Below the pieces are notes generated by a model, which worked only from the letters and a program-made list of their open reading frames with translations, was not told the origin of the DNA and made no database searches. Shown here one piece after another: positions 1 through 64,000 of a DNA stretch of 64,000 nucleotides. The DNA is taken from the IMG/VR virus record IMGVR_UViG_3300042887_005053, positions 140,337 through 204,336 of that record. One strand, 5' to 3'. How positions within the stretch are numbered: position 1 is the stretch's first letter; the number at the start of each line of letters is the position of its first letter. Position numbers and translations under genes: made by a program.

Positions 1-1
1 C

Positions 2-1981
2 ACATCTCAGAAATTTTTTCTTAACGGTACTTATTTGTTTGATGATGTTAATAGTAATTTAGCACTAGGTTATCAATCAATGGGTGGTAATACTGGGTCA
101 GCAATTCCAATCAGAGGTCAGTACAACATGGGAATTGGTTATCAGTCTCTTAATCAAATCAGACAGAATTCGGACTTTAATCTTGGACTAGGTTACCATA
201 CATTACGACAACTACAATCCGGAACTCAAAACATTGCACTTGGATATTTCGCAATGAGAAATATGACGACAGCGAGTAATAACATTTCAATAGGTGCTAA
301 TACTTTAGGTACAACATTTTCAATCTATGATAACATAGCAATCGGATTCGAATCTTTAATTCTTAATAGAAGTAACAGAAATATTGCAATTGGTCATAAT
401 GCTGGTCATGAATTAATACATCAAGATACTGGTTCAAATATTTTCTTAGGTTTTAATTCTGGTGGAGGATTTATCACTGGGTCTAACAACACCTTTATTA
501 CATCCAATGGAAATAATAATTTAGGAATACTTTCTGGAGATAACAATATAATTATTGGTCAAAATATAACTATTAATTCAACAAGCAGGAATGGTAATAT
601 AATTATAGGTAATAGTTTTTCAACGAAACCTGGTTTAACGAATTCAATTATACTATCGGATGGTTCAGGTAATCAGAGAATTCTTGTTAATGAACAAGGA
701 TTTGTTGGTTTCGGTACAGCATTTTCTGAAACTGCTAATACACCACAAGCACTTGTAGATATGAGAGTACTTGGTACAGGTTCAAAAGTTTTGAGAATAG
801 TTGACGGGTCAGAGGGATTAAATAAGGTTTTATTATCTGATTCGCAGGGATTTAGTTCTTGGGCAACTTTGAGTAACCCTGCAACAGTTCAGTTCGGTTT
901 AACTGCAACTGGATCACCATACTCACCTACTTTCTCAGTATTATTAAAGGCTACTTTCTCAGCACTTACTTTCTCTACTATCGAAAGTGGTTTAGCAGTA
1001 AGTCCAAATATTGCAGGAAATGGTCTAAACTTTGTAGATGGTCAATTGAACTGGTCATATGCGCAAGTTATACTGGCAACATCTAGTAGTTTTACAGTAG
1101 GAGCAAATCAAAACAATTATTTCTTTGATATTACAACTGGAAATAATTTGATAACAGTTACTCCACCTTCAAGTGGACTTACTAATGGATTCACATTCTT
1201 AATTAGAAAAGTGGACATCTCTAGTGGTATTATCCAAGTTGCTGGAGTATTTGAGTATAGTGGATCAACAAACATATCCACTTTGACGAGATCTAATCAA
1301 ACGATAGCTTATGTTTACTCTGGTGTAACATTTACTCCTTATACTATAGATGAAGGTGTTATATCACCATCGACTGTATTAGCAAATGTTGGAGCCACTT
1401 ATTCACCAGCAGATGAGGTGGCGGTTTTAGATATACATGACACTGCTCAACAAGCTTTAACATACAATCAAGGAGGATTCGAAAATGATTGGTTAAGTGG
1501 TGTTATATATTCAGCTTATGGTACTCAGTCTTTTGTTGGTTCTGCTACACCAGTTTCAGTTTTTGCTACACAATCAAATAAGTTTATCGGAAGTACTATA
1601 TCAAATACTCTGATACCAGCATTTTCATTAACAAGAGGTAAAACATTCAAATTAAGTATTTCTGGTACTGTTTCGTTATCATCAAATTTAACATTCAATT
1701 CATTAGTTGGGGGAGCAACAGTGAGTTCTACGACTATAAATTCAGTAAATAATGGATTCATAATTGATTTTACATTGAAGACTATGAATGTTGGTATAAA
1801 CGGATCAGTACATGGTTTTGGTATGATATATTACAATGGCACAAGTGTTGCATCATTTATGAATACACCGCCCTATACAACAGTCAATACCGCGATTTCT
1901 AATAGAATTGACTTCACAATTTCAAGTAGTGGTACTCCTAATATCACGATATTCCAGTCGATGATAGAAAGATTGACGTAG
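2..1981 (+). CDS. Tail fibre/virion adhesin with YadA/Hep-Hag-like NxAIG repeats (5'-truncated)
   Basis: The frame is open from position 2 (TSQKFFLNGTYLFDD...). It has 14-aa NIAIG/NLALG repeats and shares segments with 26038..32661. Confidence 0.7.
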   Translation, partial: TSQKFFLNGTYLFDDVNSNLALGYQSMGGNTGSAIPIRGQYNMGIGYQSLNQIRQNSDFNLGLGYHTLRQLQSGTQNIALGYFAMRNMTTASNNISIGANTLGTTFSIYDNIAIGFESLILNRSNRNIAIGHNAGHELIHQDTGSNIFLGFNSGGGFITGSNNTFITSNGNNNLGILSGDNNIIIGQNITINSTSRNGNIIIGNSFSTKPGLTNSIILSDGSGNQRILVNEQGFVGFGTAFSETANTPQALVDMRVLGTGSKVLRIVDGSEGLNKVLLSDSQGFSSWATLSNPATVQFGLTATGSPYSPTFSVLLKATFSALTFSTIESGLAVSPNIAGNGLNFVDGQLNWSYAQVILATSSSFTVGANQNNYFFDITTGNNLITVTPPSSGLTNGFTFLIRKVDISSGIIQVAGVFEYSGSTNISTLTRSNQTIAYVYSGVTFTPYTIDEGVISPSTVLANVGATYSPADEVAVLDIHDTAQQALTYNQGGFENDWLSGVIYSAYGTQSFVGSATPVSVFATQSNKFIGSTISNTLIPAFSLTRGKTFKLSISGTVSLSSNLTFNSLVGGATVSSTTINSVNNGFIIDFTLKTMNVGINGSVHGFGMIYYNGTSVASFMNTPPYTTVNTAISNRIDFTISSSGTPNITIFQSMIERLT

Positions 1982-2027
1982 AAGAGTGTAATATTTATAT
2001 ATACTTTGAAAATTTATTTTATAGTCT

Positions 2028-3824
2028 ATGCCTGTTTACACCGTTTCTAATAATCCAAAGAATATACCAGGATTAAGGTTTTGGTTGGATGCCGCTGATG
2101 AGTCGACAGTAGATTATTTTAATAAAACAATTGGTGATTTTGCTGCAAGGACATATGGTGATACTAGTGGTATTCAAATGCCAAATCAACCGAATAGTAC
2201 TACATATCCTAACTTGCAAGCAGCTTTAGATCCAATTAATGGGTTTGTTACTTTAGAAATGGGAGTTGCTTCTGCACAGGTGTTATCTCCACTACCTATG
2301 CCTGGTACAGTATCATATAACATGGTGACATCAATTAGAGATAAAATTTCAAATACACTTGTAATTTCTACATATTCATTCACACGGGGTAATACTACCT
2401 CAAGAACGATCAGACCTAATTCGTTAATTGGTACACAATCACTAGGAAGAACCCAGTCTATCGTTGGAACAGTTAATTTGGTTGGTGATTATCGAACTAT
2501 GTCAAGAAGTATGCCATATGAGTATAATATTCCAGCACGATTGTACCCAGATTCTTGGTTTGGATTTGCAAGAAAATATCCAAGATATGAAGTAGGAGCA
2601 GTAAACGGAAAAAGTGCAATAAAATTCAACAAACCATTTCCTGGAGAAATTGGTATGATTGCTGACAATGTAGGTTTACTTGATAGTGCAACATATACGG
2701 TTTTTTGTGTTTATGCTCCTGTCAATCCAACGAGTTCCCTACAACTAGGTGCTGGGCTAACTGCTCAAGGTCAATATGTCGTATCAATTTATGATTCTAA
2801 TCGAATTTCAAGACACGGTGGATATCCTAATCTTGGATTTTTCTATGGTGATGGTAATCCTTACAATCAATCTATTGTTGTTACAACTCAATCGACTACT
2901 TTTTCCAGATTTATAAGATGGTCAAAGAATACTATGAATACAGCAAACAGTTCGATAGTTATTGCTCAGTTTAGAAATTCGGCCACATCTTCCAATGGGA
3001 TACCTTTGTATAAGATTCTTACTGAGTCGAATAATTATTTTATGTACGGTTTTACTGGTGTAGGTATTAATTCTGGATCAGGGAGTTTCTTTGATCATAG
3101 AAGAAATAACTCTAGATTTGTTATTGGCTATAATCCTACACTAGGTACAAGCTCATCACAAAGAGAGATATATAATTCGGGCCCGAAACAATTTACTGGC
3201 TACTTTTGTGAGTTTTTATATTATGATCGAGCTCTGACAGACTTGGAAATGTCAAAAGTAAATCAGTATTTAGTAAAGAAGTGGAATGGACCAGTGAAAC
3301 AGTTTCCAGAAAGTTTCATGGTAAGAGACTATACTGTGACTGGTATGCAGCAAACTACCACAAACATCAGTAATACAAATAGAACAGGTGCTTATCAATT
3401 TGAATATTTTTGGCAAACTACTGCTGGAGCACAACAAGGTAGAAATGCTACGGTCACTCCGATTTTAGTCAACACCACACAGCCAATTTTGAGTGGTACT
3501 CCGATGTATTGTAGATTGGAGATAATTCCAAATTTAGCTACTGGTAGTGCGGGTCACACGAATACTTGGAGACATTGGGGTATTTGGTGTGGTGATACTT
3601 CTGGCACTCCATTTGGTAGCTACAGATGGAGTTCAAGAAAACCAGACTTAGTATTCAGACCTGGATTAACCCAGGGTGTTTATGAGTCTACATTTTGTTG
3701 GCCACAGACTGGTAACTCGATGAAATGTGGTTGGGCTTCAACTTTGGGAATCCCTACTCAAGACTACGGATGGACTTTTTCTGGTTGGATAAACATGCAG
3801 TTTGGAAACTTAGAATCTATTTAA
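2028..3824 (+). CDS. Virion protein with LamG/concanavalin-like domain
   Basis: GLRFWLDAAD near the N-terminus and FTGYFCEFLYYDRALTDLEMSKVNQYLVKKW, typical of phage LamG-like domains. A late-type motif lies at 1994-2004. Confidence 0.6.
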   Translation: MPVYTVSNNPKNIPGLRFWLDAADESTVDYFNKTIGDFAARTYGDTSGIQMPNQPNSTTYPNLQAALDPINGFVTLEMGVASAQVLSPLPMPGTVSYNMVTSIRDKISNTLVISTYSFTRGNTTSRTIRPNSLIGTQSLGRTQSIVGTVNLVGDYRTMSRSMPYEYNIPARLYPDSWFGFARKYPRYEVGAVNGKSAIKFNKPFPGEIGMIADNVGLLDSATYTVFCVYAPVNPTSSLQLGAGLTAQGQYVVSIYDSNRISRHGGYPNLGFFYGDGNPYNQSIVVTTQSTTFSRFIRWSKNTMNTANSSIVIAQFRNSATSSNGIPLYKILTESNNYFMYGFTGVGINSGSGSFFDHRRNNSRFVIGYNPTLGTSSSQREIYNSGPKQFTGYFCEFLYYDRALTDLEMSKVNQYLVKKWNGPVKQFPESFMVRDYTVTGMQQTTTNISNTNRTGAYQFEYFWQTTAGAQQGRNATVTPILVNTTQPILSGTPMYCRLEIIPNLATGSAGHTNTWRHWGIWCGDTSGTPFGSYRWSSRKPDLVFRPGLTQGVYESTFCWPQTGNSMKCGWASTLGIPTQDYGWTFSGWINMQFGNLESI

Positions 3825-4079
3825 TAGTTCATCTAAATTTTGTTTATTAAAATCAACTAGATTATCTCCGCCATTTTTTAGATGATTATTTAATAACTCT
3901 TGATAATCTTCATAAGTGTAAAATTTTCCATCTATACCCATAATTACTTGAGTGTCAAATTTAGAAAGTGAATTTGGTAAATTTTGCTCTGGATAATTGG
4001 GTCCCATAACATGTTGACCAACTAATTCCCAACCACTAATCGACTCATTAAATTCATTAAATTTTTTAATTTTCATCAT
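3810..4079 (-). CDS. Small protein with N-terminal capsid-targeting-like tag
   Basis: Starts MKIKKFNEFNES. Confidence 0.6.
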   Translation of the reverse strand: MMKIKKFNEFNESISGWELVGQHVMGPNYPEQNLPNSLSKFDTQVIMGIDGKFYTYEDYQELLNNHLKNGGDNLVDFNKQNLDELLNRF

Positions 4080-4536
4080 CTGTTATAGGAATTTTTTCGA
4101 AGTACTCTTCCTGAGAAGTAAGTGAGTAACAATCGTGTTTGAAATCATAGGACAAATTATACAAAAACCTATCATATATTTTAGTAGTCTCTCCATGTTT
4201 CAATTTTAAAATTGAGACATCATTTTCAAAGTCATTATCAATTGAAATGATTTCATCATCAATTTTACCAAAACTATCATACAAATCACAGATAACTTTT
4301 TTACCAGATGATCTTAGTTCATCAATCTTAGAGCAAACATCATTTTTACTTAGATGTGAGAAACTCATTAAATCTTTTTCCAAAACTTTGTCAAACTTAG
4401 ATAGAAATTCTTCTTCTCTTTTGGTTAGTTTTTCACTTTTTGAAATTTTATCCAAAATAGAGTTAAGAGTCTCATCTTTTACAGACTCTCTCAAATTTAA
4501 ATATTTCGACCATTTTGTAAATGTCATAATTTTCAT
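4066..4536 (-). CDS. Hypothetical protein with DUF6576-like helical motif and tag-like N-terminus
   Basis: Contains LNSILDKISKSEKLTKREEEFL. A reverse-strand late motif lies at 4544-4554. Confidence 0.55.
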   Translation of the reverse strand: MKIMTFTKWSKYLNLRESVKDETLNSILDKISKSEKLTKREEEFLSKFDKVLEKDLMSFSHLSKNDVCSKIDELRSSGKKVICDLYDSFGKIDDEIISIDNDFENDVSILKLKHGETTKIYDRFLYNLSYDFKHDCYSLTSQEEYFEKIPITDDEN

Positions 4537-4603
4537 ACTTAAAGTATATATTAAAGACTTAAAATTATTTTATATATAACTTAATTAAATATGTTTAATA
4601 ATA

Positions 4604-7075
4604 ATGGATAAACAACTGTTATCTGCTCTAAATAATGTTTCTGTTGCACTAGAAAGACTAGCTGATATGTTATCAAAAAAAGATAACAAATCTTCAGCAA
4701 CCACAGCTGCGTTACAATCTAATAAATTAGACAAACAGTTAGTTTCCATTGATAAGGGTGTAAAGCAGTTGCAGTCTGATACTAAGATGATATTAAAAAA
4801 TCAAGAAATTTTAATAAAACTTAGTAAGCAAAAACCAATGGACAAAGATCCAATTGCAAGAGCAGCTGATCCTAAACAAAAAACCAATCTTAAAGATGGA
4901 TTGAAATCTATAATGATGATAGCAGTTGGTGTATTAGCAATAGGTTTAGCATTCAAATTAGTAGGTGGTATAAAATTTGCATCAGTTATTGCGTTAGCAG
5001 TCGCTTTGCCACTTGTTGCAATCGCATTTGAAAAAATTGCTAAACTAAAAGACCTTAAAGGAAGTCAAATGAAAAACTTAGTTTTAGTTACAGTAGCAAT
5101 CGCAACAGCTATAACACTATCATCATTCATTTTATCAATGGTAAAACCGGTCGGAATATTTAAGTTATTTACTGCGATTATGATTGGTGCAATGTTTGCT
5201 GCAGTTTCTCTTGGAATAGGTAAGTTTTTAATTGGTTTGAAAAAAGCTGACATAAATCCGATGCGAGATTGGAAAATGTTAATTTTTCTTCCTGTTGTTA
5301 TGTTGGCAATTTCTGTAGCTATAGCAGCTTCATCTTTTGCCTTACAACTTGTTAAACCAGTTGGTATATTTAAGTTATTTACTGCAATATTGATAGCTGC
5401 TATGTTTGGTGCACTTTCTTTTGGTCTTGGTAAACTGATACAAGCATTTAGAAAAACTGGAAGTATTGCTGATTTGGCAAAGATGGCAATAGCTTTACCA
5501 ATAATATTGGTTGCTATTTCTATTTCTATTGCCGCTTCATCTTTCTTTTTATCTAAGGTAAAACCTATTGGATTGTTTCAATTCTTTACTGCCTTATTCA
5601 TTGCAATTATATTTATACCTATTTCTTTTGCAATACCTTTCTTAGCAAAGGCTATGAGAGGTGTAGACTTAAAAAGAATTGTTTTGTTACCAATAATGAT
5701 TATTGCCCTTGCTGCTTCAATTTGGATAAGTTCATTATTCTTTAGTAAGACAAAAGTTATACCTTTTGGTAAACTAGTCAATATATTAGCTCAAGCAGTC
5801 ACATTAGCTGCTGTTTCAATAGTTTTAAGTTTTGCAATAAAGGTACTCTCGAAAATACCTATCAGTCAGATTATTAAGGGTTCACTAGCGATGATTATAA
5901 TCACTGGTGTGATTATGGTTACTTCACTAATACTATCTGTTGGTAAATATGATAAATATCCTAAACCAGATTGGGCAATAGGTGTTGGTCTAAGTTTAGC
6001 TTTCTTTGGTGTAGGTGCTGTTTTATTGGGAACTCAAGCACTTAATCCTTTCTTTTATGCAGGTTTAGGTATAATAGCTTTAGTGGCAGGAACAGTTGTT
6101 GCAGTTTCTTATATATTAGCAGCTGGAAATTATGAAAAATATCCAAGTGCTAAATGGGTAGGTTCTACAGTGGCTATACTTGGAGGATTTGGTTTGTTGC
6201 TAGTTGCTTTAGCTATAGTTTCTCCGTTACTTTTAGTGGGTGGTCTCGCTTTGTTTGGGATCTCGAAACTAATTAAGTCAATTGATAAAACGTTTTCTGA
6301 GGGCAATTTTACAAAGTATCCTTCACAAGATTGGATAAAGGGAGTTTCTATGTCTATCAAGGGGTTCACAAAAATAATGACTGATACTAGTTTTGGTGAT
6401 GTTTTGAAAGGTGGATTAAAAAGTTTCTTTGGTGGTGGTGTGGATGATGTTGCAAAAGCAATTTTGAAAATTGATAAGATATTTTCAAAGGGTAACTTCC
6501 AAGTTTTTCCAAGCACAAATTGGATGATGGGATTGAGTAATAGTGTAAAACAATATGTAGAACTTGCAAAGTATTTATCAGCAAGTGGTGTTACTTCAGC
6601 AGGTGGTTTACTGGGTGTGATCTTTGGATTCAAAAGTTTGGCAGATGGATATGAACAATTAGCTAAGGGAGTAGGTAAACTTGGTGAAGAGTTAAACAAA
6701 GTTGATACCGAAAAATTAATGGCATTGAAAAATCTGACTGGTTCGATAGTTCTTCTATCTCTTATGGATGTTGATCAATTTGAAGCTATGATGGATGCTT
6801 TAGAGGATAAAGCACAGATATTTATAGACATTATGAATGATCTTGATAAAGCTGAGGCAGAAAAAGTAGAAAAGGGTAAGAAATCAGCACCTGCTTCTAC
6901 TGTGAAAACTGGCGAAAAGAAAAAAGGACCGCCTCCTAAATCTATGGATGATGTTTATAAAGTTCTTGATGCTATTAATATGAAACTTGGTAATATAGAT
7001 AAGTCTAGTAGTAATATTTCCGTCTACATTAACGAAGTAAGAGGTGAAGGTGGGAAATTAAAGAAACAAGTTTAA
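4604..7075 (+). CDS. Probable tape-measure-like protein with hydrophobic helical repeats
   Basis: About 70-aa repeats (VKPVGIFKLFTAI at 5141, 5351, 5558), then about 60-aa repeats (GxYxKYPxxxW at 5942, 6125, 6302, 6491), with coiled-coil termini. Confidence 0.5.
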   Translation: MDKQLLSALNNVSVALERLADMLSKKDNKSSATTAALQSNKLDKQLVSIDKGVKQLQSDTKMILKNQEILIKLSKQKPMDKDPIARAADPKQKTNLKDGLKSIMMIAVGVLAIGLAFKLVGGIKFASVIALAVALPLVAIAFEKIAKLKDLKGSQMKNLVLVTVAIATAITLSSFILSMVKPVGIFKLFTAIMIGAMFAAVSLGIGKFLIGLKKADINPMRDWKMLIFLPVVMLAISVAIAASSFALQLVKPVGIFKLFTAILIAAMFGALSFGLGKLIQAFRKTGSIADLAKMAIALPIILVAISISIAASSFFLSKVKPIGLFQFFTALFIAIIFIPISFAIPFLAKAMRGVDLKRIVLLPIMIIALAASIWISSLFFSKTKVIPFGKLVNILAQAVTLAAVSIVLSFAIKVLSKIPISQIIKGSLAMIIITGVIMVTSLILSVGKYDKYPKPDWAIGVGLSLAFFGVGAVLLGTQALNPFFYAGLGIIALVAGTVVAVSYILAAGNYEKYPSAKWVGSTVAILGGFGLLLVALAIVSPLLLVGGLALFGISKLIKSIDKTFSEGNFTKYPSQDWIKGVSMSIKGFTKIMTDTSFGDVLKGGLKSFFGGGVDDVAKAILKIDKIFSKGNFQVFPSTNWMMGLSNSVKQYVELAKYLSASGVTSAGGLLGVIFGFKSLADGYEQLAKGVGKLGEELNKVDTEKLMALKNLTGSIVLLSLMDVDQFEAMMDALEDKAQIFIDIMNDLDKAEAEKVEKGKKSAPASTVKTGEKKKGPPPKSMDDVYKVLDAINMKLGNIDKSSSNISVYINEVRGEGGKLKKQV

Positions 7076-7100
7076 ACTTAGAGATTTATTTTTATATAAT
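7074..7100 (+). promoter_or_regulatory. Representative AACTT-N15/16-TATAA promoter (early/middle class)
   Basis: The same spacing occurs at 7526, 22386(-), 54158(-), 56534 and 62292(-). Confidence 0.6.
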
Positions 7101-7104
7101 TTAG

Positions 7105-7527
7105 GTGAATATTTTTAAAAAAATAATAACATACAGAAAGTATAGAACTTCTATTTCTAAAATAGAAAGAGAACTATCTACTCAATTTAACATTCGAATC
7201 GATAGTGTTGGTAGATTATATACAGTTTTGAATATTCCTGAAGAAATATTTGAAGAACCGTATAATATGAGAAAGTCTGACATTGATACTATTGCTCAGA
7301 ATTACATAAAAGAGTATTCTACTAACTTATCGGTTTTCTTAAATAAGAATGACCTAATCGAGTTGTATGATTTTTATAGTATACAAAAAGTTGAAAAATA
7401 TAGTTATCTTTTGATTTTTGGATTTTCTCTTATGAATACCGAAAAGTTCTTTAAAAGATTATATTTCAGAGTAATTCCAATAGTTTCGATCATATTACTA
7501 TCAACACTTTTTTTTCTTATTTTCTAA
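7105..7527 (+). CDS. Hypothetical protein with C-terminal transmembrane anchor
   Basis: 140-aa ORF with a hydrophobic C-terminus and an AAACTT-N15-TATAAT site upstream. Confidence 0.6.
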   Translation: MNIFKKIITYRKYRTSISKIERELSTQFNIRIDSVGRLYTVLNIPEEIFEEPYNMRKSDIDTIAQNYIKEYSTNLSVFLNKNDLIELYDFYSIQKVEKYSYLLIFGFSLMNTEKFFKRLYFRVIPIVSIILLSTLFFLIF

Positions 7528-7572
7528 ACTTTAATTAATAAATCAGTTATAATAGAAAAATAGATTATAAAT

Positions 7573-7998
7573 ATGTCAAAATTTTATCATGTTTCTGAAG
7601 AAACAATCGAAACATTTAAGTCGGCTTTCAACAAAAAGTCGTTTCCTTTCAATGTTGGGTTTCAATTTGTTGGATCTGAGTCACAAAAAAACCTAATTAA
7701 GATTTCTAAACTACCAGATCAGTTTTCTTTTCTTTTGGAAAAAGAATTACTGATTTCTATCAATGATGAGTTGATGAGTGTGTTTGACCAAGAATCTATT
7801 CAGATTCTAATGGAACAAGAAATCGATAAAATTTCAGTAAACATGGATACCGGTAAAATTAAGATGATTAAACCTGATTTAACAACTTTCTCAAGCCTAA
7901 TTAATAAGTATGGTATAGAGAAAATTGCTAAAGCGAATAAAGTAGAAGAACTTTACGCTGAACAAAAACAAGATGCTGAAGAAGACTTTTTAGCATAA
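7573..7998 (+). CDS. Hypothetical protein, weak resemblance to putative phage metallopeptidase lacking HExxH
   Basis: ILMEQEIDKI...KIKMIKPDLTTFSSLINKYG. Confidence 0.4.
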   Translation: MSKFYHVSEETIETFKSAFNKKSFPFNVGFQFVGSESQKNLIKISKLPDQFSFLLEKELLISINDELMSVFDQESIQILMEQEIDKISVNMDTGKIKMIKPDLTTFSSLINKYGIEKIAKANKVEELYAEQKQDAEEDFLA

Positions 7999-8009
7999 AA
8001 ATAATATAA

Positions 8010-8723
8010 ATGAATATGGAAAATAATCAAACACTAGAAACAAATGTGGTAAAACCAAGTTTATCATTTTTTGAAAATGATAACGAGTATCGAATGATTA
8101 GCTTTGAAACTGAAGCAGCTTTAGATGCAAAAATTAAAGAAGTTGAAGACTTCTTAAATAACAATCACGGTCGTGGTAAATCAGAAGCTGAGAAGGATCA
8201 ATTATACGCTGATGCTAAGGCTATCTGGGAACAATATGCTACACTATTGAGAGATATGGATTTTTCTTTCTATTTGAACAGAAAACAATATCAGTTCTTG
8301 ACTGAACTTTTGAGAGATAAAATGGAGTATGATGTTAATACTGTATTTTTAGCTATCGAACTAACAGATATGTTGGGTGAGTGGGTTAAAAAAGGTACAA
8401 ACAAAGATGATGATTCTGTACAAGAATATGTCACTGATGCAACAGAAATCACTTATATTTATCACTTGATCGCTAAGCATAAGGTCAAAGGATTAGGTAA
8501 CTCGACTTATAGATTTGCTGAAGTTCTTAAAAGAATCGGTGCTATTTCTAAGATTATCGCTTATTATGATACTCATGCTAAGAACTTCTCAAAAGATATT
8601 CAAGACTGGGTGGCTTCCTTTGAACCTAACATTATGATTGATGGTAAAAGTTGGGGAAAGTCTGAAGTCGAATCTGAAAATACAGATTCAAAAAAGAAGT
8701 CTAAAAAAGAAACAACAATCTAA
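8010..8723 (+). CDS. Hypothetical helical protein
   Basis: 237-aa ORF in the same operon, followed by a terminator. Confidence 0.6.
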   Translation: MNMENNQTLETNVVKPSLSFFENDNEYRMISFETEAALDAKIKEVEDFLNNNHGRGKSEAEKDQLYADAKAIWEQYATLLRDMDFSFYLNRKQYQFLTELLRDKMEYDVNTVFLAIELTDMLGEWVKKGTNKDDDSVQEYVTDATEITYIYHLIAKHKVKGLGNSTYRFAEVLKRIGAISKIIAYYDTHAKNFSKDIQDWVASFEPNIMIDGKSWGKSEVESENTDSKKKSKKETTI

Positions 8724-8727
8724 ATTA

Positions 8728-8753
8728 AAAACCCTCTTAATTGAGGGTTTTTT
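8728..8753. terminator. Bidirectional intrinsic terminator
   Basis: AAAACCCTC-ttaatt-GAGGGTTTT between convergent genes. Confidence 0.8.
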
Positions 8754-8756
8754 ATT

Positions 8757-11700
8757 TTAAATAGTTGGTACGGTTATCTGTATGATTGGTTCAAACGGTA
8801 ATATCTGATCACCTCTGTAGCCAGTGTATAGATCATTTAGTCCTCTTATTTCATAATTCTTTTTACTAGTATAAATTTGACCATATCCATTATCGCTAGT
8901 CACTTCTATTGTAATGAAGGGATCAATATTCGAATCAACAGTGAAGTTATAAGAATGAGTTGCATTACCCAACCGATATTCAGACAAAGTTTGAATCGGA
9001 TAATAATCTATCTTTTTCCATTCTGTCATGTCAAACCAATATTTGATGTCATTTGAAATTACATTCTGATAAGGTGTCACAGTTGATTGTGTTCCATATA
9101 CCAAGAATGAAGACTGAGTGCCAATATATTGATAAATTAAAGAATCGTATAGAGCATATTGTCCTTGTTGATAGTCAAATTCTGCGTCCCATTTTGTTAC
9201 AGTGTCATATCTTCTTGGATTTTTGATTCTGTTATTATCTATCACGGATTCGTATAGTTGTCCATAATAAATTATTCTATCACCAGAATTGTAAGTAGTA
9301 AACGGATTCCACTCTTTGTGAGTCTGGTATGTTCTAACTTTTATTGTGTAGTAATCTGGACTAAAAGAACTTGTGGCTATAGTAAAATCAACATGGCAAG
9401 TATATACTGTACTTCCACTATTAACTGGCATCAAGTAAGCTTCATTCAGTTTGAAGTCAACAGGTGTCATACTTTGTCTCAAATTAAGAATTTTAGCGTC
9501 ATAGTTTCTATGTGTTATTGTATCTACTCCAACAAAATCTGCTCTTCCGGTAATGTCTAAAATTTTATGAGTGATAGGAATTACTTTTCTCTGTAACCAA
9601 TATTTAAGTCCTTGTAATTTAATTATGACTTCGCCTAACGAATATAATAAAACATTATTTCCTTCTTTGTCGGTAATTTTATAAGTTAGATTAAAAAGAT
9701 TTGTATCTTCGAAATTTGGGTTAGGCATAGTGTGCTTAATAAAGTCATTAATTGTCCAACCTTCGACTGTATTATCGAATATATCCGGAATCTCAACCTT
9801 GAATAATTTGTAAAAGTCTGGTGAATTGACATTTATATTTCTATAATACTCGTACAACTCTAAATCATTATATCCGAATAGATTGATTGCGTTGATAATC
9901 GCTTTGTAAGAACCAACATATGGAAATATATCACTTCTGACCATTAACATTTCTTTTCTCTTCTGATTCAAATATGTCCAATCAACACCTTGTTCATTGA
10001 TATCATAAGGTTTAAAAATGTAGGCATCTTCTGGCCCTATATTGTGACCTGTGTTAGTCAGTTCAATTCTGTATCTTTCATCTTCTATTTCTGTCTGACC
10101 CATGACTCTAAATTCACCTATAGACTTATCTTGAACCTTGAATCTTACAGATAAGTATGTCGTTTTCCCAGTCGATGGGTAGTTAGTGATTGATGTGGTC
10201 TCATTAACAAATGAATCATAACTTCTGATAAAGTCTACTATTAGTTGTCTAGAACTTATTCTTCTTATTTTGAAAGTTTTACCATGATTAATTGAAGCAT
10301 ACTTTCTTTTTGAATTAGTATTGTCAGTTATGTAAATTCTTATAATCTGGCCTACTTTCAAACTTCTTGTTAAGTTATTATCATCAAATAAGAAGGTTGA
10401 GTTAGAATTGATATCTAATGAAATAATACCATAGTTTCCGTTTTTAGAGTCTTCGACTAATTTAAAGGTCAAGATATTATTATTTGTAGAAGATGTTGTA
10501 AATGTAAAATCTATTTCTTCTCTCTTGTACAAAATTAAATTAGATTGTGCGGGTCCTTCATTATCCGATCGAAATCCTATGAATGTTTGTAAAGGTTCTG
10601 GTAAAAATGAAAGATTGTCACTTGAGTCGACATGATCTAATGTATAGATAATTTCATTGAATATAGTTTGTTGAAACTCTGGCAACGAAACTCTTTCTAT
10701 AACTTTATTTGGATTCTTATTCAAAACAATATTTGTAAGTGGTTTAGGTCCAGTATATGCGTAGGATCCAGTTATTGGTAGTTGTTCACCACTGAAATCG
10801 TATAAGAATATCTCTGGATGTTCATCAGTTCTCCATTTCCAAACATATTTAACATTTACCTCATCGTTATAGTTTTCTCTTGGTTTTCTTATATACTCTC
10901 TCGTTTTTAACCAAAGATCTTCTCTCGGTTGATAGTTAGGATCCAGAGATCCAAATCCTTGTGAAATGTTAGAGTATGTAGGATTTTCTATAACTATTTC
11001 GGATTGAATAAACACACCAATTTCAACCACATTATTAACAGAAGGTTGTACTCCTATTATACTTTGTCTATCTGGGTTGTAAATAACTTTGTTTACAGTT
11101 TGATTAAAGTTTTGTGTATGTTTAACGGTACTTAAAATATTATCTATCACTAAAACTTTACCATTCGTTTGATTTGCTAAATAAACATCACCATCAAATT
11201 GACTTAGTGTCATTGGTCCATAACTAGAAGTTACAACTGATGATACTAAATTATCATCTAAATTAATTGTTTGAACAATTGTTGTTTTACTAATAATTAT
11301 ATTACCTGAATAGTTATTGAAAATAAAATCCGTGAAGGAGTTATCTGTTGAAACTACTGAGATATCAACAATAGTTCCATTCTTAATCTTCTTTAAATTT
11401 GTTGAATCAAAGTAATAAACCCAACTATTTATAGGTTCGTAAAACAAGACCGATGTTATTCCAATTATTGTAACAGTTGAGTCGATGGCTCTGGTTACTC
11501 CATCAATTATAGTCAATAAGTCCTGTGAAGAAACAAAAAACTGTTTTTCAAAGTCATTATAAACTAAGTCAATCACATTTCCAGTAATGGTTATCTGAGT
11601 AGTTTCTGTTGTTGTAATATTATCTTTATCCCAAACATAAAGTACAGAATCATTAACAAATTGAACATAAATATCACCATTCGTCGTATTGATTGAAATT

Positions 11701-14453
11701 TGCTGAATTTGCTTCGATGATAGGCTAGTTGAATCAGCAATAGTCGCAATTATGTTGTCCGTAAGAGGATCTACAATTGTTACTTGTTCAGATCCGTAAC
11801 AATAAAGATAACTATTAATAGGGTTATAAAGAGCCTCTATTGGATTTGTTATGTTAAGACTAATAGTGTTTGTTGTTCTAAGAGTAACAGCATCTAAAAC
11901 TGTTAAGTTGCCACCAAGTATATAAATACTAGCACTAAGTTGTAGATACAAAATATCTTTGATATTGACATTGACTACACTTGTTGAAGTTGAGCTATAA
12001 CTATTAACTGAAGCAAAGTTCAAACTAAAAGATGGTTCAAATTGATCAACTACGAATTCACCAGCATTTGACAAGGTCGGCGAGATGGGTGGGAGACAAG
12101 CAGTCGCTCCAAATCCTCCACTAAAAGCTAAACTAACAAACGGTGAAATCTCACAAATTGGATCTATGGTTCCCCAGAATGGACCTTGATAGCTCAATAC
12201 CAAGCTCGTTGGATCGATATGTAAAAGATTATATTCTTGGTTATTGTACGGTTTGTTTGTGTTATTTATAGTAACAACTTGACCGGTTGAGAAAGGAAAA
12301 GTTTCAAAACTATAAGTTGATCCACTTGTTTGTTTTGGTAATGCTATTTCATTAGAAACTAAAGTTGCTCCGAATTGTCCTTTTATTTTATTTACAATTT
12401 TATACTGAGGAACACCCGGTATATCTGTTTTACCGGTCTTTATTGTGTATTCGAGTCTTTGTGACTGTTCTTTCACTCTGAAAACAAGCATAGCATTTAT
12501 ACTCACGACATAAATTCCGTAGTCTGATAATTCATCTTGATAGTCATCAATCCAATTTGATAAAGCAGTTGCTAAGTCTGGAACTCCATTTGTTATAGTT
12601 ACTGTTTGACCATAGCTTCTGCCATTAATTATTATGTTTAAATAGTTGCTTGAATCAAAGAAAATTATCTCAGAATGTTGGATGTAAAAGTCTGCAGTCG
12701 TACCTACTTCAACCGAAAACTCTAGTGGTACATTAGGGTATTGTGTTCTTAAACTTATTGAATTATAGTAAAGATTGCTAGCAATGCCTACATATTGGAA
12801 AGCGTATTGTAGAGTTGGTATAACACCAAGTGATACTAATCTCGCATAATGTTTTGTTAGCCAGCTTCGAAGAGTTCTATCAATTGTTCTTGGTAGATTA
12901 GGAGATGTTCCTACATAGATCCAATCTATCTCTTGTTGATAGACTTGTCCATCGATCATTATTTTAAGTCCAAATTCATCTAAATCGGTAAATATAATAT
13001 TGTAAACAAAGTTTGAGTTAATATCTTCATTTATTTCCGGTAAAAGAGTTTCTTCAATACCAACAGTTTGTTCTAAAATATTCTTCTTATTTGCTAAATT
13101 TGGTTGATTAGTAAACTGACTATTTGTTATACCATAGAAGTTTATAATAGCATATTCACTAGGATAAACTAAATCAGCATAAAGTGTTGGTTCTTCGTAG
13201 TATAAATCTATATTGAATAAACTTAAATCATCTTTATAGAACTCAGCCGCTGAGGCTAAAGTAGAAGCATTACTGTAAGTAAATCTTTGTTGATAGTATA
13301 TTTTATTGGTTGTTAAGTAAATATTTGTTTGATAAACATTTTCTGTTGCTAATGTAGTGGTTATTGGTAGAAATGATGGTTGTGACCAATAAGAAGCACT
13401 TCCAGGTGTTATAGAAGATGTAGCATTCCAGTAGTGTGCTTGAATACACTCATAAATATTACTTTCCCATATGACCTGTGATTGTGTTGCGTAGTAGACA
13501 AGATTTGAATTGCCTAAAAATTGTGGTATAGAGTCAACAACTAAAGCATTTGAATTTAATGAAGACAGTTCAATTGCAAACTCAATACCTGGTTTAAGTA
13601 CAAGAGGTATAGTGCCAGAAAAATTTAATCTATTTCCTGAAAGCTCTAAATCACCAAAATAAACAGATGGTACCTCAGTTTTAAGTACCAATTCTATCAA
13701 TAAGTCATTACTTTGTGTAAAATTGTCTTTATTAAGTTCATATCTATAATAATTTTTGTCAGATAAATTAATATTATTAACAGTATATACTCCATCATTT
13801 TTCTGAGTGTTGAAAAGAGTTAGTTTTTTTCCGTTAAAATATTTTCCGTAGAAATCTGGTTCTGACCAAGAAGATATATTTGAAATTGTACCAGTTGAGT
13901 AGTTATAGATGCCGATTGAATTTACACCACTTATTGTTTTATCAACATATGACGAGGATAAGCCTAATTGTGTGTTGTATGTGAGATTAAATTGTTTATT
14001 ATCAAGTCCTGATATTATTAAAATAGCATCTTTCTTTGTCTGAACAACAGTGTAAGTAATATTTGAGTTTGAAAATTCAAAAAGTGTTTGATCAAAAGTA
14101 ATTTGTGTTCCAACTGGGAACTTTGATTCAAAATCTTGACCATAAATCCACTTTGAGTAAAAATTCTGATCATTATTAACTGCTTCAATAGATGCTATAG
14201 ATTGTGTTTTATAGGAATTACCATATATATCGAATCGATATTCATTAAATAATTGAAACTTATCGAGCTTCAAAACACCTGGTAGTTGATATTCAAAAGA
14301 AGGAACTTTTTCAAAAGTATAAATGCCAATAGTTTTGAAGGTATCATTGCTATTTTCATGAAAGATTAAATCTCCCTTCCATTGTTCTGTTTCCTGATCG
14401 TATCTGAAATTTAAATTATCTCCTTCTTTGTTGAAGAATAGTAGTGATTGCAT
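8757..14453 (-). CDS. Large baseplate wedge-type structural protein with beta-propeller and carbohydrate-binding-like modules
   Basis: 1898 aa. Contains PYVGSYKAIINAINLFGY (wedge-like), YVTN-like propeller repeats (YNPINSYLY, VTIVD) and CBM-like WNPFTTYNSGDRIIYYGQLYES. Confidence 0.55.
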   Translation of the reverse strand: MQSLLFFNKEGDNLNFRYDQETEQWKGDLIFHENSNDTFKTIGIYTFEKVPSFEYQLPGVLKLDKFQLFNEYRFDIYGNSYKTQSIASIEAVNNDQNFYSKWIYGQDFESKFPVGTQITFDQTLFEFSNSNITYTVVQTKKDAILIISGLDNKQFNLTYNTQLGLSSSYVDKTISGVNSIGIYNYSTGTISNISSWSEPDFYGKYFNGKKLTLFNTQKNDGVYTVNNINLSDKNYYRYELNKDNFTQSNDLLIELVLKTEVPSVYFGDLELSGNRLNFSGTIPLVLKPGIEFAIELSSLNSNALVVDSIPQFLGNSNLVYYATQSQVIWESNIYECIQAHYWNATSSITPGSASYWSQPSFLPITTTLATENVYQTNIYLTTNKIYYQQRFTYSNASTLASAAEFYKDDLSLFNIDLYYEEPTLYADLVYPSEYAIINFYGITNSQFTNQPNLANKKNILEQTVGIEETLLPEINEDINSNFVYNIIFTDLDEFGLKIMIDGQVYQQEIDWIYVGTSPNLPRTIDRTLRSWLTKHYARLVSLGVIPTLQYAFQYVGIASNLYYNSISLRTQYPNVPLEFSVEVGTTADFYIQHSEIIFFDSSNYLNIIINGRSYGQTVTITNGVPDLATALSNWIDDYQDELSDYGIYVVSINAMLVFRVKEQSQRLEYTIKTGKTDIPGVPQYKIVNKIKGQFGATLVSNEIALPKQTSGSTYSFETFPFSTGQVVTINNTNKPYNNQEYNLLHIDPTSLVLSYQGPFWGTIDPICEISPFVSLAFSGGFGATACLPPISPTLSNAGEFVVDQFEPSFSLNFASVNSYSSTSTSVVNVNIKDILYLQLSASIYILGGNLTVLDAVTLRTTNTISLNITNPIEALYNPINSYLYCYGSEQVTIVDPLTDNIIATIADSTSLSSKQIQQISINTTNGDIYVQFVNDSVLYVWDKDNITTTETTQITITGNVIDLVYNDFEKQFFVSSQDLLTIIDGVTRAIDSTVTIIGITSVLFYEPINSWVYYFDSTNLKKIKNGTIVDISVVSTDNSFTDFIFNNYSGNIIISKTTIVQTINLDDNLVSSVVTSSYGPMTLSQFDGDVYLANQTNGKVLVIDNILSTVKHTQNFNQTVNKVIYNPDRQSIIGVQPSVNNVVEIGVFIQSEIVIENPTYSNISQGFGSLDPNYQPREDLWLKTREYIRKPRENYNDEVNVKYVWKWRTDEHPEIFLYDFSGEQLPITGSYAYTGPKPLTNIVLNKNPNKVIERVSLPEFQQTIFNEIIYTLDHVDSSDNLSFLPEPLQTFIGFRSDNEGPAQSNLILYKREEIDFTFTTSSTNNNILTFKLVEDSKNGNYGIISLDINSNSTFLFDDNNLTRSLKVGQIIRIYITDNTNSKRKYASINHGKTFKIRRISSRQLIVDFIRSYDSFVNETTSITNYPSTGKTTYLSVRFKVQDKSIGEFRVMGQTEIEDERYRIELTNTGHNIGPEDAYIFKPYDINEQGVDWTYLNQKRKEMLMVRSDIFPYVGSYKAIINAINLFGYNDLELYEYYRNINVNSPDFYKLFKVEIPDIFDNTVEGWTINDFIKHTMPNPNFEDTNLFNLTYKITDKEGNNVLLYSLGEVIIKLQGLKYWLQRKVIPITHKILDITGRADFVGVDTITHRNYDAKILNLRQSMTPVDFKLNEAYLMPVNSGSTVYTCHVDFTIATSSFSPDYYTIKVRTYQTHKEWNPFTTYNSGDRIIYYGQLYESVIDNNRIKNPRRYDTVTKWDAEFDYQQGQYALYDSLIYQYIGTQSSFLVYGTQSTVTPYQNVISNDIKYWFDMTEWKKIDYYPIQTLSEYRLGNATHSYNFTVDSNIDPFITIEVTSDNGYGQIYTSKKNYEIRGLNDLYTGYRGDQILPFEPIIQITVPTI

Positions 14454-14530
14454 CTAATAATTGACAATTTTACTTATATATTAAATTAGAGATAGCTACT
14501 ATTAATAAATTAATTTTAATATATATGTTT

Positions 14531-15901
14531 ATGACTAAAATATCAAATTATTCACAATTTATAACAGAAGCATTTCTAAATAAAACACAAGAAAAAGCTA
14601 TTGACACTATTCTACAATACCTTAAAAAGAAAATAGGTGTTGATTTTTATTCATATGAAGAAATATGGAACATTCAAAAAAGTGACGAGTTTCTTAAAGG
14701 TCAACTTTTTTTAACTCTATCATCAAATAAAGCAATTAGATTTAACTGGATCGAAAGAGACATATCAAGTGAGATACATTCAATAGATCTATGGACTGAT
14801 TTTGAATTTGATTCTAATCCTGACTTCACTTTACTATTAAATGAACTTTCGGTTGTTAAGGCTTTGCCTCATGTAGTAGACTTTTATAAAAATCCAGAAA
14901 TAATAGTAAAAACAAGTAAGAAAGATGTAGTATTTGAAGATTTAGAAATCGAGGATACTGATCCAAGAAAAAGACTTGAAGATGAAAGAAAAAAACTATC
15001 AAGATTAAGAAGTCCTGAGAAAATTGAACTTCAGAAAAGAAAAATAGAAAGAATAGAAGCAATTGTTGCACAAACTGAAAACTCTTCTATTGAAAGTGAA
15101 AAAATAAATCAACTTGATGATGAAATGAAAATTGATGTTTTTAAATCAATCGAACTTTATACTACTCAAGTTGCAAGAGGCAAGTCAAACTCATTGATTA
15201 TATCTGGTGATTCGGGTGTTGGAAAGACCCAAACCGTGAAAGATACCTTAACTTCACTTGGTATGAGAAAAGATGATGATTATTATTTTGCAACTGGTAC
15301 TGCAACAACAGCTGGTTTATATGAATTACTATTTAAGAACCGAAACAAACTAATTGTATTTGATGACTGTGATTCGGTATTAAAAGATCCAGAATCGGTC
15401 AATATATTAAAAGGAGCACTTGATACCTATGATGTTAGAGAAATATCTAAATTATCGAAAGGTAATACTTTTGATTCATCTGGATTAAGTGATGAAGAAG
15501 TTGATGTCCAGTTTAGCGAGACTGGTAAGTTTCCAAATAAATTCGATTTTACTGGACAAGTAATATTTATATCGAACTTACCAGAAAATAAATTTGATAA
15601 AGCACTATTATCGAGAAGTTTACATGTTGATGTGCATTTAGATAGACAAGAATTATTCGAAAGAATGAAGTCTATAATGACAAGAATATCTCCAGATGTA
15701 GATTTTGAGAAGAAACTGGAGGCATTAGAATATTTAACTTTTATATGTAACACTTATCCAACTAAGTTTGATCTTAATATCAGAACATTAATACATTCAA
15801 TCAATTTGAGAGCTCATAATGAAGAAATGATTAAGATTGGTGACAAAGAAGAACAAGTTTGGAAAGTTTTAATTAAAAAATATTTGGTTAAGTCAAGATG
15901 A
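14531..15901 (+). CDS. AAA+-type P-loop ATPase with tag-like N-terminus
   Basis: Walker A GDSGVGKT, Walker B IVFDDCD, sensor IFISN and an SRS arginine finger. The start is moved to 14531 because the ATG at 14525 overlaps the promoter motif. Confidence 0.8.
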   Translation: MTKISNYSQFITEAFLNKTQEKAIDTILQYLKKKIGVDFYSYEEIWNIQKSDEFLKGQLFLTLSSNKAIRFNWIERDISSEIHSIDLWTDFEFDSNPDFTLLLNELSVVKALPHVVDFYKNPEIIVKTSKKDVVFEDLEIEDTDPRKRLEDERKKLSRLRSPEKIELQKRKIERIEAIVAQTENSSIESEKINQLDDEMKIDVFKSIELYTTQVARGKSNSLIISGDSGVGKTQTVKDTLTSLGMRKDDDYYFATGTATTAGLYELLFKNRNKLIVFDDCDSVLKDPESVNILKGALDTYDVREISKLSKGNTFDSSGLSDEEVDVQFSETGKFPNKFDFTGQVIFISNLPENKFDKALLSRSLHVDVHLDRQELFERMKSIMTRISPDVDFEKKLEALEYLTFICNTYPTKFDLNIRTLIHSINLRAHNEEMIKIGDKEEQVWKVLIKKYLVKSR

Positions 15902-16476
15902 AACATTTAGAACTATTTGAATCATTCACTCTTATTAGTGAGAATCTGAAATATCATGTTGATAATAATATTCCGGTTTTAGAGAATGTGTTTAGACCAC
16001 ATTCAAAAGCTTTTTATGATTTGATAAAAGAAGCAAGAAATCTATTTGATGGTGGTAAAATTGGTGTATCAGAACATGATAAACATTTATTTGAAACAAC
16101 CGATTTAGGTTACTTTGATATATTTGAGAATGAAGTAGTACCACTTGATTTACCGATTGAAGTTGTTGAGGAAGTAAATGAGGCTGAGTATCACGGAAAA
16201 GAAGTTGAATTAAATAAACCAATTAGAAGTTCTGGTCCTAAAAAATATAAAGTTTATGTCAGGAATCCTAAAACTAAAAAAGTTATATGTGTTAATTTCG
16301 GGGATGTGAAAGGTGGACTAACTGCTAAAGTAAGTGATCCAGATGCTCGTAGAAGTTTTGCTGCTCGTCATCAATGTCACCTAAAGAAAGATAAGACAAA
16401 GCCTGGTTACTGGGCCTGTCGTGCGAATAGATACGCTAATTTGTGGGGTGGTAAAACATATCCCGGATACTGGTAA
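15898..16476 (+). CDS. Tagged protein with basic C-terminal domain (DUF6321-like)
   Basis: Starts MKHLELFESF. C-terminal KKYKVYVRNPKT...VNFGD...ARRSFAARHQC...PGYWACR. Confidence 0.6.
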   Translation: MKHLELFESFTLISENLKYHVDNNIPVLENVFRPHSKAFYDLIKEARNLFDGGKIGVSEHDKHLFETTDLGYFDIFENEVVPLDLPIEVVEEVNEAEYHGKEVELNKPIRSSGPKKYKVYVRNPKTKKVICVNFGDVKGGLTAKVSDPDARRSFAARHQCHLKKDKTKPGYWACRANRYANLWGGKTYPGYW

Positions 16477-16490
16477 AAATATATAGAACT

Positions 16491-17399
16491 ATGAAATACT
16501 TAAATACCTACAAATTATTTGAATCAGAAGAAGTAGTAAGCAACGAAGAAGTTACTGAACTAATTGAAGAGTGTAAAGACATTGTTGAGACATTCAATGA
16601 GTCAGAAGATACTTTTAAAGTAGCTAATTATGAAACGGGATTTGTTGCATATGACTCTTATTTGAAAAGAATAAGAAGTGGTGACTTTGACTCGAGACAG
16701 TCACATGAATCTGATATGGCTGCTATTAAATTTAATCTTGGTTTATCAAGTGATTTGAGTAACGGATATTTTAGAGATAACGAAGAAAGTGTTACTACAG
16801 AAAAAATAGACGGATTAATTGAACTATTGAGTAAATCGAAGATACTAGTTCAGAGATTGTCGAGATATTGTACTACAATTTATTATAAAATGACAGGTAA
16901 CTCAATTAGATTCATTTTAATATTCAAAAATCCAGATGAGGGTAGTAGTAAGGCAGCAAAAGTTACAAGATTATATAACAAGCTATCAAAAGATTTTAAA
17001 GATTATGACATGTGGAAAACTATGAATTTGGTTCAACTTAATCAAAGATCAAATGATAGAATTCCAGAAAAATATAGAGAGTTATATAGTTTACTTAAAA
17101 CTAATCCTAATCTAATTGATGGTAGATATGGTCAATGGGATGAAACAAGAAGAAGTAATTTACAGTTAAGATTTTCTTGTTCTGAAACATTTGATGGTAA
17201 TACAATTATTGTTAATGTCACTGGATTCAAATACAAAACATATATGATGGATAGATTCAAATCAATTAGATTATCTAATGAAGAGAAAGTAGAAGCAATG
17301 AAATGCATCGAACAGAAAGTTAAAAATAGTTTAAGAAGTGATGCCGATTCAATTGAAACTTCAATTGAAGGAAATCAGATAAAAATTAAGGTGAAATAA
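16491..17399 (+). CDS. Tagged hypothetical protein
   Basis: Starts MKYLNTYKLFES. A late motif lies at 16477-16486. Confidence 0.65.
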   Translation: MKYLNTYKLFESEEVVSNEEVTELIEECKDIVETFNESEDTFKVANYETGFVAYDSYLKRIRSGDFDSRQSHESDMAAIKFNLGLSSDLSNGYFRDNEESVTTEKIDGLIELLSKSKILVQRLSRYCTTIYYKMTGNSIRFILIFKNPDEGSSKAAKVTRLYNKLSKDFKDYDMWKTMNLVQLNQRSNDRIPEKYRELYSLLKTNPNLIDGRYGQWDETRRSNLQLRFSCSETFDGNTIIVNVTGFKYKTYMMDRFKSIRLSNEEKVEAMKCIEQKVKNSLRSDADSIETSIEGNQIKIKVK

Positions 17400-17638
17400 T
17401 GAAATACTTAAAGAAGTTTGAAGGATTTTCTAACAGAACTTGTGATAGATGTGGCGAGCGAACTAATACAATGAGTATGTCCTGGTTAAACACAGATGAG
17501 TGTTGTATGAATTGTTTAGAAATTGAAAAAGGAGAACCAGATTATATTTTGGCTAAAGAAATAGAATCCGAAGAAGTTAGAAAAGGTAATCTAAACTATA
17601 AAGGTATAAGAAATGAAGATAAACTGACACCGAGATAG
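17399..17638 (+). CDS. Tagged small zinc-finger protein
   Basis: Starts MKYLKKFEGF and contains CDRC...CCMNC. Confidence 0.65.
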   Translation: MKYLKKFEGFSNRTCDRCGERTNTMSMSWLNTDECCMNCLEIEKGEPDYILAKEIESEEVRKGNLNYKGIRNEDKLTPR

Positions 17639-17666
17639 AGAAGACTATATTATTAATATATAATTT

Positions 17667-18788
17667 ATGAATTTAGAAATAATTTATAAAAAAATATGTC
17701 AAAGAGGTCAAATAAGAGTATTAGATAGATCCATCTATACAGAAAAACATCATATTATTCCGAGATGTATGGGAGGTAACAACAATAAGGAAAATATAAC
17801 TAAATTAACCGCTAAAGAACATTTTATCTGCCATAAAATTCTATGTAAAATTTATCCATCCAACGAAAAGTTAAGATATGCCTTTTGGGCAATGTGTAAT
17901 CAAAAAGTAAATAGAGATTATGTGGTTTCTAGTAGAGATTATGAATATGCTAAAACAATTTGTTTAGAAATGTGGAGAAGACCAAAATCCCCCGAATCCA
18001 TAAAAAAAGGAGCAGATAAAAAAAGAGGCATAAAGGTAAATTATTTTATTTACCCAAAACGGATACAAGATGGTAATTCTAATCACAATCACGGTAAAAA
18101 GTGGATAACTAATATTTTAACAAGTGAATCAAAAATGATATTTGGTGATATTCCAGATGGATGGAAAATAGGAAGATCAAAAGTTGGCAGTTTGTGCAAA
18201 CCAAATTCAAAAGGTAGAAATTGGTATCATAATCCAGAAACAAATGAAGAAAAATACTTCAATTTTTCCGATAATCCACCAGGATGGATTAAGGGTAGAT
18301 CTAAAAATAAAAAAATTGGAGGAGATAATCTCTCCGGTAAGATTTGTTATTTCAACAAATCACTAAATAAAGAGAAATATTTTAAAGATGATGATATAAT
18401 ACCAGATGGGTGGATCAAGGGTAAGTTAAAAAAAAGAATTTGGTTTTATAATCTTGAATTAAATATGGAAAAATTATTCACTGAAGATTCCGCAGATGTT
18501 GGTTTTATTCGAGGTAGATTACCTAAATTACCATTTAGTGAAGAAATGAAAGAAACAAATGAATTTATAAGAATTTTTAAAAGAGACATAGATGAAAAAT
18601 CACTTGTTTGGCATAGAGATAGAGAAGATAGAATTATTGAGTCGATTGGTGAAACTGATTGGATGATACAATTAGATAATGAACTGCCAAAGTCGTTAAA
18701 TCAAAAAGTGTTCATTCCAAAAGGAGTTTATCATAGAGTTATAAAAGGAACTAATAATTTGAAAATAAAATTAATTAAATTAGTTTAA
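17667..18788 (+). CDS. HNH homing endonuclease fused to a C-terminal cupin-like domain
   Basis: EKHHIIPRCMGG...NITKLTAKEHFICH, then four WxxNxxxxxEK...PxGWxKG repeats, then LVWHRDREDR...FIPKGVYHRVIKG. Confidence 0.75.
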   Translation: MNLEIIYKKICQRGQIRVLDRSIYTEKHHIIPRCMGGNNNKENITKLTAKEHFICHKILCKIYPSNEKLRYAFWAMCNQKVNRDYVVSSRDYEYAKTICLEMWRRPKSPESIKKGADKKRGIKVNYFIYPKRIQDGNSNHNHGKKWITNILTSESKMIFGDIPDGWKIGRSKVGSLCKPNSKGRNWYHNPETNEEKYFNFSDNPPGWIKGRSKNKKIGGDNLSGKICYFNKSLNKEKYFKDDDIIPDGWIKGKLKKRIWFYNLELNMEKLFTEDSADVGFIRGRLPKLPFSEEMKETNEFIRIFKRDIDEKSLVWHRDREDRIIESIGETDWMIQLDNELPKSLNQKVFIPKGVYHRVIKGTNNLKIKLIKLV

Positions 18789-18798
18789 TATATAGAGT

Positions 18799-19380
18799 AT
18801 GAAACATTTGAAATTATTTGAAGAATTTATTGATTTCAACTTAGATTGGGTATCAGCCAAAATGAATGAACTATCAGATTTGGTATCTGATTTTTCAAAT
18901 ATTGAGTTTAAATATCATATTGAAAAAGTCAAGGATAATGAAGATTTACAGGGTCTTTTAGTTATAGAACTTACAGCGACTGATGCGAACATAACTCTTA
19001 TATGGACTATTGATTTAGACTCTCCATCAATTACTATTGAAGAAATTGAAGGTGATGAACATGAAAATATTTATGATTCAAAACTTGAAAGTATTGAACA
19101 AGCTCTTGATTTAGTTGAGAAAAATATACAAGATTTATTTGATATTAATGAGAGAGTCAAGGCTCAAAGATATAAAGGAAAAAAAATACCTGGTAAATAC
19201 TTAGCTGGACCACATCCTGGAAAAATGAAGAAGGAAATTGATAAGTATAGAGGTAAAAGTGAATATAAAAAAGAATGGGATGCTGATTATACTACTGGAA
19301 AAGGTGGTAAAGGTAAAAGAGTAAAAACTAAGAAATCATCAGCCACAAAAGCTTACCAAAAAATGTTTGGTGATAAATAA
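18799..19380 (+). CDS. Tagged protein, acidic N-half and very basic C-terminal domain
   Basis: Starts MKHLKLFEEF. After DINE comes Lys-rich KIPGKYLAG...KTKKSSATKAYQKMFG. Confidence 0.65.
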   Translation: MKHLKLFEEFIDFNLDWVSAKMNELSDLVSDFSNIEFKYHIEKVKDNEDLQGLLVIELTATDANITLIWTIDLDSPSITIEEIEGDEHENIYDSKLESIEQALDLVEKNIQDLFDINERVKAQRYKGKKIPGKYLAGPHPGKMKKEIDKYRGKSEYKKEWDADYTTGKGGKGKRVKTKKSSATKAYQKMFGDK

Positions 19381-19391
19381 AAATATATTTC

Positions 19392-19952
19392 ATGGAAATT
19401 AAGAAATTTATTCGTCAAGAAAAAACTACAAATGTAGAAAAACCACAAACAAGTGGAACAGTAATCACTCCTTCAAAGTTGACTGAAGAAACCATTTCAA
19501 TTTTGACTGAAAGAATAAAAGATGAGTATACTGCTCACTATTTCTATAGATCAGCTGCTAACTGGTGTCGTAACATGAACTATAAAAAAGCATCACAATT
19601 CTTTGATAATGAATCAAGTTCAGAATTAGAACATGCTAAAGGATTACAAGAGTATATGGATGACTTTAATGTTCAACCACATATTCTACAAACAGAAACA
19701 AACTTTGAGTTTGATTCATTAGTTGATATTATAAATGGTGCATATCAAATGGAACATTCGTTGATGAATTCATATAATCAAAGTTCATCAGCATTATTTA
19801 CTACTGACTTAACTACATTTGATTTCTTAGCTAATTATAGAACAATTCAAAAAGAAGCTGTAATTGAGTATTCTGATTTATTGAATGCATTAATGTTAGT
19901 AAATCATACTGATAAGTTTCAGGTTCTTTATTTTGAACAAACATATTTTTAA
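19392..19952 (+). CDS. ftnA: Ferritin (non-haem FtnA-like)
   Basis: Ferroxidase-centre pattern EYTAHYFY...ELEHA...MEHSL...TTFDFL...IQKEAVIE. Confidence 0.8.
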   Translation: MEIKKFIRQEKTTNVEKPQTSGTVITPSKLTEETISILTERIKDEYTAHYFYRSAANWCRNMNYKKASQFFDNESSSELEHAKGLQEYMDDFNVQPHILQTETNFEFDSLVDIINGAYQMEHSLMNSYNQSSSALFTTDLTTFDFLANYRTIQKEAVIEYSDLLNALMLVNHTDKFQVLYFEQTYF

Positions 19953-19956
19953 TACA

Positions 19957-20217
19957 GTGAAATACTTAAAGAAATTTGAAGCATATACATTCGAGGACTT
20001 TACTCTCAGTGATATTGAAGATGTTAAAGATTTGTTAGAATATGGTTTGCCTATTGAACAAATTGCGATAGAATTAGACTTTACGGTCGATAAAGTGAAA
20101 CAAATAGTTCACTCTATTGAAAAGAATAAAAAAACGACTACAAAAGGATGTGGTTGTTGTTCAGATTGTACCGGTGAAGTGGATTGTGAATGTGGTTGTG
20201 TTGAGTGTGAATGCTAA
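19957..20217 (+). CDS. Tagged small protein with HTH-like segment and Cys-rich metallothionein-like tail
   Basis: The GTG start at 19957 gives MKYLKKFEAY. Contains GLPIEQIAIELDFTVDKVKQI and the tail GCGCCSDCTGEVDCECGCVECEC. Confidence 0.65.
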   Translation: MKYLKKFEAYTFEDFTLSDIEDVKDLLEYGLPIEQIAIELDFTVDKVKQIVHSIEKNKKTTTKGCGCCSDCTGEVDCECGCVECEC

Positions 20218-20253
20218 AAATTAGTTACTATAAACTATAAATAAAATTATTAT

Positions 20254-20625
20254 ATGGAAAAATTAATGACATTCGAATCTTTCTCTGATGAAATAGATTA
20301 TGAAAACTACTACTATTTAGTAGAAGATATATTACTACTTGAAGAAGTAACAGCTGGGTCAGTTGATACTGCTGGGTCAAAAGCATCAAAGATGATAAAA
20401 AAGAAATCAGAACAAAGTGGTATTCCTGTTGGAATTCTTAAAAAGGTTTATAAGCGAGGGCAAGCTGCTTGGAATGCTGGTCATCGTCCAGGTACACCAC
20501 AACAAGCTTGGGCTACTGGTAGGGTAAATAGTTTTATAACTGGTGCTGGTGGAGCTAGAAAAGCTGACAATGACTTATGGGCAAAAGCTAAAGCTGCTAA
20601 AGCTAGAAAAAAGAAGAAAAAATAA
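20254..20625 (+). CDS. Tagged protein with basic DUF5824-like domain
   Basis: Starts MEKLMTFESF and contains SGIPVGILKKVYKRGQAAWNAGHRPGTPQQAWATGRVNSF. Confidence 0.6.
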   Translation: MEKLMTFESFSDEIDYENYYYLVEDILLLEEVTAGSVDTAGSKASKMIKKKSEQSGIPVGILKKVYKRGQAAWNAGHRPGTPQQAWATGRVNSFITGAGGARKADNDLWAKAKAAKARKKKKK

Positions 20626-21089
20626 TGAAATACTTAAAAAGATTTAATGAAAATTTAGATAATAATTCTTATAAAATTCATATACCCGAAAAATATTCAG
20701 GGGTTAGAATGGAATTTGGGGAATTTGCCTCACCACAAGACATAATTGATACGTACAATCAGATAGTAGAAGAAGGAGTTCCTTTGGTAAGTTATTCCGA
20801 GGATGGGTTCTTCACTAATGAAGATGATGAAGAAATTGAAGAGTTTATAATTCTTGATGAATTGAATTATGCTATTGTTGGTGAAGAAGAAGATAATATG
20901 GGAGATTTACCAAAACAAAAAAGATTTGGTGATGGTAATGAAAATGAAATCTATTTAACCAATAATGTAAGATTCCACCGTAAAGGGAATGAGTTAACTT
21001 TAAGTTACACCCCAACTAAAATTGGAGGGGGACTTAGAATATCTGATGAACAGAAGAATATGTTAATTGATTTTTTAACCAAGAATTAA
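20625..21089 (+). CDS. Tagged acidic hypothetical protein
   Basis: Starts MKYLKRFNEN. Confidence 0.6.
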   Translation: MKYLKRFNENLDNNSYKIHIPEKYSGVRMEFGEFASPQDIIDTYNQIVEEGVPLVSYSEDGFFTNEDDEEIEEFIILDELNYAIVGEEEDNMGDLPKQKRFGDGNENEIYLTNNVRFHRKGNELTLSYTPTKIGGGLRISDEQKNMLIDFLTKN

Positions 21090-21174
21090 CCTCTCTAATG
21101 ACATTATTGTTGAAAAGGTAATTAAAGAAAATGAAGATATGATTCGCATTGAAATGAATTGCAGATTATCTTAA

Positions 21175-21204
21175 CAAAAAAGAGACCTATTGGTCTCTTT
21201 TTTG
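21175..21204. terminator. Bidirectional intrinsic terminator
   Basis: CAAAAAAGAGACC-tatt-GGTCTCTTTTTTG, a perfect inverted repeat between convergent genes. Confidence 0.85.
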
Positions 21205-21205
21205 T

Positions 21206-22339
21206 TTATTCGGATAGCCCTTTATAGTTATCATCATATATCTTTACAACCTCATTAAATTCTTGTAAGACACCATTTTTAATTTTATCTGACTCGTACT
21301 TACTTCCATTTATATATTCTCGAATCATTTCTGTATACTCTAATTGTATAGTTGGAATAACTCCTTCATCAAATTCATCGGTACTAAGTTCTTCGGTAAT
21401 TATTTCTCCGTTTTCAGCTTTTTGTAATACAATATCGTCTAAATACTCAACAGAAGCAAAGTTTCCTTGTTCAAGCATAGCTTCTAATTTTCTTCTTAGT
21501 TTTCTGTTATTTATTAACAAAGAATTGGAAATAAATAGATCAATATAGTCCTTTGTTGAAACTGAATCTAACGAAAGAATATCATCTTCTGACTTTAGAT
21601 ATACTTTCTTGAATTTCGGTGAAACATTATTTGGAATAAATCTTTCTGTATTTTCAATCACATCTAAAATAAAAATTCCTTTTTGATTTCCTAAATCATT
21701 TCTATCCATTTCAAAAAGATTACCAACAAAAGTAAAATTTTTATTTACTTGTTTAAGATGAATATGTCCACTGTATACTGATCTATATCCACTAAATTCT
21801 TCAACATCAATTTTGTCGTGGTTCTTATGTGCAACTGATGTTAAATGCATTTTAGCTCCATTTAGATCTGAGTGACAAAATAGATAATCACAACCACTAA
21901 ATTGTTTTAGTATTTCAATTTGATTTTTTCTTTTCTCTACCCAGGGTAACATAAGAATAGACTTTCCCATAAAATCTATTTTAGTTGGTTCTTCATACAC
22001 GGTAACACCTGGAATATATTTATAGAGTTTAACTGTATTTACATCATTGGTAGCCTTTGTATATAAATCATGATTTCCAATAATGATGTGAACTTGACAA
22101 ATTTTGGCTATTTCCTCTAAAAGATTCTGAGCATAATTAAGAATATTGATGGGTATTACTGACCTATTGTCAAATAAGTCACCAAGATGTACAATAATAT
22201 CATCTTTAGTTAATTCTTTTCTAAGAAGTGGTAGAAGAAAATCGTTGAAGTATTCTTGATGAACTTTGAACCACTTATCGACAGAGTTAGGGTAGCCAAG
22301 TCCTAAGTGGGTATCACCAACCAGTAATATTTTAGACAT
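21206..22339 (-). CDS. gp47: Mre11/SbcD-like recombination nuclease (T4 gp47-like)
   Basis: Metallophosphoesterase motifs GDTHLG, LGDLFD, IGNHD, FCH and SGHIH. Confidence 0.88.
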   Translation of the reverse strand: MSKILLVGDTHLGLGYPNSVDKWFKVHQEYFNDFLLPLLRKELTKDDIIVHLGDLFDNRSVIPINILNYAQNLLEEIAKICQVHIIIGNHDLYTKATNDVNTVKLYKYIPGVTVYEEPTKIDFMGKSILMLPWVEKRKNQIEILKQFSGCDYLFCHSDLNGAKMHLTSVAHKNHDKIDVEEFSGYRSVYSGHIHLKQVNKNFTFVGNLFEMDRNDLGNQKGIFILDVIENTERFIPNNVSPKFKKVYLKSEDDILSLDSVSTKDYIDLFISNSLLINNRKLRRKLEAMLEQGNFASVEYLDDIVLQKAENGEIITEELSTDEFDEGVIPTIQLEYTEMIREYINGSKYESDKIKNGVLQEFNEVVKIYDDNYKGLSE

Positions 22340-22442
22340 TCATGTAATTATATTTTAGTATTATATGATGAGTATCAACAAAAGTTATAGTATATTATGT
22401 CTCCGACAAAGTAAAACTAAAGTAAGAATAAAGAGTTGTTTA

Positions 22443-22526
22443 GAAAAAATTCGTTTTTATAAGTAAATATATATACATACAAAAGAATATTAAATAACTA
22501 GAGACTTTTTTTTATTTAATATATAC
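22443..22526 (+). promoter_or_regulatory. Representative late promoters (TAATATATA class) upstream of tail tube
   Basis: AAATATATATAC at about 22465 and TTAATATATAC at 22516. The same motif precedes about 28 genes on both strands. Confidence 0.7.
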
Positions 22527-22570
22527 TTTATAATTGTTCAACCAATTAAAATAAAAAAATATAAAGAGTT

Positions 22571-23191
22571 ATGCCACTTCCGCACTTTACTCAATTACAG
22601 ATGACTGGTTCACCAGGTGGTCCCGGTACTAAACCAGAAGAACCAGTATACTTAAACCTGTTTGAAATAACATTTATTTTACCTACAATATTACAAGCTC
22701 AAGGTAGAGATCCTATCATGATGTTACAGCAAGCAAACAAAGTTTCTTTGAACTTGACTGAAGCTATTGGTGTAGCGCAACAAAAGTTCAAGTATTCAAC
22801 AAGAGCCTTTCTACAGACTCCTGAGAAAACTCATGTTGAATTTGATATTACTTTCAATGTGAATGTTAACGAAAGAGGTAATATGACTACTTGGGACACA
22901 CTAAAAGCATGGTATGATTTAGTATGGAATTCTCAAAATGGTTCTCTTCACTATAAGAGTGATATTATTGGAACCATTATTGTTAATCAACACGATAAAA
23001 AAGGTGTTGTGTTGAGACGTGTTACTTTCCAGAACTGTCAAATTAAGAATGTTGGGGGTCTTGAATTATCCTGGGCAAATGCTGGTGATATTTGGAATGA
23101 TATTACAGCTGGTTTTGTAGCTGATTACTGGATTGATGAGTACATCGATGGCAACTTCACTATTTCTCCGCCTTTAATTCCTGGGTACTAA
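22571..23191 (+). CDS. gp19: Tail tube protein (T4 gp19-like)
   Basis: NLFEITF...LKAWYDLVWNSQNG...YKSDIIGTIIVNQHDKKGVVLRRVTFQNC...FVADYW, with a strong late motif upstream. Confidence 0.75.
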   Translation: MPLPHFTQLQMTGSPGGPGTKPEEPVYLNLFEITFILPTILQAQGRDPIMMLQQANKVSLNLTEAIGVAQQKFKYSTRAFLQTPEKTHVEFDITFNVNVNERGNMTTWDTLKAWYDLVWNSQNGSLHYKSDIIGTIIVNQHDKKGVVLRRVTFQNCQIKNVGGLELSWANAGDIWNDITAGFVADYWIDEYIDGNFTISPPLIPGY

Positions 23192-23230
23192 AATTAAACA
23201 AAGTATATATTTTTTCATAATATATACAAT

Positions 23231-24793
23231 ATGACGAATTCCGATTTAAACAAAGACACTAGATGGATAGAAAAAAACTATCCATCTTTTTTTTGTGATA
23301 TTAGTAACTACACTAGTATAGATATTCCTTGGAAAGAAAAATATTTTTGGAGTGTTAATGGAATCAAGGATAAACCTAAATGTACAATCTGTGATAATGA
23401 ACTAAAATTTTTGTCTATAAAAAAGGGTTATACTAAATTCTGTTCTAGAAAATGCACGGCCATTGGCACTATCGATAAGAAAAAAAATACTTGTATTCAA
23501 AAATATGGTGTTGATAATCCAATGAAATCCGAGATGATAAAGGATAAGTTTGATAAACTAATAACTGAAAAGTATGGTGTATCAAACATCTCAAAATTAT
23601 TAGACACAAAGGATAAAAAGAAAAATACTATGTTGTTGAATTATGGTGTTGAGTATAATTCACAAAGAGATGAGGTTAAGAGTTTACTTTCAGAAAAAAT
23701 GGTTCAAAAGTCAAGTGAAATGAACTATAAAAGATCACTTCAAATATTTGAAAATCTTAATAAAAAAATAGAAATGTTTGATATTAAATTAGTATCAGTC
23801 AAATCATCTAATTATCAGTTTGAATGTTTTAATTGTGGTGAAGTTTTTGCCATACATAAAAACACTCTTAATGATAGAATACGAAATCAAAACACAATTT
23901 GTACAATATGTAATAAAATTGACAACACATCTAATTCACAGGAGATAATTTTGGATTTTATTAAATCGATTTATAACGGTCCTATAAAATCAAATGATAG
24001 ACATTTAGGATTTGAGTTAGATATATATTTACCAGAGTTAAAAATAGCATTTGAATATAACGGTGTGTACTGGCATTCAGATGAATTCAAAGATAAAAAA
24101 TATCATTTTAACAAGACTAAAATGTGTAGTGAGAATGGTATAAAACTAATTCATATTTGGGAAGATTTCTTCATATCAAAGAGAAATATAGTTTTGTCAA
24201 GAATATCTAATCTTCTTGGAAACAGTAAAAGAGTTCACGGAAGAAATTGTAAAGTTTCATTTATTAGTAATGACGAGTATGTAAAGTTTATAGAAGAAAA
24301 CCATCTACAGGGTTATGTAGTATCAAAATACAGAATAGGAATTTATTACAATAATGATTTATACGGTGTTATGTCTTTTGGTGGTCTTAGAAAAGCACTC
24401 GGTCAAAAAAGTGAGAGTGGAACTTATGAGTTATTGAGGTTTTGTAACAAAAATGGATATACTATTGTTGGTGGAGCATCTAAGATGTTGAATTTTTTTA
24501 TTAAGAATATTTGTCCAAATAAAATAATTAGTTATGCTGATAAATCTTGGTCATCCGGTAGTATTTATTATAGGTTAGGTTTTAGATTTGATTCTGAGAC
24601 TGCTCCTAATTATTATTACATAAAAAATGGAGTTAGATACAACAGATTTTCCTTTAGAAAAGATATTTTAGTTAGAAATGGAGAAAACAGTTCTTTGTCT
24701 GAGTCTGAGATTATGAGAAAGAATAAATATTACAAAATATATGACTCTGGTAATTACAAATTTATTTGGGAAAATAAAAATCCAATCATTTGA
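23231..24793 (+). CDS. Hef-like homing endonuclease (KYGV repeats, Zn ribbon, PD-(D/E)xK/Vsr-like nuclease, C-terminal GNAT/Mom-like domain)
   Basis: KYGVDNPMKS repeats, ELDIYLPELKIAFEYNGVYWHS, and FIEENHLQG...YELLRFC...GGASKML...SYAD. Confidence 0.7.
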   Translation: MTNSDLNKDTRWIEKNYPSFFCDISNYTSIDIPWKEKYFWSVNGIKDKPKCTICDNELKFLSIKKGYTKFCSRKCTAIGTIDKKKNTCIQKYGVDNPMKSEMIKDKFDKLITEKYGVSNISKLLDTKDKKKNTMLLNYGVEYNSQRDEVKSLLSEKMVQKSSEMNYKRSLQIFENLNKKIEMFDIKLVSVKSSNYQFECFNCGEVFAIHKNTLNDRIRNQNTICTICNKIDNTSNSQEIILDFIKSIYNGPIKSNDRHLGFELDIYLPELKIAFEYNGVYWHSDEFKDKKYHFNKTKMCSENGIKLIHIWEDFFISKRNIVLSRISNLLGNSKRVHGRNCKVSFISNDEYVKFIEENHLQGYVVSKYRIGIYYNNDLYGVMSFGGLRKALGQKSESGTYELLRFCNKNGYTIVGGASKMLNFFIKNICPNKIISYADKSWSSGSIYYRLGFRFDSETAPNYYYIKNGVRYNRFSFRKDILVRNGENSSLSESEIMRKNKYYKIYDSGNYKFIWENKNPII

Positions 24794-24803
24794 TTGGATT
24801 TTT
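24776..24803. terminator. Bidirectional intrinsic terminator
   Basis: AAAAATCCAATCA-tt-TGATTGGATTTTT. Confidence 0.75.
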
Positions 24804-24810
24804 TTAGATA

Positions 24811-25059
24811 TTATTTAAATTTATTCATCATACTATTCATCGAACTCATGTAAGAGTTTGGATTGAAGTTTGGTGTATTTTTACCTTGGTCTTCTTCTTG
24901 TTTCTTCTTTTGTTTTTCTTCTTCTTCTGTTATCTCATTAACAATTTTGATGTTTTCTTCAAGCATCCAGAATGGCCAACTATCTATTGCGGATTCTTGT
25001 AGATGATAGTTTTTTTGAAGTAATAGTTTATTCTTCAATAAATTGGTCAAATGCGTCAT
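24811..25059 (-). CDS. Small tail/baseplate assembly chaperone-like protein (possibly made by frameshift from the upstream gene)
   Basis: LQKNYHLQESAIDSWPFWMLE resembles the short ORFs that follow gp26-like genes. It overlaps the upstream gene in the +1 frame. Confidence 0.5.
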   Translation of the reverse strand: MTHLTNLLKNKLLLQKNYHLQESAIDSWPFWMLEENIKIVNEITEEEEKQKKKQEEDQGKNTPNFNPNSYMSSMNSMMNKFK

Positions 25060-25969
25060 GAACAACGAAAATAGCTGACGGTCCGTCGGGAAAGATCATA
25101 TCCGTGTGTACCTCCAGGCCACACGAACATTTTTTAACCAATTTCTCGATACCAAAACTCATCTTATCGACTGCTGAGTTCAAGAATTGGAAAGAAATAT
25201 CATCCATTTTGTCGTATTCTGCTAATTTAGATTTAATTCCATCCAAAGTAATTGATGTTCTATCATATAATAAGAAAGGAATAATTTTCAAGAATGAAAG
25301 ATTTGGTTTTCTTTTCTCTGAGTTTTCTTGAATAATATACTCTGTGAAACTTTTTTGTAAACCAATTGTTGGTGGTGCAAGATGGTAAGATTTACCATTT
25401 TTAAGTGTAAATTTAAAAGAATAACTTTGTGGGTCAAAGTATTTTACAATCTTTTGATCAATTTCAAACTTTATAAAGTTTTCTCTTTTAAGTTCTACTT
25501 GGATTTCGCTATTACAAGTACAAGTTGTCTTAGTAGTAAGAGAAGAACCTTGTTGGAAGGTAAGTTCTCTGATTAGGAAAATTAGGTAATATCTGTCTGG
25601 GTCACGAATTTCAATATAACTTCCTATTCTACCATCTAAATATTTAACTCTAACACAAGCAGCAAGCATATCATTCATTTTTTCAACAATATCGTAGAAA
25701 TTATTATCATCGACCATCGAATACGCTTGAATTTCTTTTACTTGGGCTGGTCTGACTTGAATTGTAGTTCCTGCTGGGTAGAATATGCCACAAGGAAATT
25801 CTTTAACATCAAAAGCAAAATATTGTAGTTCTGAAGTTCTTGTATTTTCTACTTGTACGGAATTTTGTGGTTGTTGATATGTTTGCTGAGTTGTTTTATT
25901 TTCGATTCCTTCGAGATGTTTTCTAAGATATTCTTCTTCGGAAAGTTGTGCTTTATTTTGATCAGACAT
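25028..25969 (-). CDS. Baseplate hub/tail assembly chaperone (T4 gp26-like)
   Basis: IQVRPAQVKEI...DRYYLIFLIRELTF...CTC...LAPPTIG...CSCG, two Zn-binding pairs typical of gp26-like proteins. Confidence 0.6.
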   Translation of the reverse strand: MSDQNKAQLSEEEYLRKHLEGIENKTTQQTYQQPQNSVQVENTRTSELQYFAFDVKEFPCGIFYPAGTTIQVRPAQVKEIQAYSMVDDNNFYDIVEKMNDMLAACVRVKYLDGRIGSYIEIRDPDRYYLIFLIRELTFQQGSSLTTKTTCTCNSEIQVELKRENFIKFEIDQKIVKYFDPQSYSFKFTLKNGKSYHLAPPTIGLQKSFTEYIIQENSEKRKPNLSFLKIIPFLLYDRTSITLDGIKSKLAEYDKMDDISFQFLNSAVDKMSFGIEKLVKKCSCGLEVHTDMIFPDGPSAIFVVHDAFDQFIEE

Positions 25970-26037
25970 AAAGTTGTAATATTTTTTATTAAAATATATA
26001 TTACAACCTCATGTCTCTCCTTTGAAATTTCAAAAAT

Positions 26038-29000
26038 TTAGATAGATGTATAAGTTACTCTACTCCAAGTAGCGGTCGTACCTCTATAAAAATTGAGTGT
26101 TTCTTGATCAGTATTATATACCGTCAGTCCATCGGCGGGACTCGAAATTGCTAGTATTTGAGCGGTCGTGAGTCTTGGTAACAATATACCCTGTGAGTCA
26201 GAGGTGAAATTTACTAAAGTAGTATTTGTATCACCAGTTTGTTTATTGACTGTCAACATCGCTGAGGGTGATTGTGTACCAACACCAAAGTAACCCTGTG
26301 AATTCACATTAATTCTTTGTTGACCAGAGCCATTGGCAATTATAATCGAGTTTGTGATTCCGGGTGGTAAATTCACTCTAGCTCCGATTACCGTATTATT
26401 AAAGTTTGAATTTGCTGATGTTGTTATTCCAAATCCAATGTAGGTATTGTTTGATCCAAATGTCATACCAACGGGTACACCAATACCGATATTACCTCCA
26501 ATAAGAGTATTGAAACTACCGGAAGCTAAACCAGCACCTGAGATAGCTCCTATATAGGTATTATCGGTATCCGTCCAATCAGGTGATATTGAGGATGAAA
26601 TTGCACCACCAGCACTGGCTCCTGCCATAAAACCAATAGCTGTATTTCTTGTTCCTTTACCCAAACTTTTAAGTGATTCCGCACCAACACCAACATTATA
26701 CGAACCGGTCGCTAATAACATGGTGTTATGTCCAAGTGCTAAGTTGTTATCACCTATTCTATTAATCGAAAGTGCGAAATATCCGATGGCTATATTTCTA
26801 TATCCGGTTGTATTCGCTATTAAAGCGGCTCGGCCTATCCCAACATTAAACGATGCGTTTGAGTTTGAAGTATTGTCGACGTTATTTCGGAGTGCTTGGT
26901 ATCCGATGGCAATATTGTCTATTCCTATAGTGTTTTCTTGAAGAGCGCCCGATCCAATTGCAATATTTCTAATACCAACTGTATTTCTAAGTAAAGCACT
27001 TGTGCCTATTGCTATCGTATCTTCGCTGTAGGTCGAAGCTTGAAGTGCACTTGTGCCTATTGCAATATTGTTAAAAGCATATCCGGTTGAGTTTGTCCCA
27101 CTTAATCTACTTGGTGCGGATCCAAGATTATAACCAGCTCTCCATCCAATCGCAACATTGTTAATACTATAAGAACCAAGTTGCATAGCTTGATATCCTA
27201 CAGCCACATTTGCACTTGAGTTCAATGCGTTAGACATTGCTTCATAACCAACAGCAACTGACTGGCTACCCTGATTAAATTGTAATGTATAGTTACCTAC
27301 ACCTACTTGAAATGACGGATAATGTATTTGTGTCAATCCTGGCATTATAGCCGAAGCTGTGACTGAGCTATACATTTGCATGGATCTATATCCAATCGAT
27401 AAGTTTTCATTTGGTGGTCTTCTGAAATTAACTGTTGAAGTTGTTGCCCAGTCGACTGTATCTGTTCCTGCAACAACCGCAAGTTGCGGTATACCCATAT
27501 AATATTGAGACTCACCTCCTATTGCAATATTGTTAAAAGCATATCCGGTTGAGTTTGTCCCACTTAATCTACTTGGTGCGGATCCAAGATTATAACCAGC
27601 TCTCCATCCAATCGCAACATTGTTAATACTATAAGAACCAAGTTGCATAGCTTGATATCCTATAGCCACATTTGCACTTGAGTTCAATGCGTTAGCCATT
27701 GCTTGATAACCAACTGCTGTTGATTGACTACCCTGATTAAATTGTAATGTATAATTACCTACACCTACTTGAAATGCTGGATAATGTATTTGTGTCAATC
27801 CTGGCATTATATTCGAAGCTGTGACAACGCTATACATCGCCATGGATTTATATCCAATCGATAAGTTTTCATTTGGTGGTCTTCTGAAATTAACTGTTGA
27901 AGTTGTTGCCCAGTCGACTGTATCTGTTCCTGCAACGACCGCAAGTTGCGGTATACCCATATAATATTGAGACTCACCTCCTATTGCTACATTGAAACTA
28001 CTATTAGTAGCGTTACCGAGTGCATAACCACCAATCGCCACATTCCAACTACCCGACAGACTTTGAAACAAACTTTCATATCCCATTGAGACATTATTAC
28101 TTCCTCGTAGAAAATATCCTGAGTTTCCACCTATAGTTATATTATTAGCTCCACTAAGATTAGATGCTTGTGATTGAACACCGATCGCGACATTGTTACT
28201 ACCGGGATTACCAGCATTTAGAGTATTTAATCCTATTGCTACATTCCCATTCGTTGTTTGAACACCATTTCCAGCATTTGAACCAAGTGCTGTGTTATTT
28301 ATACCGGTTGTCAAATTTTGTAATGATCTCCATCCGATACCTACATTGTGACCATCTTGTCCTGAATATCTTTCAAGTGCACTATGACCAATTGCAATAG
28401 TTCTACTAGCCATTGTTGCGGTGTGTAATGTGAAGTTGCCAATTGCGACATTGAAGTTTGCTTGTGATGTATTATTCGCTACTGATCCAAATAAATTGTT
28501 TAAATCAAAGTTACGTATAGAACCCAAGTTATAACCCGCTCTAAATCCAATAGCGACATTGTTCGTACTATGAGATCCAAATGACAAAGCCTCACCACCA
28601 ATTGCTGTGTTTCTGAATCCAGTAACATTATTTTGCATTGCCGCATAACCAATTGAAGTGTTGAAACCTTTAGCTCTAGTCCTTTCTCCAAACGATGCGT
28701 AGGAAGTCAAAACTCCATCTCCCTTAGACCAACCTATTGTTGAATATGTTGTTCCTTGGTTATTCTGTAGTGCAAAATTACCAATTGCGACATTATATGA
28801 AGATGAAACTGTATATGTCAAACCAAACCAAAAAGATCCTGTAGTTCCCTCAAATGCTCTATAACCTATTGCCAAGTTATTAGAAGATGGTGTTATACCC
28901 GCCCATCTTGAGTCATAGAATCCCATGTATCTATGTGTCCACTGACCAATACCAATATTTTGATTGTAGTTTGATAAAAAGTTAGTAGAGTCTGATCCTG

Positions 29001-32000
29001 TCGCTATATTACCAACTGGGTTACCACTTTCGTGTCCAATAAATATGTTAGAACTACCGTTACTATACATGTTTGAACTATTTCCAATCGTAACATTGAA
29101 ACTTCCTTGAGTACCACCAAAAGAAGAGTTATACCCTATTGCAAAGTTTTGTATACCTGTTCTGTTTTGATTAAGTGCTTGATAACCAATTGCTGTATTT
29201 TGTGAGGTCGCCACTGGATTATTAAATTGTAAAGCTGCATATCCAATTGCAACATTACCCAAGGTTGTTGACGAATTACCAGCATTGTTAGCTGAATGAC
29301 CAATTACAACATTTTGTCTACCAGTCGTATTTTGTTGTAGTGCTCCGTAACCAATTGCTACGTTATATTCCTCCGGATTTGCCGATCCACTAAATCTTTG
29401 ATTTTGAAGTGCGAAATCTCCGATAGCTATATTAAATCGACTCGCGGTTGAAAGTTGAAGTGCTCTGTATCCAATAGCGATATTATTTCCACCAAGTGAT
29501 GCTGTAGAAGTAAGATTCCTCCAAACACTATTCATGTTTAGCATCGATTCTCTACCTATTGCAATATTCTTTCCAAGTTGCCAGGTATCATTAAGACCAG
29601 CATCGACACCAATTGAAACACTATCGTTCTCTGATACAAAATGTCTCTTCCCATCACCACTTGAAATCATAACCATTCCAGTCAGTGGGTTACCGACCGC
29701 GCCTCCCTGATCGCCTGGTGACACACCAAATGCATTAGGTATTGCTAGGATACTACTGGCTGTGTTTACTAAGTATGTTCTAAGATCTTGGTTTCCGCCT
29801 ATTATCGTGTTATTATTTGACTGTGAGGCTGGTAGTATATTGATGCCCAAAAAGGTATTATTCGAAATATTGTAAAGGCCGTTAAAGTTTAACCCTATAC
29901 CAGCAGATCCAGATATGATTAAGTTTTTGTCAGATCTTATACCAAAGTTCTGAACATTGAAACCTATACCGATGTTGTCGTTTCCAGATGTCAATCCAGC
30001 TATAGACCCATACCCAATACCAATGTTTCTACTTCCAAATTTCAAACTATTCATAGATTGACCACCAATCGAGGTGTTAAAACTACCGGTAGCATTATTA
30101 AAAAGTGAGTTATAACCAAGTGCCAAATTGTATACACCTCCGTCATTGTAAGCAGCTGCTTGGAATCCTATTGCGACATTAAAGGAATTACTACCAGCTC
30201 CAAGTGCGTTGTAACCTACTGCAACATTACCGAAGCCATTTGTGTTGGTGTATAATGCTCCGTAGCCTATACCTACATTATAGTACCCAATTGTTTGGTT
30301 ATATAAAGCATAATTACCGATTGCGACATTCTGCCCAAGTGGATTTCTGTTATTATAGAGAGAATTCCAACCTATTGATAAGTTATCACTACTTGAAGTT
30401 CCTACTCTTTGAGAGTCAAGTCCAATAGATATATTCCTGTTACCAAGAGTGTTAGATCTTTGGGAAAAATTACCGATTGCTATATTATTATCAGCGGCTG
30501 TCGCTGAAAGTAGTGAAGAATTACCTATGGCAATACTATTAGAACCAATAGTCAAACTACTTAGCGCATTATTACCAATTGCAATATTATCGGGTGTTGA
30601 GCTTGTTCTAAGTGAATTTACCCCTATTCCTATATTATTATCTGGGTTACCAGATGATAAACTATTATAACCGATTGCAATACTTTGACTACCGGTCAAA
30701 TTAGATCTTAGTGTATTATTACCTATACCAATATTTGTGGGTGATAAAGTATCCTTTAGTGATTCAAATCCAATTGCAACATTATTGAATGAAAATGTCA
30801 TGCCATTTTCGAGAGCTTTCCATCCAATACCTATACTTTGTGTAGCTGCTGTGTTTTTCCAAAGAGTGTGATATCCAATACCAATGTTATACTTACTTGT
30901 GGAATCTTTTAATGATTCATATCCTATCGCTACATTTCCTTCACTTGTACTTGTATAATTCAAGAGAGCTTTGTGTCCAATACCAATGTTATATGTTCCA
31001 CTATTATTATTTCCACCCAAGGCGGTATATCCTAAAGCTAAATTACCGTTTACTTCATCAAATAAATAAGATCCATTAATTTGAAAAACTCGACTCGAAA
31101 GAGGAAAAGTGAAGTTATCGAAGAATACATCACCTTTAACTCTAAGAGTATTAGAATCAAATTTATAGTTTGGTGATGAATTAGTATATCCAATTAATAT
31201 TGAACCAGATACTCCTTGATAAATTACACTAGCTGTTAGTGTTGATACTCCTTCAAATAGTGCAACAAAACTTGGTGTTCCAAAGGCTGTAGCATTTCCT
31301 ATAGCACTAAATGTAGTCCAATTACCATATCCGTTTGAATCAGATATTAAAAATTTACCAGATCCTTGATTGCCATCATTCAACCTGAATGAGTAAGTAT
31401 CGCCCGAAATGAACAACTTAGCTGAGTTAGATGTTGTTCCTACTGATATATTACCACTGTTAAAGACAATAAGACTTGGATTACCATTTGAGTAAATATC
31501 TAAGTCAGCAGCGTAAGATCCACTATATGTTGAAGTAATATTGCTATTTATTCTTAGTGAACTAATTGTTTGTGTTTCACCGATTGAAACCAAATTTGTG
31601 GTTAAATTAAGTCCAAATTGTGTATTGGATGATGTTGATACTACAGCAGTTGGGTTAATCAGAACTTTAGAAGTATTTGAAGATTGAGTAAAAATACCTA
31701 GTATTTCTTCGTTTGACTGTGTGATGAATCCAAAGTCCAAATAAATTGAATCATCTATTGTAGAATTTATTTTAACATTAGGATCTAATTTAATTGAATT
31801 AGTTCTTGGACTAATCTGTATACCATTTGTTAAACCAATTATTGCATTTTGTGATAAAGTGAACGATGAAACATCTTGATTACTTGTAATCAAAACTAAA
31901 TCACTATAATTACCTGAGTATGTAGATGTGATCTCGATTTTACTCTGTGGGTTATAATTTGAAATTATCAAATTACCGTCAGAAGTAAATCTATATGAAT

Positions 32001-32661
32001 TAGAAAAAGTTTCTCCAATCACATCACCACTTTGCAAAAATAGAATATTTTCCGATTGTGTTAAAGACGAATGTATAAATAATTTACCAAGAGTGCTGTT
32101 TGTACCAATTGAGATGTCGCCATTTGCACTTATGTTAAATAAGTAAGGGTTACTTTGTGTTCCAAAACTTAATTCATCTAGGTTGAATAGAAATCTAGTT
32201 CTTTCGTTATTTAAATCACCTTCGAAAGTGAGTGGATATAAATTATAGTCGTTACTAAAAGTCTCACCGAATCCGATTATTCCTTTTGAAACAATTGCAG
32301 AATGACTAGTTGCGCTAATGATTCTTATTAAATGGTCTGATGTTCCTATTTTCAGAGTGCCGAATGAAGATTGTGAGTCTGTGCCTCCTATGACAACTGA
32401 GTCAATATTTGAAGATGTTTGAAAGTCGTTAAAGTAAGTTGTTTGAGAACCACTTATTAAAAAAATATTACCACCATCAGTACTGACCCTAATACCATAC
32501 TTATCTGAATCATTTTTGATATAAAGGTTATCAGATTGTGAGTAAATAGGTTCTCCAATTGATAGATTTTTATATATGTAAGTATATCCACTTGTAACAC
32601 CAAGTGCTTGTGAATCAGATCCAGTTCCAGTTATGAAAAGACTATTGAGTACTTTTGTCAT
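26038..32661 (-). CDS. Very long tail fibre/adhesin with YadA/Hep-Hag-like repeats
   Basis: 2207 aa with dozens of 14-aa NxAIG repeats. C-terminal GILLPRLTTAQILAISSPADGLTVYNTD motif. Confidence 0.72.
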   Translation of the reverse strand: MTKVLNSLFITGTGSDSQALGVTSGYTYIYKNLSIGEPIYSQSDNLYIKNDSDKYGIRVSTDGGNIFLISGSQTTYFNDFQTSSNIDSVVIGGTDSQSSFGTLKIGTSDHLIRIISATSHSAIVSKGIIGFGETFSNDYNLYPLTFEGDLNNERTRFLFNLDELSFGTQSNPYLFNISANGDISIGTNSTLGKLFIHSSLTQSENILFLQSGDVIGETFSNSYRFTSDGNLIISNYNPQSKIEITSTYSGNYSDLVLITSNQDVSSFTLSQNAIIGLTNGIQISPRTNSIKLDPNVKINSTIDDSIYLDFGFITQSNEEILGIFTQSSNTSKVLINPTAVVSTSSNTQFGLNLTTNLVSIGETQTISSLRINSNITSTYSGSYAADLDIYSNGNPSLIVFNSGNISVGTTSNSAKLFISGDTYSFRLNDGNQGSGKFLISDSNGYGNWTTFSAIGNATAFGTPSFVALFEGVSTLTASVIYQGVSGSILIGYTNSSPNYKFDSNTLRVKGDVFFDNFTFPLSSRVFQINGSYLFDEVNGNLALGYTALGGNNNSGTYNIGIGHKALLNYTSTSEGNVAIGYESLKDSTSKYNIGIGYHTLWKNTAATQSIGIGWKALENGMTFSFNNVAIGFESLKDTLSPTNIGIGNNTLRSNLTGSQSIAIGYNSLSSGNPDNNIGIGVNSLRTSSTPDNIAIGNNALSSLTIGSNSIAIGNSSLLSATAADNNIAIGNFSQRSNTLGNRNISIGLDSQRVGTSSSDNLSIGWNSLYNNRNPLGQNVAIGNYALYNQTIGYYNVGIGYGALYTNTNGFGNVAVGYNALGAGSNSFNVAIGFQAAAYNDGGVYNLALGYNSLFNNATGSFNTSIGGQSMNSLKFGSRNIGIGYGSIAGLTSGNDNIGIGFNVQNFGIRSDKNLIISGSAGIGLNFNGLYNISNNTFLGINILPASQSNNNTIIGGNQDLRTYLVNTASSILAIPNAFGVSPGDQGGAVGNPLTGMVMISSGDGKRHFVSENDSVSIGVDAGLNDTWQLGKNIAIGRESMLNMNSVWRNLTSTASLGGNNIAIGYRALQLSTASRFNIAIGDFALQNQRFSGSANPEEYNVAIGYGALQQNTTGRQNVVIGHSANNAGNSSTTLGNVAIGYAALQFNNPVATSQNTAIGYQALNQNRTGIQNFAIGYNSSFGGTQGSFNVTIGNSSNMYSNGSSNIFIGHESGNPVGNIATGSDSTNFLSNYNQNIGIGQWTHRYMGFYDSRWAGITPSSNNLAIGYRAFEGTTGSFWFGLTYTVSSSYNVAIGNFALQNNQGTTYSTIGWSKGDGVLTSYASFGERTRAKGFNTSIGYAAMQNNVTGFRNTAIGGEALSFGSHSTNNVAIGFRAGYNLGSIRNFDLNNLFGSVANNTSQANFNVAIGNFTLHTATMASRTIAIGHSALERYSGQDGHNVGIGWRSLQNLTTGINNTALGSNAGNGVQTTNGNVAIGLNTLNAGNPGSNNVAIGVQSQASNLSGANNITIGGNSGYFLRGSNNVSMGYESLFQSLSGSWNVAIGGYALGNATNSSFNVAIGGESQYYMGIPQLAVVAGTDTVDWATTSTVNFRRPPNENLSIGYKSMAMYSVVTASNIMPGLTQIHYPAFQVGVGNYTLQFNQGSQSTAVGYQAMANALNSSANVAIGYQAMQLGSYSINNVAIGWRAGYNLGSAPSRLSGTNSTGYAFNNIAIGGESQYYMGIPQLAVVAGTDTVDWATTSTVNFRRPPNENLSIGYRSMQMYSSVTASAIMPGLTQIHYPSFQVGVGNYTLQFNQGSQSVAVGYEAMSNALNSSANVAVGYQAMQLGSYSINNVAIGWRAGYNLGSAPSRLSGTNSTGYAFNNIAIGTSALQASTYSEDTIAIGTSALLRNTVGIRNIAIGSGALQENTIGIDNIAIGYQALRNNVDNTSNSNASFNVGIGRAALIANTTGYRNIAIGYFALSINRIGDNNLALGHNTMLLATGSYNVGVGAESLKSLGKGTRNTAIGFMAGASAGGAISSSISPDWTDTDNTYIGAISGAGLASGSFNTLIGGNIGIGVPVGMTFGSNNTYIGFGITTSANSNFNNTVIGARVNLPPGITNSIIIANGSGQQRINVNSQGYFGVGTQSPSAMLTVNKQTGDTNTTLVNFTSDSQGILLPRLTTAQILAISSPADGLTVYNTDQETLNFYRGTTATWSRVTYTSI
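27056..27987. repeat. 462-bp (154-aa) in-frame tandem duplication
   Basis: 27056-27525 matches 27518-27987 at offset 462. The flanks are near-identical and the mismatches cluster centrally. Confidence 0.95.
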
Positions 32662-32706
32662 TTAATATATTAAAGATTTTCTCTTCTATATATTAAAATG
32701 AGTTAC

Positions 32707-34404
32707 TCAACTTTGGTAATTTAGTACCCATTTTTTATTACCACCATTATAAATTTTAGGGAAGTTAAGTTCACTCATTATTTCTTCTTCTGTTTTATCT
32801 GGATCGAATCCCATTTTAACAAGTTTTTGTTTTCTCCAGTTGTATCTGTGACTTCTAATTCCATTAATCAAATACCAATATCCCGGTTTTGAAGTATGTT
32901 TATATTTGAATCCCAATTTTTGATACAGGTCTCCTGTTGATATTAGATTGTCAGAGTATGTTTCAATAGTAATTGGATTGTTTTTATTGATGAAGTAATT
33001 AATTAGTTTTGAAGCACCTCCAATTATATTGGTGTATCTCTTGTTACAAAATCTAGTAAGTTCCCAGAAATCCTTTTTGTTGACTCCGCCAAGTGGTACT
33101 CTTAGTCTTGAGAAAGTCATTAGACTAATTAATTCATTTTGATAAAATAATCCAATTCTAACTGATGACTTACAATCACCTTGTAAATGATTCTCATCTA
33201 AGAAATTTTTGGAATCATTGTAACTTACTTCTTTAATGATTGTTTTTCTTGCTCCTATACTATTAGACTTTTTTATTTTGTGTAGAATGAATGATTTGCA
33301 CAAATCTCTCTTAGTAACCCAATCATCCTCCCAGATTGTGTAAAGTTTGATTTTGTTCTCCTCAGATAGTTGACTTTTCTTCAAATGATAATTAATCTCC
33401 TTAAATTTATCAGAATGCCAGAAAACACCATTGAATTCAAATCCTATTTTTAATTCCGGTAAATATATGTCTATTTCAAAAGGTTTTATAGTTTGTTTAC
33501 AGTTTTCTATGATTTCACCATTATAATTTTCCTTTATGAAGTTATAAAGTTCGATTTGCCCAATTGAAGAACTTTGAGATATAGGAAAACAATTCGTGCA
33601 AATTGGCGTAGAGTTATTTATTCGAAAATAAAATTGATAAGGAAGTATGTCAAATTTTTTAAGACATTTTTTACAGTAGAAAATAAGATTTGTCGATATT
33701 TTCTTTTCAAAAGAAACAAATTCGTAATCAGATGATAAAGCATTTGATATTCTTTCTTTGTAATTCTTATAGAAGTGTTCAATTGTTTTATCATGAATAT
33801 TTTTGTTCATCCAAGGATGTTCAACTCCGTATTTTTCGATTGATGTATTCTTATATGACTCTTTGAAAGACTGAATGTTCAATTTGAAAGACTTGACTCT
33901 TTTATCTAGAATTTCTTTAGATTTTGATGGGTTATCAACTTTCCAATTTTTATGTAATGTTGTTTTTGATTTATCTTTAATTTCACTAGATGACATAGGT
34001 GAGTTACCACCATATTTTTTATTATTAGTTTCTTTGATTTTATTTTTTATTATGTCAGATTTACTGGGACTAGTAGTTCCATATTTTTCTAATGATTTAC
34101 TTTTCTTTAATTCAATTATGGATGGATCTGACGACATACACTTATTTGAGCAATACTTTAAAAATCCAATATTTGAATTTTTATATTTTACCTTTTTATC
34201 ACACGCAGGATGCTGACATTTTGGTATCTCTACTAAACTATTTAAACACAGATAAACTTTTTCCTTAAATGGTAATTCAACAATATTATATTTAGAGCAG
34301 TATTCAATAATGTATTCATACTCTTCTGGATAATTTTTAGACAAAAAAGATTCTTTTGAAAATCTACCAGATGGATCCGAGTCTGTGAATATTTCTAAAT
34401 TCAT
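32707..34404 (-). CDS. Hef-like homing endonuclease, paralogue of 23231..24793
   Basis: KYG repeats, EIDIYLPELKIGFEFNGVFWHS, and FLDENHLQG...WELTRFC...GGASKLI. Confidence 0.7.
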   Translation of the reverse strand: MNLEIFTDSDPSGRFSKESFLSKNYPEEYEYIIEYCSKYNIVELPFKEKVYLCLNSLVEIPKCQHPACDKKVKYKNSNIGFLKYCSNKCMSSDPSIIELKKSKSLEKYGTTSPSKSDIIKNKIKETNNKKYGGNSPMSSSEIKDKSKTTLHKNWKVDNPSKSKEILDKRVKSFKLNIQSFKESYKNTSIEKYGVEHPWMNKNIHDKTIEHFYKNYKERISNALSSDYEFVSFEKKISTNLIFYCKKCLKKFDILPYQFYFRINNSTPICTNCFPISQSSSIGQIELYNFIKENYNGEIIENCKQTIKPFEIDIYLPELKIGFEFNGVFWHSDKFKEINYHLKKSQLSEENKIKLYTIWEDDWVTKRDLCKSFILHKIKKSNSIGARKTIIKEVSYNDSKNFLDENHLQGDCKSSVRIGLFYQNELISLMTFSRLRVPLGGVNKKDFWELTRFCNKRYTNIIGGASKLINYFINKNNPITIETYSDNLISTGDLYQKLGFKYKHTSKPGYWYLINGIRSHRYNWRKQKLVKMGFDPDKTEEEIMSELNFPKIYNGGNKKWVLNYQS

Positions 34405-34455
34405 AAAAACATATTAATTTAACATATATATTAAAGACACCTAATTATGTTTAAT

Positions 34456-34482
34456 AAAAAACCCTCAATAAATGAGGGTTTT
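34456..34482. terminator. Intrinsic terminator after tail sheath
   Basis: AAAACCCTCA-ataaa-TGAGGGTTTT. Confidence 0.8.
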
Positions 34483-34501
34483 AATATTATTTTAGTTGAA
34501 T

Positions 34502-37500
34502 TTATTGATTTATAAATCCACCTGCAGAAATTGCTCCTGTTCTGAGAATTGTGATGTTGTTTACAATAACTCCCATACCCTTAATAGGTTCAACATATGT
34601 GTCAAGAACACCAATTTGGTTATCTATTATAGTTGGTGTGTTATTTTCTTCATCACATTTGTTGAAGTAGTTATAAAGACCGTTCTTATTAACATACTTT
34701 TCACAGATTACATCAGCTCTTAGTTTTATTTCAGCTCTTATTTCAGCTGTATTAAACTTCCATTGGAATTCAAGTAACATTGCTGAAAGTTCTCTTTCTA
34801 ATTCAATCAAGACCTCTCTAACATGTAAGTAAGAAAGTGCTGATTTGTAAAGAGTTTGACCTGTATTTTCTGTTTCAATTACAAATCCTCTATTTCTCTT
34901 GAATACAATAGGATTCATTTGAGCTCCGTTCAAGTTTTCGATATCCTCAGGAGTATAATTCATTTCGATTCCTGCGATATTTGTAACTCTACCGTTAGTA
35001 ACACCCGCTGCAATTGTCCAAGGAACAATTGAAGTAACATTTGTATTCTGTTTTCTCATATATGTAGTAGCTACATACATTGCTGGTGGTACATCAGCTG
35101 GTCTACCGTTATCATTAACTGTGACATAAGGAAGAAAATAACCAACACAACTTGCACCCCTTCCGTCGCCGAATGAGTATAAGAATGCTGGACTAGATTC
35201 TAAGTCACCGCCTGTTGCAATAAAGGATGTTTGTAAGACTCCTTCGTTATTAACAAATGTAGGTGATGTAGAGTTCCTAAATGACTTCATTGAAGGCATA
35301 TTTATGAATCCTAAGCAATCTAATCTATCTCCACAAACATCAACCAATTGCTGTTTTGATCTCTCAGTTAAACCTAATCCAAATGCATCTACAACATATC
35401 TAAAGTCGATAGCTTCTTTATTTGTAAGTGCCTTGAACAATGGTGTTCCCTTTGCAATCAAGTTTAAAATAGTGCTTTGTCTTGTTTCAGTACCATCTGG
35501 CATTGAAGCTTCTCTTACTCTGAATCCTTTTAGTGGAATAGCCTTATAAGTAGAAACATAATCATCCATTGATGTATATCTAATTGTCTGATAATCTACC
35601 GAGTTACCATTTGTTACCGCGTATTTTTCGATAGCTGAATCACAAGTGATTTCAACTAAGGTTGTATCAGGTGCGTAAACTCTCTTACTGATAATTCTAG
35701 TTAGATTTCTTGTCATCTCACCTACATTTACTGGAACATTAGGATCTACATAAGCCTCTAAGAAATCACCAACTTTTACTTCAGTGTATCTTGAACCATT
35801 TACTAAGATCTTATTAACAATTGGAGTGTAACCAGCTGGTACTTCGATTTCAATAGTTTGTTTGTAATTTGACTTGTTAGTTATAACATTAAATATGTTA
35901 TTTTTTGTTACATCAATTGGTTCAGTTGATGTTAATAAAGAATCTACAAACTTAACAGTCAAATTGTTTGAACTATCTAAGTACATTTGTAAATAAACTT
36001 TAGTAGTAGCATCATAAACAAAAGGTGTAGAAGTGATATCCTCATCTACTACATTTGTAGTAACTCTATATGCTTCATACCCAGCTGTGTAATTACTGCC
36101 CGTTAGTGGGTCAACTAAAGTGTTATAATAGTTAGTATCTCCATCAAGAGTTATTGTACCAGTGTTTAGTGTAGAATCTGGAATGCTAATTTGTTCATTT
36201 CCTAAAACATTCCAACCATTAGTTTGACTGAAGACCACATAACTGTAAGTGCCTTCATTTTGAAAAACTACTCTGATAGGTGATTGTGGATAAGATGACT
36301 CAATTAGATTATCATAAAAATAGTCACCAGTATTAATTTGACCATTGTAGAAGTTGTTATATAAATCTGCAAACTTACCCACAACACCAGAAGCAGTTGG
36401 ACTTCCTTTGACTGTTGTGGTCGTTACTCCGTTTGGTCCTAAGACTAACTCATTATCAATTTTATAGAAAACTAAGTTACCAGCTAATATATCAGATGGA
36501 GTTGATGACAAACCTAAATCTAAATCAAAAGACTTGTTAGCAGTTGTTGATACGACAACATTACTAAGTGTCGCATTTGCTAGTGGGAATTTTTCTAAGG
36601 TAACTAAATCTTTCAACATAGTCATCTGAGATAGATTATTCTCTAACATACTAGAGAAGAAATTAAATAATCTAATCTTTCTGTGTTTCTCGTAATTGTT
36701 TGTTGTGTCTGTACCAGAAGTCCCTAAGAACTCTACTCTGATTTTACCTGCTGATAATTCAGTAACATCATAATCGACACCAAAGTCAAGTTCATTGAAA
36801 CCACCATCAACACCTCCGGATATAGTAAGTGAGTTTGTATTTACAGTAATACTTGCGGAACCAGCAAGAAGTGTGTTAGTAAATACATCACCGTTGTATA
36901 GTGCTCCTGAACCTGCATCAGGTGTTATTATAAATGATGTGGTAAGACCTAGTGTTGAAACTGTTGCTGAATAACCAGTTACGCTTGCCACAACAAAGTC
37001 TAAATAAACAGAGTTCAAGAATGTATCTAGTACATCTGAACTTGCTGTTGTTGAAAGAATCTGAGAACCATTAAGATTCAACACAAAGTTACTTTCTACC
37101 GGAATTCCAGATGAAGTACCTCCGAATAAGAAAGTAATTGGAGACGGATCTGTAAGTTCATTAACACCTATTTCAGTCACCGTTGGAGTGTTACCAACAG
37201 TCTGTAAAATCTGACCATTTGCAACTTGAAAGTCAATGTAAGTTAAAACAATGTCACTTGATGGTATTGTTGGGTTAATTCCATCAACGGTTCCATTAGT
37301 CAAAGTAATTTCTCCAGTTGAAGAATTAATATGTACCACTGAAGTGTAAGAAGCGGTTTGTGAACTAACTGTGTAGTTAGTTGCTAGAATAGAGTAAGTA
37401 AATGAACCAGCAGTCCCAGAATTCACTAACACTTTATTACCAGCAGTTACAATATAAGCCTCTGAAGCAGTTAATGAACCCAATGATGGATTTGTAAGAG

Positions 37501-38725
37501 TGTATCCAATTTGAAGTGATTGTGAACCACCAAGTGATTCTAAAGCTGTTTCATAAGTAACACCATTGATATATTCTTCTGAGAAATGTGCTGTTCTGTT
37601 AACTCCACCCCAAGTTGAACGAGCTAGTGAAACTGATGGACCCATTGCGACTAAGTTTTGTCCGTCTGATCCACCCGCTATGTCTAATGGCGTTGCTATG
37701 TAATCTAGGCTTTCAATGATTGATACATTATATGATAGGAAATCTATTTCAACTTGACCATTGTTAACAAGACCCTCAGAGACAACTAAGTTGTTACCTA
37801 TAAGGTCAACCATTCCAGTTGGGAAGTCTTTCTCAAACTTATCCATATCAAATGCACAAAATAGACCAGTTCTATCTGTATCATTATTTATGATTGTCTC
37901 AATAAATATATTTCTACCGTTTGAATCTCTGAAAAATGGAATCAAAGAAAGGCCTTCATAGTACTGTAACAAATTAACATTTCTATCATTTGCAAAATTT
38001 TGAACTTGATCTTTCATAAGACCTTGGCTAGTAAAATAGGCAGACCATTTGGTATCAACTGCTAATTGTTGGTAATTTGACCAATCACCACCAACTACTA
38101 AAACATCTACTAAATAGTCTGAAGCATAATCCAATTGGTTAACATAAGATGGAACTTTATCAGCTGAACCATACCACTCTAGTAATGTTCTGTTGAAACC
38201 ACTTAATCTTGACTTAAATACAAAAATTGTAATGTATTTATCTGACATATTAGTGAAAGACAACAATCTGTCTGCCGCTCCTAAGTCGTCACTTGTAAGA
38301 TTAATGAAAGAATCAGTATCTCTTTTCCAGAAACCAGTTGTGTCGAAAAATCTTCTATATGCACCCTCTCTTACAACATCATTTGTTTTATCAGTAGATG
38401 TTGATACTGACTTATATTCTATAAGGTCTAAAGTATCCGATGTAGATAATAGATTCATTGCGAATACTGGACTCGACTCTAGCATTTTGCTAACAGTTCT
38501 ATGAAAGAAAGAACCCTTTCTTTCTAAATTTCTGTCTAGTGGTCCAAATATACTTTCTAAATCCTGTGTAGTCTGTAAGAAAACAGGTGTATTAGCTGGT
38601 CCTTTTTTTGAGAAACCAACTACCAATGAGCTTACACCAGTTACGGTTGGGCTGACAATAACTGAATTATCAAATTCTTCTATGAAGATACCTGGTCTTT
38701 TATACTTACCAATTTGAATTGCCAT
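34502..38725 (-). CDS. gp18: Contractile tail sheath protein (T4 gp18-like) with large insertions
   Basis: N-terminal RPGIFIEEFDNS...VVGFSKKGPANTP and C-terminal ALSYLHVREVLIELE...CDEENNTPTIIDNQIGVLDTYVEP. Confidence 0.92.
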   Translation of the reverse strand: MAIQIGKYKRPGIFIEEFDNSVIVSPTVTGVSSLVVGFSKKGPANTPVFLQTTQDLESIFGPLDRNLERKGSFFHRTVSKMLESSPVFAMNLLSTSDTLDLIEYKSVSTSTDKTNDVVREGAYRRFFDTTGFWKRDTDSFINLTSDDLGAADRLLSFTNMSDKYITIFVFKSRLSGFNRTLLEWYGSADKVPSYVNQLDYASDYLVDVLVVGGDWSNYQQLAVDTKWSAYFTSQGLMKDQVQNFANDRNVNLLQYYEGLSLIPFFRDSNGRNIFIETIINNDTDRTGLFCAFDMDKFEKDFPTGMVDLIGNNLVVSEGLVNNGQVEIDFLSYNVSIIESLDYIATPLDIAGGSDGQNLVAMGPSVSLARSTWGGVNRTAHFSEEYINGVTYETALESLGGSQSLQIGYTLTNPSLGSLTASEAYIVTAGNKVLVNSGTAGSFTYSILATNYTVSSQTASYTSVVHINSSTGEITLTNGTVDGINPTIPSSDIVLTYIDFQVANGQILQTVGNTPTVTEIGVNELTDPSPITFLFGGTSSGIPVESNFVLNLNGSQILSTTASSDVLDTFLNSVYLDFVVASVTGYSATVSTLGLTTSFIITPDAGSGALYNGDVFTNTLLAGSASITVNTNSLTISGGVDGGFNELDFGVDYDVTELSAGKIRVEFLGTSGTDTTNNYEKHRKIRLFNFFSSMLENNLSQMTMLKDLVTLEKFPLANATLSNVVVSTTANKSFDLDLGLSSTPSDILAGNLVFYKIDNELVLGPNGVTTTTVKGSPTASGVVGKFADLYNNFYNGQINTGDYFYDNLIESSYPQSPIRVVFQNEGTYSYVVFSQTNGWNVLGNEQISIPDSTLNTGTITLDGDTNYYNTLVDPLTGSNYTAGYEAYRVTTNVVDEDITSTPFVYDATTKVYLQMYLDSSNNLTVKFVDSLLTSTEPIDVTKNNIFNVITNKSNYKQTIEIEVPAGYTPIVNKILVNGSRYTEVKVGDFLEAYVDPNVPVNVGEMTRNLTRIISKRVYAPDTTLVEITCDSAIEKYAVTNGNSVDYQTIRYTSMDDYVSTYKAIPLKGFRVREASMPDGTETRQSTILNLIAKGTPLFKALTNKEAIDFRYVVDAFGLGLTERSKQQLVDVCGDRLDCLGFINMPSMKSFRNSTSPTFVNNEGVLQTSFIATGGDLESSPAFLYSFGDGRGASCVGYFLPYVTVNDNGRPADVPPAMYVATTYMRKQNTNVTSIVPWTIAAGVTNGRVTNIAGIEMNYTPEDIENLNGAQMNPIVFKRNRGFVIETENTGQTLYKSALSYLHVREVLIELERELSAMLLEFQWKFNTAEIRAEIKLRADVICEKYVNKNGLYNYFNKCDEENNTPTIIDNQIGVLDTYVEPIKGMGVIVNNITILRTGAISAGGFINQ

Positions 38726-38780
38726 AATAGTTCATTAATTTTTATTTAATGTATATATAAAAAGAAAAAAATATATTTTT

Positions 38781-39356
38781 TCACTTTTTGGTGAACTTAT
38801 TAAAACGATAAAGATCAATTCTCTTCTTACTAGCCATTAAATCATCTTTGAAGACCTTTAGTTTATCCTTGGCTATTTTTTCTAAGTTGACTATTTCCAT
38901 TTGAAGTTTAGAAATATCCTGTGTTTTTTGACGAATCTTATCCTCAGTAAGTTTGATATTAGCTGAAAGAGAATCCTTTGAACTTGGATTTGCTTTTATA
39001 TTGGATTGTTCGTCACTGATATCTGTTTTCCAGTCTTTAATCTGATCCTGTAGATTCTTCAAATCTCTTCTTTTATCACAAGATTGTGCCCAAATCGCTA
39101 AAACTGGGTTATGAAATTTCAATTTCTTTTTATTATCAGTTTTATCAATTATTTTTTGAGCAGCTAATTTATCGATTAAGTCTTTTTCATCTTTATAAGT
39201 CATATAAATGTTATTTACTGTAACTTTAAGTCTGTCAAAATCTTTGATTTGATTTTCAAGCTCATTATATCTATTCATGTCCGATGCGATCTGAGGTGGA
39301 TCGGTTTTATCAGCATTGTATAATTCTAAAATAAATTCTTGAAAGTACTTAATCAT
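38781..39356 (-). CDS. Tagged coiled-coil protein
   Basis: Starts MIKYFQEFILE, very close to the T4 IP tag MKTYQEFIAE. Confidence 0.65.
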   Translation of the reverse strand: MIKYFQEFILELYNADKTDPPQIASDMNRYNELENQIKDFDRLKVTVNNIYMTYKDEKDLIDKLAAQKIIDKTDNKKKLKFHNPVLAIWAQSCDKRRDLKNLQDQIKDWKTDISDEQSNIKANPSSKDSLSANIKLTEDKIRQKTQDISKLQMEIVNLEKIAKDKLKVFKDDLMASKKRIDLYRFNKFTKK

Positions 39357-39357
39357 A

Positions 39358-42165
39358 TTAAATTATGTCAAAATCATTCATTTTAGACCTCATTTTATCC
39401 AATCCTAGAATATCATATTTAGGTCTATCATCTGGATCAATCACTTTTATAGTCTCTAACTTACCCTCTTGAACATTGTTCTTAGAAAGAGCTTCTATTT
39501 TTTGAAAGTTCATTTTTAGATCTTGTATATTACTAAAAGTGTTATTAGATGTAACTTCAGCGACTTTCATCTCAATAACTCTGTCTTTTGACAATTTAGG
39601 ATATTTATTTATGTTGATTACTGCTACGAATAAAGGTTCATTAGGTACAAAAGATAGATTTTTTGGTAACTCCAACTCTTTTGAATCAAGTTTATTTTTC
39701 AAGTAAGTACTAAAGATTGATTGTTTTGGAGTTTTTTCATATTTATGAAACTTAATAACAATTCCTTTATCTCTAGTTCCATTAATTTGACCTTGTATAA
39801 ATCCAATCAAATATTTGGTAACTTTATCTTCCTTATAAGTAATTTTGAAAAATTCTCTACCGTACTTATCATCCTTACCGAAAAGACTTGTCACTATATC
39901 AGCTCCTCTTCCAAGTTGGCTATAAAGTGAGAACACTAATTGCTTTTCACTACCCATGTCATCTTTCTTTATTTTTCCTGGACCTGGTTCTGGTGTATCA
40001 GATGTTTTTTCTATGTCACTATTTCCCCCAAAATAATCAGTCAGTAATCTATGTCTCTTAGATCTGAAATCTCTATCTTTACCACCAGATCCTAACATAT
40101 CATTAATAAAAGTAAATAAAGTCCTACCTGAGCCAGCTTTTTGATTAGGTCCTCTATTTTTGAATTTCGCATTTGCTAATATTTTTCTGTACTTTGTATC
40201 TTCTAATAGTTTCATAATACCATCTTCCCATTTTTCAAATGGAACATTAGCTGCCCAGGGTCCAACTGATGGACCGGCATCTTTTGACCAAGATGGATAT
40301 TCACCTTTTCCGATATATGTGTACTCTCTAAATGTTTTCTGAGAAATCACGCCGTTTGGTCTACCAGAGGGTATGACCTCAGTTGCATACATTTTATATG
40401 CTCTGCCAAAGATATTCACGATTCTAATGATGTTGTCTTTGAAAGATTCAGCGTCAATCTCTATTTCTTTTTCTTCTAACTCTTTATCTGTATCTTCTTG
40501 GAGTTTTTTAGCTTCTTTTTCGTCGATTTTCCATTCATCTTCTTCTCCCTTTTTGAAGAATTCAAACCAAATAGTTGATATTTTATCATTTATCAGTTCC
40601 TGATCAGACTTCGAGGCTTGTTCATCTTTGTCAGTATCTTCATCAGTTTCCATTTCAATATCATCTGCTTCATTTACAAAAGAAAAATAGTTATGTATAA
40701 ATGATTCGTTCTTTTCTTCTTTATCTTCTTTTTTCTCCTTTTTAAGAGAAGGATAAAGCTTTTTAAGTTGATTAAAAGATTTTATGAACTTATTAAGACA
40801 TTCTTTTGCATCAGTAAGTGCGTTAACTAGTCCCATATCTTCTCTAAATGCAAGAATTATTCTAGCTATTAGTGAAATTGACTTCGAAATATCACTATAT
40901 GAAATAGATTGTTCAGCTTCTTTAATTAGTTCTTCAAAAGAAATTGGCTTACCAACAGTTGCTTCATTCATTACGACTTCTCTACCTATTTTTGTGATAG
41001 TATCTACAATGATTGCATTGTTTGTTTTTGATTTAGTAAGCAATTCTTGAATTCTTGGTAATGTTTTTATAATGCCAGATTTAGACCACGAGTTTAATAC
41101 TTTATTCCAAGCTGCTCTCGCATTTGACTCCGCTAACTTCAATTCTGCTTCTTCAAATATTGGAAGAGATTCATTTTCATAAAATAAAGATTCTGCGACT
41201 TTTTCACCAGCTTTGAGTGTTGTAACTTGTAAAGGTCTGCCATCGGGTCCTTTCTTTGTATCTGAGTTTAGTATAGGTGTGAGAGAATCTCTACGAACAC
41301 TCATCGGTGCTGAGTTTGGTAGATATGATTTAGTCTTCTCATCCCTAAAAATAACAAAAACATTGGGTTTGATTGTACCTGATTGAACAACATCATCTTT
41401 AGTTAAGAACTTTTTGTCAATTCCTCTCTTCACAGCATGTTCCAGAGAAATGACTAAAACAGTAGTTTTTTTGCCATCTTTTGATTTGTGTGTATATTCT
41501 TTACCTACTTCGATTGATTTCTCTGAAGTAATCTTCTTTTTTGAAATGATTTCATTCAAGTCTAATATGGATTCTAAAAGATCAATTGTAGTTTCATAGA
41601 ACTCTTTATTTGAGCTTGTTTCTTCTTGTTTTTCTTCTTCCGATTCTTTTGGTTCAAAATCGATTTCCAATAAAGCTTTTCTATAATCTTCAAGTTTTTT
41701 TACTAATAAATCTTTATTAGGTAAGTCTTTTTTATCTACTTTCTCAACATCTTTGATTGTTGTTGAGATAAGACCAGAATCATCAGATTTATCACCTAAT
41801 AATATTGTCAATTTTTCATCAATCTCTTTGTTTGAAGTAGATTCTTTATAAACCTCTGTTATAAGAAATTTTACTTTTATTTTTTCTATTTCTTTTTTAG
41901 TATTTTCACCAAATGCAGAAGCGGCTATTAAATTATTTAATTCATTTTCAACATCTTTTACTAAAGAACCAATTCTAGCAGCTTGAAAATAAATTTTACC
42001 TTTTCTGATTGTTGAATTGATTAATCTACCTAATAGAGATCCTCCCCAGGTTATATCATTTTCAAAAGCTTCCTTTATTAATAAAGAAGATTCGAAGTCC
42101 TTTTGATTAAATTCAGTTCTTGTTTCTTTGATTAAAAATTCTTGTCTGTGCTTGAGATATCGCAT
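39358..42165 (-). CDS. Large tagged protein, candidate internal head/ejection protein
   Basis: Starts MRYLKHRQEFLIKE and has acidic linkers with LIKE/VNE sites. A late motif lies at 42188-42197. Confidence 0.55.
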   Translation of the reverse strand: MRYLKHRQEFLIKETRTEFNQKDFESSLLIKEAFENDITWGGSLLGRLINSTIRKGKIYFQAARIGSLVKDVENELNNLIAASAFGENTKKEIEKIKVKFLITEVYKESTSNKEIDEKLTILLGDKSDDSGLISTTIKDVEKVDKKDLPNKDLLVKKLEDYRKALLEIDFEPKESEEEKQEETSSNKEFYETTIDLLESILDLNEIISKKKITSEKSIEVGKEYTHKSKDGKKTTVLVISLEHAVKRGIDKKFLTKDDVVQSGTIKPNVFVIFRDEKTKSYLPNSAPMSVRRDSLTPILNSDTKKGPDGRPLQVTTLKAGEKVAESLFYENESLPIFEEAELKLAESNARAAWNKVLNSWSKSGIIKTLPRIQELLTKSKTNNAIIVDTITKIGREVVMNEATVGKPISFEELIKEAEQSISYSDISKSISLIARIILAFREDMGLVNALTDAKECLNKFIKSFNQLKKLYPSLKKEKKEDKEEKNESFIHNYFSFVNEADDIEMETDEDTDKDEQASKSDQELINDKISTIWFEFFKKGEEDEWKIDEKEAKKLQEDTDKELEEKEIEIDAESFKDNIIRIVNIFGRAYKMYATEVIPSGRPNGVISQKTFREYTYIGKGEYPSWSKDAGPSVGPWAANVPFEKWEDGIMKLLEDTKYRKILANAKFKNRGPNQKAGSGRTLFTFINDMLGSGGKDRDFRSKRHRLLTDYFGGNSDIEKTSDTPEPGPGKIKKDDMGSEKQLVFSLYSQLGRGADIVTSLFGKDDKYGREFFKITYKEDKVTKYLIGFIQGQINGTRDKGIVIKFHKYEKTPKQSIFSTYLKNKLDSKELELPKNLSFVPNEPLFVAVININKYPKLSKDRVIEMKVAEVTSNNTFSNIQDLKMNFQKIEALSKNNVQEGKLETIKVIDPDDRPKYDILGLDKMRSKMNDFDII

Positions 42166-42229
42166 AAAAATAGCCTAATATTTTGATTATATATTAAAAG
42201 TCTAATATCACAAAATAATAGAAAAAATA

Positions 42230-42343
42230 TTTGGTGGTTTATTATTTTTTAATTATATTAGCATATCATTGATTGAGACAGTGTTTTAGACGATAAAAAA
42301 AGTCAAAAATATTAGGAAAATCAATAATTTTACCTTATATTTG
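42230..42343 (+). promoter_or_regulatory. Tandem Bacteroidota-type housekeeping promoters
   Basis: TTTG (42230)...TATATTAG (42254), and TTAG (42312)...TATATTTG (42336), resemble the -33 TTTG / -7 TAnnTTTG consensus. Confidence 0.6.
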
Positions 42344-42365
42344 TAGTATCAATAACAGTAAAACT

Positions 42366-42764
42366 ATGAACGAAAACAATATCTTCTCTTTTAATCTAAT
42401 CAAATTTGATTTGAGACCTTATAGTAAATCTGAAGAAATTCAGAGAATTATTAATGATCATGGTATGCAACAAGTGTGGACAGGAGAAGAAATGTTCGAG
42501 TTGAAGAAAGAAGGATACATCTTCATCTGTGTTGATTCTGTCACATTTTTTCCAATTTTCTACTTTAATGAAAAAACATTAGACTGGACTACTCCGATGC
42601 AAGTTACAAACATCTTGGCTGATCAAAAACCAATCAAAAAGAAAAAGGTTAAAAAACCAAGAACTACATTGAATTTAGATTCACTTTTAGATAAAATTAA
42701 TGAGTCTGGTATGGAATCTTTAACTCCAAGAGAGTTAAAGTTTTTAGAAGAGTCTTCTAAGTAA
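42366..42764 (+). CDS. Probable early protein with C-terminal DUF6576-like motif
   Basis: Ends LNLDSLLDKINESGMESLTPRELKFLEE and has its own promoter and terminator. Confidence 0.6.
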   Translation: MNENNIFSFNLIKFDLRPYSKSEEIQRIINDHGMQQVWTGEEMFELKKEGYIFICVDSVTFFPIFYFNEKTLDWTTPMQVTNILADQKPIKKKKVKKPRTTLNLDSLLDKINESGMESLTPRELKFLEESSK

Positions 42765-42781
42765 AAAATATTTTTTATATG

Positions 42782-42808
42782 ACCACCAAGGCTTTGGTGG
42801 TTTTTTTT
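42782..42808 (+). terminator. Intrinsic terminator
   Basis: ACCACCAA-ggct-TTGGTGGT followed by a T-tract. Confidence 0.85.
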
Positions 42809-42902
42809 ATTTTAAATCTTAAAAAATTTTGAAATTTTCACCAACGATAATTTTATAGTGAAATTTATGTAATATATAATCTTGTAAATTAATTTTTTAA
42901 TT

Positions 42903-43193
42903 ATGAGATTCTTAGAACTTGTCTACAATGGCAGAAAAATAACAAATAATTTATTAATCAATGATATTTTAGAGAAAGAGAACCTGAATTGGTTGATCGA
43001 TTCTGAAATCGAAAATGCAGAAATCGAAATCAAAAATCATACTTTAATATGGAAAAATGGCTACTTTTTTGGTAATTGGCATTATGGTATCTTTAAGGAT
43101 GGTCAATTTTATGGCACATTTGAGAATGGAATTTTAGAAGGTGGGAAGTTTAATGGCAATTTTATTAGTGGTTTGAATTTGATTTCGGTATAA
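42903..43193 (+). CDS. Small protein with Gly/aromatic short-period (beta-solenoid-like) repeats
   Basis: WKNGYFFGNWHYGIFKDGQFYGTFENGILEGGKFNGNFISG. Confidence 0.6.
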   Translation: MRFLELVYNGRKITNNLLINDILEKENLNWLIDSEIENAEIEIKNHTLIWKNGYFFGNWHYGIFKDGQFYGTFENGILEGGKFNGNFISGLNLISV

Positions 43194-43211
43194 AAAATAA
43201 TTTTTTTCTTT

Positions 43212-43655
43212 ATGGGAAGAAAGCGTTTCACAAAATCCAAATTATTATCAGAAAATTTGAGATTTAAAATCACAGAAGAAGCAAATAATCATTTGTTCTT
43301 CGAAATAGGCAGTGAAATTACAACAGACATTGCAGAAGCAGTTGCAATTATGATGAGAACTAATAATATTGAAAAAGAAATTTGGTCTCAGAAAATTAAT
43401 ATAAATCTAGAAACAGTTGAACCCAAAAGAGCATTATATTGGTTATCTGGTGGAGATACTGAGTGGATTAGTGGTAAAAATTATAGTTTAAATTGGATGC
43501 AATGTGATTTAGATTATCAAGAAGAATTTGGATTTATGGTAATTTCAATACTTAAAAAATCACAAACTCTCGATGATATAAGAAGTGGATTTATGAAATA
43601 CTTAAATTTACCAGTTTTATATGAATTTGCTCTTAAAAGAGGATTTGTAAAGTAA
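43212..43655 (+). CDS. Hypothetical protein
   Basis: 147-aa ORF followed by a terminator. Confidence 0.6.
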   Translation: MGRKRFTKSKLLSENLRFKITEEANNHLFFEIGSEITTDIAEAVAIMMRTNNIEKEIWSQKININLETVEPKRALYWLSGGDTEWISGKNYSLNWMQCDLDYQEEFGFMVISILKKSQTLDDIRSGFMKYLNLPVLYEFALKRGFVK

Positions 43656-43660
43656 GAGAC

Positions 43661-43684
43661 AACCCACCAACTTGGTGGGTTTTT
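43661..43684 (+). terminator. Intrinsic terminator
   Basis: AACCCACCAA-c-TTGGTGGGTT followed by a T-tract. Confidence 0.8.
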
Positions 43685-43701
43685 ATTTTAATATATAAAG
43701 T

Positions 43702-43935
43702 ATGAAAACATTAAGAGCGATATGTTCAAATCCTTGGTGTAAAGCGCCTTTTGAAGTTAGTTCAGAAGATACTAATCACTCAAAAATCTGTTATAAGTGT
43801 TGTAGTCTTGAGACTGAGACATCAAATGGAGTGACCTGGGTCGAAAAAACTTATGAGGGTAGTAGATTTGATAATCATCCACACCAAATATCGATAAATG
43901 TAAATAGAGCAATAGATCAAAATAAGAAATGGTAA
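43702..43935 (+). CDS. Small zinc-ribbon protein
   Basis: CSNPWC...CYKC, with a late motif at 43688. Confidence 0.6.
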   Translation: MKTLRAICSNPWCKAPFEVSSEDTNHSKICYKCCSLETETSNGVTWVEKTYEGSRFDNHPHQISINVNRAIDQNKKW

Positions 43936-44780
43936 ATTCAGTATTCATAGATTTAGACGCACTTGTAAAAATTGAAAACAAGGCTTGGATTGTTGATAAA
44001 AACTCTCCAAATATACCATTGTTAAAGTTATCAAAGTCGGACTTTAACCTAATAAAAAGTGGTATATATCGTTCTCAGAATAACAAAATTGAGTTTAATG
44101 GTGTCACCTATTGGTTACCAAGTGAACTGATTAATAAGCTTAAAATAAAAGCAAAAATTTCTAAAATTGATTTTGGTAATTTAGCAATTAGTCTTCAAGA
44201 GTTTCTAAATAAGTCAATCATTGATAGTTTAGATTTCGAAGTGAATAGTTTTCTAATTTCAAAGTTAAAAAACACAGAAGATGATATTTATATTATCTGT
44301 TCAAAACAGACTAAGAAAAATTATCAAAATATAACTGATAAAATTGAAAAAGAGTTTTTGAAGACAGGTCTTAAAATCAAAAATTATTATTTCATTTCCG
44401 AAACATTCTATAATCAAAAAGAAGATAATATTGAGTTTAAAAAAATGAGACTACTATTACAACACCTACTTGGTTACAAAACAGAAGGTGATAAATTCAT
44501 AGATGAAGAGATAACTAAGTATAACAAGATACACTATTATGATTCAAATATTAATACTCTAAAGATTTCTGATAAAATAAATGAGTTGTTGAGTTTTGTA
44601 TTGTCAAATACAGATAAAGGTCTGGCTAATGTTATTAAAGAAGATGTAAAAGATTTCAGACCAACACTTTATCTAAATAGAGTAAATGATAACGAAGTGA
44701 ATAAAATTGATAATAAAAAGATTATTTTGAGTTTATCAACATTAATTAAAACATTTGAATCATTTAGAAGATTTTATTAA
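43929..44780 (+). CDS. HAD-fold-like hypothetical protein with C-terminal tag-like motif
   Basis: VFIDLD, YIICS and IHYYD. Ends LIKTFESFRRFY. Confidence 0.5.
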   Translation: MVNSVFIDLDALVKIENKAWIVDKNSPNIPLLKLSKSDFNLIKSGIYRSQNNKIEFNGVTYWLPSELINKLKIKAKISKIDFGNLAISLQEFLNKSIIDSLDFEVNSFLISKLKNTEDDIYIICSKQTKKNYQNITDKIEKEFLKTGLKIKNYYFISETFYNQKEDNIEFKKMRLLLQHLLGYKTEGDKFIDEEITKYNKIHYYDSNINTLKISDKINELLSFVLSNTDKGLANVIKEDVKDFRPTLYLNRVNDNEVNKIDNKKIILSLSTLIKTFESFRRFY

Positions 44781-45400
44781 TCTTTCTTATTTTTAAGATA
44801 GTTATCGATCATATTATTTAAACTTCTCGAATCCACAATTTTACCATCTTCCTTAGTATTATCTTCTATTTGTTGTTCTAAATTCTTTTGTTCCATTGAC
44901 TCTGACATTTCATTCAGACCTAAATCTATTCTCATTTCTTTATAGAATTTCTCAAGTTCTGTTCTCTGGCTTTGTGAGAACTTAATATTATCTCGAATCT
45001 GTGAAATTGACTGATTAATAACTTCGTGCATTCTAGCTGATGTGTCGCCATTATCAACTTGTCTTAATTGTGTAAGAAAGTTTTTTCTTGTCATCTTCTG
45101 AAGAAAAATAGTGTCTGCATAAACTTGAGCATCTTCTTTCATCTTCTTAATTATATAATCATGGTGTGCGATTTGAGGATTATCGCCTAAATACAAGTCG
45201 ACTAATGACTCTAATACTTCAGTTGCTTGATTTTTTGAGTCTTCTAAGTCAGCATCATAGTCATAAATTTGAATTTCTCCAAGATCCGGTAGATCTTCTC
45301 TTTTAGCTAGATATTTACTAACATCAAGTTCTTTATTATCTTCTTGAATACGATTAAACTCATTCTGAAGATCATTTATTTTATCTTCTTTCTTGCTCAT
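44777..45400 (-). CDS. Probable terminase small subunit (T4 gp16-like)
   Basis: SARMHEVINQSISQI resembles the gp16 PRxxEVxxQL helix. It is divergent from TerL. Confidence 0.55.
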   Translation of the reverse strand: MSKKEDKINDLQNEFNRIQEDNKELDVSKYLAKREDLPDLGEIQIYDYDADLEDSKNQATEVLESLVDLYLGDNPQIAHHDYIIKKMKEDAQVYADTIFLQKMTRKNFLTQLRQVDNGDTSARMHEVINQSISQIRDNIKFSQSQRTELEKFYKEMRIDLGLNEMSESMEQKNLEQQIEDNTKEDGKIVDSRSLNNMIDNYLKNKKD

Positions 45401-45416
45401 AGGAACAATATATTTC

Positions 45417-45427
45417 TTATATATATT
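45417..45427. promoter_or_regulatory. Candidate bidirectional late promoter between terS and terL
   Basis: TTATATATATT centred in a 45-bp divergent gap. Confidence 0.55.
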
Positions 45428-45445
45428 GGAAAATTAATATTCCTT

Positions 45446-47590
45446 ATGGCGGTTGCAAAGAAACCAACAGAAGAAAAAAAATTTGTATTTACTAGTAAAA
45501 TCGTTGATGAAGTAACAGAAAAAATTAACGATGGTGTTGTTGTAAAAAGATTTCAAAATCCTTGGTTCAAGAATGAAGTAGGTGTTAGAAGAGCCGGTCT
45601 AACATTTATGATGACTGAAGATGAAATACAAGAATACATTAGGTGTAAAATAGATATACAATACTTTGCTGAAAAATATTGTAGAATAAAAACAGAGGAT
45701 GGTTCGGTTCAAAATATCAAACTTAGAGATTATCAAAGAGATATTTTAGATCTTTATACAAAAAATCGATTTAGTATTCTTTGTGGGTCAAGGCAGATTG
45801 GTAAAACTATCAATGCTGCGATCGCTATGCTACATTTTATAACATTCAATAATGATAAAAACATTATGATTGTTGCTAATGTTAGAGGAACGACCGTCGA
45901 AATTATTGATAAAATTAAAAATATCTATATACAGCTACCATTTTTCTTGAAGTCTGCTATCAAAAACTGGAATCAACAATCTATGATTTTTGAAAACGGT
46001 TGTCGTATAAAATCAGCAGCTAGAAGCAAAACACCAGCCATCGGTTTCACTATTGACTTTTTGTATCTCGATGAGTTCGCTCATATTCCAAGTAATATCA
46101 TCGAACCATACTATACAGCTGCTTTTCCAACCGTTTCGGCTATTGAGAATTCCAAGATCGTTATTACTTCTACCCCAAATGGTATGAATCTTTTTTATAG
46201 ATTATTAACAGACGCTGAAAGACCAGAAGGTGATGCTTTAAAGAACAACTATAAACCAATGAGGGTTTATTGGTATCAAGTTCCTGGTAGATTTGTTACC
46301 TTCTTTAGATTGAATAATCACAGAATGTATGACCAGAAAGTAACTAAAGAATTAATCTTCGAACAAGTTTTTGCTGAATTTGGTGATATTACAAAAGTAG
46401 AGATGAGGTATAACTCTGACTTAATGAAAGATGTAATTTACATCTATAATAATGATGTTTGTCCAGATACACTTGTAAAATCTTTCCAAATTAAAAAAGA
46501 TGATGGACTAGAAATACCAATATTTAGTGTTGCTGAAGTCACAACTTGGAAAGAAGAAGCTATTAAAGATATTGGTGGAGAAGATGCTTTTAATCAAGAA
46601 TACGGCCTTAGATTCGTTAATGCCACAAGATCTTTATTAAGTGAGAGTTTAATAGATCAATTATTGAATAATAAGAAGAATTATGTATATGAAGAAATAT
46701 TGGAATTTTCAAAGAAGTTAAAGTTTTCTTATAGTGATTTAAAGTGGATTGATGATGATGATGTTTTTAATCCACTAATGAGAAATTCAATTAAAGGGGT
46801 TATATCGGTTGATATATCTGAAGGATTGGGTCAAGACTATTCGATAATTAATATATTTAAGATATCTCCAAAGAACAGTGAAATAATTGATTTTCAACAA
46901 TTAAATTATACGCAATTATCTGACTTTTTTTGTTTAGAACAAATAGGAATTTTTAGGTCAAATTTTGTATCAGTAAAACAGTTAGCTGAGTTATTTTATT
47001 GCTTGTTATTTGATTATTTTAATTATGAGAATTTTAAAGTAGTTTTAGAATTAAATAACTATGGTAATGAGTTTTTAGCACATTTGCCATATGTATTTGA
47101 TGGAAATAACAACTATGGTTCGAATGTTTTCTTTAGATATAAACACAGAGCTGATGCAACAGAAGAAAAAGTAGGATTAAAAGTTGGTGAAAATAAAAAC
47201 ATGCTTGTTAAAGAGTATCAAGAAGCTATGGATAAGAAAAACTTTATAATTACAAATGAAGATAACATCAGAGAGATAACTACATTTGTAAAGCACATAA
47301 CGCCATCTGGAAATGTTAGATATGCAGCAGATATCGGACACGATGATACTGTTATGACTCTTGTAAACTCATCCAGTGTTTTCTCTAAATATGAATTCAG
47401 AGAAATGGTTGAGGATTATGCATCAAAGGTTGTTGATTCTCATACTTTGAGTGGATGGAAAGATATTCTAAAGAGAAGTGACTTTAAAGAAGGTGTTGAT
47501 TATTCTTCTATTATTAACATCAATAGACAAAGAAGATTTATGAATCAATATAAGACAAACAATAATAATAATAATTGGTTTGGAAAATAA
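45446..47590 (+). CDS. terL: Terminase large subunit (T4 gp17-like)
   Basis: LRDYQ, SRQIGKT, LYLDEFAH, ITSTPNG, FNQEYG, VDISEGLGQDYS and GHDDTVM. The start is the ATG at 45446. Confidence 0.95.
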   Translation: MAVAKKPTEEKKFVFTSKIVDEVTEKINDGVVVKRFQNPWFKNEVGVRRAGLTFMMTEDEIQEYIRCKIDIQYFAEKYCRIKTEDGSVQNIKLRDYQRDILDLYTKNRFSILCGSRQIGKTINAAIAMLHFITFNNDKNIMIVANVRGTTVEIIDKIKNIYIQLPFFLKSAIKNWNQQSMIFENGCRIKSAARSKTPAIGFTIDFLYLDEFAHIPSNIIEPYYTAAFPTVSAIENSKIVITSTPNGMNLFYRLLTDAERPEGDALKNNYKPMRVYWYQVPGRFVTFFRLNNHRMYDQKVTKELIFEQVFAEFGDITKVEMRYNSDLMKDVIYIYNNDVCPDTLVKSFQIKKDDGLEIPIFSVAEVTTWKEEAIKDIGGEDAFNQEYGLRFVNATRSLLSESLIDQLLNNKKNYVYEEILEFSKKLKFSYSDLKWIDDDDVFNPLMRNSIKGVISVDISEGLGQDYSIINIFKISPKNSEIIDFQQLNYTQLSDFFCLEQIGIFRSNFVSVKQLAELFYCLLFDYFNYENFKVVLELNNYGNEFLAHLPYVFDGNNNYGSNVFFRYKHRADATEEKVGLKVGENKNMLVKEYQEAMDKKNFIITNEDNIREITTFVKHITPSGNVRYAADIGHDDTVMTLVNSSSVFSKYEFREMVEDYASKVVDSHTLSGWKDILKRSDFKEGVDYSSIININRQRRFMNQYKTNNNNNNWFGK

Positions 47591-47601
47591 ATATATAATT
47601 T

Positions 47602-48078
47602 ATGAATAGAATATCAACTTATCAGCAATTTAATGAGGAAATTTTGGGTGGATTAGGAGACAAGTTAAAAAAACTTGGTAGTTCACTAAAGAGACCATTT
47701 CTAAGTAATTCAGTTAAAACAGAATACTCTAAAGAATTAAAGCAATATGATTTAGTAATTCAGTCTACTGAAGACAGACAAGAAATGAAAATATTTCATA
47801 ATAAGAGATTAGTTGGTGATATTAAACTATCAGATGATAGTAAAAATTATCCAATATGGATATTATCTTTCTACTTTTATGAAAGTGAAGTTCCAAAAGA
47901 TGATAAGAAGTATAAAAGTCCAGAAAAAATAGAAGGGCAAACAGAGCAGCCTTACGCAAAAGGTTCTAAGAAGATCAACAATGATTCTGATGATGCCGTT
48001 AGAACATTTTGGAAATGGTGGTCGACTAATACAAAGTCTGGTAAGTTAAAAAATCCTTCTTTTAAGATTAAATCTTAA
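47602..48078 (+). CDS. Tagged hypothetical protein
   Basis: Starts MNRISTYQQFNEE, with a late motif at 47589. Confidence 0.6.
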   Translation: MNRISTYQQFNEEILGGLGDKLKKLGSSLKRPFLSNSVKTEYSKELKQYDLVIQSTEDRQEMKIFHNKRLVGDIKLSDDSKNYPIWILSFYFYESEVPKDDKKYKSPEKIEGQTEQPYAKGSKKINNDSDDAVRTFWKWWSTNTKSGKLKNPSFKIKS

Positions 48079-48356
48079 GCTAATTCAATCGTAACTGAAA
48101 GTCCAGCTGACTTTAACTTATTATACATTTTCTGTATAGTTTCTTTATCACCTCTTTTAACATCACATTTTCCAGTGAAATGTACCAAATGTGCACATTG
48201 AGTCGCTTGTTCTAGTTCGTGATTACAAATTTTCATTAAGCACTCAATTACCCAATCGAAGGTGTTATAGTCGTCATTTTCAAGTATCAAAATATATGGC
48301 TTACTTAGAATATCTTCTACTTGTGTACTTACTTGTTCCTTTGTAGTGTTTCTCAT
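48075..48356 (-). CDS. clpS: ATP-dependent Clp protease adaptor ClpS
   Basis: LILENDDYNTFDWVIECLMKIC...EQATQCAHLVHFTGKCDVK. Confidence 0.88.
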   Translation of the reverse strand: MRNTTKEQVSTQVEDILSKPYILILENDDYNTFDWVIECLMKICNHELEQATQCAHLVHFTGKCDVKRGDKETIQKMYNKLKSAGLSVTIELA

Positions 48357-49252
48357 ATTATTTCATTTATTTTAGTTAATTGTTTATTGTTTAATATATA
48401 TAATTTTATATTATTCTTTGATAGAAAGTCTATTTTTAGTTTATCTCTGTAAATTTGTCTCTCATAATATTCTTCTCCTCCCCAACAATCAATTGGCTTG
48501 TAATGTTGTATTCCATTTACCTCTATAACTTGATTATAGTCTGGAAGGTAAAAATCAAATCTTAATTTTCTACCAGTTTTTGGGTTTATTAATCCATCAA
48601 ATGTTTTTTCGGTTTCAAATTTTATAGACTTTGATCTTAAATAGTTTTCTACATACTTTTCGGCATATCTTACATCGATTCTCGAACAATATGGACAACC
48701 TCTTTTGTTGTGTATAAAAGAACTCATTGATTTGTAATGTGTCCGGCTACAAATTGCATGAAGAATTTCTACTTTAGTATGACAGTTGTTCACTTCCTCA
48801 AGTATTTGATAATCTTTTCCATAAATGTTATCACATTGTTCAATCCAATAACTGTTAGATTTAAGTGAATATTTACTACATTGTTTACAACCATTCTTGT
48901 GGTTTAAGTGATTATTCATAGTCATTTCTATGACAGAGTTACACTTTTTGTGTAGAATTTTTACTTTTTGCTTGATATTCAAAGGTTCTTCTAAGATGGT
49001 AAACTCGGAATTATGTATTTTATCACTTAGAATTTGATGTTCTTTTAATGTTCTCTTATTTTTTCTTGAGCAAAATTTACAATATCTTTTAGTGTGATTA
49101 TTTAGATTCATTTCTAAGATATTCATGCATTTTTTATGTAAAATTTTTACTTTCTGTGATCCCGAGATCGGATCTTCTAGAATTTTAAACTCTTTATTGT
49201 GTATGCTATCACTTTCTGTTTGCCATTCTTCTCGTGACTTTTTCTTTGACAT
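48353..49252 (-). CDS. Putative homing endonuclease (three HxxC..CxxC Zn repeats plus PD-(D/E)xK/DUF559-like nuclease)
   Basis: KVKILHKKC x3 and LRFDFYLPDYNQVIEVNGIQHY. It has an ATGA overlap with clpS. Confidence 0.7.
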   Translation of the reverse strand: MSKKKSREEWQTESDSIHNKEFKILEDPISGSQKVKILHKKCMNILEMNLNNHTKRYCKFCSRKNKRTLKEHQILSDKIHNSEFTILEEPLNIKQKVKILHKKCNSVIEMTMNNHLNHKNGCKQCSKYSLKSNSYWIEQCDNIYGKDYQILEEVNNCHTKVEILHAICSRTHYKSMSSFIHNKRGCPYCSRIDVRYAEKYVENYLRSKSIKFETEKTFDGLINPKTGRKLRFDFYLPDYNQVIEVNGIQHYKPIDCWGGEEYYERQIYRDKLKIDFLSKNNIKLYILNNKQLTKINEII

Positions 49253-49292
49253 AGTTTTTTAGTTATATATATTAACCAAGTCAAACACCCTC

Positions 49293-49799
49293 TTAGAAAA
49301 TTTGTTTTTTGTTTAAGGCATCAATTACATTGACTTTTATTGATTGGTTTTTTGCCCAATCAGCGAATCTTGATAGATGTTCTTGTCTATCATCATACAT
49401 GGTGAACTCTTCAGCGTCGGGATTATCAGAAATTATTTTTTCGAATAATTTACATTTAAATGTAAATGTATCACCACCAGTATTACAAAACACATCATCA
49501 AGTTTTATATCATGAAATTCTAAAATATCTAAAACTTGTTTTTTTAATTTTTCGAGTCTGCCTGTTGCTAAAAAAACATATGTATCTGGTTCTGATATTT
49601 CTTTTTTATAGCAATTATAAACCCATCTATTAACTGGTGGTTGAAAAATATCTAAATTAAGTGATTCTGGATTACCCCACCAACCTTTAGAAAGCCACTT
49701 TTGACCAGTGATTCTTTCCCATTGTGGTTTTCCCGATTCTGGTTCTGGTGTATCAATTAGAGTTTGGTCGAAGTCAAAACAAATTAGTCGTTTGTGCAT
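49293..49799 (-). CDS. HAD-superfamily phosphatase (RNA-repair/PNKP-type HAD)
   Basis: CFDFDQTL, LATGR, FK and MYDDR. The ATG at 49799 lies downstream of a minus-strand TATATTTG at 49823-49830. Confidence 0.75.
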   Translation of the reverse strand: MHKRLICFDFDQTLIDTPEPESGKPQWERITGQKWLSKGWWGNPESLNLDIFQPPVNRWVYNCYKKEISEPDTYVFLATGRLEKLKKQVLDILEFHDIKLDDVFCNTGGDTFTFKCKLFEKIISDNPDAEEFTMYDDRQEHLSRFADWAKNQSIKVNVIDALNKKQIF

Positions 49800-49855
49800 G
49801 AAAAAGTTTTTAATATATATCACAAATATATAAATAAAAATTTAATAAAAAAAAT

Positions 49856-50275
49856 ATGAGTAAGAAAGTATTAATTATCTCATTAGTTTTACTTGGTTTA
49901 ATAGGGTTAGTTTTTGGTTCGATTAGATTAATTAACAATTTTGACAAAGAGTTAAAGGAAGAAAACGAAAGATTAAAAAAAGAATTTAACAATATTCAAT
50001 CTGAAAGAGATTCTCTAAAAGCGGCTAGAGAAATCATGAAAACAAGATTTGATAGTATTCAAGTAATTATCAACATTGAAGAAGAAAAAATAGCTGAATT
50101 AACCAAAGCTTTATTACTTTCTAAGAAAAATTTGTCAAATGCAGTATCTGACTTGAATAAAGAAAAAGAAAAGATTGAAGAAACAGACAAAAAAATACAA
50201 GAAATTAATAATAATCCTATAAAAAGAGAAGGTGATCAGTTATTAAAATCATTAAATAAAAAATTAAAACCATAA
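49856..50275 (+). CDS. N-terminal TM coiled-coil protein (i-spanin-like)
   Basis: A single N-terminal hydrophobic helix followed by a long coiled coil. Confidence 0.45.
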   Translation: MSKKVLIISLVLLGLIGLVFGSIRLINNFDKELKEENERLKKEFNNIQSERDSLKAAREIMKTRFDSIQVIINIEEEKIAELTKALLLSKKNLSNAVSDLNKEKEKIEETDKKIQEINNNPIKREGDQLLKSLNKKLKP

Positions 50276-50276
50276 T

Positions 50277-50786
50277 ATGAAAAATATATTGATATTTCTT
50301 TTAACACTGTTAAGTCTAACAACACTTTCTCAAGATACTACATCTTTTCCTCAATTTTATATTGAAAACGAAGATACTTTGGGAATCATACTATCTATTG
50401 AACAAGCTCAACAAATAGATAATGATGCTGAGTTATTGGAACTTTTACAACAAAAAGGTATAAATTGTGATTCAACTATTAAGGCTTATATCAAGGTCGT
50501 AAATGAATATGATAATCAGATTGCTATTTTAGAGTTGAAAATTAAATCTCAACAAGTCATAATTGAACAAAAGGACGAACAAGTTAAAAATTTGAATTCG
50601 AGACTAGAAAACTGTGAAACAGATGTATTATCTGCAAACAGACAAATCGACATTTTACAAGAGACTATTAAAAACTTGGAAAAAAGACTAACTTTATCAA
50701 AGATAAAAGGTGGATTAAAACTTGGAGGTGGTGTTGTGGTTGGTGGAATATTAGGATTCATTTTAGGAGTTGTAATACTTCATTAA
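50277..50786 (+). CDS. Signal-peptide coiled-coil protein with C-terminal TM (spanin-partner-like)
   Basis: Sec-type signal (…TTLS/QD), a coiled coil and a Gly-rich hydrophobic C-terminus. No lipobox. Confidence 0.4.
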   Translation: MKNILIFLLTLLSLTTLSQDTTSFPQFYIENEDTLGIILSIEQAQQIDNDAELLELLQQKGINCDSTIKAYIKVVNEYDNQIAILELKIKSQQVIIEQKDEQVKNLNSRLENCETDVLSANRQIDILQETIKNLEKRLTLSKIKGGLKLGGGVVVGGILGFILGVVILH

Positions 50787-50854
50787 AAATGTTGAAAAAA
50801 TGAATTTTCAATTATAATATATACATTAATATTAATAAAAAATTAAAGATTAAG

Positions 50855-51460
50855 ATGAAACACATCAAACAATTTGAGTCTTATAGAGTTGAAAGAAGAA
50901 GAGAGGAAATTATTAAAGAATCTGTACTTCAAGTAAATGACATTTACAAAGTAAAGGTTATGGTTGATATACCTCAATCATTGTTAAATGCTTATGTTAA
51001 AAAAGTAAAAGATACAGCTGGAAAAAATCTTCGTCAGTTTTATGGTGATATGGATTTAGCTGAAGAGATTGTAAAGTATGTTACTATGAATTTTATTGAT
51101 TCTGAAAAAATTCCTACAAATGCATTAGTTGGCGGAGCTCAGGCTCAAGGTCAAGCTCAACCACAAGCTCAACCACAAGCTCAACCACAAGCTCAACCAC
51201 AAGCTGAAACTGAGACACAAACTGAAACTGAAGAACCGGCTCAAGTTCAAGTTCAAACTGAAGCTCAACCAGAAGAAACAACACAAGCTCAACCACAAGA
51301 GGAAAAAGAAGAAAATTTCGAAGAAGTAGCTGAAGAAGGTGGTGAAGAAAAAGAAGAAACTACTGAAGAAGGTGGTGAAGAAAAAGAAGAAACTACTGAA
51401 GAAGGTGGTGAAGAAAAAGAAGAAACTACTGAAGAAGGTGGTGAAGAATTACCAGCTTAA
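50855..51460 (+). CDS. Tagged protein with Q/P and acidic repeats (prohead core-like)
   Basis: Starts MKHIKQFESY, contains QAQP x4 and EEGGEEKEETT x3, and has a strong late promoter. Confidence 0.6.
   Translation: MKHIKQFESYRVERRREEIIKESVLQVNDIYKVKVMVDIPQSLLNAYVKKVKDTAGKNLRQFYGDMDLAEEIVKYVTMNFIDSEKIPTNALVGGAQAQGQAQPQAQPQAQPQAQPQAETETQTETEEPAQVQVQTEAQPEETTQAQPQEEKEENFEEVAEEGGEEKEETTEEGGEEKEETTEEGGEEKEETTEEGGEELPA
51152..51447 (+). repeat. Coding tandem repeats: 12-bp CAAGCTCAACCA x4 and 33-bp GAAGAAGGTGGTGAAGAAAAAGAAGAAACTACT x3.5
   Basis: Directly visible at 51152-51205 and 51332-51447. Confidence 0.9.
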
Positions 51461-51484
51461 TTAGTAAAGTGATATTTATAAAAT

Positions 51485-51510
51485 AAACCCATCGAAATGA
51501 TGGGTTTTTT
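51485..51510 (+). terminator. Intrinsic terminator
   Basis: AAAACCCATC-gaaat-GATGGGTTTT. Confidence 0.85.
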
Positions 51511-51529
51511 GTTTAATATATAAATACAT

Positions 51530-52150
51530 ATGAGACATATTAAATTATATGAGAATTTTGAGTCAAAAAAAACAACTCTACTAATAATTGATGTTCAAAA
51601 GTCTTTCAAGAAGTTTTTCAATGAAATGTATTTAAATGAATTAGAAAAATATTGTAATAACTTTTCTGAAGTATATCAAATATTTGATAATCATGTTGAT
51701 GGAAAAAATGTTGATCAAGATTATTTACATGATGAGAATCCGGAAATTCCAGTAAATGGAGATTTATATACTTTTCCGAATCAAGTCGATATTATAGAAA
51801 AGAGATACAGATATGATGTTGATGTCAATTTTTTCAAAAATAAAATGAGCAAAGAACAATTTGAACATATTTCAAATTTAGAAAGAAACAACCAGATCAA
51901 GATTGGTGATTATTTTGAGATTAATAATGGTGTTGTGTTGTTTTACATTGGGAACAATCATAAGTGGTTTGAATGCCCGAAAAAACTTTATAATTTGTTG
52001 AACAATTTGGTTGATAAAGAAGTGACTATTGTAGGTGGGTCAGACAGTGAGTGTTTACAAGATATTTTTATTTCGGCGGAATCACTTGGTGTTAAAATTA
52101 AGAGAGACTGGAAATATATTTGGTCAGCAAATCATTGTCCTATCGGATAG
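51530..52150 (+). CDS. Tagged cysteine hydrolase (isochorismatase/nicotinamidase family)
   Basis: Starts MRHIKLYENFES and contains LLIIDVQ, IIEK and TIVGGSDSECL. Confidence 0.65.
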   Translation: MRHIKLYENFESKKTTLLIIDVQKSFKKFFNEMYLNELEKYCNNFSEVYQIFDNHVDGKNVDQDYLHDENPEIPVNGDLYTFPNQVDIIEKRYRYDVDVNFFKNKMSKEQFEHISNLERNNQIKIGDYFEINNGVVLFYIGNNHKWFECPKKLYNLLNNLVDKEVTIVGGSDSECLQDIFISAESLGVKIKRDWKYIWSANHCPIG

Positions 52151-52538
52151 AATCAACAAATTTTCCAACTTGAGCATAAACTTCATAATCCGCAAATCTG
52201 AGGTATATAAACATAATATCTTGATAGTTTTCTGGATCTTGTACAAATACAACATTCAAAGTATAGTTTGTTTCAAGCAACTCAGGTATATATATAGATA
52301 TTTGTTCATTTATAGATTCTCTAACAAATGTATCAGAAACTTTAGTTTGATAAAGTAATTCTAAAAGATCAGCTCCAAATTCTGGATCACCCAGTACTTC
52401 ACCTTTATTTGTAAAAAGTATCATTTCATATTTTTGTATTATGACATTAATTACCTCATCTTCGATAAGCTCTTTATTAACAAATCTTGGATGATCTTTG
52501 TATAAAATGTAGAAATCTGAAAAATCAAATGAAGCCAT
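52140..52538 (-). CDS. gp25: Baseplate wedge/sheath initiator (gp25/GPW-like)
   Basis: ILFTNKGEVLGDPEFGADLLELLY...QISIYIPEL. Confidence 0.75.
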   Translation of the reverse strand: MASFDFSDFYILYKDHPRFVNKELIEDEVINVIIQKYEMILFTNKGEVLGDPEFGADLLELLYQTKVSDTFVRESINEQISIYIPELLETNYTLNVVFVQDPENYQDIMFIYLRFADYEVYAQVGKFVDSIR

Positions 52539-52570
52539 AGTTTATATATTAAAAGTAAATATATACATAT

Positions 52571-53179
52571 ATGAAGTATTTAAAATCATTTAATGAATCA
52601 CTTAATACCAATTCTTGGTTAGATAAAGAATTTTCTTCACCAGAAGAAATAGCTAAATTAATTGATTCTTATTTTAGAGATCATGATTATTCAAATTTGA
52701 TGCAAAATATGGATGATGTACTTATACAAACTCATCCGGATCCGGATTATCACGGTGATGAAATTATGAGATATAATGATATCCTATTGGCTGTTAGTGC
52801 ATTAATCGATCATAGTGGAGAGCCTTGGTATTCAGTTAAATTTGAGAGATTCTTAGGATTTCTAGATGAGATACAAGAAGAATCCCAACATGGATTATCT
52901 ATTGAGGAAATTGAAGATTTATTTTTAGATTTAGATTATAAGTATAGCATTACTAAAATGAACATTGCTGTTCGTGGTGAAAATGTTCCAGCATTCAAAG
53001 TAGAAATAAACAAGGTAACGGATACGGACTCTATGATGTTAATTAATAGATTTTGGAATACCGTTGGTAATAGATTGCCAAAAGAATATCAAATTAACAA
53101 ATTAGAAATGGAGAGAGAAAAAGATGGTATCGATTTCACTTTAATAATTGTTAAAAGAGATCACGAATCTTTCCAATAA
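52571..53179 (+). CDS. Tagged hypothetical protein
   Basis: Starts MKYLKSFNES, with a late motif at 52557. Confidence 0.6.
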   Translation: MKYLKSFNESLNTNSWLDKEFSSPEEIAKLIDSYFRDHDYSNLMQNMDDVLIQTHPDPDYHGDEIMRYNDILLAVSALIDHSGEPWYSVKFERFLGFLDEIQEESQHGLSIEEIEDLFLDLDYKYSITKMNIAVRGENVPAFKVEINKVTDTDSMMLINRFWNTVGNRLPKEYQINKLEMEREKDGIDFTLIIVKRDHESFQ

Positions 53180-54128
53180 CGGTCATTCCTAAAACAATAG
53201 GATCAGTATTTGTTTCTAATAGTTTTGTGTGTTCTGTGATAATATAATTAACTTGAAATAATTTCTCAATATTAGATTTCTTTTCTGATAAGGACCACTC
53301 AATAAAAGGTCTTCCAAATAGATTAATCAACTCGTCAATTTTTTCCGGTCCGAAATTATTCAATAAAAAGTGATAAGCTTCTTCATATGTTTTTGATTTA
53401 TCAAAAACCAAATCGTACAATTCATTTCGTAGTTTCAAATCAACTGTTGATCCAGAAAGGTTTGTAGAACCGGTTTGTCTGAAATTATCAACATCTATCA
53501 TAATGGCTCTAAAGTCTGGAAATTTCTTATTAATAATTTTTACTAAATCATCTTTAGGAATTCCAAAACCTTCACTTGGACAGATTGTTTTAGATATCTT
53601 CTTAAATATTTCAGTTTTCAAAAACTTTTCTTCATCTGGAGATTGACAATCAAAGTTTACTTCTATTAGTCTAGATCGAATACCAGGTGATACTTTGTTA
53701 ATATGATTGGTTGTCAAAACAAATCTAACATTTTTGGATGAGTATTCTTCAATGTATGCTTTTAATGCATCTTGGTATTGAGTAGAAGTTCTCTCAAACT
53801 CATCTAAAAAAACATATTTTATAGTATCTTTTGATATATCGGTATCCATATCGAATCCCATATACACTTTCGAGCAAAAATCATCAATTTTATTTCTAAG
53901 TGTATCTATGGATGTATAGAAAGAACTATTTAACTCGATATGTGGTGTATTTTTAATATATTTCCCTATTAATATGCGAGCGATTGTGGTTTTTCCCGTT
54001 CCGAAATGACCATAAAGTATAACATTTTGATTTAAACCATTTTCAAAAATTTTACGAATTCTGGGTAATAGAATAACATCTTCGATTGTTTTAGGTCTCC
54101 ACTTTTCGGATAATAAGAGTTGTTTCAT
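53151..54128 (-). CDS. gp44: Sliding-clamp loader ATPase subunit (T4 gp44/RFC-like)
   Basis: EKWRPKTIEDVIL, GHFGTGKTT, LDEFE, TTN, IRSRL and FPDFR. Confidence 0.9.
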   Translation of the reverse strand: MKQLLLSEKWRPKTIEDVILLPRIRKIFENGLNQNVILYGHFGTGKTTIARILIGKYIKNTPHIELNSSFYTSIDTLRNKIDDFCSKVYMGFDMDTDISKDTIKYVFLDEFERTSTQYQDALKAYIEEYSSKNVRFVLTTNHINKVSPGIRSRLIEVNFDCQSPDEEKFLKTEIFKKISKTICPSEGFGIPKDDLVKIINKKFPDFRAIMIDVDNFRQTGSTNLSGSTVDLKLRNELYDLVFDKSKTYEEAYHFLLNNFGPEKIDELINLFGRPFIEWSLSEKKSNIEKLFQVNYIITEHTKLLETNTDPIVLGMTVIGKIRDLF

Positions 54129-54217
54129 ATAAATTATAATTGAGTAAAATTATAAGTTGAAATAAGTCCAAAGTTTAAACTGGAATTAGAGGTATTGTGA
54201 AAAAATATATATAAATT

Positions 54218-55054
54218 ATGATAGGTGAAAGATTTAACTTTGAAGATGTCTTCTTTCGTGATTTGACAATCTGTGTATTAGATACACTTGAAGGTGAGAT
54301 TCGTTGGGTTAATAAATTCTCTTCTGGTGATAGAGAGGTTAATGTTCCTTTTTATTATTCAATGACCGGAGATGAAAGATTTTTATTAGACTCATTTACT
54401 GATGATGTTGTTTCTAACAACAGGTTCGTGGATGTTAACACTGATATGATTCCAAGAGGTCATTTAACATTAACTGGTTTCGATATTCGGTCAGATGAGT
54501 TTGCCAATCCAAATGTTTGGTTAAAAATGGTCATTGAAAATCAAGATGAGATTCGTAAAGTTTTAACTAAGGTCAGAGCTGTTCCGGTGTCGGTCAAATA
54601 CGATTTGAGTATTTTATTATCATCTGAAATAGATATATTTAAGTGTAGTCAAGCTATTATGGATACTCTTTGGTTATATCGATTTATGTATTTTGAGCAT
54701 AATTTTATGAATATTGATGCTGTGATGTTAATACCTGATTCAAATCAGGTGGAAATTAATAGAGAAAAAAATATGACTTCAGAAAATCAGATAAAACTAA
54801 CTGTATCATTTGAGGTTCAAACTTATTATCCAGCATATAGAAAGCCAAGATTTGGTCAACCGTCTAGTGATCCTATGGACAAAAATAAAGCTTGGTCAAA
54901 TGTCTACAATTATGATTCAACTAACTTATCAACTACTGATATCTTGGTTTATCCTAAGAAAACAAGGTGGTATAGTAATTTAATAGAATCTAGAGGAAAT
55001 GGTAATCCAAGAAGTACTAATCAAAATTCAGATAAGGACATTAATAAACAGTAG
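54218..55054 (+). CDS. gp15: Tail completion/sheath stabiliser (T4 gp15-like)
   Basis: NVPFYYS...IPRG...AVPVSVKYDLSILLSSEIDIFKCSQAI...LTVSFEVQTYYP. Confidence 0.65.
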   Translation: MIGERFNFEDVFFRDLTICVLDTLEGEIRWVNKFSSGDREVNVPFYYSMTGDERFLLDSFTDDVVSNNRFVDVNTDMIPRGHLTLTGFDIRSDEFANPNVWLKMVIENQDEIRKVLTKVRAVPVSVKYDLSILLSSEIDIFKCSQAIMDTLWLYRFMYFEHNFMNIDAVMLIPDSNQVEINREKNMTSENQIKLTVSFEVQTYYPAYRKPRFGQPSSDPMDKNKAWSNVYNYDSTNLSTTDILVYPKKTRWYSNLIESRGNGNPRSTNQNSDKDINKQ

Positions 55055-55195
55055 AAAAAAGTGATAAAATATATTTTATATATACATAATGTAAATATGT
55101 GTCAGAAAGGATTTTTCAAAGAAATAAAATTGAAAAAAATGACTTTTTGTTTATAATATATACATTTAAGAAATTAAAAAATAATAATCGTTATT

Positions 55196-56479
55196 ATGAA
55201 GAATCTCAAATTGGAGTTATTCAACTTTAGAAAGAATTTATCGGTGGATCAAGAAGAAGTATCTTATATTCTTGAAGGTCATATCAAGGCTTGTAATGAT
55301 TTATCAGAAAAGTCAATTGTTCTTTCTTTGAATGAGAAATTAAAAGCATATACATTTGATAATGAAATTAAGAGCTTATTAGAGTCTCTTAACAATGATA
55401 TGGCTGAGTATCAATTAGTTTATGAATTAAAGCATCTTTATAATGTTTTGAATACCAAAAATCAAGGTGAGATTTATAGACAACCAATCAATGTTTTATT
55501 ACAAACAATAAACTTAGAGTCAGATCAAGATAGAATGTCTAAAGTTCTTAACGAATTAGCAGTTTATGATTGGGTTCCTGAAATTAAATTATTCGTACAT
55601 AATTTAACTAAGTCTCCACAACAAAGAGCTAATCTTTTGTCTGGTGGTAAAGCTGAATCAGTTTACACAATCGTTGAACAAGTAGAAGAAGGATATTTGT
55701 GTCTAATTAGAGATTCTTGGTTTTTATTATGTGATGACAAAGTTGAAAAAACTTTGTTAGAAACTCATGTAAAAGATCAAGAGAAATTAAGAACTCTTCG
55801 TAATTTAGAGATCGGTATGAGATATGCTTCTATCAGTGAAGATAGAGTAAATTTCAGAATTTCTGAAAACTTGACAATCGGTATGTCAGTTAATAAGAAA
55901 GGTGTTATCTTCATCAATGATGATGAAATGAACAAAGAAACAACATTAGAGAGTTTGTTTACTTCTCCAATTATTCCAATCGTGAATAAGAATTTTTATC
56001 CAATTTTACTTGAGACTTCAAATAACTTAAATAAATTCGTTGAAATGGATGTTGTTAAAAGAGTTTCTAACTTAATTAACCCTTATTTAGAAGTTTTTGC
56101 TTTCAATTATAAGAATGCAACTTTCCTATACAGATGTGATGAAAGATATGGTAACTCATTCTACAAGTATGAGTCATCATTAGAATTAGTAAATGAAGTA
56201 AAGAATGAATTGAATTATGATTTGACTTATTTTTATGAAAATAAATTAGGTAAAGAATTAATTAGCAAAAGAAGATTAGAAGATAAAGAAAGAGAAATTG
56301 TATTGAAATTAGAAGATGTTCAGTTTAACATTGATAAAGTAAAAGGTTCAATTAAAATGATCGGTGAATCACAAGCTCTTAATATTGCATTAACAAACTT
56401 GGAAAAAAGAAAAAATCACTTAGATTCTGAATTACAAAGTGTTAAAGAATTACAATATAAAGAAAGAGTTAAAGCATAA
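55196..56479 (+). CDS. Hypothetical late (probably structural) protein
   Basis: 427 aa, with two extended late promoters upstream and a C-terminal coiled coil. Confidence 0.55.
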   Translation: MKNLKLELFNFRKNLSVDQEEVSYILEGHIKACNDLSEKSIVLSLNEKLKAYTFDNEIKSLLESLNNDMAEYQLVYELKHLYNVLNTKNQGEIYRQPINVLLQTINLESDQDRMSKVLNELAVYDWVPEIKLFVHNLTKSPQQRANLLSGGKAESVYTIVEQVEEGYLCLIRDSWFLLCDDKVEKTLLETHVKDQEKLRTLRNLEIGMRYASISEDRVNFRISENLTIGMSVNKKGVIFINDDEMNKETTLESLFTSPIIPIVNKNFYPILLETSNNLNKFVEMDVVKRVSNLINPYLEVFAFNYKNATFLYRCDERYGNSFYKYESSLELVNEVKNELNYDLTYFYENKLGKELISKRRLEDKEREIVLKLEDVQFNIDKVKGSIKMIGESQALNIALTNLEKRKNHLDSELQSVKELQYKERVKA

Positions 56480-56497
56480 ACTAAAATGAAATAACAC

Positions 56498-56529
56498 AAA
56501 TCCTCAAAGAAATTTGGGGATTTTTTTTT
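56498..56529 (+). terminator. Intrinsic terminator
   Basis: AAATCCTCAAA-gaaa-TTTGGGGATTT followed by a T-tract. Confidence 0.8.
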
Positions 56530-56607
56530 ATTGAAACTTTTATTAAAAAAGTTCTATAAAATAAAAGCATTTCAGACATACTGAATTAAAAAAAATAATG
56601 CTTATCT

Positions 56608-56973
56608 ATGTACTTACATAACAAAGACCTCTATATAGAAATAATAGTTTCAAAGGCTCAAGGCAAACTAACTCCAAAATCTAAGCAAATGTTGGAAATT
56701 CTTGCCAAGAGAACTATCAAAAAAATGAGATATTATTCAAATGATGACAGAATGGATTGTTACCAGTCTGGCTTATTGGATATGTTTTCTAATTGGTATA
56801 ATTTCAACGAAGAAAAATCCGATAATGCTTTTGCTTATTTTACCGAGATATTTAAACGCGGACTAGCAAAAGGCTTCAATGAACTATATAAGAAAAAAGG
56901 TGATAACGATCATCAAATAAGATTGATTTCTATCGAAGGTTCTAATGATGGAATGGGTCTTCATTCTATTTAA
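56608..56973 (+). CDS. gp55: Late-transcription sigma factor (T4 gp55-like)
   Basis: YLHNKDLY...DDRMDC...YNFNEEKSDNAFAYFTEI resembles gp55 YVNNK...NFDxxKxxNPFAYFTQ. Confidence 0.75.
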   Translation: MYLHNKDLYIEIIVSKAQGKLTPKSKQMLEILAKRTIKKMRYYSNDDRMDCYQSGLLDMFSNWYNFNEEKSDNAFAYFTEIFKRGLAKGFNELYKKKGDNDHQIRLISIEGSNDGMGLHSI

Positions 56974-56989
56974 TAATAAAAAAACTAAT

Positions 56990-57020
56990 AAAAAAAACAC
57001 TCATATGAGTGTTTTTTTTT
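56990..57020. terminator. Bidirectional intrinsic terminator
   Basis: AAAAAAAACACTCA-ta-TGAGTGTTTTTTTT between convergent genes. Confidence 0.8.
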
Positions 57021-57036
57021 ATGTATTTAATTTTAG

Positions 57037-58125
57037 TTATGCTTCAACTGAGACCTCACTATAAACTGTCTCTAACATTCTATTAGCTACTAAATAGGGA
57101 TCACAGTTTGATGCTGGTCTTCTGTCTTCAAAGTATCCTTTGCCGTCTACTATAGCTTGGGCGGGAATTCTAATTGATGTATCTCTTGTTGAATATCCAA
57201 AACTGAAATCATGAATACTTGAAGTTTCATGTTTTCCAGTAAGTCTTTCTTCATTACTCAAACCATAAACCTCAATGTGTTCATTATGGTTGGCTTCTAA
57301 TTTGATCATGGTCTCTTCTATGATTTTAAGACCGCCTTCTTCTCTCATTTCTTTTGTTGAGAAGTTGACATGGCAGCCAGAACCATTCCAGTCTCCCTTG
57401 AGTGGTTTAGGATGAAGAGAAACTTTTACATTATACTTTTCAGCTACTCTTTGTAGAAGATATCTTGAAATCCAAAGTTGATCAGAACCAGTCAATGGTG
57501 TAACCGGACCTATTTGATATTCCCATTGGCCAAGTAATACTTCAGCATTGATACCAGAAATATCTAATCCAATTTCAATACACATATTCATATGTTCTTC
57601 TACTATTTCTCTACCAACTACTGTGTCTGATCCTATTCCACAGTAATAATCACCCTGTGGTCTTGGTATTGTTAGTGTGTCAGTTGTGAAACCTAAAGGA
57701 ATACCTTCACCTTCTGCAAACGGTGTAGTTGGCTTATGTGTAAGTGTATACTCTTGTTCCCAACCAAACCAAGGTTGATTTTTATGTTTACTTTCATTGA
57801 TATTAAGTTCAGAAACCTTTTCTGCTAATTTTTGACGAGTGTTTGTTATATGTGGTGTCATATCAGGGTTTAGAACTTCACATAAAACTAATTTATTGTC
57901 TCCTTTTCTAAGTGGATCTTTTGTAATAAAAACTGGATTTAGAATACAATCTGTATTTTTTCCTCTACCAGCTTCAGCTTGTAAAGTAGAACTACCATCA
58001 AAAGACCAAAGAGGGAAATCTGAAGGCTTTGTTGAATCAGTTTGTGGAACGATTTTTGTTTTACTTCTCAATTGTTGAGGAGTAGAACCATCTAACCAGA
58101 TGTACTCAAGTTTAATAGTTTTCAT
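57037..58125 (-). CDS. glnII: Glutamine synthetase type II
   Basis: KLEYIWLDG, WSFDGSST, GINAEV..GQWEYQ, HPKP..GDWNGSGCH, RLTGKHET and GYFEDRRPASNCDPY. The start is the ATG at 58125. Confidence 0.95.
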   Translation of the reverse strand: MKTIKLEYIWLDGSTPQQLRSKTKIVPQTDSTKPSDFPLWSFDGSSTLQAEAGRGKNTDCILNPVFITKDPLRKGDNKLVLCEVLNPDMTPHITNTRQKLAEKVSELNINESKHKNQPWFGWEQEYTLTHKPTTPFAEGEGIPLGFTTDTLTIPRPQGDYYCGIGSDTVVGREIVEEHMNMCIEIGLDISGINAEVLLGQWEYQIGPVTPLTGSDQLWISRYLLQRVAEKYNVKVSLHPKPLKGDWNGSGCHVNFSTKEMREEGGLKIIEETMIKLEANHNEHIEVYGLSNEERLTGKHETSSIHDFSFGYSTRDTSIRIPAQAIVDGKGYFEDRRPASNCDPYLVANRMLETVYSEVSVEA

Positions 58126-58204
58126 ATAGGGTTTTTTTTTTATTCTATTATTTTTACTAAACTTTTTCAAAATGTTTAATACAAATTTTCACTAATTTTA
58201 TTTT

Positions 58205-58516
58205 ATGGAAAAAATTCTTTTACAATATTGGCAAGTTAAGGATAAGGACTTTCAATTTTCAGATGGTTGTTCATTGCATCTATCATTTGTTGATCATATG
58301 AAATTTGTTAAATCTTCTTATCAAAGTCAAGTTGAGTCGACTCATGAGCTTTTAGAGATTACTCTATCAGAGCCTATAATGATAGAAGTTACCGACTCAT
58401 TGTATAATAAAATTAAGAAAAATAAAGGTTCTGTTAGATTGAACGAAGTATCTTTGAATAACTTGATAAACCTGAGAGATGTTAAATTTATAACTGAAAA
58501 TGAACTTGTTAACTAA
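58205..58516 (+). CDS. Hypothetical protein
   Basis: 103-aa ORF containing SDGCSLHL. Confidence 0.55.
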   Translation: MEKILLQYWQVKDKDFQFSDGCSLHLSFVDHMKFVKSSYQSQVESTHELLEITLSEPIMIEVTDSLYNKIKKNKGSVRLNEVSLNNLINLRDVKFITENELVN

Positions 58517-58859
58517 TATATTCTACTCTTTATCTGTTCTATTTATTGTAGTTGAAATATATCAACTTATTAATAGGGAACAGTTGTTTTCAAAATTGAA
58601 ATTTGATGACATTGAAAAAATTAATCCACTTTCAAATATTATATTTTACACAAGTAAAATATTTTATTTATTTTGGATTTTTTTAGGTTTATTTTCGAGT
58701 CTAAAATTATATTTTCTAATCTTAGTAATTACTGGTCTGTTTAAGTACTTTGTTTTACTAACTAAGAAGAATATTCTAATAAATCTATATGATTTATTTA
58801 ATTGTCTATTTAGTGTAACTGTACTGTCTATTATCTTGATCCTAAGATTTTTTCAGTAA
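58500..58859 (+). CDS. Small membrane protein (3-4 TM)
   Basis: Several hydrophobic stretches. Confidence 0.55.
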   Translation: MNLLTNIFYSLSVLFIVVEIYQLINREQLFSKLKFDDIEKINPLSNIIFYTSKIFYLFWIFLGLFSSLKLYFLILVITGLFKYFVLLTKKNILINLYDLFNCLFSVTVLSIILILRFFQ

Positions 58860-59340
58860 TAATTATAAATTCGAATCCTTTTCTTTGACAATAATCAATC
58901 ATGTAAGTCCATTTACTTAGATTTTTATTGTACATTTTCAAAGCATATTCAAAGTTTTTAAGTTGTTTAGCTGTTGGTTTACTAGCAAGAACTGGTTCAA
59001 TTGTCTCAGAATATGGTTTTACTTCAGCAACTACCTTTGAAATTGTACCATCATCTTTTTTTAATTCATAATAGAAATCAGGATAATAAGTGTGCTCGGA
59101 CGTTTTATAGTCTTGTTTTTCTGAAATCCATTCTGTTTTAGTATAAGGTATCTTTAGATGTTCAGCTCCCCAATTAATTATTTTATCATTATTATCTAAG
59201 TAAATCATCATTTTTTGCTCTAGTCCTGAACGATAAAAAAGACCACCTTGTGAATTTAATTTAATTACTTTATCCTTTTTATTTGGTATGAAAAGACCTT
59301 GATGATATTTAGTAGGTTGTTTCGGAGCACTGTTTAACAT
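58831..59340 (-). CDS. gp4: Head completion nuclease (T4 gp4-like, TnsA-like fold)
   Basis: YRSGLE...WGAEHLKIPY...HTYYPDFY...AEVKP...NLSKW...FIIITE. Confidence 0.82.
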   Translation of the reverse strand: MLNSAPKQPTKYHQGLFIPNKKDKVIKLNSQGGLFYRSGLEQKMMIYLDNNDKIINWGAEHLKIPYTKTEWISEKQDYKTSEHTYYPDFYYELKKDDGTISKVVAEVKPYSETIEPVLASKPTAKQLKNFEYALKMYNKNLSKWTYMIDYCQRKGFEFIIITEKILGSR

Positions 59341-59390
59341 AATCTTTAGTTATTTGTTATTTTTAATATATATCAATAAATATTTATTCT

Positions 59391-60083
59391 ATGAGTGAAT
59401 TATTAGAAAGAGTGCGATTGAATAATTTAGTTTATGGTGATGGTGTCGCTGATAATTTTAAGAATAACTCTATATTTTTCTACAATAAATATTCTAAGTC
59501 AGATAATCAGGTTTCTAGTATCGGAGTTGGTGAGATACAGATCGGTAGATTTTATCACTTACACTATCAAGATGACTCAAATTGGATGAAATATTCTCCA
59601 GTATTCACAGTAGATGTGAAAAAATTTGAAAGTTTGATTATTCTCATGGCGGTGAATTTTAATTTTATACCAGTCGAAGTGAGAATAAGTATTTTTGATA
59701 AATTTATGAATAGTGATACATTTGAAAATGATAGACTTTTATCTGTTGATTTTACAGGAGTGTATAATGAGTTGAAAAGATATGGTTTTGAATACGCAAT
59801 AGTTGAATATAATATAAAACAAGTAAAACTAGTTCATAAAATAAACATGATTGTCGTGCCTAGATTTCTTTATTCCTCTCATCCAATAAACAAATACGAT
59901 CCAAGAAAACTTTATGAAATATGGTCTGCAAAAATTTCGAAAAGAAACGAAAGAGATGCTGAGATGAGTAAATTGTTAATTGACGACTTTATTAAATCGT
60001 CAGATGAAATTGCAGAAAATTATAAAATGATGAAAGACCATATTAATAGAGTTAAGAGAAGCATTGAAAAATATGGTAGATAA
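59391..60083 (+). CDS. DNA end protector-like protein (T4 gp2-like)
   Basis: GRFYHLHY...YSPVF...AVNFNFIP.EVR, located between gp4 and portal. Confidence 0.5.
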   Translation: MSELLERVRLNNLVYGDGVADNFKNNSIFFYNKYSKSDNQVSSIGVGEIQIGRFYHLHYQDDSNWMKYSPVFTVDVKKFESLIILMAVNFNFIPVEVRISIFDKFMNSDTFENDRLLSVDFTGVYNELKRYGFEYAIVEYNIKQVKLVHKINMIVVPRFLYSSHPINKYDPRKLYEIWSAKISKRNERDAEMSKLLIDDFIKSSDEIAENYKMMKDHINRVKRSIEKYGR

Positions 60084-60140
60084 ACTTAATATATAGAGAG
60101 ACACTATAAAATAATATATATTAGAAATTTTTAAAATTTA

Positions 60141-61823
60141 ATGGCTTCTTACAATCCACTCAATTCTCAAAATCAGAATAACACATATATTTCATCAGCG
60201 GTTGAAAATAAGGGTTTATTCAATAGACTTCTTAGAAATCTTTCTAATTTTGGAATGAGATATGATGATATGATTATCAGAAATACCGTAGGTGTTGGTA
60301 TTAATGAAGATCCATACTCACAAAAAAATAATTCGATGTATGACTTCTTTAGTCAGAAGGCCGTTTCATCAGTATTAAACAGAAAGTCAGTTCCTTATTT
60401 GGATAGATCATATGCGGATAAAAGAAGAATTCTAAGAGAGTATTCAATTAAAGATGAACTAAGAGATTTCGTTTCTGCAGTTGCTGATGAGTCGATTATC
60501 TATAATGATGACAAAGACTTCTGTGCACCTAAGCCTCTTTCAAATGATTATTCACAAGATATAAAGGATAAGTATCAAGAATATTTTGAAGTAATCTATC
60601 ACAGATTTGGTTTTGGTGATAGTATAACAGCTTGGAATATGATGAAAGACTTTTTGATTGATGGTTATGTTGCAATTGAAATAGTTTGGGATGACAAAAA
60701 GAAGAATATCATACATTTTAATAGATTAAGACCAGAAACATTAGTACCAGCTTATGAACCTTCAGTTGGTAATCTTTGGATTCAATATCCAGAAGATCCG
60801 CAATTAAGAAGAATATTTCTTGATTCACAGATTGTATTTGTTTCTTACTCAACACAGAATGATTATTCCGAGACTTCTTATTTAGAGGGTCTAATTAAGC
60901 CGTATAATCAATTAAAGATATTAGAGCAAACTAGAATTATGTTTAACATAATTAATGCTACTATTTATCAAAAATTTACAATCCCAATTAAGGGATTACC
61001 AAGACAAAGAGCTGAAGAACAAATTGGGCAATTAATAGCTGACTATTCAGAGGAAATTGAATGGGATGACACATTAGGAACAGTTTCTATCAATGGTAGA
61101 AAACATTTACCCTATAATAAACAAGTTTGGTTCCCAGAAGGTGATGCTGGTACTCCAGCAATGGAATTGGTATCACCAGAGGGTCATAACTTAAATGAGA
61201 ATGATATGTTAACTTGGTTTTACAACATTCTTAAAAGAGCTTCTAAGATTCCTTTCCAGAGATTTGAGAAAGAGAATGGTGGTGGTAACATATTTAGTGA
61301 TGCATCTGAGATGACTAGAGATGAAATAAAGTTTAATAACTTTATCAATCGACTAAGAGCAAATTACAAAGAGTTGATTGTAAAACCTCTAAAGCTTCAA
61401 ATGTGTATGGAATTCCCAGAGTTGAAAGATGATGAGGTTTTCCTAAATCAATGTGACATTAATTTCAATTCAAATCAATTGTTCGAAGAGTGGAAGAAGT
61501 TGGCAAACTTTGAAAAAAGAGCTGGTATATTATCAACTTTATTAGGAATACAAACTGCTGATGGTCAACCATACTTTCACATCGATTATCTAATCGATAA
61601 AGTTATGAAATTATCTGAAGAAGAAAAGCAAGAAAACAAAGCATACTGGATCAAATCGACTAAAGGTGGTGGTGAAGCTGGTGAGGTCGAAGGTGGAATG
61701 GAGGGAGCTGAGGCTGGAATGGAAGGTGGTGAAGCACCAACTGAAACACCTGAGGCAGCAACTGAGACACCTCCAGCTGAAGAGGGAGGAGGTGAAGCTC
61801 CACCGTCAGAATTCGAATTCTAA
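60141..61823 (+). CDS. gp20: Portal protein (T4 gp20-like)
   Basis: FLIDG, SYLEGLIKPYNQLKILE, ILKRASKIPFQR and EMTRDEIKFNNFINRLR. Confidence 0.92.
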   Translation: MASYNPLNSQNQNNTYISSAVENKGLFNRLLRNLSNFGMRYDDMIIRNTVGVGINEDPYSQKNNSMYDFFSQKAVSSVLNRKSVPYLDRSYADKRRILREYSIKDELRDFVSAVADESIIYNDDKDFCAPKPLSNDYSQDIKDKYQEYFEVIYHRFGFGDSITAWNMMKDFLIDGYVAIEIVWDDKKKNIIHFNRLRPETLVPAYEPSVGNLWIQYPEDPQLRRIFLDSQIVFVSYSTQNDYSETSYLEGLIKPYNQLKILEQTRIMFNIINATIYQKFTIPIKGLPRQRAEEQIGQLIADYSEEIEWDDTLGTVSINGRKHLPYNKQVWFPEGDAGTPAMELVSPEGHNLNENDMLTWFYNILKRASKIPFQRFEKENGGGNIFSDASEMTRDEIKFNNFINRLRANYKELIVKPLKLQMCMEFPELKDDEVFLNQCDINFNSNQLFEEWKKLANFEKRAGILSTLLGIQTADGQPYFHIDYLIDKVMKLSEEEKQENKAYWIKSTKGGGEAGEVEGGMEGAEAGMEGGEAPTETPEAATETPPAEEGGGEAPPSEFEF

Positions 61824-61825
61824 TA

Positions 61826-61853
61826 AAAAAAGTCTCATTCTTGAGACTTTTTT
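61826..61853. terminator. Bidirectional intrinsic terminator
   Basis: AAAAAAGTCTCA-ttct-TGAGACTTTTTT. Confidence 0.85.
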
Positions 61854-62242
61854 CTATTTAATATATCTTTAGATTTTGAGGGATTATCTACTCCAAACTT
61901 TTCAATCATGGTTTTTTGAATTTTCTTCTTTATTTCTTTATTTTGAATTGGATATTCAACGCCATAATTCTTTTTGAGTGTTTCTTTTCTTTTCTTTTCA
62001 GAGCATTTCCTACAGTAGTACTCACCCCATCTATTGCCGTATTTGACATAGTTTTTGAAAATAACTTCTTTGACTATACCACAGCTATCACATTTACAAT
62101 CAATTTTGTAATGACTACCAGTTGATAGAAGTTCTATTGGTATTATTAATGTTTCTCCTATAGCAACATCATAACCAAGTTCTTCATAGTATGAAAAATT
62201 TGACTCATTGATTTTAATTATGATTTCTCGTGTTAGGATCAA
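61835..62242 (-). CDS. Zn-ribbon/KYGV-repeat protein (endonuclease-type DNA-binding part, no nuclease domain)
   Basis: CKCDSC...YYCRKC and NYGVEYP/KFGVDNPSKS. The likely start is TTG at 62242, downstream of an AAACTT-N16-TATAAA site. Confidence 0.55.
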   Translation of the reverse strand: MILTREIIIKINESNFSYYEELGYDVAIGETLIIPIELLSTGSHYKIDCKCDSCGIVKEVIFKNYVKYGNRWGEYYCRKCSEKKRKETLKKNYGVEYPIQNKEIKKKIQKTMIEKFGVDNPSKSKDILNRKKSQE

Positions 62243-62415
62243 TTTATTTAAGGGTAGTTTGGTGTTTATATAGTCAGAATAAAACAAAGTTTATTCTAAA
62301 AAAAGATACTTTTGTGAAGTATTGTTAATAAAGAGAATTGTGTGGTCCATAAAAAATCCGTCATTGAAAAATCGAGATTTTTTAAGTTATATATACTAAA
62401 AATAAATTGCGATAA

Positions 62416-64000
62416 ATGAAACCTATACTAATCGTTGAAAACAATTCAAACCCATTGGTTGAGAATGTTCAAGTGTCTGGTGGTAGTAAGGATTATGTTT
62501 TAGGTGGTATTTTCACTGAGTTTGGTATTAAAAACCGTAACGAAAGAATCTATACTGCTGACAAATTCATTCCTTGTTTACAAGAGTTAAATGAGCGTAT
62601 CAACAACATGGGAGTTGTATATGGCGAATTTGATCACCCAGATGTTTTTGACACATCATTAGCAAGAGCATCACACACTATAAGAAAAGCTCATTATGTT
62701 AAAGAACATAACAGAGTTGAGGGTGAGATCAAATTGTTAAGTACATACTGGGGTAAGGAAGCTAAGGCTTTAGTTGATGATGGTTGTCCTGTATTCGTTT
62801 CTTCAAGAGCTGCTGGTATCACTGAATCTGATGGCACTGTTACTTTGAAGAAGTTGTTTACTTACGACATCGTTGCTGATCCTGGATTTGCTTCTGCTAG
62901 AATGAAATCAATTAATGAATCTTTTGGATTCACAGAACAAAATAACTTTAGGATATACGAAATGTCCGATGAGTCAAAAATAAACGAACTATTCAATATG
63001 AACAAGAATGAATTCGTTACCAAGCAGCAATTAGCTGACTATTCTAAGTATTTAGTAAATGAAATTGCTTCTACTAAGAAAGCTGCACAAACTGCTATTA
63101 AATCAGGTAACATCAATCCAAAGAAATTGGAGCAACTTCTTGAGTACTACGAAGAACTTAATAAGACAAATGCTCAAATGGTTAAGTATTTAGATTACTT
63201 GGCTGAGAAAGTACAAGTTGTTGTTAATGAAAACATTTCATTAAAGTCTACAACTGACAAATTAATTTCTCATAATGATTATTTAGCTGAGAATTTAGAA
63301 AAAGCTATTAATTATTCTGATTATATCGCTGAGAATTTGGATAAGAACATTTCTTATTCTGAATATTTGGCTGAAAATCTCGATAAGAACATTTCTTACT
63401 CTGAGTATTTAGCTGAGAATTTGGATAAGAATATCGCTTATTCTGAATATCTTGCTGAGAACTTAGATAAGAATATCGCTTATGCTGAGTATATTGCTGA
63501 AAATTTGGATAAGAACATTTCTTATTCTGAATATTTGGCTGAACATTTAGATAACTCTATTGCTTATTCTGAGTATTTAGCTGAACATGTTGAGGGTAAC
63601 ATTGCTTATTCTGAATATATCGCTGAACATTTAGATGACAACATCGCTTATTCTGAGTATATCGCTGAAAATCTTGACAAGACTGTTTCTTACGCAGGAA
63701 TGATAGCTGAGAAATTAAACACTACTAAATTAAATGAAAGTGTTGAAGAAAATACATTCCCAACATTAGAAGACGCTGGGTTCGCTATGATCGCAGCAGA
63801 AGAAGAAGGTGGAATGCCAATGCCTCGCATGCCTAAAGAAGAAGGTGATGCACATGAAGAGGAAGGTGATAACTTACCACATGTTATGGCATCTGAGGAA
63901 TCAGAATTGAGTAATGACAGTCACGAAACTCATGAAGAAGAGGGTGATAAATATGAGGAAGAAGGTGATAAATATGAGGAAGAAGGTGATAAATATGAAG
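62416..64000 (+). CDS. gp21: Prohead protease (T4 gp21-like) fused to scaffold-like repeat region (3'-truncated; absent from ORF track)
   Basis: Translated by hand: MKPILIVE...KNRNERIY...GEFDHP...SH...VSSRAAG...TYDIVADPGF. The frame stays open to the window end. Confidence 0.9.
   Translation, partial: MKPILIVENNSNPLVENVQVSGGSKDYVLGGIFTEFGIKNRNERIYTADKFIPCLQELNERINNMGVVYGEFDHPDVFDTSLARASHTIRKAHYVKEHNRVEGEIKLLSTYWGKEAKALVDDGCPVFVSSRAAGITESDGTVTLKKLFTYDIVADPGFASARMKSINESFGFTEQNNFRIYEMSDESKINELFNMNKNEFVTKQQLADYSKYLVNEIASTKKAAQTAIKSGNINPKKLEQLLEYYEELNKTNAQMVKYLDYLAEKVQVVVNENISLKSTTDKLISHNDYLAENLEKAINYSDYIAENLDKNISYSEYLAENLDKNISYSEYLAENLDKNIAYSEYLAENLDKNIAYAEYIAENLDKNISYSEYLAEHLDNSIAYSEYLAEHVEGNIAYSEYIAEHLDDNIAYSEYIAENLDKTVSYAGMIAEKLNTTKLNESVEENTFPTLEDAGFAMIAAEEEGGMPMPRMPKEEGDAHEEEGDNLPHVMASEESELSNDSHETHEEEGDKYEEEGDKYEEEGDKYE
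63274..63720 (+). repeat. About 11 copies of a 42-bp/14-aa repeat YSEY(L/I)AE(N/H)LDKNI(S/A)
   Basis: GAATAT at 63361 and GAGTAT at 63403 give period 42, with synonymous variation between copies. Confidence 0.92.
63937..64000 (+). repeat. 21-bp repeat encoding EEEGDKY (3 or more copies)
   Basis: GAAGAAGGTGATAAATATGAG-like units at the window end. Confidence 0.85.

Follow-up and report, generated by a model that had tools for sequence, protein, structure and literature searches.

The locus examined here raises a simple question: why should neighbouring proteins with unrelated bodies begin in nearly the same way? It lies in a 64,000-nucleotide stretch of viral DNA (the window), which is a segment of an uncultured Mahaphage-type huge phage whose nearest public relatives are 634-642 kb in size. 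A first-pass annotation of the window had proposed that about 17 unrelated proteins share an N-terminal tag resembling the T4 capsid-targeting sequence (CTS), nine of them within the block 14531-21089, and that the tag loads them into the prohead.

Two forms of the tag are distinguished. Class 1 reads MK[HY][LI]Kx[FY], then Glu, and class 2 reads [YF]xxF[ILV]xE. The class 1 profile draws on 60 N-termini of LR756502.1, the 642-kb relative, and on no T4 data, with a cut-off of at least 12 bits; a T4-derived pattern served as seed for the class 2 profile, whose T4 likeness is therefore partly circular. The tag is present at N-termini far above chance, which confirms that the motif first noticed is real. 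The cut-off is reached by 120 of 961 N-termini, as against 2 of 3136 internal Met-initiated 20-mers and none of 3212 random internal 20-mers; overall, about 0.1% of the control peptides are tagged. Composition-matched shuffled N-termini, at which an equal frequency had been named as grounds for abandoning the idea, never reach it (0/4530). Of the 2098 Met positions that the window yields when translated in six frames, 8 fit the strict pattern M[KR][HY][LI][KEN].[FY][ENK], and all eight are real ORF starts (15898, 16491, 17399, 18799, 20625, 50855, 51530 and 52571). The gene at 19957, starting with GTG, likewise fits.

The earlier list of members, 15 main and two weaker, can now be sorted (Table 1). 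Eleven are solid, comprising ten of class 1 (3810-4076 on the minus strand, 15898, 16491, 17399, 18799, 19957, 20625, 50855, 51530 and 52571) and one of class 2 (14531). A further four, namely 38781-39356(-), 39358-42165(-), 47602 and 20254, are borderline or degenerate. The remaining two, the ferritin-like protein at 19392, which has a 35-residue N-terminal extension and a class 1 score of 1.5 bits, and 4066-4536(-), are not supported by the profiles. The block itself thus holds seven solid tags and one degenerate tag rather than nine, together with the untagged ferritin and an untagged HNH homing endonuclease. The latter gene (17667) gives no tag score on the profile and is a mobile insert within the block.

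Table 1. Tagged and related genes of the window, with the head-assembly and late-transcription genes.
Feature	Coordinates	Strand	Evidence
Small tagged protein MKIKKFNEFNES	3810..4076	-	class 1 13.0 bits, class 2 9.9 bits
AAA ATPase, phrog_1250, T4 NrdC.10 relative	14531..15901	+	class 2 T4-like tag MTKISNYSQFITE then AFL, 17.6 bits
Class 1 tagged protein MKHLELFESF	15898..16476	+	19.2 bits; C-terminal domain similar to phrog_7595
Class 1 tagged protein MKYLNTYKLFES	16491..17399	+	24.2 bits
Class 1 tagged small Cys-rich protein MKYLKKFEGF	17399..17638	+	22.4 bits
HNH homing endonuclease, untagged	17667..18788	+	phrog_655, E = 4.7e-39
Class 1 tagged protein MKHLKLFEEF, Lys-rich C-terminus	18799..19380	+	22.7 bits
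Ferritin-like protein, untagged by profiles	19392..19952	+	PF00210, E = 3e-17, residues 36-167
Class 1 tagged protein (M)KYLKKFEAY, GTG start, Cys-rich C-terminus	19957..20217	+	fits strict pattern
DUF5824 protein, degenerate tag MEKLMTFESF	20254..20625	+	PF19141, E = 3e-14; class 1 only 3.0 bits
Class 1 tagged protein MKYLKRFNEN	20625..21089	+	24.4 bits
191-aa protein MIKYFQEFILE, borderline class 2	38781..39356	-	class 2 9.0 bits
935-aa protein, weak tag-like N-terminus MRYLKHRQEFLIKE	39358..42165	-	4.8 bits
158-aa protein, weak class 2-like N-terminus MNRISTYQQFNEE	47602..48078	+	class 2 4.3 bits
Class 1 tagged protein MKHIKQFESY	50855..51460	+	16.2 bits
Class 1 tagged protein MRHIKLYENFES, conserved across clade	51530..52150	+	22.4 bits
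Class 1 tagged protein MKYLKSFNES	52571..53179	+	23.7 bits
gp55-like late sigma factor	56608..56973	+	phrog_234, E = 4.6e-7
Portal, T4 gp20-like	60141..61823	+	phmmer with T4 gp20, E = 6.5e-24
gp21-like prohead serine protease fused to scaffold-like region	62443..64000	+	phrog_207, E = 5.4e-31

The relatives extend this picture. In LR745206.1 the orthologue of the 38781-39356(-) protein has MKYLKKYKIFLE, a class 1 tag (24.6 bits), and the orthologues of the 39358-42165(-) protein start with MRYLKQREEF and MKYLSKRSEY. The 50855 protein is also tagged in LR745206.1 (12.6 bits). It was also observed that the gene at 38781-39356(-) adjoins the tail sheath gene. Two relatives have no orthologues of the 15898-21089 block at that locus, and arrays of tagged genes turn over quickly between relatives.

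The estimate of about 17 proteins proved too low for the phage as a whole. In LR756502.1, 139 of 906 ORFs (15%) bear a class 1 or class 2 tag, and across the whole phage clade the tag is carried by about 15% of the proteome, or roughly one protein in seven. It is specific to the phages, being essentially absent from bacteria and archaea: a DNA pattern encoding it gave 2 matches in 185,579 prokaryotic genomes, both within one metagenome-assembled genome and one of them on a contig as long as a tagged IMG/VR viral contig.

The bodies behind the tag are mostly non-homologous and lie in hypervariable arrays. When 121 tagged proteins were compared by BLASTP without their first 16 residues, they fell into 94 components, of which 87 were singletons; two paralogue groups have 16 and 8 members. 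The Pfam folds found are lysozyme, SAM methyltransferase, SET, HNH, PPK2, T4 Rnl1-like RNA ligase, ankyrin, Acb1/2H-like phosphoesterase and DHH. The view that the tag is portable between unrelated bodies therefore holds. Within the block, the body of the 17399 protein resembles the C-terminal part of phrog_27033. On the whole, the tagged bodies are acidic (73% below pI 6; median pI 5.1), whereas the T4 internal proteins (IPs) are basic, and this was counted against a CTS.

Selection acts on the peptide, since synonymous codons vary freely within the tag: Leu4 is encoded by TTA 43, CTA 20, CTT 6 and TTG 5 times, Lys5 by AAA 40 and AAG 34 times, and Ser by TCN as well as AGY. Orthologues exchange one class of tag for the other in the same place. 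The 120 best homologues of the AAA ATPase (14531) have tags that grade from class 2 into class 1 without a shift in position and end E-[AS]-FL; a tag that is kept while its form switches points to purifying selection on the peptide. The protein at 51530 has 957 homologues, and in the best 120 (~60-99% identity) a tag is followed by a variable linker and a conserved body, with the tag pattern in every N-terminal variant listed for them. In its AlphaFold model (pLDDT 82.6), residues 1-11 score below 50 and the fold starts at residue 14; the tag is thus predicted to be unstructured. The earlier label of cysteine hydrolase for this protein was overstated, a weak fold hint being its only basis.

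The ending of the tag looks like a cleavage site, to judge from its residues: a hydrophobic residue, any residue and Glu, then a small residue. Of 111 class 1 tags, 91 have their first Glu at position 8, 9 or 11. A hydrophobic or aromatic residue occupies P3 in 76-81%, and S, A or G follows at P1' in 44-57%, over a background of 15%. Counted on the other side, a strict [LIVM]-x-E occurs in only 52% of class 1 tags.

Expression and machinery also bear on the question. As had been suggested, the tag is nearly confined to genes behind a promoter-like ATATATA motif, which lies upstream of 131 of 139 tagged genes (94%) and 286 of 767 untagged ones (Fisher 1e-39); tags occur on 31% of the genes in this class and on 1.6% of the others. 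In the 16491 gene, the motif ends 5 nt before the ATG. The same motif precedes the portal, protease, major capsid protein (MCP), terminase and sheath genes, and the gp55-like sigma factor provides a context for this promoter class. The T4-type machinery that a CTS needs is present in the phage, namely a gp21-like protease, scaffold, portal and gp55-like sigma. The protease ORF continues beyond the window end, and its scaffold-like region contains 9.5 copies of a 14-residue tandem repeat (63276-63672). The GE..HP and SSR motifs are kept in the orthologous LR756502.1 protease aligned to T4 gp21 and are also present in the window protease, which is presumably the docking and processing partner of the tag. 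A gp23-like MCP was found in the relative. It has no Glu at the position aligning with the T4 gp23 cleavage site, a point counted against a CTS, and a Glu-specific protease is therefore not confirmed.

The proposed resemblance to the T4 CTS is borne out. In T4 IPIII, residues 4 and 7 matter experimentally for targeting and residues 8 and 10 for processing (PMC9026906), and the pattern [YF]..F[ILVM].E was derived from these four positions. Starting within residues 2-10, it occurs in 23 of 906 ORFs where 0.87 are expected, a 26-fold enrichment. Among the 566 ORFs of the T4 genome, the class 1 profile ranks IPI first and gp61.1 second, while the class 2 profile places gp61.1, IPII and IPIII on top. 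The similarity spans only about 10 residues, which was also weighed against a CTS.

The shared N-terminus is, on balance and by a narrow measure of confidence, best explained as an expanded T4-type CTS, by which the proteins would be packaged and then cleaved. Late in infection, gp55-type transcription from ATATATA promoters would yield, besides the head proteins, over 100 accessory proteins that are small, soluble and for the most part acidic. Each of these would be docked onto a scaffolding core, formed by the gp21-like protease fused to the 14-residue-repeat scaffold, through its exposed and unstructured tag, in which two aromatic or hydrophobic positions with the spacing [YF]xxF lead into hydrophobic-x-Glu and then a small residue. 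As the shell closes around the core, the protease may cut after the tag Glu and free the cargo, which would be delivered with the DNA at the next infection. If they are so packaged, the number of proteins that this phage pre-loads and injects could far exceed that of any known phage. We know of no precedent for about 140 cargo species per genome, and this was likewise held against the reading.

It is possible, though rather unlikely, that the tag serves to dock or localise the proteins at another common late partner, such as a chaperone or unfoldase of the phage, a factory or compartment for assembly, a membrane surface (the tag then being an amphipathic helix) or an adaptor for timed degradation, and that the proteins act in the producing cell without being packaged. 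Selection on the peptide and its portability would suit any peptide signal, and acidic, soluble bodies and housekeeping-type enzymes need no injection; PPK2, RNA ligase and methyltransferase would be equally useful in the cytoplasm, which was counted against a CTS. Moreover, Lak-A1 and pT24, which likewise are large phages of Bacteroidota and have T4-like heads, show no tag in the parts sampled, and it is therefore not obligatory for this head type. Such a partner, however, leaves unexplained why the experimentally defined T4 positions are copied, why the T4 IPs are the top profile matches and why the tag ends in hydrophobic-x-Glu-small; as for membranes, segments are predicted in 1% of tagged proteins against 12%.

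An expression element of leaderless late mRNAs, in which the first codons or nascent peptide aid initiation or early elongation on a ribosome not using Shine-Dalgarno pairing, is improbable. No Shine-Dalgarno sequence is visible upstream, and 51 of 111 tagged but 69 of 793 untagged genes have an ATATATA motif whose end lies 4-6 nt ahead of the ATG, so that leaderless-type architecture and the tag are strongly associated. Yet those 69 genes have the spacing without the tag, more than half of the tagged genes lack it, and some (e.g. 15898, 17399, 20625) lie inside operons with overlapping stop and start codons. As synonymous sites are free, no RNA sequence is conserved; an A/U-rich ramp would not predict conserved aromatics and a fixed Glu, and the MCP, sheath and portal, expected to be most highly expressed, have no tag. 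Slightly less probable still is that the peptide is functionless, a by-product of cassette spread in which promoter and first codons serve as homology for recombination or duplication. The quickly changing arrays, the promoter often directly before each gene and the two paralogue groups fit this, but the diversity of tag codons and the variable promoter-ATG spacers speak against recent gene conversion. Such spread also fails to account for the tag being retained in the 51530 homologues beside a varying linker, and in the ATPase orthologues while its form switches.

With the expanded T4-type CTS as the preferred reading, known cargo systems can be compared. Encapsulins load their HK97-fold shell with unrelated enzymes, ferritin-like proteins among them, by way of a short portable peptide, which in most cases stands at the C-terminus and attaches to the shell protein itself. 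In the window phage, the ferritin-like gene of the block is untagged, and the shell would be a phage head built on a scaffold. In the giant phages SPN3US and phiKZ, a gp21-related prohead protease processes many head-internal proteins (about 50 head proteins in SPN3US), and the N-terminal propeptides of their ejection and inner-body proteins are thought to target the prohead; these propeptides mostly exceed 100 residues, and for SPN3US no single motif common to all is reported (PMC5694885). The window clade, in contrast to these long propeptides, has one short consensus tag on more than 100 proteins. Compared with T4, the proposed system differs in scale (~140 tagged ORFs, 15%, against three IPs), in its dominant class 1 tag, which has a longer front and shorter back than MKTYQEFIAE, and in a scaffold with 14-residue repeats that is fused to the protease. 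The likenesses are nevertheless close: both phages have an N-terminal peptide of about 10-19 residues on unrelated small proteins, Y/F-x-x-F aromatics with hydrophobic-x-Glu and then a small residue behind them, hypervariable loci for the genes concerned, and a genome that combines gp21-type protease, scaffold core and gp20-type portal with gp55-type late transcription.

A common N-terminal peptide of about ten residues, referred to here as the tag, is found on many otherwise unrelated proteins of this phage. It occurs as class 1, MK[HY][LI]Kx[FY] followed by Glu, and as class 2, [YF]xxF[ILV]xE, whose profile was seeded with a T4-derived pattern. Its frequency was assessed in the window and in a close relative, LR756502.1, of which 638 kb of 642 kb was analysed. 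The strict pattern M[KR][HY][LI][KEN].[FY][ENK] matches at 8 of the 2098 Met positions in the six-frame translation of the window, and all 8 are real ORF starts; gene 19957 supplies a ninth such peptide behind a GTG start. In the relative, 65 of 25,716 Met match, nearly always where an ORF of 75-367 codons has its first Met. A class 1 profile of 14 columns, built from 60 N-termini of LR756502.1, scores at least 12 bits in 120 of 961 N-termini (relative plus window). The same threshold is reached by 2 of 3136 internal Met-initiated 20-mers, 0 of 3212 random internal 20-mers and 0 of 4530 composition-matched shuffled N-termini, and these controls rule out chance or composition as the origin of the tag. 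The shared pattern reported in the first-pass annotation is therefore real, and the equal frequency in composition-matched shuffles that would have spoken against it is not seen.

For class 2, 23 of the 906 ORFs in the relative have [YF]..F[ILVM].E beginning at residues 2-10, a 26-fold excess over the 0.87 predicted from how often the pattern occurs internally. The class 2 profile, at 10 bits or more, is found in 33 N-termini versus 1 of 3136 controls. Together, both classes account for 139 of the 906 ORFs (15%) of LR756502.1. About 17 members had been proposed for the window. According to the profile scores, 11 of these are solid (nine ATG-started class 1 genes, the GTG gene 19957 and the class 2 AAA ATPase at 14531, with NYSQFITEA) and four are borderline (38781-39356, 39358-42165, 47602 and 20254), while two find no support, namely the weaker matches at ferritin (19392) and 4066-4536. 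Gene 19957 (+) begins four bases past the ferritin stop codon with an otherwise canonical tag peptide, which shows that the signal is independent of ATG context.

Judged from their sequences, class 1 and class 2 are one signal, spanning residue 1 to about 13. When the 120 top homologues of the AAA ATPase are compared, every intermediate form is present at one position, passing from MKTLLKYSNFIKE-AFL through MKHLNKFNQFLNE-AFL to MKYLIKFNE-SFL, so that class 1 looks like a shortened class 2 in which the final Glu and the small residue are kept. Similarly, in LR745206.1, the second close relative, the orthologue of the class 2-like 38781-39356 bears a strong tag of class 1. About one-seventh of the same 120 ATPase (14531-15898) homologues are about 700-795 aa long and contain intein or homing-endonuclease domains (PF05204, PF05203, PF14528); an intein thus invades this gene in some relatives. 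Within the tag, synonymous codons are free to vary (Leu4: TTA 43, CTA 20, CTT 6, TTG 5; Lys5: AAA 40, AAG 34; His3: CAC 33, CAT 23; Ser: both TCN and AGY), and an RNA-level motif is ruled out by this freedom.

The bodies behind the tag are of many kinds, as had been claimed. Stripped of their first 16 residues, 121 tagged proteins form 94 BLASTP components, 87 of which are singletons. Pfam places few of the bodies, and those placed belong to different folds: phage lysozyme, SAM methyltransferase, SET, HNH, PPK2, T4 Rnl1-like RNA ligase, ankyrin, Acb1/2H-like phosphoesterase, DHH, DUF5824 and AAA ATPase. The all-against-all BLASTP and the different folds rule out simple paralogy. DUF6576 is present on the untagged window protein 42366-42764 (+) and on one tagged protein, probably from LR756502.1; this body type thus comes in both tagged and untagged form. 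Tagged proteins are small (at most 367 aa throughout the relative's class 1 set; P about 1e-7) and acidic (median pI 5.1 versus 5.7), and they are soluble, as a hydrophobic or predicted membrane segment is found in 1% of them versus 12%. A Sec, Tat or lipoprotein signal peptide, for which a hydrophobic core of at least 7 residues behind a basic N-region was required, is rejected, as charged residues alternate with aromatic ones in the tag and no hydrophobic stretch is present.

The gene at 51530-52150 allows the tag to be viewed across 957 homologues. All N-terminal variants listed for the 120 best show the tag pattern; in the alignment, conserved columns 1-10 are followed by a variable stretch (11-15), and strong conservation returns with the body from about column 16. 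In the AlphaFold model (mean pLDDT 82.6), residues 1-11 score below 50 and the fold starts from residue 14, and the tag is thus predicted to lie outside the folded body. Foldseek against the PDB gave nothing significant for this model, the best TM-score being 0.45 (nicotinamidase Pnc1), and the Pfam and PHROGs scans had no match. Because the Foldseek result is non-significant, the label 'cysteine hydrolase' given to this protein in the first-pass annotation stays a weak hint.

Tagged genes are organized in arrays, for example, 24 strict matches inside 35 kb of LR756502.1, and their turnover is fast. The block 15898-21089 is without orthologues at that locus in both close relatives, and BLASTP of the window against LR756502.1 found a tagged orthologue for only one tagged window gene. 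The heptamer ATATATA occurs in the 60 nt ahead of 59% of class 1 genes and 23% of the others, and in 2.9% of random windows. Its position has a sharp peak 4-6 nt ahead of the ATG, in the relative at 51 tagged and 69 untagged genes (window examples: 16474-16490, 18783-18798 and 51513-51529), which implies leaderless transcripts; no Shine-Dalgarno sequences are visible upstream of genes. In structural genes, it stands 20-27 nt upstream. When operon position is counted, 131 of 139 tagged genes (94%) in LR756502.1 are behind ATATATA versus 286 of 767 untagged genes (Fisher 1e-39), which agrees with the earlier remark that nearly all tagged genes follow this motif. Accordingly, 31% of motif-class genes are tagged versus 1.6% of the remaining genes.

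The T4 late promoter is TATAAATA. ATATATA is found upstream of the portal, protease-scaffold, MCP, terminase and sheath genes and is absent upstream of the SbcD and clamp-loader genes. As a gp55-like sigma factor is present, ATATATA is best read, by analogy, as a late promoter, and the tagged genes would then be late in timing. Each of two very large late genes, 8757-14453 (-) of 1898 aa and 26038-32661 (-) of 2207 aa, has ATATATA upstream, and so does the 1407-aa tail sheath, 34502-38725 (-), which is about twice as long as T4 gp18. Three HNH-type homing endonuclease genes, 17667-18788 (+), 32707-34404 (-) and 48353-49252 (-), also have their own ATATATA; they split otherwise syntenic modules, and one lies within the tagged-gene block.

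The proteins of the window (G+C of about 30%), compared by sequence, connect this phage to the largest known phages. Its tail sheath is 55-57% identical to those of LR745206.1 (634 kb) and LR756502.1 (642 kb) and about 30% identical to those of Lak megaphages and Tenacibaculum phage pT24. The 634-735 kb genomes of this group are known as the 'Mahaphage' clade, with Bacteroidetes as predicted hosts (PMC7162821). Megablast of the tagged block against 50,697 phage records gave no match, and the relatives were found at the protein level only. One 520-aa protein, 23231-24793 (+), has DUF7487 and a Mom-like domain together, a combination suggestive of Mom-type DNA modification.

Head, late-transcription and replication-related genes of the window
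Feature	Coordinates	Evidence
T4-type large terminase	45446-47590	
Clamp loader	in window	
SbcD-like nuclease	in window	
gp55-like late sigma factor	56608-56973	
gp20-like portal	60141-61823	
gp21-like prohead protease with fused scaffold-like region	62443 to window end	phrog_207, E = 5e-31

The protease ORF extends past the window end; its orthologue in LR756502.1 has 699 aa and aligns to T4 gp21 through the GE..HP and SSR motifs, which are also present in the window protease. In the scaffold-like region, a 14-residue repeat with a consensus of about YSEYLAENLDKNIA is present in 9.5 copies at 63276-63672, followed by an acidic 7-residue repeat (EEGDKY) at 63932-63998. A gp21-type prohead protease and a repeat scaffold, as expected for a system of capsid-targeting sequences (CTS) like those of the T4 internal proteins IPI, IPII and IPIII, are both encoded in the tag-bearing genome.

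In the CTS of IPIII, residues 4 and 7 serve targeting, and residues 8 and 10 serve processing (PMC9026906, T4 head assembly review). The pattern [YF]..F[ILVM].E was derived from these four residues, with T4 sequences taken from the GenBank record, and the class 1 profile was made without any T4 information. Both profiles were run on all first-ATG ORFs of at least 40 codons in six frames of the complete T4 genome (n = 566). It was observed that the class 1 profile places IPI at the top (11.4 bits) and gp61.1 second, which bears out the proposed resemblance to the T4 CTS. With the class 2 profile, gp61.1, IPII and IPIII lead at about 12 bits, and the next ORF has 5.6 bits. T4 gene 61.1 (AF158101 18966-19130 (-)) encodes a 54-aa hypothetical protein that starts with MKTFKEFIKE, and it may be an unrecognised CTS-bearing T4 protein. 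The [YF]xxF element, the counterpart of Tyr and Phe at residues 4 and 7 of IPIII, is found in class 2 and in the class 1 forms YK[IL]F and FExF. Of the 111 class 1 tags, 29 have the [YF]NES form, from which this element is missing, and 91 have their first Glu at position 8, 9 or 11. A hydrophobic or aromatic residue occupies P3 in 76-81% of tags, and S, A or G occupies P1' in 44-57% versus 15% after any Glu; no more than 52% of the class 1 tags have strict [LIVM]-x-E. By sequence, the tags end like gp21 substrates, and cleavage would be expected after the Glu.

Outside the window, the DNA pattern of one tag variant was found in nine IMG/VR contigs (17-476 kb, 20-30% G+C), several of which have tagged ORFs in runs. 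Across 185,579 genomes of bacteria and archaea, it was found at only two places, both in one MAG and one of them on a contig equal in length to a tagged IMG/VR viral contig; as the pattern is essentially absent from these genomes, a host-type signal is ruled out. Relatives of the protease are present in 354 IMG/VR contigs, and in the 80 of them that were examined, 69 of 1422 ORFs near head genes are tagged. A 43-kb piece of LR756500 (462 kb) has hybrid tags such as MKYIQTYKDFLLEA, a 40-kb piece of LR756501 (735 kb) has weak tags only, and none were found in a 44-kb piece of Lak-A1 or in the 50-kb head and tail region of pT24. The clade is uncultured; no cultured phage with a virion proteome that could be linked to it was found, nor did a literature search find a virion proteome of the clade.

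The simplest account, which we favour by a little, is that the tag is a T4-type CTS employed on a very large scale, with packaging and cleavage as predicted steps. By way of the tag peptide, late accessory proteins would dock to the core of protease and scaffold; the tag would be cut off after its Glu, and the cargo would stay in the head until delivered with the DNA. In T4, affinity for the core comes from the CTS, which gp21 removes; its heads can take 20-200 copies of foreign proteins, and T-even phages differ in their IP repertoire, which is anti-restriction equipment (PMC9026906, PMC3012670, 10.1101/2022.04.14.488369). Caution is advised by the acidic cargo, the unprecedented number of cargo species and the relative's MCP, which, when aligned to T4 gp23, has no Glu at the position matching the gp23 cleavage site. 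The first-ranked rival, that the tag docks to another late partner or compartment, is rather unlikely.

It is improbable that the tag is a translation aid for leaderless mRNAs: codons are free within it, the 69 untagged genes of leaderless type do without it, and the structural genes are untagged as well. Marginally lower still do we rate a recombination footprint, since the peptide is conserved in the long term beside a variable linker. Returning to capsid targeting, we propose tentatively that in this clade of huge, Bacteroidota-type phages, about 15% of the genes (about 140 proteins per genome) may be capsid-loaded, injected cargo addressed by a T4-like tag.

If true, this protein-delivery repertoire would far exceed that of any other virus, and the cargo would include ready-made counter-defence and repair enzymes, namely the Acb1/2H-like phosphoesterase, RNA ligase, methyltransferases, nucleases and lysozyme. 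As a capsid label, the tag would give a function to a large share of the additional coding capacity in huge phages, namely a hypervariable arsenal arriving as protein at the moment of infection, and first-response counter-defence would grow from three T4 internal proteins to more than 100. Injected proteins of uncultured phages would become predictable from the N-terminus with a profile of about 12 residues. Such a natural, modular 'address label' would also be a compact means to load arbitrary foreign proteins into very large capsids. Even with a destination other than the capsid, a peptide signal common to 15% of a viral proteome would be an unreported phage sorting system; the literature searched for the motif and capsid targeting in huge phages held no paper describing the motif or linking the two.

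Among known systems, the cargo-loading peptide of encapsulins is C-terminal, rarely N-terminal, and binds a shell that is encoded beside the cargo, whereas the phage tag is N-terminal and genome-wide. An encapsulin cargo system was rejected, as the Pfam and PHROGs scans of most window ORFs gave no encapsulin match. The T4 CTS comprises 10-19 residues at the extreme N-terminus of proteins with unrelated mature parts, and the phage tag is likewise placed. The principle is that of T4; new are the form that the sequence takes, its protease-scaffold partner and its scale.

What the first reader, a model, noticed from the sequence alone, without database searches (positions are those of the whole stretch)
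15898..20625. Acidic pro-region / xxE site / basic domain architecture: protease-activated nucleic-acid binders
Seen: three tagged proteins switch abruptly from acidic to Lys/Arg-rich at a Glu-ending site. These are EEVNE|AEYHGK (16174-16182), FDINE|RVKAQRYKGKK (19141-19152) and ILLLEE|VTAG (20332-20346). Known: T4 gp21 cleaves after (I/L)-x-E. Inference: the acidic halves are intramolecular chaperones or DNA mimics removed in the maturing head, releasing basic DNA/RNA-binding domains. From recall, the basic parts of 18799 and 20254 resemble the two halves of one DUF5824-like domain, here split across genes flanking ferritin.
Basis: partly seen in the sequence, partly recalled or inferred. Interest (0 to 1): 0.72.

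Follow-up and report, generated by a model that had tools for sequence, protein, structure and literature searches.

The report
Tagged acidic-basic phage head cargo proteins
Three small proteins of a huge T4-related phage join a shared N-terminal tag and an acidic part to a strongly basic module, separated by a conserved hydrophobic-x-Glu site; they look like capsid-packaged proteins trimmed by the head protease as in T4, but no cleavage or DNA binding was shown.

Summary
Their length-normalised charge splits rank 7th, 3rd and 2nd of 203 proteins in the record.

Each boundary is a true module boundary:
- Stand-alone homologues in podophages and an archaeal virus start there.
- A [LIVM]-x-E triplet precedes the basic module in nearly all homologues (B: 50 of 53 cluster representatives against 33% background).

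The B and C modules are fused, or adjacent genes, in many viruses. A follows them in some polyproteins. In this window, ferritin sits between B and C.

The window ends with a gp21-family head protease next to the portal gene. In T4-like marine phages the same modules carry 10-residue leaders that match the functional positions of T4's capsid targeting sequence.

My best reading (confidence 0.55) is T4-type internal proteins: targeted to the prohead, cut after Glu, leaving basic modules in the head. Cleavage, virion location and nucleic-acid binding are all inferred. The "intramolecular chaperone or DNA mimic" idea has no support, and DUF6321 is absent.

Verdict: a new variant of a known kind, of moderately high interest.

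The parts
15898..16182 (+). Protein A, tag (MKHLELFESF) plus conserved acidic N-half, ending in V-N-E (16174-16182)
   Evidence: The N-half is conserved in Flavobacterium phage immuto (51% identity) and in the Melnitz polyprotein. [ILVM]-x-E at this position in 106/113 homologues.
16183..16476 (+). Protein A, basic module (phrog_7595), begins AEYHGKEVELNKP
   Evidence: phrog_7595 E 1e-11. Stand-alone homologues HTVC111P gp26 and Nitrosopumilaceae virus ORF8 start at this aligned position. L079 carries it behind a 10-residue CTS-like leader.
18799..19152 (+). Protein B, tag (MKHLKLFEEF) plus variable acidic N-half, ending in I-N-E (19144-19152)
   Evidence: Occurs as a stand-alone 123-aa protein ending ISE+KKKN in LR745206.
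19153..19380 (+). Protein B, basic module (75 aa, 92% mean column identity among homologues; no Pfam or PHROG family)
   Evidence: The profile finds 92 cluster representatives with varied architectures. [LIVMF]-x-E lies upstream in 50/53.
19392..19952 (+). Ferritin-like gene lying between B and C
   Evidence: PF00210 E 3e-17. Absent between the B and C homologues of relative L014, where the two genes are 9 nt apart.
19957..20217 (+). Small tagged ORF (probable GTG start giving MKYLKKFEAY) with a Cys-rich C-terminus
20254..20346 (+). Protein C, tag variant (MEKLMTFESF) plus short acidic region, ending L-L-L-E-E (20332-20346)
   Evidence: The N-region varies from 15 to 130 aa in homologues while the site is kept. 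It has the same opening as the CTS-like leader of L074.
20347..20625 (+). Protein C, basic module = C-terminal part of DUF5824 (PF19141 positions 60-116)
   Evidence: PF19141 E 3e-14, 53.7 bits. phrog_28338 and phrog_3041. Confident helical model of a fused homologue.
20625..21089 (+). Tagged acidic protein whose N-domain is fused in front of a C module in other phages
   Evidence: BLASTP to P0222: 48% identity, E 6e-24. Same gene order in relative L014.
16491..17638 (+). Two further tagged ORFs of the same co-directional cluster (302 aa and 79 aa)
62416..64000 (+). Head maturation protease of the gp21 family, cut off by the contig end, with a C-terminal array of about 9.5 tandem 14-residue units (42-nt period, 63276-63672) that each carry [LI]-A-E
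   Evidence: phrog_207 E 2e-31. Peptidase_S80 25.2 bits (above cut-off) and Peptidase_S77 19.6 bits (below). tblastn to gp21 of T4-like cyanophages. Repeats.
60141..61823 (+). Portal protein, immediately upstream of the protease
   Evidence: phrog_213 E 1e-57.

Best explanation
A, B and C are T4-type internal (capsid-packaged) proteins of a huge T4-superfamily phage.

Proposed mechanism:
1. The shared N-terminal tag, possibly helped by the acidic part, takes each protein into the assembling prohead core.
2. The gp21-family head protease then cuts after the Glu of the conserved [ILV]-x-E triplet at the module boundary.
3. The strongly basic modules (net about +17 to +19 each) are released and stay in the head with the DNA, and are probably ejected with it.

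The three basic modules belong together. They form a recurrent B-C-A set that other phages encode as one polyprotein. Some phages fuse it behind a cytidylyltransferase-like enzyme. For the C (DUF5824) module there are also signs of fusions to head proteases.

Shown: the architecture, the module boundaries, conservation of the site, the module fusions, the presence of the protease, and CTS-like leaders in T4-like relatives.

Inferred: targeting, cleavage, head location and DNA binding.
For: 1. Boundaries match the natural N-termini of stand-alone modules.

2. [LIVM]-x-E precedes the module across divergent homologues. For B it is 50/53 representatives at no more than 50% mutual identity, against 33% of background windows (p 9e-20). 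P1' is often G, A or S. For A it is 106/113 and for C 77/100. The site also lies between modules in the Melnitz and HTVC008M polyproteins.

3. The phage has a gp21-family protease beside its portal gene. T4 gp21 cleaves after L/I-X-E, and its relatives in phiKZ and SPN3US also cleave after Glu (PMC9026906). The protease's own C-terminal region carries about 9.5 tandem 14-residue units with [LI]-A-E.

4. In T4-like marine phage contigs, the C, A and B modules sit behind 10-14-residue leaders such as MIKFKAYIAE, MLKFSQYIEE and MILTFGEFVNE. These have an aromatic residue at positions 4 and 7, I/V at 8 and E at 10. Those are the positions found to govern targeting (4, 7) and processing (8, 10) of the T4 IPIII capsid targeting sequence. 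Such leaders occur at 17% of module ORFs and 8.8% of neighbouring ORFs, against 0.5% of internal windows.

5. C's tag opens like the leader of L074 (MEKLM-TF-S), which links the huge-phage tag to those leaders.

6. ESM Atlas clusters combine DUF5824 with the Mu-like prohead protease family. XkdF-domain proteins and a portal cluster show a similar C-terminal fold.

7. The tag is about 300-fold enriched at N-termini, and tagged proteins are acidic after the tag.
Against: - There are no proteomic, N-terminal or binding data of any kind.
- The modules also occur in podophages of Pelagibacter and Prochlorococcus and in an archaeal spindle virus. From general knowledge, T7-like podophages lack a prohead protease and spindle viruses have no such capsid, so the modules' function cannot depend on this pathway.
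- The genes lie in a cluster with an AAA ATPase, a homing endonuclease and an Mre11-like nuclease, not in the head module.
- The modules are fused to a cytidylyltransferase-like enzyme, and PAP2 co-occurs with them at cluster level in the ESM Atlas. They lie near NAD-salvage genes in a relative. This would also fit a cytoplasmic role.
- The huge-phage tag keeps hydrophobic residues at positions 4 and 7 but lacks the I8/E10 processing positions.
- No known fold matched: PDB Foldseek found nothing with E below 1, so DNA binding rests on charge alone.
- The motif is short and common in acidic sequence.
- The fold-based links to protease and portal fusions are weak (E 0.1-0.2, partial alignments).
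Confidence: 0.55

Rival explanations
1. The proteins are cytoplasmic accessory factors made of shuffled small modules, for example partners of nucleotidyltransferase or NAD-salvage enzymes, or RNA or ribosome binders. On this view the tag is a conserved first helix or an expression or sorting signal unrelated to capsids. The hydrophobic-x-Glu is simply the conserved end of a linker helix before each module, and no proteolysis occurs.
For: - Fusion to a CTP_transf_like domain in Melnitz and HTVC008M; PAP2 and CTP_transf_like co-occur with DUF5824 in ESM Atlas clusters.
- NAMPT and NUDIX genes lie next to the B-C pair in relative L014.
- The modules occur in podophages and an archaeal virus.
- The cluster lies outside the head gene module.
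- The tag-like sequence lies internally, after a DUF4314 domain, in some B homologues.
Against: - This does not explain why the leaders reproduce the four functional positions of the T4 capsid targeting sequence.
- It does not explain why a protease-type site is kept at a fixed distance before the B module in 50/53 divergent representatives.
- It does not explain why DUF5824 recurs fused to prohead proteases.
- T4 also packages an enzyme (Alt) through this route, so an enzyme fusion is not contradictory.
Confidence: 0.27
2. The acidic tagged parts are the functional units, as scaffold-core components of the very large prohead. The basic modules are then optional passengers that only neutralise charge. 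Cleavage serves to dismantle the core rather than to activate a binder.
For: - B's acidic half exists alone, ending four residues after the ISE site, in LR745206.
- The N-domain of ORF 20625 is an independent gene here and a carrier of the C module elsewhere.
- Tagged proteins are generally acidic.
- The acidic halves hold several further [LIVM]-x-E sites. This resembles the redundant sites in the propeptide regions of phiKZ head proteins.
Against: The basic modules are far more conserved than the acidic parts (92% against about 46% mean column identity). They also occur with only a 10-residue leader, so they are not mere passengers. This reading overlaps with the best explanation rather than excluding it.
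Confidence: 0.12
3. The pattern is a compositional coincidence: low-GC phage proteins rich in Glu, Lys, Ile and Leu give acidic and basic stretches and [LI]-x-E triplets by chance.
For: 2-5 such triplets are expected by shuffling in each acidic half.
Against: - The charge splits are at the extreme of the proteome.
- The boundaries coincide with independently defined module starts.
- The site is conserved far above background.
- The tag is strongly enriched at N-termini.
Confidence: 0.03

Closest known systems
Bacteriophage T4 internal proteins IPI, IPII, IPIII (and Alt), with the capsid targeting sequence and gp21 processing
   Same: - Small, mostly basic proteins with an N-terminal leader shared by otherwise unrelated proteins.
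- A hydrophobic-x-Glu site between leader and mature part.
- A gp21-family protease in the genome.
- Homologous modules in T4-like marine phages carry 10-residue leaders with the T4 pattern at positions 4, 7, 8 and 10.
   Different: - No sequence similarity between the mature parts and the T4 IPs.
- In this phage the tag lacks the I8/E10 processing positions. The candidate site lies 31-118 residues in, after an acidic region or domain, so the presumed propeptide is far longer than T4's 10 residues.
- At least 15 proteins of a 204-kb fragment carry the tag.
- Packaging and cleavage are not demonstrated.
Processed head and inner-body proteins of phiKZ-like giant phages (phiKZ gp175, SPN3US gp245 proteases)
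   Same: - Large phage with a diverged gp21-like protease; the window protein passes the Peptidase_S80 cut-off.
- Cleavage after Glu with few other determinants.
- Long propeptides with redundant sites.
- Many packaged proteins.
   Different: The motif reported for phiKZ is S/A-X-E, whereas the sites here have I, L, V or M at P3, as in T4. There is no homology of the cargo, and no evidence of an inner body.
Pfam DUF5824 (PF19141) and the 'cytidyltransferase' proteins of T4-like pelagiphages (phrog_3041)
   Same: C is a member (53.7 bits). The B, C and A modules occupy the C-terminal part of the Melnitz 650-aa protein, and the B and C modules the C-terminal part of the HTVC008M 596-aa protein.
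   Different: Here the modules are three separate genes, each with its own tag and acidic part, and no cytidylyltransferase was found in the record. The family has no assigned function and no literature in the searched library.
ChaB family (PF06150)
   Same: Weak fold resemblance to the C module (TM 0.54 by the ChaB model over 61 residues).
   Different: No sequence match, TM by query only 0.25, and ChaB's own function is unclear. This is a lead only.

Membership tests
Pfam DUF5824 (PF19141) | Score above the gathering cut-off (25 bits) against the profile | tested here: met
   C scores 53.7 bits, E 3e-14, on profile positions 60-116 of 127. It is the only match in the 204-kb record.
Pfam DUF5824 (PF19141), for protein B | The basic part of B aligns to the N-terminal half of the same profile | tested here: not met
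   B and its basic part alone give no hit at E up to 1. In fused proteins the profile reaches back only to position 35-38, overlapping the last ~20 residues of the B module. B is a neighbouring module, not a scored member.
B-C(-A) module set of viral polyproteins | B module followed by C module, and optionally A module, in one polypeptide or as adjacent genes | tested here: met
   Seen in P0405, P0396, P0382, P0384, P0375, P0385, P0433, P0428, P0410, Melnitz and HTVC008M. P0382 and P0384 also carry phrog_7595, the A module. B and C are adjacent genes in L014 and L015.
Pfam DUF6321 (PF19846) | Match to the profile | tested here: not met
   No hit for A, B or C at E up to 1 and none in the whole record at E up to 10. 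DUF6321 does co-occur with DUF5824 in other viral proteins.
T4-type internal proteins (CTS cargo) | N-terminal targeting leader with determinants at positions 4 and 7 | tested here: inconclusive
   The tag has L4 and F7 and is shared by at least 15 proteins. Relatives in T4-like phages have F/L4 and Y/F7. Function as a targeting signal was not tested.
T4-type internal proteins (CTS cargo) | Processing determinants I/L at position 8 and E at position 10 of the leader | tested here: not met
   The tags of A, B and C have E/N at 8 and F at 10. The feature is met in small homologues of T4-like contigs, such as L080, L098, L099 and L088. Here the candidate site is displaced to the module boundary.
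T4-type internal proteins (CTS cargo) | Cleavage by the prohead protease after L/I-x-E | not testable with these tools
   The sites V-N-E, I-N-E and L-L-E/L-E-E are present and conserved. No proteomic data.
T4-type internal proteins (CTS cargo) | Presence inside the mature head and ejection with DNA | not testable with these tools
   Only indirect evidence: DUF5824 fused to prohead protease families in other viruses.
gp21-type prohead protease (Peptidase_S77 / S80) | Homology of the protease domain | tested here: met
   phrog_207 E 2e-31. Peptidase_S80 25.2 bits against a cut-off of 23.4; Peptidase_S77 19.6 bits, below its cut-off of 27. tblastn to 786 phage records including annotated gp21 of cyanophage S-TIM4 (33.6% identity). 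Catalytic residues were not checked. The genome-wide search missed it.
Ferritin-like (PF00210) | Profile match | tested here: met
   ORF 19392-19952: 63.2 bits, E 3e-17.

The most novel reading that the evidence does not exclude
The B, C (DUF5824) and A (phrog_7595) modules are an unrecognised, widespread class of capsid-internal, DNA-associated proteins. They are shared by T4-like marine phages and huge Bacteroidota-type phages and delivered by descendants of the T4 capsid targeting sequence. In the huge phages the leader has become the MKYLKxFExF tag, borne by dozens of proteins. These include a Nudix-like protein in a relative, which would imply a large protease-processed, injected proteome.
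Probability: 0.4. Interest if true: 0.75.

Novelty: new variant of a known kind. Interest (0 to 1): 0.6.

Why it matters
If correct, this gives a testable function to DUF5824 and to two unnamed module families that are abundant in marine viromes (hundreds to thousands of homologues). It would extend the T4 capsid-targeting and gp21-processing logic to uncultured phages with genomes of about 600 kb. It would also provide a simple sequence rule (tag plus hydrophobic-x-Glu) for predicting which proteins such phages pack into the head and deliver to the host. The tag could in addition serve as a handle for loading foreign proteins into large capsids, as the T4 sequence already does.

Tried and rejected
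- PF03420 and PF07068 searches of the record found nothing. The protease negative was a false negative, overturned. The major capsid gene probably lies beyond the contig end.
- Pairwise BLASTP of B's basic part against the Melnitz and HTVC008M proteins was only marginal (E 0.004-0.02). The link was settled by a profile search and by fused proteins.
- phmmer of the protease domain against PDB sequences: no hit.
- Foldseek of the fused B+C model against PDB: nothing with E below 1, so no fold-based function.
- The AlphaFold2 model of A was poor (mean pLDDT 65) and was used only for an Atlas look-up.
- Complex prediction of B's acidic half with its basic module: score 0.02, no answer. It is not evidence either way.
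- NCBIfam gave nothing for A, B or C.
- Literature searches for DUF5824, for the tag sequences, and for a capsid targeting sequence in marine or huge phages found nothing relevant.
- phiM12 gp458 was a weak C-module match (E 6e-5). Its virion status could not be read from the available paper.
- PHROG annotation of leader-bearing neighbours gave only 'unknown function'.
It was rebuilt without them.


Full report
**What the window is.** The window is the last 64 kb of a 204-kb IMG/VR virus record that CheckV rates 35% complete. Close homologues of its genes lie on contigs of 411-631 kb and in the 634-642 kb uncultured phages LR745206 and LR756502. It is therefore a fragment of a huge phage with about 30% G+C. 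Its head and packaging genes are of the T4 type:
- a large terminase with the T4-type N-domain (45446-47590);
- a 1407-residue tail sheath (34502-38725);
- a portal (60141-61823, phrog_213);
- directly after the portal, a head maturation protease that runs off the contig end (62416-64000).

The protease hits phrog_207 at E 2e-31. It passes the Peptidase_S80 cut-off and scores just under the Peptidase_S77 cut-off. By tblastn it matches 786 phage records, including annotated gp21 of T4-like cyanophages. An early genome-wide search for PF03420 missed it.

**The observation.** ORFs A (15898-16476, 192 aa), B (18799-19380, 193 aa) and C (20254-20625, 123 aa) exist as described. Normalised by length, these are the 7th, 3rd and 2nd strongest acid-to-base splits among 203 proteins of the record, and six of the top nine carry the same N-terminal tag. 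The tag (M-K-Y/H-L-K-x-F-E-x-F and variants) is found at 15 of 218 N-termini, against 15 internal matches in 64,041 residues. Tagged proteins are markedly acidic just after the tag. One caution applies: [LIVM]-x-E is common in acidic sequence, with 2-5 copies expected per acidic half, so a single site proves little.

**The boundaries are real module boundaries.**
- *A.* The basic part (phrog_7595) occurs as a stand-alone protein of 83-93 residues in Pelagibacter podophage HTVC111P and in a Nitrosopumilaceae spindle-shaped virus.
- *C.* The stand-alone proteins of cyanophage MED4-184 and of HTVC111P start within a few residues of the site.
- *B.* The last 75 residues are nearly invariant (92% mean column identity) while the N-half is variable.

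A hydrophobic-x-Glu triplet directly precedes each module:
- B: 26 of 26 aligned homologues, and 50 of 53 cluster representatives at no more than 50% mutual identity, against 33% of background windows (p 9e-20). The residue after Glu is often G, A or S.
- A: 106 of 113 homologues. These are close relatives, so the count is not independent.
- C: 77 of 100 homologues, with most of the rest shifted by one residue, even though C's N-region varies from 15 to 130 residues.

**The three modules belong together.** A profile of the B module found 92 cluster representatives among 1.84 billion proteins.
- At least nine longer proteins, plus the small P0405 and P0396, carry the B module followed by a DUF5824 (C) module.
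- P0382 and P0384 add the A module after them.
- In Methylophilales phage Melnitz, one 650-residue protein reads: cytidylyltransferase-like domain, B-like module, DUF5824 module, full A-like part. In Pelagibacter phage HTVC008M the first three form one protein and the A-like gene follows.
- In a relative of this phage the B and C genes are 9 nt apart. The ferritin gene and a small Cys-rich tagged ORF therefore lie here between two genes that are otherwise neighbours.

First, B does not score against PF19141. That profile covers the C module and only the tail of the B module. Second, the linker ranges from about 5 to 130 residues, so these are two modules rather than halves of one fold. An AlphaFold2 model of the fused P0405 agrees: both modules are confident but the overall pTM is 0.46. 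DUF6321 is not present.

**Evidence for the capsid-targeting and cleavage reading.** T4 gp21 cleaves after L/I-X-E. The first ten residues of IPIII are the capsid targeting sequence, with targeting depending mainly on positions 4 and 7 and processing on positions 8 and 10 (PMC9026906). I scanned IMG/VR with the C-module alignment.
- Many small DUF5824 proteins consist of a 10-14-residue leader plus the module, for example MIKFKAYIAE, MISFKSYIAE, MLNFKNYINE and MIRFSQYITE. These have an aromatic residue at 4 and 7, Ile at 8 and Glu at 10.
- The locus of one of them is most similar to T4-like marine myoviruses, in the region of their 'cytidyltransferase' gene.
- The A module occurs behind MLKFSQYIEE, and the B module behind MILTFGEFVNE or MIKTWKEFVQE.
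- Leaders of this type are at 17% of module ORFs and 8.8% of neighbouring ORFs, but only 0.5% of internal windows.
- The leader of L074 opens like the tag of C, which ties the huge-phage tag to these leaders.
- The window's protease has a C-terminal array of about 9.5 tandem 14-residue units (42-nt period), each with [LI]-A-E. That is what a protease-degradable scaffold-like segment would look like.
- Fold searches with the fused model returned ESM Atlas clusters in which DUF5824 co-occurs with the Mu-like prohead protease family. They also returned XkdF-domain proteins and a portal cluster with a similar C-terminal fold. These are weak but independent hints of a head-internal location.

**What is not supported.**
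- Nothing here shows cleavage, virion location or nucleic-acid binding.
- The basic modules match no solved fold. The only resemblance is a weak one to ChaB.
- The idea that the acidic halves are intramolecular chaperones or DNA mimics has no support. The complex prediction gave no answer, and minimal homologues need only a short leader. B's acidic half is a complete protein in LR745206, ending four residues after the ISE site. A's N-half is a conserved domain in its own right. The N-domain of the neighbouring ORF 20625 serves as the carrier of a C module in other phages. The acidic parts look like exchangeable tagged carriers, possibly core or scaffold components.
- Several facts count against the whole model. 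The modules also occur in podophages and an archaeal virus. They are fused to a cytidylyltransferase-like enzyme, co-occur with PAP2 in Atlas clusters, and sit near NAD-salvage genes. The cluster lies outside the head gene module. The tag of this phage lacks the position-8 and position-10 processing residues.

**Verdict.** The most likely mechanism (confidence 0.55) is a T4-like scheme. Tagged proteins enter the prohead, the gp21-family protease cuts after the boundary Glu, and the basic modules remain with the DNA. The main rival (0.27) is a cytoplasmic role, with the site being a conserved linker end. This is a new variant of a known kind: new cargo families, a modified tag, and long acidic carriers instead of a 10-residue leader. 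I found no literature on DUF5824, on the tag, or on capsid targeting sequences in marine or huge phages.

Noticed in passing
window 63265-63672 and 63932-63998: The C-terminal part of the head protease holds about 9.5 tandem 14-residue units (42-nt period, consensus near N-I-S/A-Y-S-E-Y-L/I-A-E-N-L-D-K), each with an [LI]-A-E triplet. Acidic EEEGDKY repeats follow, and the gene is cut by the contig end. It looks like a protease fused to a degradable scaffold-like segment.
   Followed up: partly
window 19392-19952: A ferritin-like gene sits between B and C, which are adjacent genes in a relative (L014). Its product has about 35 residues ahead of the Pfam ferritin domain. Whether it is also packaged is unknown.
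   Followed up: partly
window 19957-20217: The small ORF after ferritin probably starts at GTG 19957, giving a perfect tag (MKYLKKFEAY). It ends in a Cys-rich stretch. A similar Cys-rich motif lies between the C and A modules of the Melnitz polyprotein and at the end of P0077.
   Followed up: partly
window 20625-21089: The N-domain of this tagged acidic protein is 48% identical (E 6e-24) to the N-terminal part of P0222, where it is fused in front of a DUF5824 C module. The carriers and the basic modules recombine.
   Followed up: yes
L007 5998-6369 (LR745206, 634-kb phage): A 123-residue protein homologous to B's tag plus acidic half ends four residues after the ISE site and has no basic module. 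The same record has no DUF5824. Its neighbours carry the tag too, including a Nudix-like protein.
   Followed up: partly
G000:C1:105108-105662 (same record, outside the window): A fourth tagged protein (184 aa, MKYLKTFESY) has the same acidic-to-basic layout (-20/+10), with the split at T-N-E followed by A.
   Followed up: no
window 17667-18788 and 23231-24793: Homing or HNH endonuclease genes (phrog_655, phrog_3339); one interrupts the row of tagged genes.
   Followed up: no
L014 8044-11510: In the relative, the B-C gene pair lies beside NAMPT and NUDIX genes. In Flavobacterium phage immuto the A homologue follows a gene annotated NAD synthetase. In T4-like pelagiphages the modules are fused to a cytidylyltransferase-like domain. 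This is a recurrent but unexplained link to nucleotide or NAD metabolism.
   Followed up: no
L021-L100 (IMG/VR loci around DUF5824 genes): About 9% of neighbouring ORFs begin with a T4-CTS-like leader (M-x-x-F-x-x-F/Y-I/L-x-E). They include a conserved family of about 410 residues (phrog_455) that continues with a K-N-T-H-M-T-H-I-E-D motif. These may be clusters of internal-protein genes in T4-like marine phages.
   Followed up: partly
whole record: The genome-wide family search for PF03420 returned nothing, although the protease gene is present at window 62416. A negative from that first-look filter is not reliable for diverged members.
   Followed up: yes

What the first reader, a model, noticed from the sequence alone, without database searches (positions are those of the whole stretch)
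62416..64000. Prohead protease fused to a scaffold made of 14-aa repeats, each carrying its own cleavage consensus
Seen: this ORF is missing from the ORF track. The gp21-like protease domain (about 165 aa) continues without a stop into a coiled-coil region with about 11 double-heptad repeats YSEY(L/I)AE(N/H)LDKNI(S/A), then acidic EEEGDKY repeats. Every repeat contains LAE or IAE. Known: T4 encodes protease gp21 and scaffold gp22 separately, and gp21 cuts (I/L)xE. Inference: this is a self-digesting protease-scaffold whose repeat number may set capsid size. An in-frame ATG at 62998 (MNKNEFVT) could give a scaffold-only product.
Basis: partly seen in the sequence, partly recalled or inferred. 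Interest (0 to 1): 0.66.

Follow-up and report, generated by a model that had tools for sequence, protein, structure and literature searches.

The report
Megaphage head protease fused to scaffold
This is the head-maturation protease gene of an uncultured freshwater megaphage, fused in one reading frame to a long helical scaffold built of 14-residue repeats that each carry the protease's likely cutting site; such fusions are known in other viruses, but this repeat-built version is widespread and I found no description of it.

Summary
ORF 62416..>64000 is cut by the end of the window, which is also the end of the contig. An identical 709-aa copy (L004) supplies the missing end.

Layout of the protein:
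- a T4 gp21-type serine protease (H74 and S129 invariant; the only solved relative is T4 gp21, 5JBL)
- a linker
- a predicted continuous 202-residue helix holding 11 in-phase 14-aa units, Y-S-E-Y-(I/L)-A-E-(N/H)-L-D-K-N-I-(A/S)
- a hypervariable acidic tract
- a conserved C-terminal helical domain with no known fold

The next gene is a gp23-type capsid protein, and no separate scaffold gene lies between them. Most of the best 150 representative relatives have the same fused layout (500-975 aa), and 110 of 131 long ones show a 14/28-residue period. Cultured Tenacibaculum phage PTm1 has a homologous fusion.

A scaffold-only product from ATG 62998 has indirect support only: Met enrichment at the domain boundary (88% against 35% expected), start-likeness at the 98th percentile, and a frozen 30-nt block just upstream.

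The idea that repeat number sets capsid size is not supported. Close relatives carry 10-13 units, Lak phage (542 kb) has no rod, and PTm1 (225 kb) has a rod of about 200 aa.

This is a new variant of a known kind.

The parts
62387..62402 (+). Promoter-like element TTATATATAC-N-AAA upstream of the gene; the ATATATA core (62389-62395) ends 20 nt before the ATG
   Evidence: Genome-wide motif T-A-ATATATA-N4-AAA. ATATATA occurs in 88 of 215 upstream regions against 7.7 expected. Its end lies 20-27 nt before the ATG in 37 of 47 cases. Sequence read.
62416..64000 (+). Protease-scaffold fusion ORF, 528 codons, cut by the window and contig end. The full protein is 709 aa, as in L004:6103-8229.
   Evidence: 528/528 residues are identical to L004.
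62416..62910 (+). T4 gp21-type (S77-like) prohead serine protease domain, residues 1 to about 165. Catalytic His74 = 62635-62637; Ser129 = 62800-62802.
   Evidence: phrog_207 E 2e-31. Profile search of the PDB finds only 5JBL (T4 gp21), E 1e-7, with the two mutated catalytic positions aligned to H74 and S129. H74 and S129 are invariant in 93 diverse sequences.
62911..62997 (+). Linker between protease and scaffold, residues 166-194. It contains I189-N190-E191, a possible self-cleavage site (Glu191 kept in only about half of relatives).
   Evidence: sequence read directly.
62944..62973 (+). 30-nt block with frozen synonymous sites (AAC TTT AGG ATA TAC GAA ATG TCC GAT GAG). It contains ATG183 (62962-62964) and can form a GGAUAU/AUGUCC hairpin.
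   Evidence: Synonymous entropy 0.38 against a gene-wide 0.96. The rare codons AGG (5% of Arg) and TCC (3% of Ser) are fixed in 47/50. Predicted hairpin of -7 kcal/mol with no covariation.
62998..63000 (+). In-frame ATG (Met195), candidate start of a scaffold-only product
   Evidence: ATG in 50/50 close relatives. Met enriched at the boundary in 135 diverse relatives: 66% against 11% expected in 7 columns. Start-site score at the 98.3rd percentile of 917 internal ATGs. Aligns with the start of the separate BF scaffold gene.
63022..63723 (+). Predicted helical rod: helix 203-230, a short break, then one continuous helix 235-436 (202 residues, about 30 nm)
   Evidence: AlphaFold2 on an 87-sequence alignment, pLDDT 82-93 over the rod.
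63271..63732 (+). Eleven in-phase 14-aa units (42 nt each) with consensus Y-S-E-Y-(I/L)-A-E-(N/H)-L-D-K-N-I-(A/S). Each carries an (L/I)-A-E site.
   Evidence: In 474 units from 48 proteins Y1, Y4, A6 and E7 are ~100% conserved. DNA identity between units is only 78%.
63733..64000 (+). Start of the acidic, predicted disordered and hypervariable tract (residues 440 to about 545; it continues beyond the window)
   Evidence: pLDDT below 50. Mean column conservation 0.54 with 20% gaps among relatives.
63932..63998 (+). Three EEEGDKY repeats (21-nt period, 95% DNA matches): a recent local expansion inside the acidic tract
   Evidence: Not conserved in relatives.

Best explanation
This is the head-assembly gene of an uncultured freshwater megaphage. 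It joins two proteins that T4 makes separately: the prohead maturation protease (gp21 type, Ser-His active site) and a scaffolding-core protein. The full 709-aa protein has five parts: protease, linker, a ~30-nm alpha-helical rod made mostly of eleven 14-residue (double-heptad) units, an acidic disordered tract, and a conserved C-terminal helical domain.

Proposed mechanism (inferred, not shown):
1. The rod self-associates through its wide apolar/Asn face to build the core around which the gp23-type capsid protein assembles.
2. The C-terminal domain anchors the protein in the prohead, most likely on the capsid protein.
3. The covalently attached protease is thereby carried inside.
4. After shell completion the protease cuts after Glu in the (L/I)-A-E site of every unit. 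This reduces the rod to peptides of about 14 residues, small enough to leave the shell.

A scaffold-only product is probably also made from the in-frame ATG at 62998, giving more scaffold than protease, as in Mu, lambda and the herpesviruses. I put this at about 55%.
For: Shown:
- The ORF is identical over 528/528 residues to a complete 709-aa copy.
- Protease family: phrog_207 E 2e-31. The only PDB match is T4 gp21, 5JBL, E 1e-7, and the crystallised chain has Ala at the two positions that align with the invariant H74 and S129.
- Gene order is portal, (homing endonuclease), fusion, gp23-type capsid protein, in the window's twin L004 and in the 642 kb and 735 kb genomes.
- In five complete megaphage genomes the scaffold part matches no second full-length gene.
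- The scaffold part aligns from residue 4 after Met195 with residue 5 of the separate scaffolding protein of Serratia phage BF (E 7e-6). There the protease and scaffold genes are adjacent and in the same frame.
- The fused layout is found in most of the best 150 representatives, with a 14/28 period in 110 of 131.
- A continuous 202-residue helix is predicted.
- The repeats hold 11 (L/I)xE sites against 4.1 expected, and A6-E7 is invariant in 474 units.

From the literature:
- T4-type and giant-phage prohead proteases all cut after Glu in x-x-E motifs and degrade core proteins at multiple sites (PMC5694885).
- T4 has about 580 gp22 to 55-100 gp21, and shell openings of 14-17 A for peptide exit (PMC9546572).

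For the internal start:
- ATG195 is present in 50/50 close relatives.
- Met is enriched at the boundary, 88% against 35% expected.
- Its start-site score is at the 98.3rd percentile.
- A block of frozen synonymous sites lies 25-54 nt upstream.
Against: - No biochemical or structural data exist for any member, and none of the megaphages is cultured (PMC9723777).
- There is no detectable similarity to T4 gp22. The BF scaffold similarity is weak and in a helical, compositionally biased region; the reverse search of the megaphage genomes with the BF scaffold found nothing.
- The C-terminal domain has no known fold.
- The protease's specificity is inferred from relatives. The capsid protein has no Glu at the column of the T4 cleavage site, only a conserved I-N-E about 20 residues earlier.
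- Lak phages carry the fused protease and a related C-terminal region but no rod, so the rod may not be the universal scaffold.
- For the internal start: the genome's usual promoter motif is not at its usual distance, PTm1 has no Met at the boundary, and the RNA contigs cannot show transcript starts.
Confidence: 0.7

Rival explanations
1. Fusion-only scaffold, as in phage P2 gpO. Every scaffold molecule carries its own protease, no scaffold-only product is made, and Met195 is kept for structural reasons or as a relic of an ancestral gene start.
For: One ORF with no stop in all relatives. The genome's normal promoter element is not at its normal distance from ATG195. PTm1 lacks a boundary Met. 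One error-free RNA-library contig bridges the junction. That P2 gpO works this way is from my own knowledge.
Against: Met is strongly enriched at the boundary across proteins as little as 40% identical. The ATG195 context is start-like at the 98.3rd percentile. There is nucleotide-level constraint just upstream. A 1:1 protease:scaffold ratio would differ greatly from T4's roughly 1:6-10.
Confidence: 0.3
2. The extension is mainly a targeting and tethering arm for the protease, like the auto-removed C-terminal region of phiKZ gp175 or SPN3US gp245. On this reading it is not the principal scaffold, which would be encoded elsewhere in the genome.
For: The giant-phage proteases have a C-terminal region inferred to target them into the prohead and removed by autoproteolysis (PMC5694885). 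The C-terminal domain is conserved more widely than the rod: PTm1 at hhalign 95.8%, and a Lak motif seen by eye. Lak-A1 has no rod. Only 35% of this genome is in hand.
Against: An arm of 500 residues, including a 30-nm rod conserved at 91% column identity, is far more than tethering needs. The position and the collinear similarity match the separate scaffold gene of BF. No second scaffold-like gene was found by similarity in five complete genomes, although a dissimilar scaffold would be missed.
Confidence: 0.2
3. The number of 14-aa units acts as a ruler that sets capsid size.
For: The 735 kb genome has 13 units plus a 15-aa helical insert, against 11-12 units in the 635-642 kb genomes. In T4, gp22 mutations alter head length (PMC9546572). 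One unit adds about 2 nm of helix, by arithmetic.
Against: Only five genomes of known size are available. Genomes of almost the same size (636 and 642 kb) have 11 and 12 units. Relatives 84-89% identical to the window's protease carry 10 to 13 units. Lak-A1 (542 kb) has no rod, and PTm1 (225 kb) has a rod of about 200 aa against about 240 here. Unit count correlates only weakly with protein length in the wider family (rho 0.21, p 0.05, with an insensitive unit model).
Confidence: 0.1

Closest known systems
T4 gp21 (prohead protease, MEROPS S77) plus gp22 (major scaffolding core protein)
   Same: Same protease family and the same catalytic His/Ser positions. Same place in the head gene cluster, between portal and gp23-type capsid protein. 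A helical core protein rich in (L/I)xE sites, which in T4 is degraded to small peptides.
   Different: In T4 these are two genes; here they are one ORF. There is no detectable sequence similarity to gp22. The rod is a regular 14-aa array and is followed by an acidic tract and a C-terminal domain that T4 gp22 lacks.
Serratia phage BF / Rak2-like jumbo phages: BF_0253 protease plus BF_0254 scaffolding protein
   Same: The two genes are adjacent and in the same frame, followed by the capsid gene. One tblastn segment of the fusion spans both. The scaffold N-termini are collinear.
   Different: A stop codon and a 69-nt spacer separate the two genes. The BF scaffold lacks the C-terminal domain.
Tenacibaculum phage PTm1 ORF-300, 'prohead core scaffolding protein and protease' (cultured, 225 kb)
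   Same: A single 564-aa ORF with the protease at the N-terminus, a repeat-containing middle, an acidic tract and a homologous C-terminal domain (hhalign 95.8%, E 8e-9), directly upstream of the capsid gene.
   Different: Its repeats are about 16 aa long (SEGIEKWIKTDYTKQL) and lack the Y..Y(I/L)AE signature. It has no Met at the domain boundary. Its genome is about a third the size.
Nested protease/scaffold genes: Mu I/Z, lambda C/Nu3, herpesvirus UL26/UL26.5
   Same: Protease N-terminal and scaffold C-terminal in one frame. In these systems a scaffold-only product from an internal in-frame start outnumbers the fusion (PMC4378225; PMC11565193). Here an internal start is indicated indirectly.
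   Different: The sequence families differ. The Mu-type starts use a Shine-Dalgarno site, which this genome does not use. No repeat-built rod is described there. The lambda details are from my own knowledge.
phiKZ gp175 / SPN3US gp245 giant-phage prohead proteases (MEROPS S80)
   Same: A gp21-related protease with a C-terminal extension that is removed by autoproteolysis and thought to target the enzyme into the prohead. There is a weak Pfam S80 hit.
   Different: Their extension is about 70-100 residues, not about 500. Their specificity is S/A/G-x-E or A-x-E. No counterpart of T4 gp22 had been confirmed in those giant phages (PMC5694885, 2017).

Membership tests
T4 gp21-type prohead serine protease (Pfam PF03420 Peptidase_S77 / phrog_207) | Significant match to the family profile | tested here: met
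   phrog_207 E 2e-31 over residues 5-256. A profile of 93 relatives hits only T4 gp21 (5JBL) in the PDB, E 1e-7. Caveat: the single-sequence Pfam S77 score (19.6 bits) is below the curated cut-off of 27, while the S80 hit (25.2) is just above its cut-off of 23.4 but covers only residues 35-85.
T4 gp21-type prohead serine protease (Pfam PF03420 Peptidase_S77 / phrog_207) | Catalytic His and Ser at the positions of T4 His85 and Ser140 | tested here: met
   H74 and S129 align with T4 H85 and S140. These are the two positions replaced by Ala in the crystallised chain. Both are invariant in 93 sequences.
T4 gp21-type prohead serine protease (Pfam PF03420 Peptidase_S77 / phrog_207) | Cleavage after Glu in an (L/I)-x-E motif | not testable with these tools
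   Specificity is inferred from relatives (PMC5694885). The only supporting facts here are the enrichment of sites in the repeats and an invariant I-N-E in the capsid protein's N-terminal region.
T4 gp22-type scaffolding core protein | Sequence homology to gp22 or to a recognised scaffolding protein | tested here: inconclusive
   T4 gp22: no similarity (E 1.6). BF_0254 scaffolding protein: E 7e-6, 29% over 182 aa, collinear from the N-terminus. The region is helical and compositionally biased, and the reverse genome search found nothing. No Pfam or PHROG family matches the scaffold part.
T4 gp22-type scaffolding core protein | Encoded between the protease and the major capsid protein gene | tested here: met
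   The fusion is directly followed by a Gp23-family gene (PF07068, E 1e-25) in L004 and in the 642 and 735 kb genomes.
T4 gp22-type scaffolding core protein | Elongated alpha-helical protein with multiple protease sites | tested here: met
   A 202-residue continuous helix is predicted. The repeats hold 11 (L/I)xE sites against 4.1 expected.
T4 gp22-type scaffolding core protein | Present in proheads and degraded or absent in mature heads | not testable with these tools
   No cultured member has published prohead or virion proteomics in the library searched.
Nested protease/scaffold gene (Mu I/Z, lambda C/Nu3, herpesvirus UL26/UL26.5) | Protease and scaffold in one reading frame, with the protease N-terminal | tested here: met
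Nested protease/scaffold gene (Mu I/Z, lambda C/Nu3, herpesvirus UL26/UL26.5) | In-frame internal start that yields the scaffold alone | tested here: inconclusive
   Indirect support only: a conserved ATG195, Met enrichment at the boundary, a start-like context and an upstream frozen block. RNA contigs cover the junction but cannot show starts.
Nested protease/scaffold gene (Mu I/Z, lambda C/Nu3, herpesvirus UL26/UL26.5) | The C-terminal end binds the major capsid protein | tested here: inconclusive
   The one complex prediction gave no verdict, which is no evidence either way. The C-terminal domain is conserved, but its partner is unknown.

The most novel reading that the evidence does not exclude
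The 14-residue unit may be a modular 'erasable brick'. It would be a self-associating helical module with a built-in protease site that builds the megaphage head core. On this reading its copy number fine-tunes core dimensions within a lineage. Other phage proteins that carry 3-4 copies of the same unit (83-aa and 207-aa ORFs in LR745206 and LR756501) would be recruited into the prohead by co-assembling with the rod and then released by the same cut. That would be a repeat-based capsid-targeting system.
Probability: 0.15. Interest if true: 0.75.

Novelty: new variant of a known kind. Interest (0 to 1): 0.5.

Why it matters
How capsids large enough for 0.5-0.7 Mb of DNA are built is unknown. 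No megaphage has been cultured and their virion size has never been measured (PMC9723777). [quoted passage not shown]

This gene gives a concrete candidate for the core of the largest known phage heads. It is a single polypeptide that brings together a protease, a ~30-nm rod with a cleavage site every 14 residues, and a conserved anchoring domain.

The family is large: more than 100 clusters, each at most 50% identical to the others. It also has a cultured member, PTm1, so the predictions can be tested with existing material. The predictions are self-clearing of the rod into ~14-mers, a nested scaffold-only product, and binding of the C-terminal domain to the capsid protein.

Tried and rejected
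- **Complex prediction:** capsid protein (A6) against the scaffold C-terminal domain (A5) gave no verdict (score 0.00). I do not use it as evidence either way.
- **Fold search of the C-terminal domain:** no PDB match with E <= 0.001. The viral library returned only relatives of the same family and a weak hit to the pT24 'prohead core scaffold'.
- **Single-sequence PDB search with the protease domain:** nothing. The profile search was needed.
- **T4 gp22 or BF scaffold against the C-terminal domain profile:** no similarity.
- **Shine-Dalgarno reading of AGGA-N8-ATG183:** rejected. The genome does not use SD sites (4.7% of starts against 7.7% background), and the ATG183 context is not start-like (80th percentile).
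- **Internal promoter reading of the frozen block:** not supported. It matches the ATATATA element only partly and at the wrong distance, and AGGAT..ATATA is not recurrent in the genome (1 hit against 2 expected).
- **RNA hairpin reading:** possible but weak (-7 kcal/mol, no compensatory changes).
- **+1 frameshift to a protease-only product:** considered. The downstream +1 stop depends on the ATA codon at residue 189, and 13 of 50 relatives use another Ile codon there (read), so I dropped it.
- **Metatranscriptome contigs:** they cover both halves and the junction but cannot show starts, strand or level.
- **A 14-aa unit HMM:** too narrow for diverged relatives. The lag analysis was used instead.
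- **Weak DNA match at window 8549-8587:** it lies in an unrelated ORF, and the own-genome search with the scaffold part finds no second copy in the 204-kb fragment.
- **Capsid-protein cleavage-site comparison with T4:** only suggestive.

Full report
**1. What is there.**
The + strand frame from 62416 is open for 528 codons and runs off the window. The window ends exactly at the end of its contig, a 204,336-base virus record that CheckV rates 35% complete. The gene is therefore truncated by the assembly. That is the likely reason a track of closed ORFs did not list it.

An IMG/VR contig (L004) carries a copy that is 528/528 identical and continues to a stop at 709 aa. I use it as the full-length sequence (P0002).

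The tandem structure is real:
- a 42-nt period with 9.5 copies at 63276-63672, and a 21-nt period with 3.2 copies at 63932-63998;
- eleven units in perfect 14-residue register at residues 286-439 (window 63271-63732), each with (L/I)-A-E at the same place.

**2. Context and identity.**
Upstream lie a T4 gp20-type portal gene (60141-61823, PF07230, E 1e-58) and, on the other strand, a small homing-endonuclease-like ORF.

In L004 and in the complete 642 kb and 735 kb relatives, the next gene after the fusion is a gp23-type major capsid protein (PF07068, E 1e-25). No separate scaffold gene lies between them.

The closest database records are six uncultured phage genomes of 462-735 kb. Among 50,697 phage records they are also the only ones that contain the scaffold part. 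The literature describes them as the largest megaphages, from freshwater and subsurface samples, uncultured and with unknown virion size (PMC9723777).

The exact sequence occurs in lake and freshwater metagenomes from more than ten studies, and short pieces occur in metatranscriptome libraries.

**3. The protease.**
- Residues 5-256 match phrog_207, 'head maturation protease' (E 2e-31).
- The Pfam matches are weak: S80 is just above its cut-off and S77 is below it.
- A profile of 93 diverse relatives finds one solved structure, T4 gp21 (5JBL, E 1e-7).
- Wild-type T4 has His85 and Ser140 where the crystallised chain has Ala. These positions align with H74 and S129, which are invariant in all 93 sequences.

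**4. The scaffold part.**
AlphaFold2, run on an 87-sequence alignment, predicts four elements:
- a helix at residues 203-230;
- one uninterrupted helix at 235-436 (202 residues, about 30 nm, pLDDT 82-93);
- a disordered acidic tract at about 438-537;
- a helical domain at 538-708 (pLDDT about 90; 86.8 when folded alone).

The unit logo from 474 units in 48 proteins is Y-S-E-Y-(I/L)-A-E-(N/H)-L-D-K-N-I-(A/S), with Y1, Y4, A6 and E7 essentially invariant. Fourteen residues is two heptads. On a helix the apolar and Asn positions cover a face of about 200 degrees and both Glu residues lie on the polar face. My inference is that this fits lateral packing with more than one neighbour.

The units share only 78% DNA identity. 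A 14- or 28-residue lag gives the best self-similarity in 110 of 131 long relatives whose proteases are as little as 40% identical. The array is therefore old and maintained by selection on the protein. The EEEGDKY repeats (95% DNA identity) sit in a hypervariable tract and are a recent expansion.

The repeat block is the most conserved part of the whole protein, with 0.91 mean column conservation.

**5. Is it a scaffold?**
For:
- Position: it occupies the gp22 slot.
- In Serratia phage BF the protease (210 aa) and the annotated scaffolding protein (375 aa) are adjacent and in the same frame. One tblastn segment of the fusion spans both.
- The part after Met195 aligns with the BF scaffold from residue 4 against residue 5 (E 7e-6).
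- The rod is elongated and helical and holds 11 (L/I)xE sites against 4.1 expected.
- Searching five complete megaphage genomes with the scaffold part finds no second full-length copy.

Against:
- There is no similarity to T4 gp22.
- The BF similarity is weak and was not recovered in the reverse direction.
- A dissimilar scaffold elsewhere in the genome cannot be excluded.

The C-terminal domain matches no Pfam family and no PDB fold. It is homologous to the C-terminus of the 564-aa fused 'prohead core scaffolding protein and protease' of cultured Tenacibaculum phage PTm1 (hhalign 95.8%, E 8e-9). By eye, a related motif ends the fused protease of Lak-A1.

**6. Self-digestion.**
This is inference. 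The prohead proteases of T4, phiKZ, 201phi2-1 and SPN3US all cut after Glu in a short x-x-E motif; T4 examples are ITE and LTE. They process core proteins at multiple sites so that the fragments can leave, and the giant-phage enzymes remove their own C-terminal region (PMC5694885). The unexpanded T4 shell has openings of 14-17 A through which the degraded peptides probably exit (PMC9546572).

A cut at every (L/I)AE would give peptides of 14 residues. The capsid protein of this family has an invariant I-N-E at residues 42-44, ahead of its conserved body. It does not align with the T4 gp23 cleavage column.

**7. A scaffold-only product?**
- ATG195 (62998) is present in 50/50 close relatives.
- Among 135 diverse fused proteins, 88% have a Met in aligned columns 183-200 against 35% expected. 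In the seven columns 192-198 it is 66% against 11%.
- Under a start-site model trained on this genome's own gene starts, ATG195 scores at the 98.3rd percentile of 917 internal in-frame ATGs, within the range of real starts. ATG183 does not.
- Codons 177-186 (62944-62973) have almost frozen synonymous sites (entropy 0.38 against 0.96). They include the rare codons AGG and TCC, fixed in 47/50.
- The block can form a small hairpin in which AGG pairs with TCC. The one lineage sampled that lost AGG also lost TCC and Met183. The predicted energy is weak and there is no covariation.
- The block is not a Shine-Dalgarno site, because the genome does not use them. It is also not a good copy of the genome's promoter-like element T-A-ATATATA-N4-AAA.

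Nested scaffold starts inside protease genes are established in Mu-like phages and herpesviruses, where the scaffold-only form is in about 10-fold excess (PMC4378225; PMC11565193). T4 has about 580 gp22 to 55-100 gp21.

I rate an internal product at about 55%. The alternative, a fusion-only scaffold like P2 gpO (from my own knowledge), remains open.

**8. The ruler idea.**
- Unit number ranges from 10 to 13 among 74 close relatives, and 12 is the commonest count.
- In genomes of known size it is 12 (642 kb), 12 (635 kb), 11 (636 kb) and 13 plus a 15-aa insert (735 kb). A relative on a 465 kb contig has 11.
- LR756500 (462 kb) has degenerate units.
- Lak-A1 (542 kb) has no rod, and PTm1 (225 kb) has about 200 aa of different repeats roughly 16 aa long.

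This does not support a general ruler. A fine-tuning role within the clade is not excluded.

**9. Novelty.**
Protease-scaffold fusions and nested scaffold genes are textbook features of other virus lineages, and PTm1's fused gene is already annotated under a generic label. I found no paper that describes the fusion of a T4-type protease with a scaffold, the 14-residue periodic rod with one protease site per unit, the conserved C-terminal domain, or the size of this family. I classify it as a new variant of a known kind.

**10. Limits.**
- All function is inferred from sequence, synteny and predicted structure.
- The single complex prediction gave no verdict.
- Loci fetched from annotated records (L083-L091) were used only for reading and comparison. 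They were not handed to the fold tools.

Noticed in passing
window 61835-62287 (- strand): A 150-aa HNH/homing-endonuclease-like ORF (DUF7487, phrog_12131/phrog_5104) sits between the portal and protease genes. The 735 kb relative (L085) has no ORF there, so it looks like a mobile insertion into the head gene cluster.
   Followed up: partly
whole contig G000; example at window 62387-62402: There is a promoter-like element T-A-ATATATA-N4-AAA whose end lies 20-27 nt before the ATG in 37 of 47 cases. ATATATA occurs in 88 of 215 upstream regions against about 8 expected. The genome does not use Shine-Dalgarno sites. Together with the nearest proteases being in Prevotella (Lak) and Tenacibaculum phages, this hints at a Bacteroidota host.
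   Followed up: partly
L092:336-587 (-) = LR745206 about 460435-460686; L093:61-684 (+) = LR756501 about 619760-620383: Small ORFs (83 aa and 207 aa) far from the head genes carry 3-4 copies of the same Y..Y(I/L)AE..D..I 14-aa unit. They could co-assemble with the scaffold rod as a targeting tag, or they could be remnants of duplications. No such copy exists in the 204-kb fragment that holds this window.
   Followed up: partly
window 62944-62973: This 30-nt stretch inside the coding sequence has frozen synonymous sites, including two rare codons (AGG, TCC) that can pair in a small hairpin. One sublineage (L066 and, at most two other distinct sequences) has lost the whole block together with Met183. 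Its function is unexplained.
   Followed up: yes
window 61650-61823 (portal C-terminus): The portal protein ends in a G/E/A/P-rich low-complexity tail of about 60 residues that finishes with SEFEF. The tail is present but very different in sequence in the 642 and 735 kb relatives.
   Followed up: no
L091 (Prevotella phage Lak-A1, MK250016) about 4480-6240: The Lak megaphage protease is also fused. It has a ~150-aa acidic low-complexity tract and a C-terminal region with a motif related by eye (..FWEKTGLR), but no helical repeat rod. The frame is open under table 11, so no recoding was needed here.
   Followed up: partly
window 59391-60083 (+): A 230-aa ORF directly upstream of the portal has no Pfam or PHROG match. 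An ORF of similar size (252 aa) occupies the same position in the 735 kb relative (L085:4244-5002).
   Followed up: no
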